Part shown: positions 1-64,000 of the stretch, piece after piece
How the letters are laid out: each line of letters starts with the position of its first letter
Numbering within the stretch: the first letter of the stretch is position 1
NCBI RefSeq assembly: GCF_046119375.1
Contig: NW_027362772.1
Span: 151,280,001-151,344,000, forward strand
Source of the DNA: Phyllobates terribilis
Lineage: Eukaryota
Length of the DNA: 64,000 nucleotides
Direction of reading: 5' to 3'
The notes under the pieces: model-generated
What the model saw: only the letters and a program-made list of their open reading frames with translations
What the model was told of the DNA's origin: nothing
Databases searched by the model: none
Program-made: the position numbers and the translations under genes

Positions 1-1526
1 ATTAATACATGTGGAATTATATACTTAACAAAAAAGTGTGAAACAACTGAAAATATGTCTTATATTCTAGGTTCTTCAAAGTAGCCACCTTTTGCTTTGA
101 TGACTGCTTTGCACACTCTTGGCATTCTCTTGATGAGCTTCAAGAGGTAGTCACCGGAAATGGTCTTCCAACAATCTTGAAGGAGTTCCCAGAGATGCTT
201 AGCACTTGTTGGCCCTTTTGCCTTCACTCTGCGGTCCAGCTCACCCCAAACCATCTCGATTGGGTTCAGGTCTGGTGACTGTGGAGGCCAGGTCATCTGG
301 CGTAGCACCCCATCACTCTCCTTCTTGGTCAAATAGCCCTTACACAGCCTGGAGGTGTGTTTGGGGTCATTGTCCTGTTGAAAAATAAATGATGATCCAA
401 CTAAACGCAAACCGGATGGAATAGCATGCCACCGCAAGATGCTGTGGTAGCCATGCTGGTTCAGTATGCCTTCAATTTTGAATAAATCCCCAACAGTGTC
501 ACCAGCAAAGCACCCCCACACCATCACACCTCCTCCTCCATGCTTCACGGTGGGAACCAGGCATGTAGAGTCCATCCGTTCACCTTTTCTGCGTCGCACA
601 AAGACACGGTGGTTGGAACCAAAGATCTCAAATTTGGACTCATCAGACCAAAGCACAGATTTCCACTGGTCTAATGTCCATTCCTTGTGTTCTTCAGCCC
701 AAACAAGTCTCTTCTGCTTGTTCCCTGTCCTTAGCAGTGGTTTCCTAGCAGCTATTTTACCATGAAGGCCTGCTGCACAAAGTCTCCTCTTAACAGTTGT
801 TGTAGAGATGTGTCAGCTGCTAGAACTCTGTGTGGCATTGACCTGGTCTCTAATCTGAGCTGCTGTTAACCTGCGATTTCTGAGGCTGGTGACTCGGATA
901 AACTTATCCTCAGAAGCAGAGGTGACTCTTGGTCTTCCTTTCCTGGGGCGGTCCTCATGTGAGCCAGTTTCTTTGTAGCGCTTGATGGTTTTTGCAACTG
1001 CACTTGGGGACACATTCAAAGTTTGCCCAATTTTTCGGACTGACTGACCTTCATTTCTTAAAGTAATGATGGCCACTCGTTTTTCTTTACTTAGCTGCTT
1101 TTTTCTTGCCATAATACAAATTCTAACAGTCTATTCAGTAGGACTATCAGCTGTGTATCCACCTGACTTCTGCGCAACACAACTGATGGTCCCAACCCCA
1201 TTTATAAGGCAAGAAATCCCACTTATTAAACCTGACAGGGCACACCTGTGAAGTGAAAACCATTTCCGGTGACTACCTCTTGAAGCTCATCAAGAGAATG
1301 CCAAGAGTGTGCAAAGCAGTCATCAAAGCAAAAGGTGGCTACTTTGACGAACCTAGAATATAAGACATATTTTCAGTTGTTTCACACTTTTTTGTTAAGT
1401 ATATAATTCCACATGTGTTAATTCATAGTTTTGATGCCTTCAGTGTGAATGTACAATTTTCAAAGTCATGAAAATACAGAAAAAAAATCTTTAAATGAGG
1501 TGTGTCCAAACTTTTGGTCTGTACGG
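1..1526 (-). mobile_element. Tc1/mariner transposon, family A, disrupted transposase; truncated by window start; lies in a TFPT intron
   Basis: ORFs 813-1112 (MARKKQLSKEKRVAIITLRNEG, paired-like HTH) and 60-656 (WSDESK, QQDNDPKH, SPDLNPIE). Long TIR: 1-170 is the reverse complement of about 1260-1430. Element ends at 1526 followed by TA. Confidence 0.93.
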
Positions 1527-2032
1527 TATATCATCATTGTAGGTTTCCTCAGAGTCAATTGATGATAATTAATTACTAAAACCCATACAAGTATCAATTT
1601 TTATTGCACCCATTTCTGTTGGTAAGGTGCTAGTGTCAAAAATATTCTAAAACATGATTAAGGGTACCGTGGATCCCAACATTATTATAGCAGTCTAATG
1701 CCCAAAATCTTAAGTTCAAGTGCCAAGCATTTATGCGCTGTAGAGATCTACTATACATCATGTCCTGTCAGCACCATTGCCTGAAGGAAACTATGTGAAA
1801 AAAGCAAAATGTAATTGCCTACAAAATATATTATGTTATCAGGGATAATGTCACTCGGTATAATAGTAGTTCTAGAGAGGGTACTCACATAGTTCAATTT
1901 GGCAGTCTGCAGGTGACATCAGCCCTATTGAGCCACTTAAAAAAAACAACTAAATTATATATTAGTAAATGATGAGTCGGGACTTATTGAAATGAAAGCA
2001 AGATGGCAGCAACAACATCGTCGTGTACGAAC

Positions 2033-2272
2033 CTGCTCAATTTCTTTGCAGCGGCGATTCAAGGCAAGGAACTTTCTCCTACTGAGCTCCCTCATGCGCT
2101 GCTGCGCCTCCTCTTCCTCCTCATCTTGTATGTTTTCGCCGCTCAGGCCTCCATCAACAAACTCAACCTCTGTCTCCAATTCACTTTCTAAAATATTACC
2201 TCCAAACAGAGGTGGAAGAGCGAGCTCCGATCCAGGGGGCACAGAAAACTCCTCGAAGTTTACAGCGGCCAT
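2033..2272 (-). CDS. TFPT: TCF3 fusion partner / INO80 subunit F, first coding exon (remaining exons lie left of the window)
   Basis: [39 protein letters not shown]...RRCKEIEQ matches recalled human TFPT ([39 protein letters not shown]). GT donor at 2032-2031; acceptor AG at 2284-2283 after a poly-T tract; head-to-head with PRPF31 as in human. Confidence 0.92.
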
Positions 2273-2475
2273 GATGGAAATTCTAATACACACAAAAAAA
2301 AAGCAAGGCGTTTTAGATTTATACGGCATGAAGTCCAACACAACCTTCATCTTCCTGGAGGTTTCACTAGGTCAAAGCTATTATTGGAATTATTCCCTCT
2401 ATGAGGTGGAGATAGTAAGTGCAGGAGTGGACACACCTGCACCTTAAGAATTAAAAGGAAGTTCATAGACTTTAA

Positions 2476-3695
2476 CCCCTTCGACCCTGGGTTTTTCCAT
2501 TTTTTTGTGTTTTCGTTTTTTGCTCCCCTTCTTCCCAGAGCCATGACTTTTTTATTTTTCAGTCAATATGGAAGTGCGAGGGCTTGTTTTCAGCGGGACG
2601 AGTTGTACGTTTGAACGACTCCATTGGTTTTACCATACTGTGTACTGGAAAACGGGAAAAAAATTCAAAGTGCGGTGAAATTGTAAAAAAGTGCAACTCC
2701 ACAATTGTTTTTTGTTTGTTTTTTTTACCACGTTCACTGAATGCGAAAACTGACCGGCCATTATTATTCTCCAGGTCATTATGAGTTCGTAGACACCAAA
2801 CATGTATAGGATCTTTTTTATTTAAGTGGTGAAAAAAAATCCAAAGTTTGTTTAAAAAAAAAAAAAAAAAAAGTCACAATTTTCTGAGACCCATGGCGTC
2901 TCCACTTTTCATGAGCTGGGGCCGGGTGAGGGCTTATTTTTTGCGTGCTGAACTGATGTTTTTATTGATACCATTTTGGGGTAGATCCGATGTTTTTATC
3001 GCCCGTTATTGCATTTTATTGCAATGTTGCGACGGCCAAAAAACAATTCTGGCGTTTTGATTCTTTTTCTCATTACGCCGTTTACCGATTGGATTAATTC
3101 TTTCTATATATTGATAGATCGGGCGTTTCTGAACTCGGTGATACCAAATATGTGTATATTTGATTTTTTTTTATTATTATTTTATTTTGAATGGGGCGAA
3201 ATGGGGGTGGTTTTAACTTTTAGATATTTTTTAATATTTTTAAAACATTTTTTTAATTTTTTTATTTACTTTTCATTGGCTTCAATAGTCTCCATGGGAA
3301 ACTAGAAGCTGCGATGATCAGGTCGCCTGGGTGTAGCAGAAATGCTCACTGGCTATGAGCGCTGACCGCTGGGTGGCACTCATAGCATCCCGGCAATGAC
3401 AACCACAGGGGTCTCCTGCACTCATCGGTGACCCATGGTCATGTGACATGGGCGGGACTTATGACGTCCTTCCGCCGCGGCCATGTTAAATGCTGCTATC
3501 AGAGTATGACAACGACGTTTAACATGTTAACAGCAGCGGGTGCATCACGATTCCACCCCCGGCTGTTAGGGGCACATGACAGCTGATCAGATCAGCTGTC
3601 ACATCCTCGGAAAGGAGCGGGCTCAGCTCCAGAGCTCGCATTTAGTGCAGTGTTAACACCTTGGACGTACTCATAAGTCCAAGTTTAGAAAGGGG
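2476..3695. mobile_element. piggyBac-like non-autonomous element in TFPT intron 1
   Basis: TTAA|CCCCTT at 2472-2481 and AAGGGG|TTAA at 3690-3699; no transposase ORF. Confidence 0.75.
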
Positions 3696-4424
3696 TTAAA
3701 GGGAATCTGTCAGCGGGATCTCACACCCCAAACGATTTATATGTGCATATAGCCCTTTAAAGACAAGTCCACCAATACTTTTACATGGCCAGTCCGCTCC
3801 TCTGTTACTGAGAAATCAGCATTTGAATTGATATGCAAATGAGGCTGAAGAGCTATAGTAGATCTGAAGCCTCAGTCATTCCAGCTCTATTTCCTCCTCT
3901 TGACTGACAGCCTCGAAACTGTGTGACTTCAGGCAAATCAAGGAATAGCACAAATATGTGCTCATTGTATGGTGACATGTCTTTTGGCCCGATGTGGCGC
4001 CATTATATCATCAGCAATAGGATATGTCCATGTAGGATGGCAGAATCCACCACTAATCTGCCTGTGGATCTTACTGCAGATTTCCGGTAATTACAGTGGA
4101 TTTGACCCCTCTCCCCCATATAGCCGGTAGCAGAACTCACTGCAGGTTTTACCTGTACAGATCCATGCGGAGAATCGTTATCATATACATCCTGTACGGA
4201 TCTACCCTTACTCTCCAAGAGCTACAATCCAAAAATACATATTTATGGGCTCACACATGCTGCACCAGTGTCAGATCTGCCTGCTTTTACACCGGAGAGG
4301 GCACTACTGCACAACCTGACACAAGTCCCTGCGATATACACGAGCAGCCTCATAGGTAGAATCCACCTCCACACATTACCCTGACATCACAGGACAAGAC
4401 CATGTCCTCCTCCTCCGCACCTAC

Positions 4425-4520
4425 CTGTTCACATTGTCTGTCCTTCTTCCCAAGCGCAGCGTGATATAAACACTACGACTGGTGTATACAAATAAAGTTA
4501 CACTATACAAAAAGGAGAAA
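4425..4520 (-). other. TFPT: Putative non-coding exon 1 of TFPT (5' boundary approximate)
   Basis: Strong minus-strand donor CAG|GTAGGT ending the exon at 4425, next to the CpG-rich promoter. Confidence 0.55.
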
Positions 4521-4529
4521 AAAAACATC

Positions 4530-4670
4530 AGCTGATCGACCAATGAAAGCATGCTTAGCGTTCGCGCGAGTACGCATGCGCATTTGCGGACCAATCGGAA
4601 AAACAGATAGCATTCCGGAAGCTGTCGCTGCAGTGACGTTGAATTTTCGCGCCACAACTTCCGGTTATAG
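4530..4670. promoter_or_regulatory. Bidirectional TFPT/PRPF31 promoter
   Basis: CpG-rich. NRF1-like ACGCATGCGCA 4572-4582, CCAAT 4540-4544 and 4591-4595, ETS/GABP-like TTCCGGAAG 4613-4621 and ACTTCCGG 4657-4664. Lies between oppositely oriented splice donors at 4425 and 4724. Confidence 0.75.
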
Positions 4671-4724
4671 TTGAAGAGAAGTGCAACAGCTTTCTGCCAC
4701 CTTTTTTCAGGCTTCTTGCACTTG
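4665..4724 (+). other. PRPF31: Putative non-coding exon 1 of PRPF31 (5' boundary approximate)
   Basis: Donor TTG|GTAAAT at 4724/4725. The first coding exon has an acceptor 9 nt before its ATG, so an upstream exon is required; human exon 1 is non-coding. Confidence 0.55.
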
Positions 4725-4810
4725 GTAAATGCTGCGCTGATGTCTGCGGGTGGGATGTGTGCCCGGAGTGTTAGCATGGGAGAATGTGGGGCGTACTTGG
4801 CTGGTGGTGT

Positions 4811-5648
4811 GCGGTGCCGCGCTGGTTATAGGACGCGTGCGGTGGTGCGGTGCCGCGCTGGTTATAGGACGTGTGCGGTGGTGCGGTGCCGCGCTGGTTA
4901 TAGGACGTGTGCGGTGGTGCGGTGCCGCGCTGGTTATAGGACGTGTGCGGTGGTGCGGTGCCGCGCTGGTTATAGGACGTGTGCGGTGGTGCGGTGCCGC
5001 GCTGGTTATAGGACGTGTGCGGTGGTGCGGTGCCGCGCTGGTTATAGGACGTGTGCGGTGGTGCGGTGCCGCGCTGGTTATAGGACGTGTGCGGTGGTGC
5101 GGTGCCGCGCTGGTTATAGGACGTGTGCGGTGGTGCGGTGCCGCGCTGGTTATAGGACGTGTGCGGTGCCGCGCTGGTTATAGGACGTGTGTGGTGGTGC
5201 GGTGCCGCGCTGGTTATGGGACGTGTGCGGTGCCGCGCTGGTTATGGGACGTGTGCGGTGCCGCGCTGGTTATGGGACGTGTGCGGTGCCGCGCTGGTTA
5301 TGGGACGTGTGCGGTGCCGCGCTGGTTATGGGGCGCGTGCGGTGCCGCGCTGGTTATGGGGCGCGTGCGGTGCCGCGCTGGTTATAGGACGCGTGCGGTG
5401 CCGCGCTGGTTATAGGACGCGTGCGGTGCCGCGCTGGTTGTAGGACGCGTGCGGTGCCGCGCTGGTTGTAGGACGCGTGCGGTGCCGCGCTGGTTGTAGG
5501 ACGCGTGCGGTGCCGCGCTGGTTGTAGGACGCGTGCGGTGCCGCGCTGGTTGTAGGACGCGTGCGGTGCCGCGCTGGTTATAGGACGCGTGCGGTGTGCG
5601 GTGCCGCGCTGGTTATAGGAAGGGTGCGGTGCCGCTCTGGTTATAGGG
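4811..5648 (+). repeat. GC/CpG-rich minisatellite, about 27 units of 36 bp or 28 bp, in PRPF31 intron 1
   Basis: Core GCGGTGCCGCGCTGGTTATAGGACGTGT (28 bp), with or without GCGGTGGT (36 bp); unit starts at 4811, 4847, 4883 ... 5099, 5135, 5163, 5199, then 28-bp period to 5590. Confidence 0.97.
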
Positions 5649-5793
5649 TTTCTATGTAACATAAAGCTGTATTATCTGGTGACTGATGTATTACTACATT
5701 TATGTCAATGAGGATATAGCGTTTTCTGTGAGTGAATTGCTGCTATAAAGCACAATCCTGCTATGAATTTGCCTTTTCCCGCAGGGATAAGAC

Positions 5794-5967
5794 ATGTCTC
5801 TGGCAGACGAGTTGCTGGCTGACCTGGAGGAGGCCGCAGAGGAAGAAGAGGACAACTTAATAGACGAGGATGACTTGGAGACCATTGAGGAAGTGCAGGA
5901 GGAGATGCAGGTGGATGTTAACGCTGAGTCAGTGAAAAGTATAGCAAAGTTATGGGACAGCAGACAG
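5794..5967 (+). CDS. PRPF31: PRPF31 (U4/U6.U5 tri-snRNP protein Prp31) exon 2, first coding exon
   Basis: MSLADELLADLEEAAEEEE...KSIAKLWDSRQ; acceptor AG 5783-5784, donor GTGAGT 5968. Joined CDS of 13 exons is 1497 nt, 498 aa. Confidence 0.98.
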
Positions 5968-6907
5968 GTGAGTGTCAGAAAACCCGAAAAACTCTTGTCA
6001 CATCTCCCAGCACTCCACGTCCTAATTTTTCTCCATTTTTGCTCTTGGTCACCATCACAAACAATATTCAGACACTAAGTAGTCTCAGAACAATCGTCGG
6101 CGATTCTCTCGCTGGTGTTGGTCAGGAGGCTAGTGGGAACAGACGCTCCTGATTAATAGGCACACGCAATGGATCAGGCAAGGCGCGTTGTGGTCTGCAC
6201 CTCTATGTGCTTGTGCTGGAATTAGATTTGTGGAGTAGCCAAAGATGACGCTCATCATGAATTTGACCAGCGGGGGTCGCCACGCTCCATCCTGCACAAG
6301 CTCTGCTCACTTTGTCAGATCTGGGGCATGAAAAATAGATGTCACCATGATTTACAGACTGCCTCGTCCCTCCAGTGGACATAACTGGGAAGTGGTAGAT
6401 GAGATGCTGCTCTACGTTATGTTAAAGCACCACTCCAGCGTGTTTTTGTTGTTTTTATCACTGGAGTGGTGCTTCTGGTCTAAGGACCATGCCTTAGTCT
6501 TATATTTACCTGCTGACATCTCGCCTATTTTCGCCTCTTTGGTCCGTCTCCTGCAGTTTGTGACTTGCCGGATCGCTCCAGTGTTTGCTGGGCGAGCCAC
6601 GGGCCACTTTTCAAGTAAGTCTGAGAGCCTTCTTCTGGCTCTCATATTCTTACATTGACCCTTTGTTATCGTTACCTCTGACTTTTGGTTGGTCAGAAGT
6701 TGTGGTCACAATATCCACACCACGAGGCTGGAGCTGCACCGATAAAAGGTGAAAATGGCAGCTGGTAAGTATAAGACTAAGGTCGGGGATCTTAGACCGT
6801 TCCTCTGTTCAACTGTGCAGAAAACCTATTTATTGAGCACCAACTTCTACATCCGTTCACTGCATAACAAAAAAAAAGAGTAATTTTATTAATATATATT
6901 TTTTTAG

Positions 6908-6968
6908 TTTTCAGACATTCTTGACAAGATCGATGAGTATGTCAAAAAACAACCAAAAGCATCTGAAG
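6908..6968 (+). CDS. PRPF31: PRPF31 exon 3
   Basis: FSDILDKIDEYVKKQPKASE, 61 nt, AG/GT flanks, phase consistent. Confidence 0.93.
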
Positions 6969-7560
6969 GTATAGTTCAGCATCATCATAAGTGGCTACCA
7001 TTCCAAAGCTCTTGTAAAAGCGAGCAAGTTTGCAACTTGCTTATTAAAGATGCTCTTCATTCTCAAGGACAGAGGAATTATTTTGGTTACTGGCCACTGC
7101 TGCAATGTCATTGGTGGCCGGTCTCCTAGACATGGTGTGCTGTACTTTCAAACTCTGTTCTATAGAGCCTGTAATCGCTCCTCTGAAGCTGGCCTGATTA
7201 CTGTAGTCTGCCACCTTCAGTGACTGCACTTTTCTGAAGCTGCAGAGGTAAAGCTGCTTCTCCTTGCAGCATCTTGGCGCACACAGTTCGTGCATGCAGT
7301 GCGATGATATTGGCTCAAACTGTCATCAAGCAGGAGGCCGGGGAGCGGCCGTGATCCTGCAGAAGAAACCGACAAAACTCGTTTATTCTTAGCCTGTGTT
7401 GTATTAGGAGGGGGATATAAGATTATACAGAAGTTTATTCCTCTCCAGATGTGATGGCATATTAAGACTTGCTGTCGCTTCCTGTTCAGATTGAGTTACA
7501 TTCTGATATAACGATTGTTTTATATCTTTGCATTATTGTGATTTATTTTCTGACTCGTAG

Positions 7561-7644
7561 TTATGGGACCTGTGGAAGCAGCACCTGAGTATAAAGTGAT
7601 TGTCGATGCAAACAATTTGACTGTGGAAATAGAAAATGAATTAA
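7561..7644 (+). CDS. PRPF31: PRPF31 exon 4
   Basis: (V)MGPVEAAPEYKVIVDANNLTVEIENEL, 84 nt, AG/GTAAGT. Confidence 0.97.
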
Positions 7645-7766
7645 GTAAGTTTGTCAAGGTGGACTATAAAATGGATTTAAGAGATGAAGCCACAAATTTA
7701 AATATTTTGCTCATAAATTAACAGTACTAGTGAAGATTAAAAAAGAAAAAAACTTGGTAATATATA

Positions 7767-9255
7767 CACTGCTCAAAAAAATAAAGGGAACATTTAACAA
7801 CAGAATATAACTCCAAGTAAATCAAACTTCTGTGAAACCAAACTGTTCACGTAGGAAGCCACACTGATTGACAATCAATTTCACATGCTGTTGTGCAAAT
7901 GGAATAGACAATAGATGGAAATTATTGGCAATTATCAAGACACCCTCAATAAAGGAGTGGTTCTGCAGGTGGGGACCACAGACCACATCTCACATCTGGC
8001 TGATGTTTTGGTCACTTTTGAATGTTGGTTGTTCTTTCACACTCGTGGTAACATGAGATGGACTCTACAACCCACAGAAGTTGCTAAGGTAGTGCAGCTC
8101 ATCCAGGATGGCACATCAGTGCGAGCTGTGGCAAGAAGGTTTGCTGTGTCTGTCAGCGTAGTGTCCAGAGGCTGGAGGCGCTACCAGGATACAGGCCAGT
8201 ACACCAGGAGATGTGGAAGGGGCTGTAGGAGGGCAACAACCCAGCAGCAGGACCGCTACCTCCGCCTTTGTGCAAGGAAGAACAGGAGGAGCACTGCCAG
8301 AGCCCTGCAAAATGACCACCAGCTGGCCACAAATGTGCATGTGTCTGCACAAACGGTTAGAAACCGACTCCATTAGGGTGGTATGAGGGCCCGACGTCCA
8401 CAGATGGGGGTTGTGCTCACAGTCCAACACCGTGCAGGACGCTTGGCATTTGCCACAGAACACCAGGATTGGCAAAGTTGCCACTGGCGCCCTGTTCTCT
8501 TCACAGATGAAAGCAGGTTCACACTGAGCACATGTGACAGAGTCTGGAGACGCTATGAAGAGCGATCTGCTGCCTGCAACATCCTTCAGCATGACCGGTT
8601 TGGCAGTGGGTCAGTAATGGTGTGGGGTGGCATTTCTTTGGAGGGCCGCACAGCCCTCCATGTGCTTGCCGGAGGTAACCTGACTGCCATTAGGTACCGA
8701 GATGAGATCCTCAGACCCCTTGTGAGACCATATGCTGGTGCGGTTGGCCCTGGGTTCCTCCTAATGCAGGACAATGCCAGACCTCATGTGGCTGGAGTGT
8801 GTCAGCAGTTCCTGCAAGATGAAGGCATTGAAGCTATGGACTGGCCCGCCCGTTCCCCAGACCTGAATCCGATTGAGCACATCTGGGACATCTTGTCTCG
8901 CTCCATCCACCAACGTCACACCATCCACAACCTCATCAAGAGTATGCCCAGGCATTGTAGGGAGGTCATACAGGCACGTGGAGGCCACACACAATACTGA
9001 GCCTCATTTTGACTTGTTTTAAGGACATTACATCAAAGTTGGATCAGCCTGTAGTGTGTTTTTTCCACTTTAATTTTGGGGGTGACTCCAAATCCAGGCC
9101 TCCATTGGTTAATAAATTTGATTTCCGTTGATGATTTTTTTGTGATTTTGTTGTCAGCACATTCAACTTTGTACAGAACAAAGTATTCAATGAGAATATT
9201 TCATTCATTCAGATCTAGGATGTTAGTTGTGTTCCCTTTATTTTTTTGAGCAGTG
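7767..9255 (+). mobile_element. Tc1 transposon, family C, copy 1, disrupted transposase
   Basis: TA|CACTGCTCAAAAAAATAAAGGGAAC ... GAGCAGTG|TA. Transposase from 8053 with in-frame TAG at 8374-8376; [23 protein letters not shown] in 8383-9000. Confidence 0.93.
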
Positions 9256-9476
9256 TATTATTACAGTGATATTCTTCTTTCACCCACTTAATAGTGACTT
9301 CACTTCCTGCTGCTTTGAGCATTCATTCTCAAATTGCTCAAATACCGGTGCATCTCACTAAATTAGAATATCATCAAAAATTTAATTTATTTCTGTTCTT
9401 CAATACAAAAAGTGAAGCTCATTCTATAGAGTCATTACAAACAGAGTGATCTATTTCAAGTGTTTATTTCTGTTGA

Positions 9477-12223
9477 CCCATTTAAAACCGGGTCACCAGA
9501 CAGCAGGAAGATACTTTGGTCATGCGCAGTGCATGACCAAAGTATTTTCTGTCTCTGCAGTGCTGACAGCCTGTATAGCACAGGGATGGTGCTCCATCCC
9601 TATGCTACACAGGCGATCAGAATAAAAAAAGTGAAAGTCCCATAGTGGGAGAAAGAATGGAAGTAAAAAAAAAAGTGTTACAAAATGAAAAATATTAAAA
9701 AAAATAAATAATCCACCAAAAATAAAAATATAATGTACCCATCAATAAATATTCTGAACAAAACAATAAAAGTACACATATTTGGTATCGCCGCATCCCA
9801 CTAGTTAACCCCTTTATTGTAAAAAAAGAAGCAAAAAACAATGCTTTATCATCATACTGCCAAACAAAAAATGGAATAACACGCGATCAAAAAGACAAAC
9901 ATGAATAAAAATTGTACCGCTGAAAACGTCATGTCCTGCAAAAAAACAAGCCGCCATACAGCTGAAAAATTAAAAAGTTATAGCTCTCAGAATAAAGCGA
10001 TGCAAAAACATATTTTTTTTCTATAAAATAGCTTTAATTGTGTAAAAACGCCAAAACATAGCAGAACGATCTAAATGTGGTACCACTGTAAACCTACTGA
10101 CCCGAAGAATAAAGCTATCTTATCAATTTTACCACACGCAGAACAGAATAAAAAAATTAAAAAAAAACAATTCCGGAATTGCTGTTTTTTGTTTATTCTG
10201 CCTCCCAAAAATCGGAATAGAAAGCGATCTGAAAATGGCACCAATAAAAACGTCAACTCATCCCGCAAAAAAACAAGTCATCACATGACTGTTGGCCAAA
10301 ATATGGAAAAAATTATAGCTCTCAAAATATGGCGATGCAAAAACTAGATTTTACAAAAAACATGCGTCTTTTAGTGTGTGACAGCTGTCAATCATAAAAA
10401 CCCGATATGATTCTGGTATCTCTGTAGTTGCACTGATCCGAAGAATAAAGTCTTCTAATCACTTATACCGCACGAGGAACGGCGTAAAAAATAAACTCTA
10501 GGGTTGGGATTTTTTTCAAAAGTAAAAAAAAAAGATGATGATATGGCGACTAGTGTTGAGCGCAAGTGCTCGCTACTTGAGTTTGCATCGGGTGCTCGGG
10601 TATGCACCGAGTATCGCGGGTGCTCGAGTCTCCGCCCCATATGCGTCGCCGCCAAAAAAACTTTGCGAGGATTGCCTGCCATGCACGAGCGATCCCCGTA
10701 TGTTTTTTTTTTTTTTGGGTGTCTAATAACCGTGAAACATGCAGGTGGGGACTCGAGCACCCGCGATACATGGTGCATACCTGAGTACCCGATGCAGACT
10801 CAAGTAGCGAGCACTTGCGCTCAAGACTAATGACAACTTATTCAAAATGATGACCTAATGTTATCAAATTCTGTGTCGTACCTCTGGGTTGAAAATGTTC
10901 ACTATACCCCTTGATAAAATCCTTGAGGGGTGTAGTTTCCAAAATGGGGTCACTTGTGGGGGAGGTTTCCACAATTTAGGCACATCAGGGGCTCTCCAAA
11001 CGTCCGCTCTCGATTCCAGCCAATTTTGCGTTCAAAAAGTCACAGTGCTCCTTCCCTTCTGAACTCTGCTGTGCGCCCAAACACTATTTTCCCCACATAT
11101 GGGGTATTGGCGTACTCAGGAGAAACTGCACAAAAGGTTTTGGGGTCCATTTCCTCCTCTTACCCTTGTGAAAATAAAAAAAAATTGGGGTTAAAACATC
11201 TCTTTGTGGAAATTTTTTTTTTTTTTTTTTTTTTCACGGCTCCATGTTATAAACTTCTGTAAAGCACTTGGGGGTTCAGGGTGCTCACCACACATCTAGA
11301 TAAGTTCCCTGAGGGGTCTACTTTTCAAAATGGCATCACTTGTGGGGGGTTTCCACTGTTTAGGCACATCAGGGGCTCTCCAAACGCAACATGGTGTCCG
11401 CTAATTATTCAAGCAAATTTTACAATGAAAAAGTGAAATGGCGCTCCTTCCCTTCCGAACCCTGCCGTGCGCCCAAACAGTGTTTTTTTCCCACATATGG
11501 GGTATCTGCGTGCACAGGAGAAATTGCACAACAAATTTTGGGGTCCATTTTTTCCTGTTACCCCTGCGAAAATAAAAAAAAATTGGGTCTAAAGTAACAT
11601 TTTTGTGGAAAAAGTTAAATGTTCATTTTTTGCTTCCACATTCCAAAAAATCCTGTGACGCACCTGAAGGGTTAAGTTCTTGAATGTGGTTTTGAGCACC
11701 TTGAGGGGTGCAGTTTTTAGAATGGTGTCACTTTTAGGTATTTTCTGTCATAAAGACCCCTCAAAGTGACTTCAGATAAGATGTGGTCCCTAGAAAAATG
11801 TTTTTGTAAATTTTTGTTGGAAAAATGAGAAATCGCTGGTCAACTTTTAACCCTTATAGCTCCCCAATAAAAAAAAAAAAAATTTGGTTCCAAAATTGTG
11901 CTGATGTAAAGTAGACATGTGGGAAATGTTATTTATTAACTATTTTGTGTGACATATCTCTCTGATTTAAGGACATAAAAATTCAAAGTTTGAAAATTGC
12001 GAAATTTTCGTCAAATTTCTGTTTTTTTTCACAAATAAACACAAGTGATATCGAAGAAATTTTACCACAATCATGAAGTACAATATGTCACGAAAAAACA
12101 ATCTCAGAATCAGCTGGATCCGTTGAAGCGCTCCCGAGTAATTACCTCATAAAGTGACAGTGGTCAGAATTGTAAAAATTGGCCCGGTCATTAACGTGCA
12201 AACCACTTTAGGAGTTAAAGGGG
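9477..12223. mobile_element. piggyBac-like non-autonomous element (~2.75 kb) nested in a Tc1 TIR
   Basis: TTGA|CCCATTT (degenerate TTAA|CCCCTT) ... AAGGGG|TTAA, inserted at the TGTTAATGTT site seen intact in sister copies. Internal ~390-bp tandem duplication at about 10920-11620. Confidence 0.75.
10551..10829. mobile_element. hAT-like foldback MITE nested in the piggyBac-like element
   Basis: TAGTGTTGAGCGCAAGTGCTCGCTAC ... GTAGCGAGCACTTGCGCTCAAGACTA; degenerate 8-bp TSD ATGGCGAC / ATGACAAC. Confidence 0.75.
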
Positions 12224-13377
12224 TTAATGTTGATGATTATGGCTTACAGTCAATGAAAACACAATCATTATCTCAGTAAATTAGAATACTTTATAACAAC
12301 AGCTTGAAAAATTATTGTAAAATCTGAAATGTTATCCTACTGAAATGTATGTTCAGTAAATGCCCTCAATACTTGGTCGGGCTCCTTTTGCATCAATTAC
12401 TGCATCAATGTGGCATGGAGGCGATCAGCCTGTGGCACTGCTGAGGTGTTATGGAAGCCCAGGTTGCTTTGATAGCAGCCTTCAGCTCGTCTGCATTGCT
12501 GGGTCTGGGGTCCCTCATCTTCCTCTTGACGATACCCCATAGATTCTCTATAATAGATTCTCTATGGGGTTAAGGTCAGGCGAGTTTGCTGGCCAATCAA
12601 GCACAGTGATACTGTTGTTAGTAAACCAGGTATTGGTACTTTTGGCAGTGTGAACAGGTGCCAAGTCCTGCTGGAGAATGACATTTCCATCTCCAAAAGC
12701 ATGAAGTGCTTTAAAATGTCCTGGTAGACGGCTGCGCTGACTTTGGTCTTGATAAAACACAGTGGCCCTACACCAGCAGATGTCATGGCTCCCCAAACCA
12801 TCACTGATTGTGGAAACTTCACACTAGACCTCAAGCAGCTTGGATTGTGGCCTCTCCACTCTTCCTCCAGACTCTGGGACCTTGATTTCCATATGAAAAT
12901 TGGAACTCTGGGACCTTGTGGAGTGTGTCAATGACTGCCTTCTGGACATCTGTCAAGTCAGCAGTCTTCCCCCATGATTGTGGAGCCAACTGAAACAGTA
13001 TATGGGACCATTTTAAACACTTAAGAAGCCTTTGCAGGTGATTTTTGTTAATTAGTCTAATTTACTGAGATAATGACTTTTGTGTTTTCATTGGCTGTAA
13101 GCCATAATCATCAACATTAACAGAAATAAACACTTGAAATAGATCACTCTGTGTGTAATGACTCTATATAATATATGAGTTTCACTTTTTGTATTGAAGA
13201 ACTGAAATAAATTAACTTTTTGATGATATTCTAATTTTATGAGATGCACCTGTATGTCTACAAATCTGTCTGCAGCTATGGATAAAATTTACTCCTGTTT
13301 ATATAACCCTTATGGAAAAGGGAGGGAGAGAAACTGAAGGGGAACAATAGAAAGGTTGTGGCTTCAAGAGCAGGGAG

Positions 13378-13408
<31 letters not shown>

Positions 13409-13499
13409 CGGGATAGAAGTAATGTAATGGGCAGAAAGTGTTTTTCCATCGTGTGCACATGATGGCTTATTCTGGGCGGTCAGATGTGCAGCCTATTAA

Positions 13500-13904
13500 A
13501 GGGGTTATCCATGAATATTTTTTTTTTTTTTTTTAAACTACAGGCCTCAGAACTAACAGGCAAGTAGTTGCTTACTGTGCCCAGTTCTGATCTCTGCCAG
13601 TATAGACCGCTCCTGCGAGCGATTCAGTGGCTTCCACTGATGTCAAGTCAGCAGACCAGCAGCATCTTTTCTTCTCTGGTCTGACGTCATGCTGATTGAC
13701 AGCTGGCTCCCCGCTGCCTAACTGCAGGGAGCTGATGGTCAATCAGCATGATGTGGGCAGTTACACCAAGTCACCAGAGCAGAAGAAGAGCTGCTTTGTT
13801 GATGTTAAGCAGCTGGATCCACGCCTGGAAGAACAGACAGGTAGTTGCCTCTGTTAGTTTTTAGACCCATAGTTTAAAAAAAAAAATGGTCCTGGACAAA
13901 CCCT
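13500..13904. mobile_element. Kolobok/T2-type MITE
   Basis: TTAA|AGGGGTTATCCA ... TGGACAAACCCT|TTAA. Confidence 0.65.
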
Positions 13905-13983
13905 TTAATTTTCTCATTACAACGAGATGCATCCTCAAGTTTAGCAAAACTGTTTTGTAAATTATTCTCTTTTATTTATTTAG

Positions 13984-14081
13984 ATATTATCCACAAGTTT
14001 ATCAGAGACAAGTATTCAAAGCGGTTTCCTGAGCTGGAGTCTCTGGTTCCTAATGCCTTGGACTACATAAGAACAGTGAAG
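13984..14081 (+). CDS. PRPF31: PRPF31 exon 5
   Basis: (N)IIHKFIRDKYSKRFPELESLVPNALDYIRTVK, 98 nt. Confidence 0.98.
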
Positions 14082-14567
14082 GTAGGTGGTGAGGCCGTAT
14101 GTGCTGTGTAATGTGAAGGGGCAAAAAATTGCACTTTTCCGTGGTTCACTTTTGCGGGAGCTAAATTCAGATGTATGTAAATAGACTGCAGTGCCTGGAC
14201 CAACAACGGGGCCTCTGAGCCTAATAGCATCATGTGTACCAAAGAGATGAATATTCCCCAATATATCACATCTTATTCAGCATCAAATAGCAAATAACAA
14301 GAGCTTGTATTAAAAACAGCAAACAGTGGTGTAATAGAAGATTGGTCAGACATGTCATAAGCTAAGGGTAGATCAATCTAAATTAATAAGTGAGTGATAG
14401 CAGGCATCTCGTGTAAAAATACTTTAGCAGTAACTAAAACGTATATATATCCTCACTAGGTCCCTATGTACAGTATCATACAATTCATACTCGGAGGATA
14501 TAACACAGTGCCAATAGCAATGTTTTCTTATAAGTCGTCAAAATAATCCTATACCAGAAACTCTTAA

Positions 14568-14882
14568 AAGGGTTGTCCAGGTTAGGGATGTGATTGCAGA
14601 CTTTTGAATCCTGATAGCGTGCGCTCTGCATGCACGGGCAGCGAGAGCGGGCGATAGCATGACGGCAAGTATACAATTTGCATACGTGCTGTCACGTGCC
14701 GACTAGATGAATTTACTTGGATTGACTGAGGCCGTGCACATCTAGTCTGAATTTGGCAGGAAGTATGTGAATTGTATACTGGCAGTCTTGTGACTGCCTG
14801 TTCTCACCGCCGTCACTACATGCTCTCAGGATTCAAAAGTCCTAGTGATTGCAGACTTTAATCCCACACCTGGACAACCCCT
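14568..14882. mobile_element. Kolobok/T2-type foldback MITE
   Basis: TTAA|AAGGGTTGTCCAGGT ... ACCTGGACAACCCCT|TTAA with internal inverted arms. Confidence 0.7.
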
Positions 14883-15735
14883 TTAAGATTATATTAAGGA
14901 TGTATATTGGTGGGCCTATAAAGATGATCAATCTAAGCCTACCTCCATCACCACATTACAGCCAGCGTCTCAGACTGTATGACTCTGGTGCACCAACCAC
15001 AGACGCCTTGAAGCATAATATTTTTTAGTCCTGCTACTTCAGGAGGTCACATATGCCTTTTGAAGGTGTTATTTCAGGTCAGGAGACCATGATCCGTCCA
15101 GACATGGCAGTCCTTATAGAGACCGTGAAATACGACGTCTACGGACTTTTCCAATACATATTACAGTAGCAATGTTGTAAATTATATTTCTTGAAATCTC
15201 ATTCACATGGTGAGGGATGTCAGCAAAGCGTGAAACGTGCGTAAAATCTGCTCATTTTCCACTACAAATTGTAAATAAATAAATTGCAAATAAGTATTTG
15301 CAAAAATTGTAACATCCCTTTTAAAGGGTTATTCCCAAAATATGAAGTTCGCTTCAATCGATAGAACAGAGGGATAATTTGCTGATCGTTGGGACCCCTG
15401 TGGATCCTGGGAACCCCATCCTGAATGGAGTGGAGGTGCACATGTGTGGCCTCCGCGCCATTCATTGTTCATGGGACTGCCGGAAACAGCCGAGCGCAGT
15501 ACTCTGCAGTCCCATAGACAATGACGGCTCACCACTGAAAACAAAGAGTTAATGAAGCTCACCACGCCGGTAAATCCTTCCGAGGGTGCCGGTTAACCTC
15601 TGCTTTTTTTTTTTAGGACGGGGCTGCAGAATAAATCTATTTATAACCTTCCACAACATTGTATGAAAGCTGATATTCGTGTCTGAGCAGTTGACTTTGC
15701 ATCTAACATAAACCTAATTTACGATTATTTTTCAG

Positions 15736-15842
15736 GAGTTGGGAAACAATCTGGATAAATGTAAGAATAATGAGAATCTTCAGCAGATTCTGACCAATGC
15801 CACCATCATGGTTGTGAGTGTGACGGCCTCCACTACACAGGG
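15736..15842 (+). CDS. PRPF31: PRPF31 exon 6
   Basis: ELGNNLDKCKNNENLQQILTNATIMVVSVTASTTQ(G), 107 nt. Confidence 0.98.
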
Positions 15843-15929
15843 GTAAGCCCGTACACACGCACCGTGTTTTCTGTATCCCCATGCTGTGCTTTCTGATCGC
15901 CTTTCCTGGTATTTGCGGTTTATATACAG

Positions 15930-16099
15930 ACAGCAGCTGACATGTGAGGAATTGGAACGCATTGAAGAAGCGTGTGACATGGCGCTGGAGCTGAACCAGT
16001 CCAAACACCGCATCTATGAGTACGTGGAGTCCCGCATGTCCTTCATCGCTCCCAATCTCTCCATCATTGTTGGGGCCTCAACTGCAGCCAAGATAATGG
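15930..16099 (+). CDS. PRPF31: PRPF31 exon 7
   Basis: QQLTCEELERIEEACDMALELNQSKHRIYEYVESRMSFIAPNLSIIVGASTAAKIM, 170 nt. Confidence 0.98.
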
Positions 16100-16236
16100 G
16101 TAATATGTGAAGCTTATTGTCCTGTACTACTTTTCCATTATCCATGTAAGCACATGCGAGCAGTACACAAATGGAAGTAGATATGCAGCACTTTATGGTC
16201 TTAGGTGTACTAACATCACAACCTTGTCCTTTCCAG

Positions 16237-16394
16237 GTGTAGCTGGTGGTCTTACAAACCTCTCTAAGATGCCTGCCTGCAATGTGATGCTCCTGGGAGC
16301 TCAGAGGAAAACCTTATCTGGCTTTTCTAGCACTTCTGTCCTTCCTCATACAGGTTACATTTACCACAGTGACATCGTCCAGTTATTGCCCTCG
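16237..16394 (+). CDS. PRPF31: PRPF31 exon 8 (Nop domain)
   Basis: (G)VAGGLTNLSKMPACNVMLLGAQRKTLSGFSSTSVLPHTGYIYHSDIVQLLPS, 158 nt. Confidence 0.98.
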
Positions 16395-16470
16395 GTAAGC
16401 AATGGAAACCTTTCTGTGCTAGAACTGTAGTGGCCAAGGCTGAACATATTTTGCCTTCATGTAATTTTAG

Positions 16471-16560
16471 GACTTGCATCGAAAGGCAGCACGATTGGTG
16501 TCTGCAAAGTGCACCTTGGCAGCGCGAGTAGACAGCTTTCATGAGAGCACAGAGGGAAAG
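16471..16560 (+). CDS. PRPF31: PRPF31 exon 9 (Nop domain)
   Basis: DLHRKAARLVSAKCTLAARVDSFHESTEGK, 90 nt. Confidence 0.97.
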
Positions 16561-16749
16561 GTTTGTATTAGAGGGACTTACTACTCATATATAGACCCCT
16601 GTCCTTGGTTACATCCATGTAATATAGCAGGGAAGGTATAACGGACTCTTGTAATGCTGGACGCGCCATCTGATTATAGTTTGTGACTTGCTGTCAGACT
16701 ATAATAGTTGTGCCTCTGTACCCTCGTGTGTCATATATAAAATTATATA

Positions 16750-17925
16750 CAGGTGCATCTCACTAAATTAGAATATCATCAAAAAGTTAATTGATTTCGG
16801 TTCTTCAATACAAAAAGTGAAACTCATATATTATATAGAGTCATTACAAACAGAGTGATCTATTTCACGTGTTTATTTCTGTTAATGTTGATGATTATGG
16901 CCAATAAAAACACAAAAGTCATCTCAGTAAATTAGAATAATTAACAAAAAAACACCTGCAAAGGCTTCTGAAGCGTTTAAAAAGGTCCCTTAGTCTGTTT
17001 CAGTAGGCTCCACAATCATGGGAAAGACTGCTGACTTGACAGATATCCAGAAGGCAGTCATTGACACACTCCACAAGGTCCCAGAGTTCCAATTTTCATT
17101 TGGAAATCACGGTCCCAGAGTCTGGAGGAAGAGTGGAGAGACCACAATCCAAGCTGCTTGAGGTCTAGTGTGAAGTTTCCACAATCGGTGATGGTTTGGG
17201 GAGCCATGTCATCTGCTGGTGTAGGTCCACTGTGTTTTATCAAGACCAAAGTCAGCGCAGCCGTCTACCAGGACATTTTAGAGCACTTCATGCTTCCCTC
17301 TGCTGACAAGCTTTTTGGAGATGGAAATGTCATTCTCCAGCAGGACTTGGCCCCTGTCCACACTGCCAAAAGTACCAATACCTGGTTTATATACAACAGT
17401 ATCACTGTGCTTGATTGGCCAGCAAACTCACCTGACCTTAACCCCATAGAGAATCTATTATAGAGAATCTATGGGGTATTGTCAAGAGGAAGATGAGGGA
17501 CCCCAGACCCAGCAATGCAGACGAGCTGAAGGCTGCTATCAAAGCCACCTGGGCTTCCATAACACCTCAGCAGTGCCACAGGCTGATCGCCTCCATGCCA
17601 CGTCACATTGATGCAGTAATTGATGCAAAAGGAGGCCCGACCAAGTATTGAGGGCATTTACTGAACATACATTTCAGTAGGATAACATTTTGGATTTTAA
17701 AAACCTTTTTCAAGCTGTTGTTATAAAGTATTCTAATTTACTGAGATAATGACTTTTGTGTTTTCATTGGCTGTAAGCCATAATCATCAACATTAACAGA
17801 AATAAACACTTGAAATAGATCACTCTGTTTGTAATGACTCTATATAATATAGGAGTTTCTCTTTTTGTATTGAACTGAAATAAATTAACTTTTTGATGAT
17901 ATTCTAATTTAGTGAGAAGCACCTG
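16750..17925 (+). mobile_element. Internally deleted Tc1 element, family B, copy 2 (intron 9)
   Basis: TA|CAGGTGCATCTCACTAAATTAG ... AGTGAGAAGCACCTG|TA; ~200-bp TIRs; transposase remnant 17158-17463 (QQDLAPVH, WPANSPDLNPIE). Confidence 0.92.
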
Positions 17926-17946
17926 TATATATAATATAAAATATAT

Positions 17947-18210
17947 GGCAGCACGTTGGCTCAATGGTTAGCACTGTTGCTTTGCAGCGCTGGGGTCCTG
18001 GGTTCAAATCCCACCAAGGACAACATCTGCAAGGAGTTTGTATGTTCTCCCCGTGTTTGTGTGGGTTTCCTCCGGGTTCTCCGGTTTCCTGCCACACTCC
18101 AAAGACATACTGATAGGGAATGTAGATTGTGAGCCCCAATGGGGACAGTGCCCATAATCTGTAAAGTGCTGCTGAATTATGGCTCTACATAAGTGAGTAA
18201 AATAAATAAT
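17947..18210 (+). mobile_element. tRNA-derived SINE (V-SINE-like)
   Basis: A box TGGCTCAATGG, B box GGTTCAAATCC, central GGGTTTCCTCCGGGTTCTCCGGTTTCCT..CACACTCCAAAGACAT, tail ending AATAAATAAT. Confidence 0.85.
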
Positions 18211-18229
18211 TGGATGTTCCTCCTTATAG

Positions 18230-18357
18230 GTTGGCTATGATCTAAAAGAGGAGATTGAAAGGAAGTTTGATAAGTGGCAAGAACCTCCTCCCGTGAAACA
18301 GGTGAAACCTCTGCCAGCACCCCTTGATGGACAGAGAAAGAAACGTGGCGGGCGCCG
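18230..18357 (+). CDS. PRPF31: PRPF31 exon 10
   Basis: VGYDLKEEIERKFDKWQEPPPVKQVKPLPAPLDGQRKKRGGR(R), 128 nt, includes the basic NLS. Confidence 0.98.
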
Positions 18358-18440
18358 GTAAGTGGCACTTCTTCTTTTTAATTTTTTTATTTACATTTTT
18401 AAAGATGAAATTATTATATTTACCCCCCTCCAACCCCCAG

Positions 18441-18513
18441 GTACCGTAAAATGAAAGAACGACTTGGACTGACAGAAATCCGCAAACAGGCTAATAGAAT
18501 GAGCTTTGGAGAG
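18441..18513 (+). CDS. PRPF31: PRPF31 exon 11
   Basis: YRKMKERLGLTEIRKQANRMSFGE, 73 nt. Confidence 0.98.
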
Positions 18514-18660
18514 GTGGGCACTTCCTTACCAACCCTGCTTTTATCTGTCTGCTTGATAGCATAAGTATGTCATAGGGTATCTACAATGGTGATACTTGTC
18601 ACATTACCCAAAAAGATGTTTAAACGTGACAATGGGGGAATGGGCTGCCCAGTTCCTTAA

Positions 18661-18986
18661 AGGGGTATTCCCATTGCCACGATCTTATCCCAATATGTCA
18701 TAGGTGTAATAATAGTATTAGCAAATACCTCCAGTGGGAAATGTAGTATAGTTCTTCTGATTCATCATGTACAGGGCATTACAGTAGCTTAGATATCCAT
18801 GGTTACGACCACTAACAGCTAACTGTCACTATGAGTGGTAGTAACTATGGACACCTAAGCTACTGCAATGCCCTGCACATGGGGTAAGCGACATAGCTAA
18901 TCAGAAGAACTATATTACATTTTTAATTGGAGGCATTTGCAAAAGACTATCTGATGATATCCATCTATGGAGATGGGAATAACCCT
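18661..18986. mobile_element. Kolobok/T2-type foldback MITE in intron 11
   Basis: TTAA|AGGGGTATTCCCAT ... ATGGGAATAACCCT|TTAT; same family as 20756-21158. Confidence 0.75.
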
Positions 18987-19546
18987 TTATGCTAAAACCT
19001 GTCCACTTTGCTGGCTATGTGAGTTTGTCTGCGACACTGCTAAGCGGCACTGCTTTATACCAAAACCTGTTGAAAAACGTGGTATCTGTGCCTTCATCCT
19101 CCACAAGATAAAACTGCCTTTCATGCACTTTCAGTTTGTGTCTAGTAACTCTGCATATTCTCCTGCTCCGTAACTTGCAATCCACTCTTTGTGAGTGAGC
19201 AGTTCCTCTCCATTAGCATTCTGCCAGCACTATAGATTCTGGAACTTCCTTTTCTTCATTTCCAAGTATGCATTGTTCGTGCCATTGTCCAGTGATTTAC
19301 AGATTGATAATGTGATAAATGAGATCCAGTTGACCATGTAAGTAGCCATATGATGCAGAGTCGCACAGTGGCCTAGTCACCATATAGCCCTCTATCCCAG
19401 TGTCACTTTTTATACCTCTGGTGTGATTCGTGGCCAGCGTCTTCATGTACAGCACCCTTAAATGCTAATAATTTAGTTTTGTTAACCATGATATTCATAA
19501 CCATGCTATAAAAGAATAATTTATGTGATTTTTGACTTTCTTGTAG

Positions 19547-19675
19547 ATCGAAGAAGATGCATATCAGGAAGACTTGGGCTTCAGTTTAGGACATCTTGGG
19601 AAGTCTGGAAGTGGTAGAATACGGCAAGCACAAGTTAATGAAGCCACCAAAGCCAGAATCTCTAAAACATTACAG
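19547..19675 (+). CDS. PRPF31: PRPF31 exon 12
   Basis: IEEDAYQEDLGFSLGHLGKSGSGRIRQAQVNEATKARISKTLQ, 129 nt. Confidence 0.98.
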
Positions 19676-19768
19676 GTGAGCTGAGAACGCAGGCATTTAC
19701 CAGGCGTTTAGATTGTGTGTCCTTGCAGTTGCGTTCACCGTTCCCTCCAATCTTAATGTCTTTACCAG

Positions 19769-19867
19769 CGTACACTACAGAGGCAGAGCATGGTTTATGG
19801 AGGAAAGTCCACAGTAAGAGACAGATCTTCGGGAACTGCTTCCAGCGTAGCCTTTACTCCCCTTCAG
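19769..19867 (+). CDS. PRPF31: PRPF31 exon 13
   Basis: RTLQRQSMVYGGKSTVRDRSSGTASSVAFTPLQ, 99 nt. Confidence 0.98.
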
Positions 19868-20184
19868 GTAAGCCCTGCTGTATTAAACTTCATGGTCATC
19901 GCTTTATGTTTTGCATTGCTACTCAATAAGGCTGGATGTGAACTGCCTGGAAAAGAATTAAGGAAATTAATTATCCTTTTATTTTTGCATCCACATTGCG
20001 TCAGAAAAAAACCCTCAAACCGTTAATTTATATTAAGCGCATCCACTCTCTTTGAGTGAGTGGTTCCTGTTTATCAGCTTTTTGCCAGCACTATAGGAGC
20101 TGGCACTTTTCCTTTCTTCCCAGCTTATGTTGGTCAGTTTCATATATTCTGTATTCCTACTTATTTTCTATTATATCACTTCAG

Positions 20185-20310
20185 GGTCTAGAGATTGTTA
20201 ACCCACAAGCTGCAGAGAAGAAGGTGGCTGAGGCCAATCAGAAATATTTTTCCAGCATGGCAGAGTTCCTGAAAGTGAAGCATGAGAAAAATGGTACTAT
20301 GACGCAGTGA
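20185..20310 (+). CDS. PRPF31: PRPF31 exon 14, last coding exon
   Basis: GLEIVNPQAAEKKVAEANQKYFSSMAEFLKVKHEKNGTMTQ*, TGA at 20308-20310. Confidence 0.98.
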   Translation, partial: GLEIVNPQAAEKKVAEANQKYFSSMAEFLKVKHEKNGTMTQ

Positions 20311-20599
20311 AGTGGCTGTATTAAATGGGGACTTGTCTGAATGATGCAATGGCCACCTAGATTCTTCGGGCAACTCTATTCACCTCGTCTGTAAGGAACG
20401 GAGACCATTTACAGGGTAACGGAGGATATTTATTTAAAGGAAACTTGTGGATGAGCACCACATGGCAACCTTACACCACGTCATGGGAGAAGAGAGCAAT
20501 TTTCCAGTTCGTTTGAGAAGAATCAAATTTCTATGTTCAGTAAAATGGACTTTATTCTTTGTTTTTAATCAGGTGGATGTTGTTATATCTGTACTGCAG

Positions 20600-20605
20600 A
20601 ATAAA
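20600..20605 (+). terminator. Probable PRPF31 polyadenylation signal
   Basis: First AATAAA after the stop (290 nt downstream), followed by a T/GT-rich tract. Confidence 0.65.
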
Positions 20606-20755
20606 TGGTATTCTATTTGTTGTATCATACACTGTGTGCCTTTAATACTGTTCTCCATGCTGCCATATGGAATAGTGTGACTTATTCAAGCATATGATTG
20701 CATACACAGGTAGGTGGAAGAGGGTGATGTGAAAGTTTTAGATAATATCCCTTAA

Positions 20756-21158
20756 AGGGGTATCCTCATCTCCAAGATCCTATCCCAATATGTAGTAGGT
20801 GTAATAATATTTGCAAATACCTCCAGTTAGAATTGTAGTATATCTACATTTCTACTGTAATGCCCTGCACATGAGGTAAGTGACATAGAAAAGCAGATCT
20901 ATACTACATGTCACTTACCCCGTGTGCAGGGCATTGCACTAGCCTAGATATCCATGCTTATCCCCACCAAAAGCTAACTAACTGTCACAATGCACAATGT
21001 AAGTGGTCGTAACCCAGCTACTGCAATGCCGTGCACATAGGGTAAGCGACATTGCGAATCAGAAGAACTATACTACATTTCTAACTGGAGGTATGTGCTA
21101 ATATTATTATTACATCTACTACATATTGGGATAGGATCTTGGAGATGGGAATACCCCT
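20756..21158. mobile_element. Kolobok/T2-type foldback MITE just downstream of the PRPF31 polyA site
   Basis: TTAA|AGGGGTAT..CATCTCCAAGATCCTATCCCAATATGTAGTAG with near-perfect reverse complement CTACTACATATTGGGATAGGATCTTGGAGATGGGAATACCCCT. Confidence 0.78.
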
Positions 21159-21659
21159 TGTAATGCTAGACTGGTCTTAATATGTCCAAGTATGATTGAT
21201 GTTCTATAACTATCAGGATTAAAGGTGTATTCCAGTACTAGTAATTTAACTACTTTAAGTGTCTAATTTTAGTTTTTTTTTTTTTGCTGTCACTTTTTCT
21301 TGGTGGGGGTCAAAATGTGGTAGGAAAAAAAAAAAAATATTTAGCCAATGTTTCTTTGCGCTTTAGTTTCTATTTTCGTTCATTGTGTAATAAAAATGAA
21401 CTGGCTGTATGATGAAGAGCAAAAGATTTATAAGGGTTTGGTTGTTTTGGACCTGTGATGTCAGTACTCCTTAGCAATCAGATGATCGCATCTGTTGGGT
21501 CATTAAGCAGCTTCTATGGCAAATCATTGACAGTGATCGCCTTGCTGAGGGAACAATGGGGGCCTGAAACAGCCCACTTTAGCGTCGCACACCTTTTAAA
21601 AGGAATCTGTCAGTAAGATGCTGCATTTTTGACACAGAGGCAGAGTTTTTCCGAAGCAA

Positions 21660-22150
21660 AGATAGTCGGAGGTTCACTGATCTGAACAAATGCGGCCAAA
21701 AATTGTGGAAAAATTTTAGAAAAAAAAATGTTCATCGTAAAATTGTAAAGACTTTGAATATCCCACAATATACAGGACATATCAAAAGACTCTGATATTC
21801 TTGAAATCCATGTGTGCAAGGGTCTAAGCCGATGGTCATTATCAGATGCCCCTGATTTAGGAGTCCTAAGGCAACACTGCATTAAAAGGACATGATTTGG
21901 TCGTTCAAATCCCTGAATGGAAGACTTCCAGAAATCACTGAGCAATGAACAAATGTAAGTTTAAAGCAATTTAACACAATCCAGAAACACCAGTCTTCCC
22001 TGGGCCAAAGCTCATTTAGAATGGACTGAGGCAAAATGGAAAACTGTTCTGTGGTCAGATGAATCAAAATGTAAAATCTTTTTGGAAACCATGAAGGTCG
22101 TGTCCTGGAGACTCAAGAGGAGAGGGGACCGTCCAGCTTGTCATCGAGGA
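21660..22150 (+). mobile_element. Old, degraded Tc1 transposase remnant
   Basis: GTTCTGTGGTCAGATGAATCAAAA (VLWSDESK) at about 22046-22070; continuation of the same remnant at 24757-24860. Confidence 0.6.
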
Positions 22151-22244
22151 GAGGGAGAGCACACACTCTCCACAGCTAGAAGGCCTTATATGGCGTCTCT
22201 ACTTTTGATTAGATAAGTATATCTTTGCTCAAATCATATTACCT

Positions 22245-22296
22245 AAATCATCATTCCTGATGAACCTTTGGAAAAGGGGAAACGCGTTGAGTTTAT
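22245..22296 (+). ncRNA. Minimal type I hammerhead ribozyme motif, probably from a Penelope-like element
   Basis: CTGATGA 22257-22263, stem II CCTTT/AAAGG, GAAA 22279-22282, palindromic ACGCGT stem III, NUH triplet GTT, short stem I. Confidence 0.6.
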
Positions 22297-22355
22297 TACA
22301 TGGTAAGTAGCAGTCTTAGTGACAGATATAAGTCTCCTGAGATTATCTATAGAGT

Positions 22356-22572
22356 TTACATGTCAAACTCCGGCCCTTGGGCCAAATCTGGCCCGCGACA
22401 CCAAAACAGCCACCCTTATGTGGGGCCCATTATACTGTATGGAGGACTATGTTGGGCCCATTATACTGTATGGAGGACTATGTGGGGCCCATTATGCTGT
22501 ATACTGGTTGGCCTGCCACTTTGTTCAATTTTTTAATTTTGGCCCTCTGTGTGTTTGAGTTTGACATCCTTG
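22356..22572. mobile_element. hAT (Charlie-like) MITE with internal 31-bp repeats
   Basis: ATGTCAAACTC ... GAGTTTGACATCC; internal ATGTGGGGCCCATTATACTGTATGGAGGACT about three times. Confidence 0.55.
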
Positions 22573-23099
22573 CTATAGAGAAACTTATTATATTCATCTA
22601 AATGCAACTTCAAATATGAGGTTCCTTTTTGTCTGCCTTACAACATGTGACTAATTAAGTTTTGGGTTCAGCCGAGTTCAATGAGTTGCCTTATTTGATA
22701 TTCCCCCTATTTGGACCTTATGATCATTTAAGCTATTTGTTTTTTTATTAAGATACCACAGGGCAGATTGATCTATATGGTGGGCCATGACCTTTCATCT
22801 ATTTCTAAATAATAGACAGTGATCAGGATGTTTACTGCAAAACCAGACTGTATCATTCTATAGCAATATAAGCATTAATTGACAATAGCATCAGCACTTT
22901 TTCTGATCAATATATAATTTTCCTCCTCTGATTGGGTGTAACAGGGTGAGAAGGGTCAGCTGCTGATGAGCAGGGGCGCCACTGTGCAGGTCTAGGGTGC
23001 CAACCTCCGCTGCTAGGCAGGAGGAAGTTTGAGAGACTAAATAGGGATCAGATTGTGTTCCCATAGGCTTGATGATACTGATTGTGTTTGTCTTATATA

Positions 23100-24660
23100 C
23101 ACTGCTCAAAAAAAAATAAAGGGAACACTTAAACAACAGAATATAACTCCAAGTAAATCAAACTTCTGTGAAATCAAACTGTCCACTTAGGAAGCAACAC
23201 TGATTGACAATCAATTTCACAAGCTGTTGTGCAAATGGAATAGACAATAGATGGAAATTATTGGCAATTATCAAGACACTCAATAAAGGAGTGGTTCTGC
23301 AGGTGGGGACCACAGACCACATCTCAGTACCAATGCTTTCTGGCTGATGTTTTGGTCACTTTTGAATGTGGTTGTGCTTTCACACTCGTGGTAGCATGAG
23401 ACGGACTCTACAACCCACAGAAGTGCTCAGGTAGTGCAGCTCATTCAGGATGGCACATCAATGCGAGCTGTGGCAAGAAGGTTTGCTGTGTCTGTCAGCG
23501 TAGTGTCCAGAGGCTGGAGGCGCAACCAGCAGACAGGCCAGTACACCAGAAGACGTGGAGGGGGCCGTAGGAGGTCAACAACCCAGCAGCAGGACCGCTA
23601 CCTCCGCCTTTGTGCAAGGAAAAACAGGAGGAGCACTGCCAGAGCCCTGCAAAATGACCTCCAGCCGGCCACAAATGTGCATGTGTCTGCACAAACGGTT
23701 AGAAACCGACTCCATGAGGGTGGTATGAGGGCCCGACGTCCACAGATGGGGGTTGTGCTCACAGCCCAACACCGTGCAGGACGCTTGGCATTTGCCACAG
23801 AACACCAGGATTGGCAAAGTCGCCACTGGCGCCCTGTGCTCTTCACAGATGAAAGCAGGTTCACACTGAGCACATGTGACAGAGTCTGGAGACGCTATGA
23901 AGAGCGATCTGCTGCCTGCAACATCCTTCAGCATGACCGGTTTGGCAGTGGGTCAGTAATGGTGTGGGGTGGCATTTCTTTGGAGGGCCGCACAGCCCTC
24001 CATGTGTTCGCCAGAGGTAGCCTGACTGCCATTAGGTACCGAGATGAGATCCTCAGACCCCTTGTGAGACCATATGCTGGTACGGGGCCCTGGGTTCCTC
24101 CTAATGCAGGACAATGCCAGACCTCATGTGGCTGGAGTGTGTCAGCAGTTCCTGCAAGATGAAGGCATTGAAGCTATGGACTGGCTCTTCCGTTCCCCAG
24201 ACCTGAATCCGATTGAGCACATCTGGGACATCATGTCTCGCTCCATCCACCAGCGTCACACCACAGACTGTCCAGGAGTTGGAGGATGCTTTAGTCCAGG
24301 TCTGGGAGGAGATCCCACAGGAGACCATCCGCAACCTCATCAGGAGCATGCCCAGGTGTTGTAGGAAGGTCATACAGGCACGTGGAGGCCACACACAATA
24401 CTGAGCCTCATTTTGACTTGTTTTAAGGACATTACACCAAAGTTGGATCAGCCTGTAGGGTTTTTCCACTTTAATTTTGGGGGTGACTCCAAATCCAGGC
24501 CTCCATTGGTTAATAAATTTGATTTCCATTGATGATTTTTGTGTGATTTTGTTGTCAGGACATTCAACTTTGTACAGAGCAAAGTATTCAATGAGAATAT
24601 TTCATTCATTCAGATCTAGGATGTGTTATTTCAGTGTTCCCTTTATTTTTTTGAGCAGTG
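23100..24660 (+). mobile_element. Tc1 transposon, family C, copy 2, frameshifted transposase
   Basis: TA|CACTGCTCAAAAAAAAATAAAGGGAAC ... GAGCAGTG|TA; ORFs 23434-24162 and 24074-24364 split by a frameshift near 24080. Confidence 0.93.
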
Positions 24661-27600
24661 TATTTAAGTGTTTATATCCTATGCTTTAAATGATCAATTA
24701 AAGGTTACATTTTAAGAATTTTTCTAATGTACAATAATTACGGTGAGTTTGATCATGGAGAGGGACCGTCCAACTTGTCATCGAGGAGAGGGACTGTCCA
24801 GCTTGTTATCAGCACATAGTTCTGTATCTCTGATTTTATGGGGTTGATTAGTGCTGAGCAGCTGCACAAGAAAGGTGCTATCCATCTAAATACTGACATC
24901 AGACAGCCCCATACACATGCATGCTCGGCTCTACTATATAATTCTTTATAGTTGATTATCAATCTTCCTATATAAGGCAGAGGTCATGAAATTGTGGTTT
25001 GGGAACTACACAATTTAGTTACTTATCATACTGGGAGGATTTATTTATTTTCTCTATCGCTTCATTGGGGGACACAGGAAACCATGGGAGTATGCTGCCA
25101 CCACTAGGAGGCTGACAGTAGGCAGAAAAAAGTAGCTCCTCCCCAGCAGTGTACACCCCACGACTAGCACTAAGTTAATCAGTTTTAGCTTAGTGTCAGT
25201 AGGAGGTGGACACAGGTCTTCCACTAGACCCAGATCTACCTTGGTTTTTGGCGTTTTTCAGTAATTTTTTCCCTTTTCCAGAAGGTTCCTCTTCTGTCCC
25301 TGGGAGGAAGCAGTGTGAAGAGTCACTTTGTTGTCCCATGTAGAGACAATGAGTACGGCGTGGACTGCCACCTCGTATCCTCATCTGTCTATCGGGCAGG
25401 ACCCCCAGCCGCTAACACATCAAGAGTGTTCAGGAGATCTGAAGAATGGTCCTGGCCCCCCACTCCTGCCCGCCTGCCCTCCAGAGCCAGATGGTTTCAG
25501 GAGGTACAGACGTCGTGCAATCGGAGTTGCCCCCTTGATGGTGAGGTCTGGGTGTCTGATCGTATTTCTGAAACCTGTTCAGGGACGAAGAGGTAACCCC
25601 ATTTTTTCTACATGTTCCCCTCCCTGTTCCCGGGAGGTGAGAAGAAGATCCGCACAACAGATGGATGTAACAGGGGCTCTTGATTAGTATTTTTGACATA
25701 TGTGTGCGGCTGTTTATTAACTATGTCTGAATGTGTTTGCGAGTCTGGTCCAGCCATAAGGCCTGTTCTTCACCTTCGTTTTAGTCCTCTGCGCACCTCC
25801 CGCCTCTCTGCCTACTTTGGGGTCACAGTCTGTGGGACCTAGCCGCGGTGTTTGGCTCCACCCACTCTTCCTCATCGCGCGGGCTTTTTCTCTGCCCTGC
25901 GCAGACACGCCCCCTCAGTGTCGCGGGAAACTGTTTGCCCTTTTCTCTTAGAAAGCCGCCTCTTCCTTCCCGTGGTCACCTTTTTCCGGCACCTGGACTT
26001 CCAGCATCTCCGGAGCCTCTCCGGCCAGCCTTCTTGACCCCTCAACACCGCAAGACCCTGCAATCAATTTGCGGGTCCACATCTCTCCTGTAGGTAAGCT
26101 CTGCTCTGCAGACTGTAGCTCTCCTCAGCAATTGCTCTTTTCTGTCCCCTAACCTCTGACATTAGTGAGTGAGTCTGTCCACCTTCTGTCATGTCTAATT
26201 CTAAAGGAGAGCACTCCCACCCTCTTGCCTCTACTATTCTTCGCAAGCATTTTGTTTGCTCTTCTTGTAAGTGCAGACTCCCTTCAGGGCAGGCTTCTTC
26301 CCTCTCTCAGGATTGCAGCAATCCCTCCATCCTCACTACCCAGGAGTCCTCTGCCGGTTCCGAAGAGAGTGGCCCCCGTATCCCACCGTGGGCTACTTCT
26401 CGGTCTCAAGCCGTTGCAGATTTTACCAAGGTGTCTCAGACCCTGGTATCCGTGCTGGATGGATTGCCTATCCCCCATCACACTGCTGGTGGTGGATCCC
26501 AGGACCCACCCTTACCTCCTTCCACAGTTACCACCAATGGCTGTAAGAGGGCTAGGAGGGAGAATTGCTCCAGATCTTCCTGTCACTCCTTGTACTCCCA
26601 TGGCCCCATCTCGGCGGCTGGTTTCTTCTCGATTCATCCTACGTAGACACGTCAGCGGATCTGGGTTCCGAAGCTAATTCGGACCTGGACTCTGACCAGA
26701 CTTCTAACATGAGAGACATGGTTGAGAGTCTTATTGTAGCGATCAATCAGACCCTTAATATCAAGGATACCCTACGAAGCCTGCAAAACAGGTGTTGTCC
26801 TTCAGATGGACAAGACAAGCTCCTTGAGTTTTCGCTCCCCCTACAGAATTTGTAGGGGGCCTTAGCAGAGAGTGGGAAAACCCTACCAGACGCTTCAAGA
26901 GAAGGAAGAGTCTTGGCATCCTGTATCCCTTTGCCTCAGATCTCACTGAAAATTGGACTGTTCCTCCAGCTGTGGACTCCCCAGTCTCCAGACTATCCAC
27001 CAACATGGTCCTTCCCGTTACGGACGGGTCTTCACTCAGGGACTCCAATGACAGACTCATGGAGTCCTTTGTCAAGTCAGCCTTTGAAGCATCAGGTTCT
27101 ACCCCATGCCCTGCGTTTGCCACCACATGGGTGTCAAAGTCGATATCTGCATGGGATAAGCAACTCCGTCAGGGCATCCTTGCGAGAGCCGCGCCTGATG
27201 AGTTAGCTGACCAGATCTCACAAGCAGGAAAATATTTAGTGGTCACCTCCTTGGATGCCGCCTCCTGTGCAGTTCAAGCGTCCAGTAATATAGTGGCCAT
27301 CTGCAGAACCATCTGGCTAAAGGCGTGGCAAGCAGACTTGCCTTCCAAGAAGTCTCTGACCAGTCTGCCATTCCAGGGATCACAACTGTTTGGAAACAGA
27401 TTATAATGGAGGCCACTGGGGGGAAAAGCTCTCTTCTTCATCAGGCCAAACCTTGGCATCCTCCTTCTAAGTGAAAAGTTCGTCCCTTTCATCCTTTTCG
27501 CCACTTCTTGTCTGGGGAAGACTCGTCCTGCTAGGAGAGGCCATAGGCAAGACAGGAAAAGAGAAAGCCCTCTTTCTAACTGACACCCTCCTGGCATCCT

Positions 27601-29077
27601 TGCAATGTGCAAAGCAGATCCTCCAGGAGAAGGCCTAGAAGATTCTCCTCTGCATGACTCTCCGCTGCCGCCCAGGGAGTTTCCCGGGGTGGGTGGCCGT
27701 CTCCTGTTGTTCAGGGATGCTTGGCTCGCCTCTGTTGAGGACACCTGGGTCAGAGAGGTGGTATCTTCAGGATACAAAATAGAATTCATTTTGCGACCCC
27801 GAGATCGTTTTTTTGAATCCTGCCCTTCAAGAGACCACTCCCTGGTTCCGTTTTTTTTTTTGCAGCCATTTCCAAAGAAGGACGCTTCGAAGGACGTTCA
27901 ACCCATTCTGGATCTAAAGTTGCTGAACAAGAGAGTCCATCTACGTAATTTCAGGATGGAATCCCTTTGTTCAGTAATAGCTTCCATGGAATCACAAGAG
28001 TTCCTGTGTTCTGTGGATATCCGAGTTGCCCATCTCCATGTCCCAATTTTTCCGGGTCATCAGAGATTCCTTCGGTCATGGTACGGCAGGACTACTTTAA
28101 ATCCGTCGCTCTTCCATTCGATCTGGCAACCGCACCCAGGGTCTTTACAAAAATGGCGGTGATGGCCATCTTACGGACCAGGGGTCTAGTGGTCATACCT
28201 TACCTCGATGACATCCATGTAAAAGCTCCATCCTCCTCTCTAGCCCAGGAAAGCCTGTTCATCACTCTCCACACTCTGTCTCAGCTTGGTTGGATTGTCA
28301 AAAATTCAAAATCTTGTCTAGTTCCGTCCCATCGTCTGATTTTCCACACCATTCAGGCAAGGGTCTTGCTCCCCAAAGAGAAGAGAGCACCTCTCCAACA
28401 GGGGGGGGGGGGTTGCTCTCTTCAGGCCCTGTGATCTCCATCCCTCTGCTGGGCGGTTCTGGGCAGGATGGTAGGATCTGCAAAGGGGATCCCCTTCACC
28501 CAGCTTCGCACCAGGCCACGTCAGTGGACCATCCTGTCCCAGTGGAACAGGTCTTTTCTCTGGCTGGATCGTCCGGTCCGCATCTCATCTTGAGTCAGGG
28601 CATCACTAAACTGGTGGCTGCCCCCCCCCCTCATTCGTCTCCCCCCCCCCTATCCACTAGCAAGTGGTTACAACAGATGCCAATCTCCTCAGCTGGGGAG
28701 CTGTCTTCCACAACGTTAAGGTCCAGGGCTGTTGGGCGCCGGAAGAGACATCGCTGCCAATCAACATTCATGAGATCAGAGCCATTCTTCTATTACTTCT
28801 CCACTGGCAGGATCTTCTTGGGCCAACCAGTTTGACTCCAGCCAGACAACGCCATGGCGGTCGCATATCTCAACCACCAGGAGGGAACTCTGAGACCTTT
28901 GGCCATGACCGAAGTCTCCAAAATCCTTCTCTGGCCAGAGAACATGGTCCCGGCGTTTTCGGCAGTGCACATTCCTGGCGTAGACATTTGTGCTTGTGAC
29001 TTTCTCAGTCACTAGGGTCTAGCGGCGGGAGGATAGGAATCATCAGAAAGTCTTCCATCTGATTTGTCCATGGTGGG

Positions 29078-32000
29078 TGTCAGTTATTCCACAGAGACAA
29101 CACCAGGGAGACCACACAATATCTCACCATTGCCGTCACGCTGTCAAGATTTTGTCAGGGATCTGCGAGCACACGGTCCCCACTTCTCTCTCTACGGAGG
29201 TATCGGCAAGCAACCAGTGAGTGTATGGCGTCACACTTCTGGATTCCAACGCATGGAATAGGTGTTTACGCCCTTCCGTACGGTCACTGTCAGCTTCCCG
29301 ATAGCCTGATTATTAATATTATTCGCTGCCACCACCGGCCGAGTTTTAAATATAATACAGGTCTGGCCGGACGCCTGCATTCTGATAGCGTATGGCTTCG
29401 GGGGAGGAAATGATTACCGGACAAAAGAAACAGAACTATTAAATGTTATATTTAATCCAAAAGGGAGGCAATGTTTAAGAAAAATATACAAGATTTTACA
29501 AAGGAGACATTACAATACATAAGTAGTTACACAAAATAATAAGGATTAAAGAAGAGACTTACTATAAGATCACTGAGACGAGGTGGAGGAGGGGCTCCCC
29601 GATTTGATTTGAACGTTATCTATAACCCCTGGCAATGAGTATAGATCAATCTTCAGTTGGCTCTTTTATGCCTAAGGGGAGATCTGCCCACACACCCCTG
29701 TGGTGACATCATGTGGGCTTGGGTTCCACCCTTCATGTTTTTATTAAAATAACTAACTTCCCCGATAACTTATCCCTGGTTGCTCGCAGAAGCCCAAAAG
29801 TGATACCATATTTTCCGTTATGATTTTACCTTCACTTGGAGACCCCGCATGGCATACCTGCGATCAGTTATTCTGGTGCTTTTGCGCTACAGCTCCAAGG
29901 GGTGGGGGGGTTTACAGCGACAGGAAAATATCCCTATTGTTCCCTAGTTGATCCTGTCACTAAAAATATGGATCCCATCATTATCGGATGTATGGAATTT
30001 TAGTTATTCCATATTTTGTTTCGGCTCCGAAGGGCCTGGAGTCTGCTGCTGGGGAATTGTCTTAATTATTAGTGAGTGCCTTTCAATTTAATGAGCTATG
30101 TTCTCCTCTCTGTATCAGAGGAAAACACAATCGCATGCTAAACGGGTTCTGTAGCACCTCTCTTGTGCCAGCATTTGTCTACCTAGACACTTTTCCTGTG
30201 TACTGAGACTTGCATACAGGCAGCTGTGTGAAGTGTTAATTTGCATAGGAGACACTTTAGATTGTCATCTCTGGACAATTACTATAGGGGAGGGGTGAGA
30301 GGGACTTCAGGGGAAGAAACAGAATATTTTCAATATTTCTCTGACACAATATTTCTCTGACATCCCCCACTCTTTGAGGTGGAGTAGAGGGCTGATTTAC
30401 AGATCTCCCCTTTAAGCCCACCTCCTGGCCCACCTTTTCTGCTGATCTGACAAGCCGTGGACCCAACTTGCCCACCACCCTGACCGACTGGGGATCCAGC
30501 TTTCCGATCACCCTGACCGGTTCGGGATACATATTCCCCCACACCTCTGACAGGCTAGGGGTACCTTCCTCCCATACTCCTGACAGACAGGGGGACCCAT
30601 ATTTCCTTTACCTTGCCCGGTGGTGGGGCACCCCTTTCCAACTGTCATTGTTACCTTGGGAGCTGTACTCAATATAAGGGAGCTACGACCGGCCATATCA
30701 CAGTCCGTCGTGACATCGGTCGGCAGACCTATGATCCCCGTGTTTCTCCCCATCCTTGCTCATCACCTCTGGAGCCGTGCTAGTCCTGGGGCAGCTCCCA
30801 TTGACCGTGCCACTATCTGGCGTGATACTGGTCACCTGCACGGGACGACCTGCTTCCTGGTGTCCATGCCTGCTCACCTTGCCCATAGCACTTATGCTGG
30901 CTCGCTTTAGGGGATCCTCAGCAGCATCACCCTGCAGGGTGAGGTGGCTGAGTCCCCCTTTACCACAACACACATTTTTATTATGCATCACATTGACATC
31001 ATTGACAGTGGCATCATATAACATATCAGACCTGGGAGGTATCGGGCAACCAACCGTCCCAGATCAGTTCCCAATAGCACATTTGTTGGGAGATTCTCCG
31101 ACACCCCCACTTCCCTTAACCCCCTCCCCGCACCACAGTCCAGGAAAACTCAGGTCATCGGTATGGGACGGTGAACACCCCCAAACCCGGTGACAGTCAG
31201 GGTCTTCCCAGGAATGAGTTCCTGTGGTAACACAAACTGGGGGCGGATGAGGGTACGTTCTGCGCCAGTGTCCTTAAGGCCCACAGTAACCGGTTGTAAG
31301 TTCTCACGGGCCCAGCCAACCGCCCCACCCACAAAAAAAAATGTCTGCAGTAGGCCCTGGGGCCTCAGGTGTGGTGTTCGCAAGGCTGATATACTTATGA
31401 CCAAATGGGTCACAAGTATAATACTTACGGGAATCAAATGTAGGCCAGGTGCTGGCAGATGGGGCAGAACCCGCTGAGGGCCGGCTGACTGGAACACTGG
31501 GGGTGGTGGTAGGCTTACCCCCTTTCCAGCTGGCTGCAGTTGACTTCCGCACCTCTGGTGTGCAGTTGGCTTCATAGGCATCTGCAATCTGGGCTGCTTT
31601 GGCGGCTTCCTATGGCTCCCGGTCAACCACAAACTGTCGCACTTCGACTGGGCAAAGATGAAGGAATTGGTCCTTCACCATCAGATCCTTCAGGTCCTCG
31701 AAAGTGGTGACCGACAGTCCTCGGATCCACTGCTCAAAGTTGGTTCTGAGCCCATCCACCACATCACTGTAGCTATCATGTGGTCCACGATGGAGGGCTC
31801 TGAACTTTTTCCAGTAAACCTCCGGAGTCAGCTGGTACTTTTTTTTATCAGGGCCTGCATGAAGGCCTCATAGTCTCCATCTTGTTCTCGAGGGAGAGAA
31901 GCAAACACCTCCAGAGCTTTTCCTCTGAGCCCTGGGGTTAAATATCTGGCCCACTGGTCCGCGGGCAGCTGATATTTTTGCAGGGATTTGAAAAAGCATG

Positions 32001-34203
32001 CAGACAGTATGTCCAAGTCTCTGTCCTTTTCCATTACAGGGAAATGCTCAGGACAGGGTTTAAAGCTGTTGGACTCACGGATCTGCAGAGGGATGGCTCC
32101 TTCTGAATCCGGGCTAGCTCCAGCTGGTGCCGCTGCTCATCTTGCCACTTTCGCTCAGCAGCCTCTCTGTCAGCTTGGGCCTCTCGCTCAGCTCTCTCAG
32201 CCTAGGCCTCTGGCTCAGCCAGGTCCGCTTGGGCCTGTCGCTCAGCAGCCTCTCGATCAGCTTTGGCCCATTGCTCTGCTCTCTCAGCCTGGGCCTGTCG
32301 CTCAACAGCCTCTCGGTCAGCTTGGGCCCGTTGCTCTGCTCGGCCCTGGAATTTCATGATCAGCTGCAGTCGTCCGTCACGATCGTTTGCGTCGAGCTGC
32401 TAAAAGGCCATCTGCAGGTGGGGGTCCACACTACACTTTTTGCAAGTATGGCTGGCAGCCACAGGTGGGACCCCTGCAGCAGCGCCATCCAGGCCTTGGC
32501 TGGCCGCCTCTTCATCATCAGGGTTCTGCTGTCGGATGGGCTCTTCAGCACCTTGCAATAGTTCAGCAGTCATTTGGGCCTTGTTTTTGCCCATGGGGTC
32601 AATCTGCCTCAGCTCAGAGAGAGCAGTGATAGTGTCCTTTGACTGCTGGTGATACCAGAGGTCTCCACATGTAGCCATTATTGCCAAATAAAATATAGGA
32701 CAGAAAAACAAGAGAAGGGAAGGGGACGCAACTGCTACACATATAATAATGTCCCAGATAAAAAATATTAAAACACAGTCTGATTTCTTAAAATTCTGCA
32801 CAGAATGCTCACAAGAACCGTGCAAGTTTTCAGTGACAGGAATGATTGCTCAATCCAGCCACTGATGTTCTGTAATATCCCACCGCTGCCACCAATTTGT
32901 CAGGTATTCCACAGAGACGACACTGGGGAGACCACACAATATCTCACCGTTGCCATCACGCTGTCAAGATTTCGTCAGGGATCCGCGAGCACACGGTCCC
33001 CACTACTCTCTACGGAGGTATCGGCAAGCGACCAGTGAGGATATGGCGTCACACCTCTGGATTCCAACTCATGGAATATGTGTTTACGCCCTCCGTACGG
33101 TCACTGTAAACTTCCCCATAGCCTGATTATTAATATCATTCGCTGCCACCACCGGCCGAGTTTGAAATATAATACAGGCCTGGCCAGACGCCTGCGTTCT
33201 GGTAGCATATGGCTTCGGGGGAGGAAACGATTACAGGACAAAAGAAACAGAACTATTAAATTTTATATTTAATCCAAAAGGGAGGCAGTGTTTAGGAAAA
33301 ATATACAAGATTTTACAAAGGAGACATTACAATACATAAGTAGTTGCACAAAATAATAAGGATGAAAGAAGAGACTTACTATAAAATCGCTGAGATGATT
33401 CAAAATAGGTGGAGGAGGGGCTCCCTGATTTGATTTGAACGTTATCGAACGTGACCAGTTGCTTATAGTATCAATACCCCCCAGGCAGTGAGTATGGATC
33501 AATCTTCAGTTGGCTCTTTTATGCCTAAGGAGAGATCTGCCCACACACCCCTGTGGTGACATCATGTGGGCTCGGGCTCCACCCTTCAAGTTTTTATTAA
33601 AATAACTAACTTCAGCGATAACTTATCCCTGGTTGCGCGCAAAAGCCCAAAAGTAATACCATATTTTCCGTTATGATTTTACCTTCACTTAGAGACCCCG
33701 CATGGCATACCTGTGATCAGTTATTCTGGTGCTTTTGCGCTACAGCTCCACGGGAAGGGGGGGGGTTTACAGCAACAGAAAAATATCCCTATCGTTCCCT
33801 AGTTGACCCTGTCACTAAAAATATGGATCCCATCATTATCGGATGTATGGAATTTTAGTTATTCCATATTTCGTTTCGGCTCCGAAGGGCCTGGAGTCGG
33901 CAGCTGGGGAATTGTCTTAATTATTTGTGAGTGCCTTTGAACTTAACGAGCTACGTCCTCCTCTCTGTATCAGAAGAAAACACAATCGCATGCTAAATGG
34001 GTTCTGCAGCACCTCTCTTGTGCCAGCATTTGTCTACCTAGACACTTTTCCTGTGTGCTGAGACTTGCATACAGGCAGCTGTGTGAAGTGTTAATTTGCA
34101 TAGGAGACACTTTAGATTGTCATCTCTGGACAATTACTATAGGGGAGGGGTGAGAGGGGCTTCAGGGGAAGAAACAAAGAATATTTTCAATATTTCTCTA
34201 ACA
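29078..34203 (-). mobile_element. Gmr1-like Gypsy LTR retrotransposon with SCAN-like capsid; internally deleted, non-autonomous
   Basis: LTRs 29078-30362 and 32898-34203 (TG...CA), 5-bp TSD GTGGG, PBS at 32877-32894, PPT AAAGAGTGGGGGA next to the left LTR. Gag with SCAN-like segment at about 31570-31830; protease LKDTGAERTLIRP near 31250-31290. No recognisable integrase or RT core. Confidence 0.9.
32877..32894 (-). other. Primer binding site complementary to tRNA-Leu
   Basis: Plus strand ATCCCACCGCTGCCACCA equals the 3' 18 nt (including CCA) of vertebrate tRNA-Leu(AAG/TAG) as recalled; lies 3 nt from the 5' LTR. Confidence 0.85.
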
Positions 34204-35639
34204 GTGGGGCACTCCGGATGTGGATCTCATGGCCTTCAGGATGAACAGAAAGGTCCTGCAGTTCATCTCCTGGGGGTTCTCGAAGAGAAATTCCAGCGTC
34301 CAAGGCTAAAATTGCTCGCTGGAACCGGGGCGACCATCTTGGAGGCATACCGGGTTAAGAACAGAGCACCTCCCCCTGAGATTAAGGCCCTTTCTACCTG
34401 ATGCGGTGGGGGCCTCCTGGGCCATTCGCCATCGGGCATCCGCCTTACAGCTTTGCAAAGCGGCGACATGGTCTTCTATTCACACGGTCGCCAAGATCTA
34501 CAGGGTCCGGACTTACACTTAGGCAGATGCCAGCCTAGGTAGAAGAATCTTACATGTGGCAGTGGCTAGTTTTTCTAACCTGAATGGAGTTTGGGTTGTT
34601 TTCCTCCTTAGGGACCGCTTTAGGACGTCCCATGGTTTCCGATGTCTCCCAATGAAGCGATAGAAAAAAAAAATGGATTTTTGGTACTCACCGCAAAATC
34701 TGTTTCTCAAAGTCTTCATTGGGGGGGGACACAGCAACCACCCAAGCTTGACAGCACTATTAACGTTTTTTTCTATTGTTAGGGTTGGGTTTTCTAGATT
34801 TCCTTCTATGTTCTTCTTTACACGGTGGTTCTCCTACTGCTTTCTCACTAACTGATTAACTTAATGCCAGTCGGTGGGTGTACACTGCTGGAGAGGAGCC
34901 AATTCTTTTGTGCATAGTGTCAGCAGCATACACTCATGGTTACCTGTGTCCCCCAATGAAGGCTCAGAGAAACAGATTTTATGGTGAGTACCAAAAAGTA
35001 TATTCCAGAATATTACCTGTTTTATCTGAAAAACGTGTATGGGTGAGCCATCGCACTATGGATAGCGTATTACACGGATACAGCCAGGGATCATTGCCTT
35101 ATACTGTGTGCTGCTGCAAAAAAATAATATTCCCTATTGATACTGCTGGGTATGTACACGTTTAGCATTTGAAGCAGGTTTTTCTACTAGGAAAAAACAC
35201 GCTTAGTTTTCGCATGCACTTTTTCCACCATTTATTTGAATGGGTAATAAATGCTGCAAAAACACTGAAAGAATTGACACATTGAAGATTTCTAAAAAAA
35301 AAAAAAAAAAAAAATGCTTTGAAGGTTTAAATCTGCCAGGAAAAAAATAAGCAGCGTGTGCAGATTTCAGAAACCTCATTCACTTTGCTGGTACTTTAAA
35401 ATGCTGCATTTTTTTCCATGGGAAAATAAACAATGTGTGCACAAGCCCTAATTCCTTCAGTAATACTTCACGGCAATTTTTTCTTCCGTATCTAGTTATA
35501 TATAGACTCTTCCTTAACACTCCAATACTATCCCAAAATTTCCAAAGCACGGTCTGGTCTGATATAGGTCACTGCGTATGTTTTCCCTTTTCTAGAATAC
35601 ATAGCAGCCTAGACAGGGAATTATCCAAGATTTTATGGA

Positions 35640-38600
35640 CCACACCAATGATAATAAATATCAATCCAATTGAACCCTAAATGAATGGCACAAAATAAAT
35701 AGTCATTGACTAAGTGGTTTTATTGGTTTTTATGTCCAAATTTCCTCCTCTTGGTGATGTCCGTGCCCTATCAATCCCCTGAAATATATGACTTTTGGGG
35801 TCACTTGTGACATACCCACTGGTGTTTTGCCAATGAAGCATCATCTCTTCTCATGATGTTAGCTATATGGACAAAAATCTTCCCGAATAGACTCATGGTT
35901 TCCCCCACATTATCCCAACCCATTGTAGCCCAACTGGATTGACATCAGGTGTTGATAGCACATGCCTAGGATATATGTTACTCCTAAATTTATCGTCGAG
36001 CATTGAACTCAACAGTTGAGGGACAGTTCCTCCGTAATCTGAGCAACTGGCCCTTGGCAAATCTTCAATTTAGAGGGAGGGGATGATGGCTTTCAGTGTT
36101 GGGAGCGGACGTCATGTAACCACAAGTATGTGTTGTCCACACCTCCGGCCACATTCAGACTAAACTTACTCTGCTTTGCTATATTCACTTGTATTGAGTG
36201 GGGCAGTGCACGTCTACTCCGCAAGTGACCGTATGCATGCAGATTGCATACTTGTGGTCACATGATCGCCTGCTCACGACACTGAAAGAATCCTGACAGC
36301 GGTTGATGCACACACTGAGGATGCAGAAGTCTGCAGTCATACAGAGTCACTGCAGACTTAATCAAACCTGGACAAACCCTTTAACTAAAACCACTGCATT
36401 AGGACTGATCACTGCCACACAGTGACCGTATAATGGTAATATCAGGTTTACACCAGCGCTGTGTAGTCCATATGTGTGTGCACTGTGCAGGTTCTCACCA
36501 GTCACTCTTGCTGACTGTTGTCATTTATTTTCTTTTTTCCTTTGCATTTGGCCCAGGCCGTCATGACTTCTTCTTCCGTCCATAATTTGTCCCTGTAAAA
36601 TATAACAGAGACATCTTTACTTTACTACTTTTCCAAAACCCTCCTCACATTCTACAACCTCTACAAAAACCACAACTTGTGCTGCCTTATAATCATTCCC
36701 GTGTCTCTTTACAGCTATACAGTAATAATGTCACTTTGTGCTACCTCCTAATAATTCCCCTGAGCCTCCTTATAAAAAGGACACTGCACCTCCTTGTAAT
36801 AATACAAACACCCCCTGTGCTTTATTATAATAATAATTATAATAATATTATTTATTATTATTATTAATAATAATGCCTCCTTGCTTCCCCATAATGATAA
36901 CGACCCCCCATTGTGCCTCCCTATAATAATGACCCTCAGTGCCTCTTTATTGTAATAATGCTCCTGAGCAGGAGCGTACATAGGACTTTTTCTATGGGAC
37001 CTGTTATTTCTATCACGTCAGAGTCAAAGAAGAGCATATCTCCCAACTTTCTAAGAAACCGAGCAGGACATGTATTGCAGCACTTACATTTATTTTCCCT
37101 CTACTAAAGCCTCTAAGTAATCTCACCCACTAATATATCTCTCATGACCCCCCGTAGATTATTATGCCCTACATATTAAGATGGTCGCCACACTCCACCC
37201 CCAATATATGGTGTGAGGTGCACCACAGACCCCTATATAAAGTATGTCCCCAGTAACCACCCCATACAGTATGAAGGTCACCACAGCCCATCACATAGTA
37301 CTGTATAATGTACCCCATATTACCTCCACGCCATATAATGTCCAGCACAGCCCCTACACACTATGAAGATCTCCCACAGATCCCTATATAGGATGATGAT
37401 CCTCCAACAACCCCCATATAGTATGATGGCCCCACAAACAGCACCCTATATAGTATGGTGGTCCACCCCACAACCCCAACTATGATAGTCCCCCAAAAAG
37501 GAACATATATGTATTGTGTTCCCTCAAACAGGCCCCTACACAATACAATGCCCCCCCCCCCCCCCAACAGCACCTACATAGTGTAATGGTCCCACCAAAC
37601 ATTCCCTTATAGTATGATGGCCCCCCCCCCCCAGCTCCCAAAAATACTTCTAACTTACCTAATCTTTGCTCCTCGTCCTCTGCAGCGACCGTCTACTGTT
37701 CTGTGCCGTCTCTCAGTGGACACTGACTGTGCGATGCAGTGATGTCATTGCACCGCAGACGTCACCAGCGTGCAAAGGCTTTTGCCAGAAGGGATGCCGG
37801 TGGCCTGTCTGAGTAAGTGACAGAGCCTGCAGCTCTGTGCTCAGTCACAATGGTTGATAATAGTATCCTGATAGGACGCCAACAGAGCACAGGCATTTAC
37901 CTGAACTGCCAGATGGCCAGTTCGGCCCTGGCTATTGGCATCTAGGGGCTTCCTAAAAAATAAAAATAAAAAAAAAAAACTGTTGTTGTCAAATAACCTA
38001 ACAGCGATTAACCAATCGAAGAAGGGGGGTGGGGGGGGGAATATAAAAAAAAAAAAACACCAATTATGCGACACTAGTCCCTACTCACGGACAAGTGAGG
38101 CTGGGTAGTCAAGAGGTCCTGGGTTTGATACCAAGAGGGCTCGTCATAAACAAAAGGGGTAAGGCGAAGGCGTAGTCAGGTCATAGTCCAAGGTCAGTAT
38201 TCCGGGAAGGTAGCCGATCACAACAAAAGGGCAAGGCAAACGGATAGTTAAAGGCAAGGTCCAAACTTGGCAACAAATATCAAATACAGGAACACAGAGA
38301 ACAGAGCAAGTGCACACCATTGGAGCAAAGCTACAACTGGCACTAATTAGAGGCAGAGAGCCAGCTAATCACTCGAATAGCAGACACATGGAGGGAGCTC
38401 CAGCACGTCACAGCCCTGACTGGATGGCTGAATTTTCCACCATACCGACAGTTCAGTATGACCGAGCCTCAGATTGGACGGCTGAACTGCCAGTCACAAT
38501 ACTGACAGCTCAGCACGCCCCTGTCCTAGATAATTGGATGGCTGAACTGTCACTCACCGCGTCCAGACACAGATAGGCGGAATCGTGACAGATTTCTCAA

Positions 38601-39660
38601 TTATCTCTGAAGTGAATTTGGGAACCATTTCATTCACATTCAACTGTTCCAAAAAGTCATTCAATAACTTAATTGTAGTAGTCCAAAGGATCAGGACATC
38701 ATCTATGTACCTGGGCCGTAAGCACATAGACAATCCAATGCCTCAGTAAAGAGCACAAACCCCTCTCACCAACCCCAGAGTAGATTTCTACATACAGCAG
38801 GGCACACATTCTCCCCATCAGAATGTCCTTTAGCTCATAGAAGAACCTTCCATTAAATAGGAAGACGTTACCATTGAGGAATAAAATTTAAGAAGGAATT
38901 GGACCAATGCAAAATGTTTCTTGAGGTACCTGACTCTCATACCAAGAGAATACACAGTCCCTTTTCATAAGGCATAGATCTCTATAGTCTTCAATATGTC
39001 CTAGAACATCCCTGACATAAGAGGAAAGATAGCACAAAACAGCACCAAAGTACTAATCCCTATGCAAAAAACAGTGGGGTGACCCTTTATGATTATTCAA
39101 CAGTCATCGATGTTGGGTAAGCAATAAAAAGTCACAGTTTGGGGGTAATTAGTATTTAGTAATGTTATTATATCTCCTTACTTCTACGTCTGGCTCACCA
39201 CTTGTGGGGTCTTTTCCTCACCATTGTTGTATCACAGTCTGAGGAGTTAATTTCTGATTTGAGAATTTAAGTAACAGTGTGGGGGATCCAACGCCCACCA
39301 TACATCTTAAATATGTGCCAGCCAATTGTTTGGCCAGAAGCTCTCTCTCCTATATACAAGAACGAAAGTTCTGTATGAAAGAGCCACCGCTAGACTCTTG
39401 GCAGGGGCTTCCTTCCGGGAAAAGAAAAAGTATTGGCAGTCCTAAATCTGAGACTCTGGATCCTTATCCCCCTCAACACCATCTGTCTGGTGCCCCCGTA
39501 TACACATTAGATTGTCAACTGAACACAGCAATATCATTTATGGGGGGGGGGGGGCTTTTCTCTCATGGCAGGTACAGTTGGTATTTTAAGTCCCTTAGGG
39601 ACCATCTTTCTTCCATAGATCTAGCACCTCACAGTCTCTGCTTTTCATTGTAATTTGTTT
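35640..39660 (-). mobile_element. Penelope-like retroelement, fragmented by later insertions
   Basis: Minus-strand RYIDDVLILWTTTIKLLNDFLEQLN..PKFTSEI at about 38590-38712 (RT), KGQLLRLRRNC near 36030-36065, FRGIDRARTSPRGGNLDIK near 35735-35790 (GIY-YIG C-terminus), KMVPKGLKI near 39585-39612. Confidence 0.65.
38068..38590. mobile_element. Truncated solo LTR inserted in the Penelope RT
   Basis: Ends in ...AATCGTGACA exactly where the Penelope RT frame stops; three internal ~60-bp repeats containing TGGATGGCTGAA. Left boundary approximate. Confidence 0.5.
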
Positions 39661-40849
39661 AGATGCTACTTGCATGGAGATGGGTTGTGTGGTCACTGGC
39701 ACTCTACTTTCTGAGCTACTTGTCTATTATTCCCATCTGGAAACCTTCCATCGGCCCGATAAATAGAAGATCTATTAGAGGTCTGAAGTATAAAAAGGGA
39801 ATGCATCAGAATTCTTTAAAATCAGGTTTTAATGTATTTATTTTGGTAATTTTTTTTATTGTTCATGTAGCAATTTGTATTGAAAATGAAATTAGAAATC
39901 TTGTAATTTTCACAGTGCCCATTAGGTTTTTTTTTTTTAGTTTGTAACTTCTTGTTTCAGGAAACAACACATGTACATAGCCATAAAGGTCAGACCATTT
40001 GTAGAGGTTTCCTTTAAGTAGTAGATAAAGATGCTACCTCCTCATCGGCCGTTTGACTGTGCCATACCTCTTCTACCAAGTAGTGAACCACACACATGGA
40101 GAATTTATCCTCTTTCTCTTCCTGACATGGAAGTGATGTCTGCGTAAATAAAAGATAATCTGGAAGGGGAGAGAACTCGGAAGTCTATATCTCTATCCGA
40201 TGCAGTTTTTTTCTTTGTAAAGAAGACTATGGATTGGGCTATCGAGCTTTGGCAAAATCTCCTTGAAGGAGTTAAGTTTCTTGTGAACATCTAAAAGACC
40301 ATCAAAATCTGGACTATCTTCAGGCAGCTCAATGGTCATTCTTCTTTTCGCAGTTTGATTTCATCTTACCTACCTTTCAGTCAGAAATAAAACAGATGCT
40401 CTTTCCAGATCCTTTGATCTAATTAATGCCTCTGAAGGCGCACCCTTATATGTAATTGAAGAGGGACATATCCTTTCTTCTAATTCTCCACCTAAAGGAT
40501 GTTCTCCCGTATCAAAAGCACTTTGCCAGAAGTCTTAATCTGGGGCACATGTGAAAAAACAGTACTCTTGTCCAGCACTCAATCTCCAAATTTTCCAGTC
40601 CCCCTTCAGCTCTTCCCATTTGACAACAAAGCTTGGGCTGAACCTTCTATGGACTTAGTTCTAGATCTTCCAAAAAGTCCTGTTTTGTTCCATTTCCTGG
40701 ACTTCCATCAGCTCCACAGCTGACCCAATTATGCTCAAATAAATTGTCCAGTTCTGGTGTGCAATTTGTTTACATGGGAACTCTACAAGAATCTAAAAAA
40801 TTAAGTCTTTTCCTTGCCTTTCATCCCCAAAGTAAAGGCAGACATGTCT

Positions 40850-40940
40850 GAGATGGTTTAGTGAATCTTCATTGAGCAGAGGATTGGACATGATGACCCT
40901 GGAGGTCCCTTCCAACTCTAACATTCTAGGATTGTATGAC
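40850..40940 (+). mobile_element. CR1 LINE 3' end fragment
   Basis: GGATTGGACATGATGACCCTGGAGGTCCCTTCCAACTCTAACATTCTAGGATT resembles the CR1 3' stem-loop and ATTCTRTG tail. Confidence 0.7.
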
Positions 40941-43019
40941 AAACTGAAAGAATCAGTCTATGGAGCAATAGCTACCTTATCTCTTGTTTCCCATGAAGTT
41001 AATTGGCCAGATTTGCTTCCCTAAGCCGAATTTACCCATAACAACTTTGAGTTTTCTGGAAAATCTCCCTTTGTCACGGTTTATGGTCGAAAGCCTCCAA
41101 AGGCCTGATTCATCAAAGCTTTCACGCCAGAATTGTGGTGTAAATTTTGTGACTTTTCAAAGCATTTAACTTGGAGTTGCCCCTAAATTTTGCGACTTTT
41201 GGCATTTTCACGGCAGTTTCGCCCAGCTCTCACTGGACTGAGATTTCCTGAAAACGTGACCTGTTGGTGGGCCTTGAGGACTGGAGTTGGGGAACCCTGA
41301 TCTAGGTAACTAATAAAATATGGCTCTGCTGCTATTAACCATATCCTTGCTGCAAGTTCCTGATTGAATATGAATCTCTCTGCTATTAACTATATCCATG
41401 CTGCAAGTTCTGAACTGCATATACGTCTTAGTTGTAACTATCCTCCAACAGCTCCTATGCGACTATCCTCCAGCAGCATGGACGGTTTCCAGCTTCACTT
41501 GCCCATCGGCTGGCCCAGTGCTTGCTGATCCACATTCTCTCTTTTTCTGCTCCATCACTGTGCTGCTCACCTTGATCTGTGGCTTAGAAAATCCTCCTTA
41601 CCAGGCAAGCTCTTGACGCCACCACTTATGTTGTACATCAAAGCACAAAGCCTGCAGCACATTCAATCATAAATTCCATTATCATAAAGAAGTAGTGCCT
41701 AGATTAATTTGCAAAACACTAGGAAACATAGAACTTTATGTAACAAGTCAGAACATACCTCAGTGAGCCAGTAACTTCCCTGGTTCAATACAACAATACA
41801 GTTCAGTGATGCATCTTTTTGTGAGGGGGTGTGGAGGAACTTTTCAGGTCAACACCCTTACATAAAGAAAGACGCATTTACACTGCCATATTAGCAGGTC
41901 ATATGAGGACAGTATACATTTTGTTATGTAGTCATCCAAGTCCTGATTCTTTACAAAACTGATATAAACTTTTAGTCATTTATACAAAAAACATGCAAAT
42001 GGTCTCATTAAAGAGGACTAGAACTCTAGCACATCTAGACTTCTAGTCCTCTTCCTCTCTCAAGTGGCAATTTGCATATTTATATTCCCAGAGGAGCATG
42101 CATGACTTATAAAAGTCTCCTTACTCTGACATGCCAGGCTAGGCATGTCACTCTCCACAAAGAGTCTATCTAATGGAAATGTCCAATTTCACACTTTGTT
42201 TTTTTTGCCATGATTGTCTGAAATTGTGCCGAGAAAACAATTTCCACCATCTGTGAAACTCAAGTATCTAACCGCTTCCTCCCGGCTGTCTTCTTCCATA
42301 GACCATCCTGGTGCCATCAGTTTCCAAACGAAAGACACACAAACATCCGAGTGGCCACATGATACAAAAAGGAAGTGTTATTTATTAAACAAGACCACCT
42401 TCTTCCATTGCTCCATTTTCCTGTCCTTTGTAAGTGCTCGAAAAAGACATTGGTCAGCATGGGTGCTACACAACAATTTGTGCTACAGAAGTTCTGTGTG
42501 ATCGAGCCAGATGGACTGTTTAACATGAGCCAGGATCTAAAGTTTTATTGGCTGCAATATACCTGTATTGTGATATTAGTGTCCATTATCACTTTAACAC
42601 CACAATATGTCACTGTGTGCATGACTTAGAAGATATCTTTACCAAAGTTTATCACTGTACTGGGAAAGAACGGTGAACATTATAGGAAGACTTGTCAGAG
42701 AGGCATCATGGACTCACTTGTTACTGAGACTGGTCATAGTACCGCCGGACCATGAACAAAACTAAATTTACATCAGTTCTTCGAAATCCAAGTAATTGGG
42801 TGATCTTGCGGGGCGCGGTGAATGGACAGAAACCATGGGTCGGCTCCCAGGTGAGAGCAGAAATGTATAGAACAATAGCTTCCAGCAAACACAATTAAAA
42901 CTTAATTTATTGACTTTCTCTTAAAATAAAAAAGGGGGTTTAAAATAGAAACACTTGGCCTATGCGTTCCGAGCCCTAAGACATTTAATCATAGGTTTAA
43001 AATAGAAACACTTGGCCTA

Positions 43020-43574
43020 TGTCACGGGTGTGTCAGAGGTGACAGACAGTCGCCCTGCAGTGGGTTGCAGGAGATCTCTATGTTTGGCATAGCAGACAGC
43101 TTCTTAGATAAGAGGCTGTCTTTAAGACCGAGCAGCTACCTCTCTCTTGCTAATTAGCTCTCTGGCCTGGGTGTATATATACCTAGTGTATCTGAGAGGG
43201 AGTCAACGGTTATATTCATTTCTACTTGTGAAGTTTAGCAGGATCAGTACTTTGTCCTCTCTGGAGCTTGAGGCCGTGTGCACACTTGGAGTTCATCTAA
43301 AGCTAAGCCATTTCCCCTGTTTTGTCTACCCTTGTTGTCTATAGAGTTTAGTGGAGGTTCACTAGTGCTCATCACCTCCCATCCCTAGCCATACGCCAGG
43401 GAGAGCAGGGCGAGGCACGCGTGCGGCGATTGCTGAAGAGGCAATATAGGGACGGTAGTTGAGACAGGGTGATGCCAGATCAGACTAGGAGGTCTCCACT
43501 TCCTCCTTACCCTAGTGTCTGGGCTCCCTTTCCCCTCTGTGTTGCACTAAGTCTTTCCCACACCTGGCGTGACA
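43020..43574. mobile_element. Solo LTR
   Basis: TGTCACGGGTGTGTC ... GGCGTGACA; near-TSD GCCTA / GCCTG. Confidence 0.75.
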
Positions 43575-43906
43575 GCCTGTGTGTGTAGAACCCGATTAGG
43601 GTTCTTAGGGCTCGAAACGCGTAGGTCAAGTGTTTCTTTTTTTAAACCCCCCTTTTTTCTATTTCAAAAGCCAATAAACTAAGTCTTAATATATTTTTTC
43701 ATCGCGGTTGCAGGAGCCTGTTGTTCTATAGTCCTGCCGGATGTCATGTATCTACAAAACTCCATCCTGTATTACCAAATTGTGCAGTTGAGACACGAGC
43801 AAACTCAGAACTTACAATTTTGAATGAAAACAAGACAGGAGATCTTTGCTTGAAAGATACTAATCTAATAGAATGGTGGAAAGTTTTGAAAGCTGAATGT
43901 ATAAAT

Positions 43907-44170
43907 GGGCAGCATGGTGGCTCAGTGGTTACCACTGTATGGTGGCTCAGTGGTTAGCACTATTAGTTTGCAGGGCCTGGGATCAAATCCCACCAAGGTC
44001 AACATCTGCGCGGAGTTTGCGTGAGTTTCCTCCGGGTTCTCCAGTTTCCTCCCAGACTCCAAAGACATACCGATAGGGAATGTAGATTGTGAGCCCCAAT
44101 GGGGACAATGATGATAATGTCTAAAGCACTGTGAAATTACTGGTTCTATATAAGTGAGAAAAATAAATTA
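43907..44170 (+). mobile_element. tRNA-derived V-SINE-like element with duplicated A-box
   Basis: Homologous to 17947-18210; ATGGTGGCTCAGTGGTTA occurs twice in tandem at the 5' end. Confidence 0.82.
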
Positions 44171-44471
44171 ATATAAACTGTACATATAATACTAAACCCT
44201 ACTACTGACAAATCCCAACTATTAAGAGTTGTCTCACCATACAAAACTCCTTTCAAAAAGCGGATCCTGCTCCTAGAAAGCAGACTATTTGGGGGGAAGC
44301 CGTGACCAGCCAGAAACTTGCAATATGTAATTTAAGGACAGCTCGAGTCAGCCAAAACAGTAGATTCTTATAGTTGGACGTCACCAGCATGGATTCCTCT
44401 TCTGTAAAATCTATATGCCCCAATAGGCGACCTCTAAAGTAGCGTCTCCCCAAACTCCAGTCCTCACGGAC

Positions 44472-44985
44472 TGTCACGGGTGTGTCGTTAGGTGTGACAG
44501 ACAGTCGCTCTGGAGCCAGCTGCAGAAAGTCACTGCTCTTGGCATTGCAGACGCCATCTTGATCCTCTCATCTCTTTGGTATTGTTGTATCCTTCTTCCT
44601 TTAGGACCCAGCAGCTACCTCCACCTTCTGCTGCCGATTGACACACCCTTGCTTGGTAGTTAAAAATTCTTAGTTTCTCCAGAGAGGCGCAGGTGATAGT
44701 TCTATGTACCTCTGTGTTAGCTTGGAGCACTAGCAGATGGCTACTTTCTTTTCTGGTACCCTTGGAGGACAGTTGGCATTATCTCTCTGTTGTCTGCTCA
44801 AGCTAAATGTATCCCCTTTGATTGTCTACCTTATTGTCTTTAGTTTGTAGTGGGGCCTGACTAGTGTTCACCCTGTCCCCTCCCCATCTAGGGCCTAGCT
44901 CTAGAGACATTCAGGGCTTAGGTTCCTGCTCGGCGATAAGTGCAGAACCTATATAGGAACGATAGGGTAGTCAGGGTGATATTAG
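44472..44985. mobile_element. Second LTR of the 43020 family, 3' end eroded
   Basis: Starts TGTCACGGGTGTGTC..GTGACAGACAGTCGC and shares internal blocks (GCAGCTACC, TCCCCT.TG.TTGTCTACC) with 43020-43574. Confidence 0.6.
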
Positions 44986-46692
44986 CTCTTATCAGGGCTC
45001 CTTCTATTTGTACTAAAAGGCTATTAATTGTATTTATTGTTTTTATTAATACTATTAATTTTATATTATACTATTATATTAAACTATTTTATATTGTTTT
45101 TATTAATACTATATTATTATTGTAGCCCCCTTGATACATGAAGAACAAGTTACTACACCACAGGTCACTTAACAAAAGTTGTCCAGTGAAAATTATGGAA
45201 CGCCTTTGAAACGTTCAGGGCTGGAAAGATAGATTTATGTATTTCATGACATTTTGGACAAGTGATAAGCACTAATTTAATCCCATATCCTTGTGTACAT
45301 CCACTGCATTTACAGCCCCCCTCAATGTTATTCCAAGGTCCTAATAATCCTTATATTATCCATTGATTACATTCTTTCTACTATTAGACCCACGCATCGT
45401 CCTATCATACAAGGCCTTTGACTCTCTGCTCTTGTAGGTTGTACAAATGGAAAATGTGATTTTATTTTATTTTTTTTTACATTTTTAATATATTTTTATG
45501 TATTTTAACAATTTTTATTTTGCTTTCTTTGGGATTTATAACTTCAGATTGATTGCTCGTGATAATACTTATTGCAGTGTATAATGCTCGTCAGCTGGGT
45601 TTAGTAAGAGGACTAAGATGGCAGCTAAGGGGTCCACAACGCTATTGACTGCGGCATCCGAGGCCTCATTTACACATTATTTTTACGTACAAGAAATTAA
45701 AGTGAACACTTTAATATATTAGCAGCTGTTTTTGGGTCCATTTGTCCATAGTATAAAAAAATAATATAGAATTTTCCCAAGTTACACATCTATCCCGGGC
45801 TCCGCTACCCGCTGTTGTGCTCCACGTCAGATTTTGCAGGTTGCCAGGCATGGACCAATGACATTATCTCCCTAGACCTATTTAAGGTCCTTTGACAGAC
45901 ACTTTCTGAAACATCGCGGTATTACAGACAAAAAATGGCTTAAAAAGCCGGCCATGGACTAAAGGGAGAGACCTGACTAGTCCGGCACAGCAAGACCAGT
46001 CACATGGGAGAGACCTGTCAGTCACTTAGAAACCGGCCAATGGTGGTACCAGACTAGTCAGGTCTCTATATACAGTGAGCTTACTGATGGATTCTCAGTT
46101 AACTCATTCTGCAGCCAGCAATACAGTGCAATGCAGAAGCTGGAGAAAGCAAATGGTGCAATATTTTTAATGACACCCAATTACAAAAATGATTATCAAC
46201 CCCAAATACATACAAAGGGGGCATTTTTACTAAAAATGTAAGAAGATCACTACAACTTTGGGGCACAAAAGAAGCCATTATTCCCGCTTGGGCACCATCT
46301 ACTGGTCAGTATTATTGTTTTTTTGTAATGGCCCCAATTTACCAAGAGCTTTTTGCCAAAATTCAGGAGTAAAATGTTGCAAAACTCTTAAGCAAAGCAA
46401 AGTTGTGCAAAAACGTTGCCACTTTTGGCATTTACTCCAGTCCCGGCCCAGTCCTGCCATAGCGGTCGGAACTTGAATAAAGCGGGGCGTGGCGAAGCCC
46501 TCCTGGCAAAATGATAATTAATGCCAAAGTTGTGGAATTTACGCTAGAAATGTGCATCCCCCCCCCCCTCCGGACTGCAGCGACATTTCTGGCAGAGGAG
46601 TAAGGCAATTGTACATTGAGCCAATTCATTCAGAGGCGTCTTAAGGAATCTTCAGAACTGGCATCTAGCACCAAACAGCGTGATATTGTTCC

Positions 46693-46722
46693 GCAGTACT
46701 GGCGTCTACCACTAGATGGCGG
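46693..46722 (+). promoter_or_regulatory. CTCF-like site with upstream module
   Basis: Core CCACTAGATGGCGG 46709-46722 preceded by GCAGTAC at 46693-46699. Confidence 0.55.
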
Positions 46723-47019
46723 TGATAGGTAGTCGGCAGGGCTGGTGTACACTATGCCGGTGATGTTGATCTGTAGGGCTGGTGTACACTACATGGCAGA
46801 GATACCGGTGTGCAGGGCTGGTGTACACTGTATGGCCGAGATAACGGTGTGCACCATATGGGGGTGATATCGGTGTGCAGGGCATGCTGGAAGAAGTAAT
46901 TGGCAGCACAGTTTTCACTTATTCAAGGAAAGGACAGCACATAGGTTTTATTTCTCCAGCGATATCGCAGAAGATCGCATCCCGCCGATCTGATCGCTGA
47001 GCATTCCCGCCTTTGCGTT

Positions 47020-47440
47020 CATACCGCCTGGCCGCACTCTGCTCGGTGTTCCCGGTGCTCTCGCCAATCACACTCCGCTTCCTTTTTCTGCTTGCCGGGA
47101 TTGACAGATGCGTCTACAAACCAGCGGCTCTTCCTGTCTGTCCCGGCACAGACTGACGTCCCCTCCTCCCGATAACCAATCACAGTCTCCTTCACAAGTC
47201 CCGCCCCTAGCCAGCCCTTCACCTAGCGTCATCCTGATTGACAGACCAATGTCCAACAGTATCCCAGTCACCGCCTCCCTCGCTCTCCGTCTGGTCCAAT
47301 AGAAGCCAAGCAGAGGGCGGGCGCTCTTGAGCGACGTTAAAACTGTCCAATCAAAGCGCCGCATTTCATTGACTGACACTCGTACTGTCTAATAGCATCT
47401 CAAAACACGTGTGGAGGGGGCGTGTCGTTGGGTTCCACCG
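47020..47440 (+). promoter_or_regulatory. CpG-island promoter of the next gene (probably CNOT3)
   Basis: Five CCAAT boxes (47064, 47176, 47246, 47296, 47347), GC box CCCGCCCC near 47200, high CpG density, not repeat-like. Confidence 0.7.
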
Positions 47441-47764
47441 CGGAGGAGAGTGAAAGACAGGGGAAGAGAGCAAACGAGCGAGAGAAGGGGGGAGGCCGAG
47501 CCCGTCGCCGCCATTTTGGGTCCCACCGAGCTGTGGACGGAGAGCGAAAGAGGCAATAAATAAGCTCCCGAAGCCTGTGTGACGAAAATAAGCCGCGTTC
47601 TCGGCCCGGCTTCCGGGTGACGAGCGCCTTGGGGATTTTTTTTATTTATTTTTTTACAGTATCCTTGGTACAAAACCAGTAACGTTGGATAAAAAAAAAT
47701 AGACCCAAAACAACCCTCAAACCGGAAGCGGCGTCCCCCACCTTTCTGCATCCTCCCGGGGGCG
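47440..47764 (+). other. Putative non-coding first exon, CNOT3 by synteny (no coding sequence in window)
   Basis: YY1 motif GCCGCCATTTTG 47507-47518, ETS ACCGGAAGCG 47721-47730, donor GCG|GTGAGA at 47764/47765. Human order is TFPT-PRPF31-CNOT3 with CNOT3 on the PRPF31 strand. Confidence 0.45.
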
Positions 47765-48197
47765 GTGAGAGCTTCTCCTTCAGCACTTTGCTTGTCTGTT
47801 TATCATGTGTTGGCTGCTGCAAACTCCATAGGCCTGAGCTGTGGTAGAGGGGGCAGAGCTGGGGCACAGGGCAGAGCCGTGCCCCCTCCAATATGGCAGA
47901 CCAGGCGACACAGCGCGCCCTGGACGCTTCTCACTGTGATTTCCTATGTAGATCAGTCACTTGTATCAAATGTCGCCACCTACGGGCCAACGGAAGGCGA
48001 AAAATACCAAAGAGTCCAAAATCGTTGCCTCCTCTGAGCTCAGGCCTATGTAACGTGCAGGTAATTGCCTGGGATGTGTGTGTGATCGCCGTCTGTTGCT
48101 TAATAATGGGGGGAAATACTTGTTTGTACGGCAATTGTATCTGATGACGCGTCATATTATTCTGCAACGCCTGTGGAATAGTTACAAATCGGATAGA

Positions 48198-48466
48198 GAG
48201 CCCTATGGGCCACCGTAGTATCGGTATGAGTGATATTGAGCCCTATGGGCCACTGTAGTATAGTTATGAATTGGATACTGACCCCTATGGGCCACCGTAG
48301 TATAGTTTTGAGTGTTATTGAGCCCTGTGGGCCATCATATATAGTTGTGAATTGGATACTAAGCTGTATGGACCACTATAGTATAGTCGTGGGTCTGATA
48401 TTGAGCCCTATGGGCCATCGCAGTCTAAATGAATTTGATACTGAAACCCATGAGCCACCGTAGTTT
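48198..48466. repeat. Minisatellite, about 6.5 units of 40-42 bp with dimeric higher-order period
   Basis: GAGCCCTATGGGCCACCGTAGTATAGT... units start at 48198, 48238, 48280, 48320, 48361, 48403, 48443. Confidence 0.9.
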
Positions 48467-51400
48467 ATGGATGTTGTCCATCCATAGTACTCAACGTGGG
48501 ATCAAAGAAGGAAGATGCAGGTGCCGGGTGTGATCCCTCCTAATGTCGTAAATGGGGTCCTCCTGGTTATCATAGGTTTATAAGATGTTACGGATCCCCC
48601 CACTTATACATGGAGGCTGCCACAGTCCTACCGGTGTTTACGTATCACTTTAATACCTACATATAGAATTCCTGGCTGTGGAGCAGAAAATCTAAGTTGA
48701 TGCAACAGCTGGAAAGTTTCCCCCATCCCCAGGGGCCGCCATCTTATGATTCGGTTTAATAATCCACATAGAGTTTGCTGCACCAGTCACTGGTTGTGAA
48801 TCAGCTCACAAGAGAAAAAAAAAAATTTAACATGGCATTTTGTTCTGTGCTTTTTTTTTTGCCCATTAGCAGGACTGGAGATGGAAAGGAAGGGAAAGCA
48901 AGTGGCATAAGTAGGGATCAGCGAGCTCTGGCGCTCCGAGCTGCTGTGAAACTACAACTCCCAGCATCCAACACGAAACACAAGCAGTCAGGTAACTTTG
49001 GGGGTTTGCAGTAGCTGGGAGAGCCAGAGGTGGCCCATCCGGATCCTTTTTGCAGTTTAGGTCGTATTGGTTAGTGACCCCAATCCTGTGCAAAAAAGAA
49101 AATAAAACACATCTTACAGTCCTCAGGCGTGCCAAACAGACTTCTTTCCAGGAGGTTTCTCTTCTTGAGCAGCCATTACAGCTCAGCTTATGTTATTGTC
49201 TGGGCGGAAAGCCACAAGACCACTGATGGGCGGCCATTTATACCTTTCTGACTCCTCCCACATGGCCGGGTTGACTCCTCCCCGGCCATAATCACCGGCT
49301 GTGCAATTAGTCTAATTAAGCTTTGCTACCGCACCTGCAGGCGCCGTATCGCTCTCTATACACCAGTGGTGGTGTAATTGGGTATGTCTCTTGTATCACT
49401 ACTCGGAATCCTCGTGATGTGCTCCACTAATTAGTTTTATAACGAGGCTTCTTTAAATACATTGTCCCAGATTTGCAATATCTGCCCAAAAAAGCCATCA
49501 GTGTCTGGGGCCCATAGACAGAAGTTAGCATCCTGTAGTGTGCCAGCTGCTGAGGAACCACAACTCCCAGCATGCTCCGTTAGTTTCCCAGCAGCTAGAG
49601 CACCCCATGATAAGTTAGTAATGGATTGATATATTTAAATGAAGACAGAATAATTAATTTGTTGAAAAACACTTGTCCACAAAACCTCACTTACGCGTTT
49701 TGGGCCTCTAGAGGTTCCGTATCCTATAGGGATCGTGCCTATTTAATGGTCGTGCTACACAAAAATGTCAGTGACCCTTCCGGATACAATTGGTCCTCAA
49801 CTGCAATATTAGGAGGAAATCTACAGTTTATATAAAGTAACATGTATTTATTATTACCACTTTGAATCTATAGGTGTGTGACATGGAAGAAACTTCAACA
49901 TGCGGGTGTAGTTAACCCAGACTTCCCACTCCATGTCTTCCTTTTAAGATTAAGAGTGCATTTACATTGCACAATTATCAGGAACGATGGTTTTTAGGAA
50001 CGCTTGTTTTGTTATAATTGGCTGACAATCAAGCAACGAACCAACAAAACGTTTGTTTGTCAGGTGAAATGATTTTTGAACTAGCAAAATGCTGTTCGTC
50101 AGGTGAAATGATTTTTTTCTAATCATCGATCTCTGCAGCACACGTGCTTGCGAGAGCAATGACAAGCTATTACAGATCGTTCTGTGCACATTGGAAGCAC
50201 GTCGGTCTGTCTAAAAGGTCTATTACATGACCGCCTGTCAGCAGACGTGGTTGTTTAACAGCTGTAGTATAATATAAATGCACCTTTAGGCCTCATGTGC
50301 AAATCGGTCCGAGTAAGGACTGGCTGCGGCTCTCCCCACCTGAGCTTTAAGAGCTTCATATATGTCTATGAGGCCCTGTAAAGGGCTTGTTCACCCCTTT
50401 GGGGCTAAAAAAGTAAAGCCAAACAGTGCACAATTTTTAATGAAACATGAATGAAAAAAAAAAGATTCTTTTAGCCCCAGATACATACTTTAGGCTCGTT
50501 TCATATGTCCGTGAAACACACAACACCCAGCCCGAATACCGGGTTTCCTGACCTAACCACCTTAGTACATGCTCCCACAATGAGCTTTTGATGGTGCAGA
50601 ATTTCTGCACCTATTATGTAAATTCGGTCACTTGCGGTTTTTCACTTGTGTTTTTCAGTGCTTTTGTTATTTTTTGACATTGTGTTTTTTGTCTTTTGTT
50701 GCTACGTCATGTTTTAAACAAAGTTGCTTTGTTTTTGATACTTCCTGGTATTTGGTTTTGACAAAACTTTATTGATATAGAGGTGTGCTGATTCCATGCG
50801 TTTCTGCACATAAAACCCGACGTAGCTGCAAGAAAAATTTACGTGTTGCAGATTTGAAACATTCACCGCAGATCGGTTTACGCTGCGTAAAAAAAACAAC
50901 ACAGTGAGCAGGAGATTTCTATAAATTTTCATCCACTTTGCTGGAACTGTAAGACGCTATGTATTTTCATTGCATCAAAAACTCATCGTGGGCGCACAGG
51001 CTTAAAGGGGTTGTCCAGGCTTGGGGTTCAAATCTGTATTCATTCTTTGTGGATTCTGCTACTCTGGGAGTATGCGGTTTGAATACATGCAGTCACCTGC
51101 GGACTAGAAGTGCGCGGCCTCGCTCAATACTAGTGAGTGAGGTTGGACAAGTCTAGTTGGAATGTGGCCAGAAGTATGTAATGGTAACATGCTCCCGGCA
51201 CCGGAGAATCCTGACGGCGCACACATTTATCATACTCGTCTCACCTGTAAAAACAGAAAAGTACAGTGCAAAACTGCAGAGATTCACGGAAAATCCGCCT
51301 AATCTTCCTTTCAATTGTATCCCACAATGTCTGTCCCTAAATGATAACACGGCTGTGGGTTCATGTGGATGAGGTTAGAAAATAACCCGATGGTTAATTC

Positions 51401-53440
51401 CTCCCTGTACCCGGATGATGTCTTCTGATGGAATTGGTAGATAAACAATTCAAGAGGAGTCATCACTAAACCACAAACACAGACGTCCGCCGTGCTAAAT
51501 TACTGAACATTGCTGATGTCAGGTCAGGAACTTTAAAAAAAAAAAAAAATCTCTATATAAAAATATATGTATTTTTTTTAATGGAGAAAAAATAACTCTT
51601 TCCTAATCTGTTTTTGTCTTCTTATTGTAGATTTATTTCACTCTATGTCAGTCGTGATTTTTGTGATCCTCCTTCTTTCCTGACCTTCCGTTAACAGCAT
51701 TGAAATGTGGATTTTAGTTCCCATGTGGATGTATAAAACAATAGGCTGGAGATGTTGATTGACTTCTATGGCAGAGTATTCTAGGCCTATGCAGAGGTTA
51801 TTGTACAGGGAGGGAGAGGAGGTGATCTGTGACCATCACCTCTTGTAAACGAGAGAGTGAGTGAGTTTGGTTCCCAATAGTTTTCAATGGGGTTCGGGTT
51901 CTGGTACCCGAACCAAACTCTGGACTACAGTTCGGGTCTGGTACCAGAACCCGAACATCCGCGGGTCCGCTCATCACTACTGATGACCTTTGATTGGCAT
52001 CGGTCGCTCGCTGTTACTTTTGTAACATTTTATGTTTGTTCATGTTTTTGCTCCGATTCTGTAAATTTAATGCAGCAGTTGTCCTGTGTGTCATTGTGTC
52101 ACCAAGTGCTGATACTTTGTGTGGCATTTGGCCTCTGCGAGCAGCTACAAGATGATTATTAGAAAGTGACCGGCTGACACATTGTAAAACACCCGTACAT
52201 TAGTGCTAAACTCCATTTCAGTATTTTGTTATATCAGCGTTATGACTGACAGGAGAAATAGGAGACTATTTTGCATCTTTTCCACATGGCGAGATTTGCT
52301 GGAGCTGAATGCAAAGAGGCATGTAAAAAAAAAAGATTTATTTTGCCACCAAAAAGATAAGAGTAAACTAAACATCTGTCATTTTATTAATTGCAAACAC
52401 ATCTGTGATGGTCCTGAGACCCCCATCGTCAAAACCACTGAGAGGTGTGCAGTTCAGGAGACAAGAGCACTCACAGGCTTCATCCCACATCCATACTTCC
52501 TTCTATGTGCATCTCTTGGGACCTCTTTAAGAAATTGGTGGGATCTTAGGACCTGGGACCCCCACTGATATACTTGCAACGTATAAAATAACAGTAAATG
52601 TTTCATTACTGTTTTAGGGGAATCTGTCACCACGTTTTTGCTACCCCATTAGAGTACAGCATGATGTAGGGGCAGAGACCCTAATTCCAGCAATGTGTCA
52701 CTTATTGGGCTGCTTGCCTCCGTTTTGATAAAATCTCCTTTTTATCTGCCAGTGCTCTTAGTGCTGAGTTCTGTATAACCCTGTCCACACCAATGATTTC
52801 TATGTGCACTGTGCATAGGCAGAAATCTGACACTGTTTTCCTCTGTTTATTCTACTCCTGATTTTGGTTTACAAACACTAATGTCAAATACTAAATGTGT
52901 GATTGTGGCCTTAGTTTGTTTCTCATCCGAGGAAAAATTAATCAAATGCGGATGGTAAAAACTGACAGCGCAAAGTGTGTTTTGTGCTCTGCTATTGTAA
53001 AGCAAAGGAAAAATTGTCACTTTTTGTTTTTTAAAGAATGGATGAAGGATCTGGGGAGAAAAAGAAGTGAATGTGTCCTGACATAGCTGATGAATTGGAC
53101 CTTCCTGGTATTTTTTTATTCCCAGGGTGTGTTCATATATATCCTGTCAACCATTGGCCGAAACTGATCCCATTGTTCCATATGGGATTTTTCTTAGCAA
53201 AGGGAGAGCGGGTTCAAAGACGGCAACTAAAGGGATATATAAAATGGGGGACTACAGTACTCAGAGATTCCCAAAATTGTGAGAACTTACGAAAAGATGG
53301 CTAAGAAGTGACCCTAGTAACTATAATTACATCGAGGGTTAGTACAGATTTCTCTCATCACCTACTTATATCCAGGACTACTTCTACATCGACAGGAAAG
53401 CAGTTTCTTCACCCACACAAAACAGGATTATTTACAGTAA

Positions 53441-54225
53441 GGCCGGTTTCACACGTCCGTATATTTCCGGTACCGGAGATATCCGTATGCCGCATCAGGA
53501 TCACATGTACCGGCGCCTGGGAATCAGCCTAAGCACTGGGTGCTGAACGCTGCCCTCCTCATGGTTCCCTGCTGGCACTGCGATCAGCACCAGCAGGAAC
53601 AATGATGATGGTTGTAGTGTCTGCTCCCGCAGTGTCCCTTTTGTAAAAATTAGATTAAAATAATAAAATCCTTATACTCACCTGTCCGGAGATGTCCCCC
53701 GCTGTAATCCATGCGACCACTCAGCAGAGGACCCGGGGAGAATTAGCCGCTCCAGCGAGCGGACCCTGGAGCTGAGCTCAGGAGTGGCGTCCTGTCACTC
53801 TCTGAGCGCAGCACCGGAGCGGCTTATTCTCCCCGGTGTCAACGGTCAGGGGATTAAAGCGGGGGACACCTAGGATAGGTGAGTATAAGGATTTTATTCT
53901 GATTTTTACACAGAGACACTGCGGGAGCAGAATACAACTTACCCTCATCATTGTCCCTGCTGGTGCTGTTCACAGTGCCGGCAGGATACTATGATGAAGG
54001 CAGCGTTCAGCACGCGACGCTTGGAAATAACTCTACCTGTACCAGGCACTGGTACGTGTCACACTGATGTCATCCGTGTGTGTTCAGTGTGAGGCATTTT
54101 GCGGGCCGTACATCTGCAAAAAAAACGGACACATAGATGTGAATGGGTCTGCGTGTGTCAGTGTCTCCGGTACGTGTGGAAACTTCCACCACTCGTACCG
54201 GAGATACTGATGTGTGACAGAGCCC
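53441..54225. mobile_element. PIF/Harbinger-like foldback MITE
   Basis: TAA|GGCCGGTTTCACAC ... GTGTGACAGAGCCC|TAA; long internal inverted arms (53560-53680 vs 53880-54010). Confidence 0.55.
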
Positions 54226-54345
54226 TAAGATCAGAGACGTTACAAGCTCTCCAGCAGAGGAAGACACCGTGTTGAATTCACTAAGGCTACGTTCCCACTA
54301 TGAGCTTTTGATGTTGCAGATTTTCGGCATCTATTAAGTAAATTA

Positions 54346-55941
54346 CAGTGCCTACAAGTAGTATTCAACCCCCTGCAGATTTAGCTGGTTTGATAAGATG
54401 CAAATAAGTTAGAGCCTTCAAACTGCAAACGAGAGTAGGTTTTATGAACAGAAGCATAAATCTTACAAACCAAAAAGTTATGTTGCTCAGTTGAATTTTA
54501 TTACATTTTAAACATAAAAGTGTGGGTCAATTATTATACAACCCCTATGTTTAATATTTTGTGGAATAACCCTTGTTTGCAATTACAGCTAATAATCGTC
54601 TTTTATAAGACCTGATCAGGCCGGCACAGGTCTGTGGAGTTATCTTGGTCCACTCCTCCATGCAGATCTTCTCCAAGTTATCTAGGTTCTTTGGGTGTCT
54701 CATGTGGACTTTATTCTTGAGCTCCTTCCACAAGTTTTCAATTGGGTTAAGGTCAGGAGACTGACTAGGCCACTCCAACACCTTGACTTTCTCCCTATTG
54801 AACCAGGCCTTGGTTTTCTTGGCTGTGTGCTTTGGGTCGTTGTCTTGTTGGAAGATGAAATTACGACCCATCTTAAGATCCTTGATGGAGGAGCGGAGGT
54901 TCTTGGCCAAAATCTCCAGGTAGGCCGTGCTATCCATCTTCCCATGGATGCGGACCAGATGGCCAGGCCCCTTGGCAGAGAAATAGCCCCACAGCATGAT
55001 GCTGCCACCACCATGCTTGACTGTAGGGATGGTATTCTTGGGGTCGTATGCAGTGCCATCCAGTCTCCAAACGTCACGTGTGTGGTTGGCACCAAAGATC
55101 TCGATCTTGGTCTCATCAGTCCATAGAACCTTGAACCAGTCTGTCTCAGAGTCCTCCAAGTGATCATGAGCAAACTGTAGACGAGCCTTGACATGACACT
55201 TTGAAAGTAAAGGTACCTTACGGGCTCGTCTGGAACGGAGACCATTGCGGTGGAGTACGTTACTTATGGTATTGACTGAAACCAATGTCCCCACTGCCAT
55301 GAGATCTTCCCGGAGCTCCTTCCTTGTTGTCCTTGGGTTAGCCTTGACCCTTCGGACAAGCCTGGCCTCGGCACGGGAGGACACTTTCAAAGGCTGTCCT
55401 GGCCGTGGAAGGCCAACAGTAGTTCCATAAGCCTTCCACTTACGGATGATGCTCCCAACAGTGGAGACAGGTAGGCCCAACTCCTTGGAAAGGGTTTTGT
55501 ACCCCTTGCCAGCCTTGTGACCCTCCACGATCTTGTCTCTGATGGCCTTGGAATGCTCCTTTGTCTTTCCCATGTTGACCATGTCTGAGTGCTGTTCACA
55601 AGTTTGGGGAGGGTCTTAAATAGTCAGAAAAGGCTGGCAAAAGAGATCTTTAATCCACACATGTGAAGCTCATTATTCTTGGTGCCTGAACTACTACTTA
55701 ATACTTTAGGGGGACCAAACAGAATTCTTGTGGTTTGAGGGGTTGAATAATAAATGACACTCTGAATTAACTTTTAACGTTTTAAAAAAACAAAACAAAA
55801 CAAAAAAAAAAAACAATATTTGCTGCAGTGCATTTCCCACTTCCAGGCTGATCTACAGTACAAATGTCACAATGCCAAGTTAATTCCGCATGTGTCATCC
55901 AGCTAAATCTGCAGGGGGTTGAATACTACTTGTAGGCACTG
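54346..55941 (-). mobile_element. Full-length Tc1 transposon, family D, IR/DR-type ends
   Basis: TA TSD on both sides; perfect 43-bp TIR CAGTGCCTACAAGTAGTATTCAACCCCCTGCAGATTTAGCTGG; inner repeats at 54531-54545 and 55739-55753. Confidence 0.96.
54551..55573 (-). CDS. Tc1 transposase, uninterrupted 340-aa ORF, DD34E
   Basis: MGKTKEHSK... paired-like HTH; WTDETK; QQDNDPKH followed by exactly 34 residues to E in NPIENLW; ends NKGYSTKY*. Confidence 0.95.
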   Translation of the reverse strand: MGKTKEHSKAIRDKIVEGHKAGKGYKTLSKELGLPVSTVGSIIRKWKAYGTTVGLPRPGQPLKVSSRAEARLVRRVKANPRTTRKELREDLMAVGTLVSVNTISNVLHRNGLRSRRARKVPLLSKCHVKARLQFAHDHLEDSETDWFKVLWTDETKIEIFGANHTRDVWRLDGTAYDPKNTIPTVKHGGGSIMLWGYFSAKGPGHLVRIHGKMDSTAYLEILAKNLRSSIKDLKMGRNFIFQQDNDPKHTAKKTKAWFNREKVKVLEWPSQSPDLNPIENLWKELKNKVHMRHPKNLDNLEKICMEEWTKITPQTCAGLIRSYKRRLLAVIANKGYSTKY

Positions 55942-57699
55942 TAGGTCACTTGTGTTTTTTTTTCTTTTTCTTCCTTGTGGTTTTGAGTGCTTTTTTTAAT
56001 GCATTTATGTTTTTTTTTTTTTGTCTCTTTGGTATGTTTTGTTTTAAATTAAGCTGTTTTCTTGTTGATACTTGCTGGTATTTGGCTTTGACAAAACGTT
56101 ATTGATAGTCATGTGCGGATTACATGTGATTTTGATGAGAAATACTATAAGGAAGGTCTCATTCACACGTCCGTGAAAAAAATGGTACTGGTGTCATCAG
56201 TGTTTTGGATCAGTGTGTCATCAATGTTTGCTCTGTGTGTCCGTTTTTACCATTAGTGTCTGTTTTTATTATTCTTGTCATCCGTTTTTACCATCAGTGT
56301 GCCATCAGTGTCCATTTTTACCACCAGTGTGTCATCAGTGCCCGTTTTTACCATCAGTGTCACCAGTGTGCCCTTTTTTTACCATCAGTGTCACCAGTGT
56401 GCCGTCCCCGCTTTTGTCTTTGCCGTCCCCGCGTCTCTTTGCCGTCCATGTCATTAGTGTTTCACGGATGGATAAATGACTAAATTACTGAGCTTCTCCT
56501 ATTCTTCGTTTATGCCATCTGTGTGCTCTACGTGTTTTTCACGGACCCATAGACTTATCTTGGCACTTTTCATCCATGGTACCGTAAAAAAGTGGACATA
56601 TGAACAGCACAACAGATTATAATAGGCACATGTTGAATCCATGGAAAAAAAACAAATACAACACTGAAGTCTGAATAAGGCCTAAAAGATTCACACCGCT
56701 CCTGGTTTTGAAGACAAAAAACTGACCAAAAACAATGATGTGTGAATAGCCCCTATTATACTGTTTCCTTCCAAATACAGACTTCTGAACAGGTGGCCTG
56801 TTATAGAGAGCACCACTTTATATTTCTACATGCCCTCGAGTTTGATTTTTATTAGCTAGAAAATGGAGGCGGCTGTTGTAATTTTTTTTTTTTTTAATCT
56901 TTGTGTCCTATGAAAGCCATAAATGCAGATTAAATTCAGTGTGGGATTGCAAGAATAACCAGAGAACCTGCAGGGTCATTACTGCTGGCCGAGGAAAACC
57001 CACTTAGTGATTTTTCAGGTATGCAAAAAAAAAACGGTCCAGTTTCCATCAGTGTTTGGTCAGTTTTTTTATGTAGAAAGAGACATGTCAATCAAGCCTA
57101 AGCTGGGGCAGGAGAAGCTGGCATGAGTTCCCCATGATGACTTTCCTCCCTGCTCCAACTCCTTTCTAAATTATGTTTTACTCTGACAATTTCAGTCCTT
57201 TTCTGCGGCTCCAGTTGCATGGTCTAAGCAGCACGAATCGCCACTTTCCGCCTCTAGTTTAGAAAACCGTATTGTTGGGGTGCAGATAAAAATAAACATG
57301 GGTTTTGAGGGCCTGTTGTAAAATTTCGTCATTGATGTCAGACGTAGTGCCGACTTTGATTCCCCATAAACATACATGCTGGATATGGCTGAGAATGGAG
57401 AGGAAACAGGCTGAGGCCAAACATGTCCGATATCAGCAGATATCCAGGATCAGGGCACAGTCTGTAAATGTCTGTATTTCATCGTATGTAGTCACAGACA
57501 AGTATCAGTTTTGGCAACTTTGATTTATAGCCTAAACCTTTCTTTTGGGACCTGTTTCCCGTCCCCTGCTGTGAAGGAAGCTGTGAATGACTCTTAAGGT
57601 CTCATACTCATTTGCGAGAAAAATGAACGAGTGCAATCTGATAAAATATCGGATTGCACTTGGACCAATGTTAATCAATAAGTGACCTCTCATCTGCAA

Positions 57700-57730
<31 letters not shown>

Positions 57731-60700
57731 CATTTTTTATTTTTTCCTCCACTGAAATCGGACTGAGAAAACAATCGCAGCATGCTGTGTATTGTCGCGT
57801 ATCTCGGACGAAACTCCCAATGCAAGTCAATGGGTGTGTGGAAAAAAAAAAAAAAAAAAATCGCACGGCACTTGGACCATGAAGTGCTGTCTGATTTTCA
57901 CGCACCCGTCTCTTTAAAAGACGGCAATTCATCAGCCGGTGTGCTGTAAAATCACAGCGGTACCCGACAATTTAGAATAGAAAGAATAGAACAACACACA
58001 TAGAATAGATAGAAAGATGTCAGTCACATACATAATTAGTACAGTGACTGATTTGGTTACTCTACTTGTCGTTTATTGTAAAATTAAAAAAAAAAAAAAA
58101 AATGGAGTGGGGTTCCCCTTAATTTTATAGTCTAGCTGAGGTTAAGCAAACAGCTGGGACAGATGTTTGCAGCCTAAGAAGGGGGTAATACCCATGGAGC
58201 TTCCCAGGCTACTAAAATCAGCCCCCAGCTGTATACTTAGTCTTTACTGGCTATTAAAATGTGGGATCTCAAAAAAAAAAAAAAGACGTGGGGTCCCCCT
58301 TTTTTAACAGCTAGTAAAGGCTATACAGACAGCTGGGGGCTGATATTAATAGCTTAGGAAGGGGCCATGAATATTGGCCCCCTCCAAGGCTACAAACAGG
58401 AGCCCTCAGCCGCCCCAGAAATGGAGCATCCATAGGATGCCACAATTCTGGCACTTGGCCTCGCTCTTCCCACTGCCCTGTAGCGGTGGCAGTGGGGTTG
58501 ATGTTGGCTTATAATGCCAGCTGACATCAAGCCTAGGATAGTAATGGAGAGGCGTCTATAAGACACCCCCATTACTAACCCCATAGTGTAAATAAAATTA
58601 AAACTCCCACACCGTGAATAAAATATTTTATTTGAAATAAACACACAGACTTCTTTAATATTCTAAATTAAACCATACTTACCATCACGCCCATTCCTCT
58701 GAATCCCATGTCACCTGCAATAATAGTAAAATAATAAAGCAACCTCATCCTTACCTTTCCGACGTGAAGAACATAATCCATGTGTCTAGCGACATGGCCA
58801 GCTCTGCTACATCTAGATGACCGGCTGGATCGTAGCTGGACGCGACCATCCAGCCTGCCATCCTGCAGAGACACTGTGGAGTGCATGCATCCTTAGTGAC
58901 TCGCTGTGACGGCATCAAGATGAGCTGAGCTCATGTCACATGAACTCAGTTCATCTCATTGACGTCAGTGTGAGTATGGGAAAATAAAATACTTACCGCA
59001 CATGCGCTGACCTCATTTGCCGTCACCGCGAATGTGAGATTTTTCCCACGCTCGCATTGGCGTCAATTAGGTGAACTGTTTCACCTAACCACTGTGGCCT
59101 GTGATTGGCTGCAGCGGTCAGGTGACTGAGCAGAGCGTGATCATATAACATCCAACAATCAAGTGCTGCAGCCAGACACAGGCCGATGATGGAACAGTGA
59201 TACCACTGCTCGCTGTCTCTGTGCAGACAATGGAGACGCCTGCACTGGATACAAGTGGGAGTTTTTATTTTTTACATATCCAGTCTGTTGGTTAAGGTTT
59301 TATATTGCCCAGAAAACCCCTTTTAAGCCTTTGTTCCCATCACATTTTAAGGCCGCCGTTTATGCCGGGAAAAGCTCCTGACTTATTTAGAAAATTAAGG
59401 CACTGATGTGGAGCAGTGGCAGCGGTCATCCATAGACTTTATAAAAAAAAAAATAGTTTAATTGACGTTTTTTATTGGATCCGGCAGAATGCAAAAGCAT
59501 ATTTTACTAAGCGGTTCCATTTTTTTTTCCTTGTGTGCGGTCCAGAAGGAAGCAAAAATACATTTAATTTTTTTCTTCTGTCTGGCAACGTTGGCGTGTA
59601 AATGCTAAACATAGGGCAAAATTGTGGTGTGAATATAGTCTTAGAGGCAAGATGGTGGCTCACTTCATCCTTTGCGGATTTCCTTCTCGGGACATATTTC
59701 TTCTATCGTATTAGTTCATCTGCATGGACTTAGGCTACGTTCACATGTTGCTTTTTTGCTGCATTTTTTTCTGCAGGCAAAACCTGCTCTCTTGGCAGTA
59801 AAGAAGCTGCTTACAAAAAGCAGGTTTTGCTGCGTTTCTCAGGATCCCCAAGTTTACCTTTGCTTCCACCACAGAAGCATGAACAATGCAAGGGGTCAGG
59901 TCACCAATGCAAGACATATGTGAAACCATAAAATCATTTTGGAAAAAAGGTCAATTTGATCAAATTATTTGGTGGAAAAAAGATTTTTATGTCTGAAAAA
60001 ATAGTGACTATTCTGAACAAAAAAGTTCATACAAGTCCATGAAAAAATACACAATTACAAATGTAACAGAGGGGGGAGGTGAATTGGTTGGGAATAGTTT
60101 ACCTAAGACATTGGCAGTGCATTGTGTTTGTAGGACACTTTATTTTCACACTTTGGTCAGGTATTCTTCAATTTCACACCTTAGTAGGCTTTCACATACT
60201 GCTGTACCTGTTTGTTTTTTTCACTGAAACTGCAGCAAAACCTGATACCTGCATTTTGCACTTACTCATTGCTTTCTATTGGTGAAAAAACGCTGATAGA
60301 AGTGACATGCAGAAGTTTTCCAATTCAGTCACGAAAGAAAAAACAGCGTGTGCATGAGATTTCTGAAATCTCATAGCTTTTGCTGGTACTGTAAAACACA
60401 GCAAAAACGCAATGTGCGAACATAGCCTTACACTACTATATCTTGCGGGCTTTTGTTAAAAAAAATCTATTATGTATAAAACCAGCCCAGTCTTCAGATG
60501 GGATTGCTGTGCTCAGGACATTCATAGCAGAGGACCATTCTCCCTCCCGCAGACTCCATTCTTCCATATATTCGTCAATAATCAACCATTAAAAAGCATT
60601 GTACCATCGTCTTCGGAAAGAGTGCAGCCCCCCCCCCCCCCGCCTCCCCATGCCATCCTCACTGCTACGCACCAAAATTGAGACTATTTTAAGGAGTTGT

Positions 60701-61038
60701 CAGCTCAAGAAGCTTTTCTTCTGGCTTTTTTCTCCCATATGAATTACTATTTTGCTTAGTTACCTTCTAAGATGTTTTGTTCATTTGTTGTATATTTAGT
60801 GTAGACTTCCTACCTGCACTTGTCAATAGTGTTTGGCTGCCAGACAGGACCCCTGAGAACTACCTCCCGGCATCTGCCGCTCTTCTTTTGGTTGGTGTGA
60901 CATCTCACCAGGCCTGCTAATCAATAGAAGAGCCGAGGATTGAGTCAGGAAAGAGGCGGTTCACAGGGCCGCCGTCCAGCAGACACAGATTACTGACCTG
61001 ACCATTGGAGAGGATTCTCACTATTGCCAGATAATATA

Positions 61039-63815
61039 CTGGTGCATCTCCCTAAATTAGAATATCATCAAAAAGTTAATTTATTTCAGTTCTTCAATGC
61101 AAAAAGTGAAACTCATATTATAGAGAGTCATTACAGTGATCTATTTCAAGTGTTTATTTCTGTTAATGTTGATGATTATGGCTTACAGCCAATGAAAACA
61201 CAAAAGTCATTATCACAGTAAATTAAAATAATTAAACACCTGCAAAGGCTTCTGAAGTTTTTAAAAAGGTCCCTTAGTCTGTTTCAGTTGGCTCCACAAT
61301 CATGGGGGAAGACTGCTGACTTGACAGATGTCCAGAAGGCAGTCATTGACACACTCCACAAGGTCCCAGAGTTCCAATTTTCATTTGGAAATCACGGTCC
61401 CAGAGTCTGGAGGAAGAGTGGAGAGGCCACAATCCAAGCTGCTTGAGGTCTAGTGTGAAGTTTCCACAATCAGTGATGGTTTGGGGAGCCATGTCATCTG
61501 CTGGTGTAGGTCCACTGTGTTTTATCAAGACCAAAGTCAGCACAGCCGTCTACCAGAAAATTTTAGAGCACTTCATGCTTCCCTCTGCCGACAAGCTTTT
61601 TGGAGATGGAAATGTCATTCTCCAGCAGGACTTGGCCCCTGTCCACACGGCCAAAATTAGCAATACATGGTTTACAAACAACAGTATCACTATGCTTGAT
61701 TGGCCAGAAAACCCGCCTGACATTAACCCCATAGAGAGAATCTATGGGGTATTGTCAAGAGGAAGATGAGAGACACCAGACCCAACAATGCAGACGAGCT
61801 GAAGGCTGCTATCAAAGCAACCTGGGCTTCCATAACACCTCAGCAGTGCCACAGTCTGATCGCCTCCATGCCACGCCGCATTGATGCAGTAATTGATGCA
61901 AAAGGAGGCCCGACCAAGTATTGAGTGCATTTACTGAACATACAGTATGGACCAAAAGTTTGGACACACCTCATTTAATGATTTTTCTGTTTTTGTTCAT
62001 GACTTTGAAAATTGTACATTCACACTGAAGGCATCAATACTATGAATTAACACATGTGGAATTATATACTTAACAAAAAAGTGTGAAACAACTGAAAATA
62101 TGTCTTATATTCTAGGTTCTTCAAAGTAGCCACCTTTTGCTTTGATGACTGCTTTGCACACTCTTGGCATTCTCTTGATGAGCTTCAAGAGGTAGTCACC
62201 GGAAATGGTTTTCACTTCACAGGTGTGCCCTGACAGGTTTAATAAGTGGGATTTCTTGCCTTATAAATGGGGTTGGGACCATCAGTTGTGTTGTGCAGAA
62301 GACAGGTGGATACACAGCTGATAGTCCTACTGAATAGACTGTTAGATGCTTTTTTCTTGCCATAATGCAAATTCTAAGTAAAGAAAAACGAGTGGTCATC
62401 ATTACTTTAAGAAATGAAGGTCAGTCAGTCTGAAAAATTGGGCAAACTTTGAATGTGTCCCCAAGTGCAGTTGCAAAAACCATCAAGCGCTACAAAGAAA
62501 CTGGCTCATATGAGGACCGCCCCAGGAAAGGAAGACCAAGAGTCACCTCTGCTTCTGAGGATAACTTTATCCGAGTCACCAGCCTCAGAAATCGCAGGTT
62601 AACAGCAGCTCAGATTAGAGATCAGTTCAATGCCACACAGAGTTCTAGCAGCAGACACATCTCTACAACAACTGTTAAGAGGAGACTTTGTGCAGCAGGC
62701 CTTCATGGTAAAATAGCTGCTAGGAAACTACTGCTAATGACAGGCAACAAGCCGAAGAGACTTGTTTGGGCTAAAGAACACAAGGAATGGACATTAGACC
62801 AGTGGAAATCTGTGCTTTGGTCTGATGAGTCCAAATTTGAGATCTTTGGTTCCAACCACCATGTCTTTGTGCGAAGCAGAAAAGGTGAACGGATGGACTC
62901 TATATGCCTGGTTCCCACCGTGAAGCATGGAGGAGGAGGTGTGATGGTGTGGGGGTGCTTTGCTGGTGACACTGTTGGGCATTTATTCAAAATTGAAGGC
63001 ATACTGAACCAGCATGGCTACCTCAGCATCTTGCAGCGGCATGCTATTCCATCCGGTTTGCGTTTAGTTGGACCATCATTTATTCAACAGGACAATGACC
63101 CCAAACACATCTCCAGGCTGTGTAAGGGCTATTGGACCAAGAAGGGGAGTGATGGGGTGCTACGCCAGATGACCTGGCCTCCACAGTCACCAGACCTGAA
63201 CCCAATCGAGATGGTTTGGGGTGAGCTGGACCGCAGAGTGAAGGCAAAAGGGCCAACAAGTGCCAAGCATCTCTGGGAACTCCTTCAAGATTGTTGGAAG
63301 ACCATTTCCGGTGACTACCTCTTGAAGCTCATCAAGAGAATGCCAAGAGTATGCAAAGCAGTCATCAAAGCAAAATGTGGCTACTTTGAAGAACCTAGAA
63401 TATAAGACATATTTTCAGTTGTTTCACACTTTTTTGTTAAGTATATAATTCCACATGTGTTCATAGTTTTGATGCCTTCAGTGTGAATGTACAATTTCCA
63501 TAGTCATGAAAATACAGAAAAATCTTTAAATGAGAACGTGTGTCCAAACTTTTGGTCTGTACTGTACATTTCAGTAGGCCAACATTTCGGATTTTAAAAA
63601 CATTTTTCAAGCTGTTATAAAGTATTCTAATTTAGTGAGATAATGACTTTTGCGTTTTCATTGGCTGTAAGCCATAATCAACACTAACCGAAATAAACAC
63701 TTGAAATAGATTACTCTGTGTGTAATGACTCTAGATAATGAGTTTCACTTTTTGTATTGAAGAACTGAAATCAATTAACTTTTTGATGATATTCTATTTT
63801 AGTGAGATGCACCTA
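61039..63815 (+). mobile_element. Internally deleted Tc1 element, family B, copy 3, hosting a nested Tc1
   Basis: TIR CTGGTGCATCTC.CTAAATTAG at 61039; transposase remnant 61443-61769; right TIR resumes at 63565 and ends AGTGAGATGCACCT. Confidence 0.9.
61943..63564 (+). mobile_element. Tc1 transposon, family A, full length, nested in family B copy 3
   Basis: TA|CAGTATGGACCAAAAGTTTGGACAC ... GTCCAAACTTTTGGTCTGTACTG|TA; ~265-bp TIRs. ORF 62449-63405 with DDE motifs; N-terminus cut off by TGA near 62431. Confidence 0.94.
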
Positions 63816-63819
63816 TATA

Positions 63820-64000
63820 CAGTGGGTATGGAAAGTGTTCAGACCTCTTTAAATTTTTCACTCTGTTTCATTGCAGCCATTTGGTAAATTCTAAAAAGTT
63901 CATTTTTTTTCTCATTAAAGTACACTCTGCACCCCATCTTGACTGAAAAAAACCCAGAAATGTAGAGATTTTTGCAAATTTATTTTAAAAAAACTGAAAT
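63820..64000. mobile_element. Start of another Tc1-family element (family E), truncated by window end
   Basis: TA|CAGTGGGTATGGAAAGTGTTCAGACC Tc1-type TIR directly after the family B end. Confidence 0.7.

What the first reader, a model, noticed from the sequence alone, without database searches (positions are those of the whole stretch)
4811..5648. 36/28-bp CpG minisatellite at the PRPF31 start: possible convergent analogue of human MSR1
Seen: an 840-bp array of about 27 units starts only ~87 bp after the putative exon 1 donor and fills ~80% of intron 1. It carries several CpGs per unit and a G/T-rich sense strand. Known: copy number of the 36-38-bp MSR1 minisatellite near the human PRPF31 promoter tunes expression, and the gene is haploinsufficient (RP11). 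Inference: this VNTR could be an independently evolved dosage dial for a core spliceosomal gene, acting through methylation, R-loops/G4, TF multimerisation or intron 1 splicing. The similar unit length is an analogy; I see no evidence of homology with MSR1.
Basis: partly seen in the sequence, partly recalled or inferred. Interest (0 to 1): 0.7.

Follow-up and report, generated by a model that had tools for sequence, protein, structure and literature searches.

The report
CpG-rich minisatellite in frog PRPF31 intron 1
A real 840-bp, CpG-rich tandem repeat fills most of the first intron of a frog's PRPF31 splicing-factor gene and differs between samples, but it looks like an ordinary promoter-side repeat, and nothing shows that it tunes the gene as the unrelated human MSR1 repeat is reported to.

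Summary
At 4809-5647 there are 27 head-to-tail units: 36 bp in the 5' half and 28 bp in the 3' half, differing by an 8-bp internal duplication.

- **Composition:** 126 CpGs (o/e 1.50), 70% G+T on the sense strand.
- **Position:** an RNA-like contig joins 4724 to 5785 (GT..AG). Intron 1 is therefore 4725-5784, the array starts 84 nt after the donor, fills 79% of the intron and is spliced out.
- **Gene:** exon 2 matches residues 1-58 of human Prp31.
- **Authenticity:** contigs from three other runs enter the array from both unique flanks, so it is not an assembly artefact. Their 3'-terminal units and unit variants differ from the window, so the array is structurally variable.
- **Copy level:** summed contig depth fits one low-copy locus, not a dispersed satellite.

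The dosage-dial reading is untested, and the MSR1 analogy is thin. MSR1 lies about 630 bp upstream, has 3-4 copies, is not CpG-island-like and is mammal-specific. I found no canonical G4 motif, no CTCF motif and no strong decoy donor.

Best reading: a young, local, near-neutral VNTR that extends the promoter CpG island and G-skew about 0.9 kb into the gene. Notes from this scan report several similar promoter-side minisatellites elsewhere in this genome. Interest is low to moderate.

The parts
4809..5647 (+). Whole minisatellite array, 27 units, 126 CpGs, sense strand G/T-rich
   Evidence: TRF; unit parse; 26 matches against 0 expected; composition
4813..5200 (+). 5' sub-array: ten 36-bp units (28-bp core plus a tandem 8-bp GTGCGGTG duplication) and one 28-bp unit (unit 10). 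Eight units are identical.
5201..5564 (+). 3' sub-array: thirteen 28-bp units in contiguous variant blocks (TTATGGGACGTG x4, TTATGGGGCGCG x2, TTATAGGACGCG x2, TTGTAGGACGCG x5)
5565..5655 (+). Irregular 3' end: a 35-bp unit (7-bp duplication), an AAGGG variant unit and a degenerate terminal unit. This part differs in runs X4, X9 and X12, which have 10 other letters and 36-bp-type units next to the terminal unit.
   Evidence: joints 4920/5136/4884 to 5637, table 5c
4636..4724 (+). PRPF31 non-coding exon 1, at least this extent. The RNA-like contig ends at 4636 next to adapter letters, so the true start site may lie further upstream.
   Evidence: record 15, joint 4723/5784, loose end at 4636
4725..5784 (+). 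PRPF31 intron 1, 1060 nt, GT..AG. No RNA-contig depth over the array.
   Evidence: tables 2 and 5
5785..5967 (+). PRPF31 exon 2 with the start codon at 5794
4500..4635 (.). Core of the promoter between the two diverging genes: CCAAT at 4540 and 4591, NRF1-like GCATGCGC at 4574, ETS cores at 4615 and 4658, TGACGT at 4634, E2F-like at 4561 and 4646. CpG o/e is 1.2-1.4 but GC is only 0.47. These are consensus matches only.
4425..4508 (-). Probable first exon of the diverging TFPT-like gene: RNA-like contig depth here, and a consensus donor CAG|GTAGGT on the minus strand at 4425/4424. The extent is inferred; no joint was seen because the next exon lies outside the laid stretch.
   Evidence: bin 4408-4508, place 4468; sequence read
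1955..2272 (-). Coding exon of the TFPT/INO80F-like neighbour ([25 protein letters not shown]...). The name rests on a weak atlas lead and my own recognition.
   Evidence: no Pfam or PDB match

Best explanation
This is a young, single-locus, lineage-restricted GC-rich VNTR. It arose in place by replication slippage and unequal exchange in the middle of PRPF31 intron 1, beside the shared promoter of PRPF31 and a TFPT-like gene. It is transcribed as part of the pre-mRNA and removed by normal splicing. It carries no recognisable factor-site array. The sequence shows one physical consequence: it supplies 126 of the 144 CpGs of the promoter CpG-island-like stretch, and it adds an 840-bp tract of strong G-skew co-oriented with transcription. 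The frog PRPF31 start therefore resembles a 'long-skew' CpG-island promoter. If the array does anything, I infer that it extends the non-methylated, R-loop-prone, CXXC-protein-binding zone downstream of the start site, so that length changes would alter the size of that zone rather than the number of specific binding sites. I judge it most likely a near-neutral by-product of promoter-centred instability. Frogs appear to lack PRDM9. In vertebrates without PRDM9, recombination targets promoter-like features. In Xenopus, tandem repeats track recombination. Shown here: existence, position, splicing, composition, low copy number and structural differences between samples. Inferred: the origin mechanism, the unmethylated state, R-loop formation, and any effect on expression.
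For: - **Array and unit structure:**. There are 11 unit types among 27 units, laid out in contiguous blocks, and eight units are identical. The 36-bp unit is the 28-bp unit plus an 8-bp tandem duplication, and a separate 7-bp duplication sits in unit 25. This is the signature of local slippage and unequal exchange.
- **Sharp edges:** the intron flanks match the unit no better than shuffled flanks do. There are no inverted repeats or terminal repeats in 4400-6000.
- **Single low-copy locus:** in run X4 the array bins have summed contig depth 3-422 against about 187 for the unique flanks and 32,000-93,000 for the transposon-like bins at 3700-3900. The RNA-like run X13 has no depth on the array. 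The unit occurs nowhere else in the window. The 221-aa ORF that the array happens to encode has no protein relatives.
- **Splicing:** the 4724|5785 joint is GT..AG. The array has no GGTRAG and no AGGT.
- **Structural variation:** contigs of X4, X9 and X12 reach the 3' flank through 10 other letters and 36-bp-type units, where the window has its 28-bp and AAGGG units. X9 has no depth on the 28-bp CGCG/TTGT variants, while X12 has much. Unit-length variants absent from the window occur (5 letters left out at 5132, GGG put in at 5164).
- **CpG and skew:**
- **Literature:** GC skew downstream of start sites goes with R-loops and the unmethylated state (PMC3787257). Common VNTRs are enriched at start sites and CpG islands (PMC8096271). 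No PRDM9 was found in amphibians, and recombination without PRDM9 targets promoter-like features (PMC5519329). In X. tropicalis, tandem repeats correlate with recombination and unequal crossing-over is proposed as the driver (PMC10794172).
- **A more distant frog:** L001 (exon 2 82.7% identical in DNA) shows no GC-rich repeat in the 380 bp upstream of its exon 2.
Against: - No methylation, R-loop, chromatin or expression data were available, so the functional half is inference.
- Only assembled contigs could be laid, not reads, so neither the window's copy number nor that of the other samples is measured. The depth ratios (about 6x, 10-25x and 50-60x the flanks in X4, X9 and X12) are not copy numbers.
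- The array occurs in runs labelled as three organisms, so it may be older, and perhaps more constrained, than 'young and neutral' implies.
- CpG o/e of 1.5 maintained across 27 units is what either recent homogenisation or protection from germline methylation would give. These cannot be told apart here.
- The genome-wide absence of the unit was not tested directly.
Confidence: 0.62

Rival explanations
1. Dosage dial: array length, acting through the size of the unmethylated or R-loop-prone zone or through multimerised factor sites, sets how much PRPF31 (and perhaps the diverging TFPT-like gene) is transcribed. Length variation gives heritable expression variation, a functional analogue of human MSR1.
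For: The array occupies +90 to +930 relative to the exon 1 donor region, inside the CpG-island-like stretch. It differs in structure between samples. Its strong co-oriented G-skew of +0.29 to +0.44 is of the kind linked to R-loops and protection from methylation (PMC3787257). In humans, MSR1 clusters in promoters or first introns go with more variable expression, and 3 versus 4 copies changes PRPF31 reporter output (PMC4725990). The clinical association was replicated (PMC8535263, PMC9956082). A first-intron VNTR with an expression association is known (DPYSL4; PMC8096271).
Against: There are no expression, methylation or reporter data. No canonical G4 motif, no CTCF motif, no identified specific factor site. 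The single-strand fold is no better than shuffles. Promoter-side minisatellites are reported often in this genome (unchecked notes), so position alone is weak evidence. With 27 or more units, one unit more or less is a small relative change, unlike 3 versus 4 in humans. A more distant frog shows no such repeat near exon 2.
Confidence: 0.15
2. Dispersed or transposon-derived satellite: the unit belongs to a family spread through the genome, as several other minisatellites of this genome are reported to be, and this copy merely landed and expanded in PRPF31 intron 1.
For: Scan notes describe Helitron- and transposon-derived minisatellites beside promoters in the same genome (unchecked). X12 shows high depth on several unit variants.
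Against: Array depth in X4 is of the order of the unique flanks, 100 to 1000 times below the transposon-like bins. No transcripts carry the unit in X13. Both flanks are unique and lack terminal or inverted repeats. There is no other copy in the 64 kb, no look-alike in the scan's other windows (a blank there means little) and no related ORF in the protein collection.
Confidence: 0.08
3. Assembly artefact: the array, or its length and internal order, was created or distorted by the assembler.
For: Long, near-perfect repeats are error-prone in assembly. No run holds more than 46% of the stretch's sampled words. No contig spans the array.
Against: Independent contigs from three runs enter the array from both unique flanks, and unit k-mers sit at several-fold to tens-of-fold the flank depth. 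The ordered variant blocks are typical of real arrays. Existence is therefore secure; only the exact count of 27 is unverified.
Confidence: 0.05

Closest known systems
Human MSR1 minisatellite cluster beside the PRPF31/TFPT promoter (Rose et al. 2016, PMC4725990)
   Same: It is a minisatellite with a unit of about 36 bp, within 1 kb of the PRPF31 start site, next to a promoter apparently shared with a TFPT-like gene, and it varies between samples.
   Different: The human cluster is about 630 bp upstream of the start site rather than in intron 1. It has 3 or 4 copies rather than about 27. It is stated not to be CpG-island-like, whereas the frog array has CpG o/e 1.5. It belongs to a dispersed family densest on chromosome 19q that arose after the bird-mammal split, whereas the frog unit looks single-locus. 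Regulatory activity is shown for MSR1 and for nothing here. I did not align the two units because no tool supplied an MSR1 sequence.
Promoter- and first-intron VNTRs associated with expression in humans (Eslami Rasekh et al. 2021, PMC8096271; e.g. the DPYSL4 first-intron VNTR, the CSTB upstream repeat)
   Same: A GC-rich minisatellite inside or next to a CpG island and start site; this class is known to be enriched there and often polymorphic.
   Different: Those loci have population genotypes and expression associations. This one has only structural differences seen in contigs.
GC-skewed 'Class I, long-skew' CpG-island promoters prone to R-loops (Ginno et al. 2013, PMC3787257)
   Same: More than 700 bp of positive GC skew co-oriented with transcription, starting just after the start site and running through exon 1 into intron 1, with high CpG density.
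   Different: Here the skew and CpGs are supplied almost wholly by one tandem repeat in a frog, not by unique sequence. R-loops and methylation state were not measured.
Other promoter-side minisatellites noted in this same genome (scan notes s1-225787 TERF2 intron 1, s1-215402 ZNF promoter, s1-230093, s1-196806)
   Same: Arrays of 0.7-1.8 kb built from units of a few tens of bp, lying in first introns or between diverging promoters.
   Different: Several of those carry strong CTCF-like motifs or derive from transposons. This array has no CTCF motif and no sign of transposon origin.

Membership tests
MSR1 minisatellite family (human/mammalian) | Unit of 36-38 bp | tested here: inconclusive
   Ten units are 36 bp, but fifteen are 28 bp; the 36-bp form is the 28-bp core plus an 8-bp duplication.
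MSR1 minisatellite family (human/mammalian) | Sequence similarity to the MSR1 consensus | not tested
   No tool supplied an MSR1 sequence, and the paper gives the consensus only as a figure.
MSR1 minisatellite family (human/mammalian) | Dispersed family with many clusters; arose after the bird-mammal split | tested here: not met
   The frog unit is found only at this locus in the window and at low-copy depth. A frog lies outside the stated taxonomic range (PMC4725990).
MSR1 minisatellite family (human/mammalian) | Not CpG-island-like | tested here: not met
   Array CpG o/e is 1.50 and GC 0.68, whereas the paper states that MSR1 does not behave as a CpG island.
Minisatellite / VNTR | Head-to-tail units of about 10-100 bp | tested here: met
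   27 units of 28-36 bp, 93-94% matches.
Minisatellite / VNTR | Copy number or internal structure varies between individuals | tested here: inconclusive
   The 3'-end structure and unit variants differ in contigs of X4, X9 and X12. Copy numbers cannot be read from contigs, and the samples carry three organism labels.
CpG island / non-methylated island | Length over 200 bp, GC at least 0.5, CpG o/e at least 0.6, at a start site | tested here: met
   4561-5740: 1180 bp, GC 0.62, o/e 1.42, 144 CpGs; the strongest such stretch in the window.
CpG island / non-methylated island | Unmethylated in vivo | not testable with these tools
   No bisulfite or methylation-aware reads were available. In frogs, sequence-based prediction is a poor guide to non-methylated islands (PMC3583005).
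R-loop-prone GC-skewed promoter (Class I) | Positive GC skew co-oriented with transcription, downstream of the start site | tested here: met
   GC skew is +0.29 to +0.44 from 4700 to 5700 on the sense strand.
R-loop-prone GC-skewed promoter (Class I) | RNA:DNA hybrids detected | not testable with these tools
   This needs DRIP-type data.
G-quadruplex-forming repeat | Four runs of at least 3 G with loops of 1-7 | tested here: not met
   0 matches in the array; only 1 with G2 runs and loops of 1-7.
CTCF-motif minisatellite (seen elsewhere in this genome) | CTCF core motif in most units | tested here: not met
   No match to CCASYAGRKGGCRSY at up to 2 mismatches inside 4809-5647.
Expression-modifying VNTR | Gene expression depends on allele length | not testable with these tools
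   No genotype-expression data or reporter data.

The most novel reading that the evidence does not exclude
The array is a lineage-specific, length-variable, repeat-built extension of the PRPF31 CpG island. Its size sets the extent of the unmethylated, R-loop-prone zone and thereby PRPF31 (and perhaps TFPT) output. That would be an independent, mechanistically different solution to the dosage tuning that MSR1 copy number is reported to give in humans. It might also be one instance of a genome-wide class of promoter minisatellites generated by promoter-centred recombination in frogs, which appear to lack PRDM9.
Probability: 0.1. Interest if true: 0.55.

Novelty: new member of a known kind. Interest (0 to 1): 0.25.

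Why it matters
PRPF31 is dosage-sensitive in humans, and a nearby minisatellite is the best-supported cis modifier of disease penetrance. A frog array with a proven effect would therefore be a striking case of convergent repeat-based tuning, and a tractable model for how repeat length shapes a CpG island. As it stands, the locus mainly shows two things. GC-rich minisatellites can make up most of a promoter's CpG island in a frog genome. And such arrays turn over quickly between samples. The broader question is whether promoter-side minisatellites are systematically produced in genomes without PRDM9. That is worth a genome-wide census more than this single locus is.

Tried and rejected
- **G-quadruplex route:** no canonical motif.
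- **CTCF-site array, as at other first-intron minisatellites of this genome:** no motif in the array.
- **Hairpin or slipped-strand propensity:** single-stranded DNA folds of three to four units are no better than shuffles on either strand (z -0.8 to +1.0).
- **Transposon origin:** no inverted repeats or terminal repeats, and both flanks are unique.
- **Older degenerate units in the flanks:** flank-to-unit alignment scores equal the shuffle scores.
- **Known RNA families in 3000-8000:** none.
- **Protein relatives of the repeat-encoded ORF:** none.
- **Orthologous intron 1 from other frogs:** the exon-2 ORF search found only one other frog (91% amino-acid identity) on contigs shorter than 1 kb. 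Only exon 2 is alignable. This shows no repeat within 380 bp of its exon 2, but it cannot show absence from the whole intron.
- **Mammal-like hits (P0007-P0009 and the like):** I did not follow these, to stay clear of human-like contigs.
- **TFPT identity of the upstream ORF:** no Pfam or PDB match, only a weak atlas lead to INO80F / TCF3-fusion-partner-like clusters (score 0.82-0.84).
- **Alignment to MSR1:** left out because I had no referenced sequence.
- **Short motif counts in the unit (TGYGGT x38, ACGTG x14, GCGTG x11, CGCG x37):** I give these no weight. Any 28-bp unit contains some 5-6-mer matches, and the copies are not independent.

Full report
**What is there**

Tandem Repeats Finder reports one large array at 4809-5647, seen both as a 36-bp period (12 copies, 94% matches) and as a 28-bp period (25.9 copies, 93% matches). 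Splitting on the anchor GGTGCCGC gives 27 units:
- units 1-9 and 11 are 36 bp;
- units 10, 12-24 and 26 are 28 bp;
- unit 25 is 35 bp;
- unit 27 is a degenerate terminal unit.

The 36-bp form is the 28-bp core plus a tandem copy of the 8-mer GTGCGGTG. Unit 25 carries a separate 7-bp duplication.

There are 11 unit types, arranged in contiguous blocks: eight identical 36-mers, then runs of four, two, two and five 28-mers that differ by single transitions. That block pattern is what local slippage and unequal exchange produce. A 23-mer of the unit matches 26 times against 0 expected, and nowhere else in the 64 kb.

The array has 126 CpGs in 839 bp (o/e 1.50, GC 0.68). Its sense strand is 70% G+T, with GC skew of +0.29 to +0.44.

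**Gene context**

Exon 2 (5785-5967, ATG at 5794) translates to MSLADELLADLEE.... It aligns to residues 1-58 of human Prp31 in solved tri-snRNP structures (E 1.3e-14). A later exon matches the Prp31 Nop domain (E 4e-28). The gene is PRPF31.

I had one read-laying run, and all four runs were held as assembled contigs. An RNA-like run (X13) gave a 299-nt contig that joins 4724 to 5785, skipping 1060 nt with GT..AG ends. Its 5' end lies at 4636, next to adapter letters, and it has no depth over the array. From this:
- exon 1 is at least 4636-4724;
- intron 1 is 4725-5784;
- the array begins 84 nt after the donor, ends 137 nt before the acceptor and fills 79% of the intron;
- the array is removed by normal splicing.

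It contains no GGTRAG donor and no AGGT.

Upstream, 4500-4635 holds consensus matches typical of a housekeeping promoter: two CCAAT boxes, an NRF1-like core, two ETS cores, TGACGT and E2F-like sites.

On the minus strand there is RNA-like depth at 4408-4508 and a consensus donor at 4425/4424. A coding exon at 1955-2272 looks like TFPT/INO80F. That name rests only on a weak atlas lead and my own recognition, because Pfam and PDB gave nothing.

**Real, low-copy and variable**

Contigs of three DNA-like runs enter the array from both unique flanks. The runs are X4, X9 and X12, which carry three organism labels and come from two studies. The array is therefore not an assembly artefact. No contig spans it, so the count of 27 is unverified.

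In X4 the summed contig depth on array bins is 3-422. The unique flanks sit at about 187, and the transposon-like stretch at 3700-3900 sits at 32,000-93,000. The RNA-like run has no depth on the array. That fits one low-copy locus rather than a dispersed satellite. The repeat-encoded ORF has no protein relatives, and the flanks show no inverted repeats and no unit-like remnants.

The other samples carry a different array allele:
- their contigs reach the 3' flank through ten other letters and 36-bp-type units, where the window has 28-bp and AAGGG units;
- X9 has no depth on the 28-bp CGCG/TTGT variants, while X12 has much;
- unit-length variants absent from the window occur.

These three runs also share about 2-3% differences from the window in the flanks, whereas X13 is identical to the window in exons 1-2. 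The comparison may therefore be between deep haplotypes, or between close species despite the labels.

A more distant frog was found through the exon-2 ORF (91% amino-acid identity). Only exon 2 is alignable (82.7% DNA identity). The 380 bp upstream of its exon 2 are AT-rich with no such repeat. That is suggestive of lineage restriction, but it is not proof.

**How it most likely works**

The sequence shows directly that the array supplies 126 of the 144 CpGs of the CpG-island-like stretch 4561-5740, which is the strongest in the window. The native promoter core has CpG o/e of 1.2-1.4 but GC of only 0.47. The array also supplies more than 800 bp of G-skew co-oriented with transcription.

In human promoters, such long skew tracts go with R-loops and with an unmethylated state running through exon 1 into intron 1 (PMC3787257). 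I therefore infer that any effect would come from extending the unmethylated, R-loop-prone zone, not from specific factor sites. I found no canonical G4 motif, no CTCF motif and no unusual single-strand fold.

For origin, I infer promoter-centred instability:
- PRDM9 was not found in amphibians, and recombination without it targets promoter-like features (PMC5519329);
- in Xenopus tropicalis, tandem arrays cover 10.67% of the chromosomes and track recombination, with unequal crossing-over proposed as the driver (PMC10794172).

Unchecked notes of this scan list many promoter-side minisatellites in this same genome. I put about 0.6 on a near-neutral local VNTR and about 0.15 on a measurable dosage effect.

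**Comparison with MSR1**

Three versus four MSR1 copies change PRPF31 reporter output, and the 4-copy allele goes with non-penetrance (PMC4725990). This was replicated, with the caveat that it is not the sole determinant (PMC8535263, PMC9956082).

The resemblance to the frog array is limited to unit length and neighbourhood. MSR1 differs in four ways:
- it lies about 630 bp upstream of the start site;
- it has 3-4 copies;
- it is stated not to be CpG-island-like;
- it is a dispersed family that arose after the bird-mammal split.

The frog array fails the testable membership features. I did not align the units, because no tool supplied an MSR1 sequence. Common human VNTRs are enriched at start sites and CpG islands (PMC8096271). 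A minisatellite near PRPF31 in two lineages is therefore not a surprising coincidence.

**Limits**

- Only contigs could be laid, so starts, strand, copy number and expression level are not measured.
- I left the mammal-like hits alone.
- Read laying did not refuse any part of the stretch.

**Verdict**

This is a new member of a known kind, a promoter-proximal GC-rich VNTR, of low to moderate interest.

Noticed in passing
window 4314-4764 and 5637-6569: There are two deep haplotype classes. Contigs of X4, X9 and X12 share the same 2-3% differences from the window, with 12 of them packed into 4549-4697 (promoter core and exon 1). Several are at CpGs, including the E2F-like TTCGCGC at 4646. The RNA-like run X13 matches the window exactly in exons 1-2. 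The cause could be deep polymorphism, cryptic species or labelling.
   Followed up: partly
window 6242-6286: In X4 and X9, 43 letters of intron 2 are replaced by 12 others (tables 5 and 5c): an indel difference between haplotypes.
   Followed up: no
window 3700-3900 and 6530-6600: High-copy dispersed repeats. Summed contig depth is 10^4-10^5 in X4 against about 187 for unique sequence, and they are also abundant in the RNA-like run.
   Followed up: no
window 60-1112(-), 8383-9000(+), 23434-24404(+), 54551-55582(-), 62449-63405(+): Five Tc1/mariner-type transposase ORFs or remnants. The copy at 54551-55582 is an open 343-aa ORF. The inverted pair of Tc1 derivatives at 12224-17925 that brackets PRPF31 exons is already noted by the scan (s1-232609).
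   Followed up: no
window 25300-29400: Retroelement pol-like ORFs spread over several frames (a YLDD-containing ORF at 27967-28434), so the element appears broken. I describe it only.
   Followed up: no
window 46381-47680: A second CpG-island-like stretch (1300 bp, o/e 0.83) with a perfect CTCF-core match at 46709 and small 37-39-bp tandem repeats at 46716-46879. An 82-bp x3.5 repeat lies at 48178-48464. I recognised no gene there.
   Followed up: partly
L002 1-420 versus L001 1-385: Two contigs of another frog (runs SRR32027901 and SRR32027905) are identical from about 55 bp upstream of the PRPF31 ATG onwards and unrelated further upstream. L002 carries a 139-aa ORF there. This is either an insertion polymorphism or an assembly-graph mis-join.
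   Followed up: no
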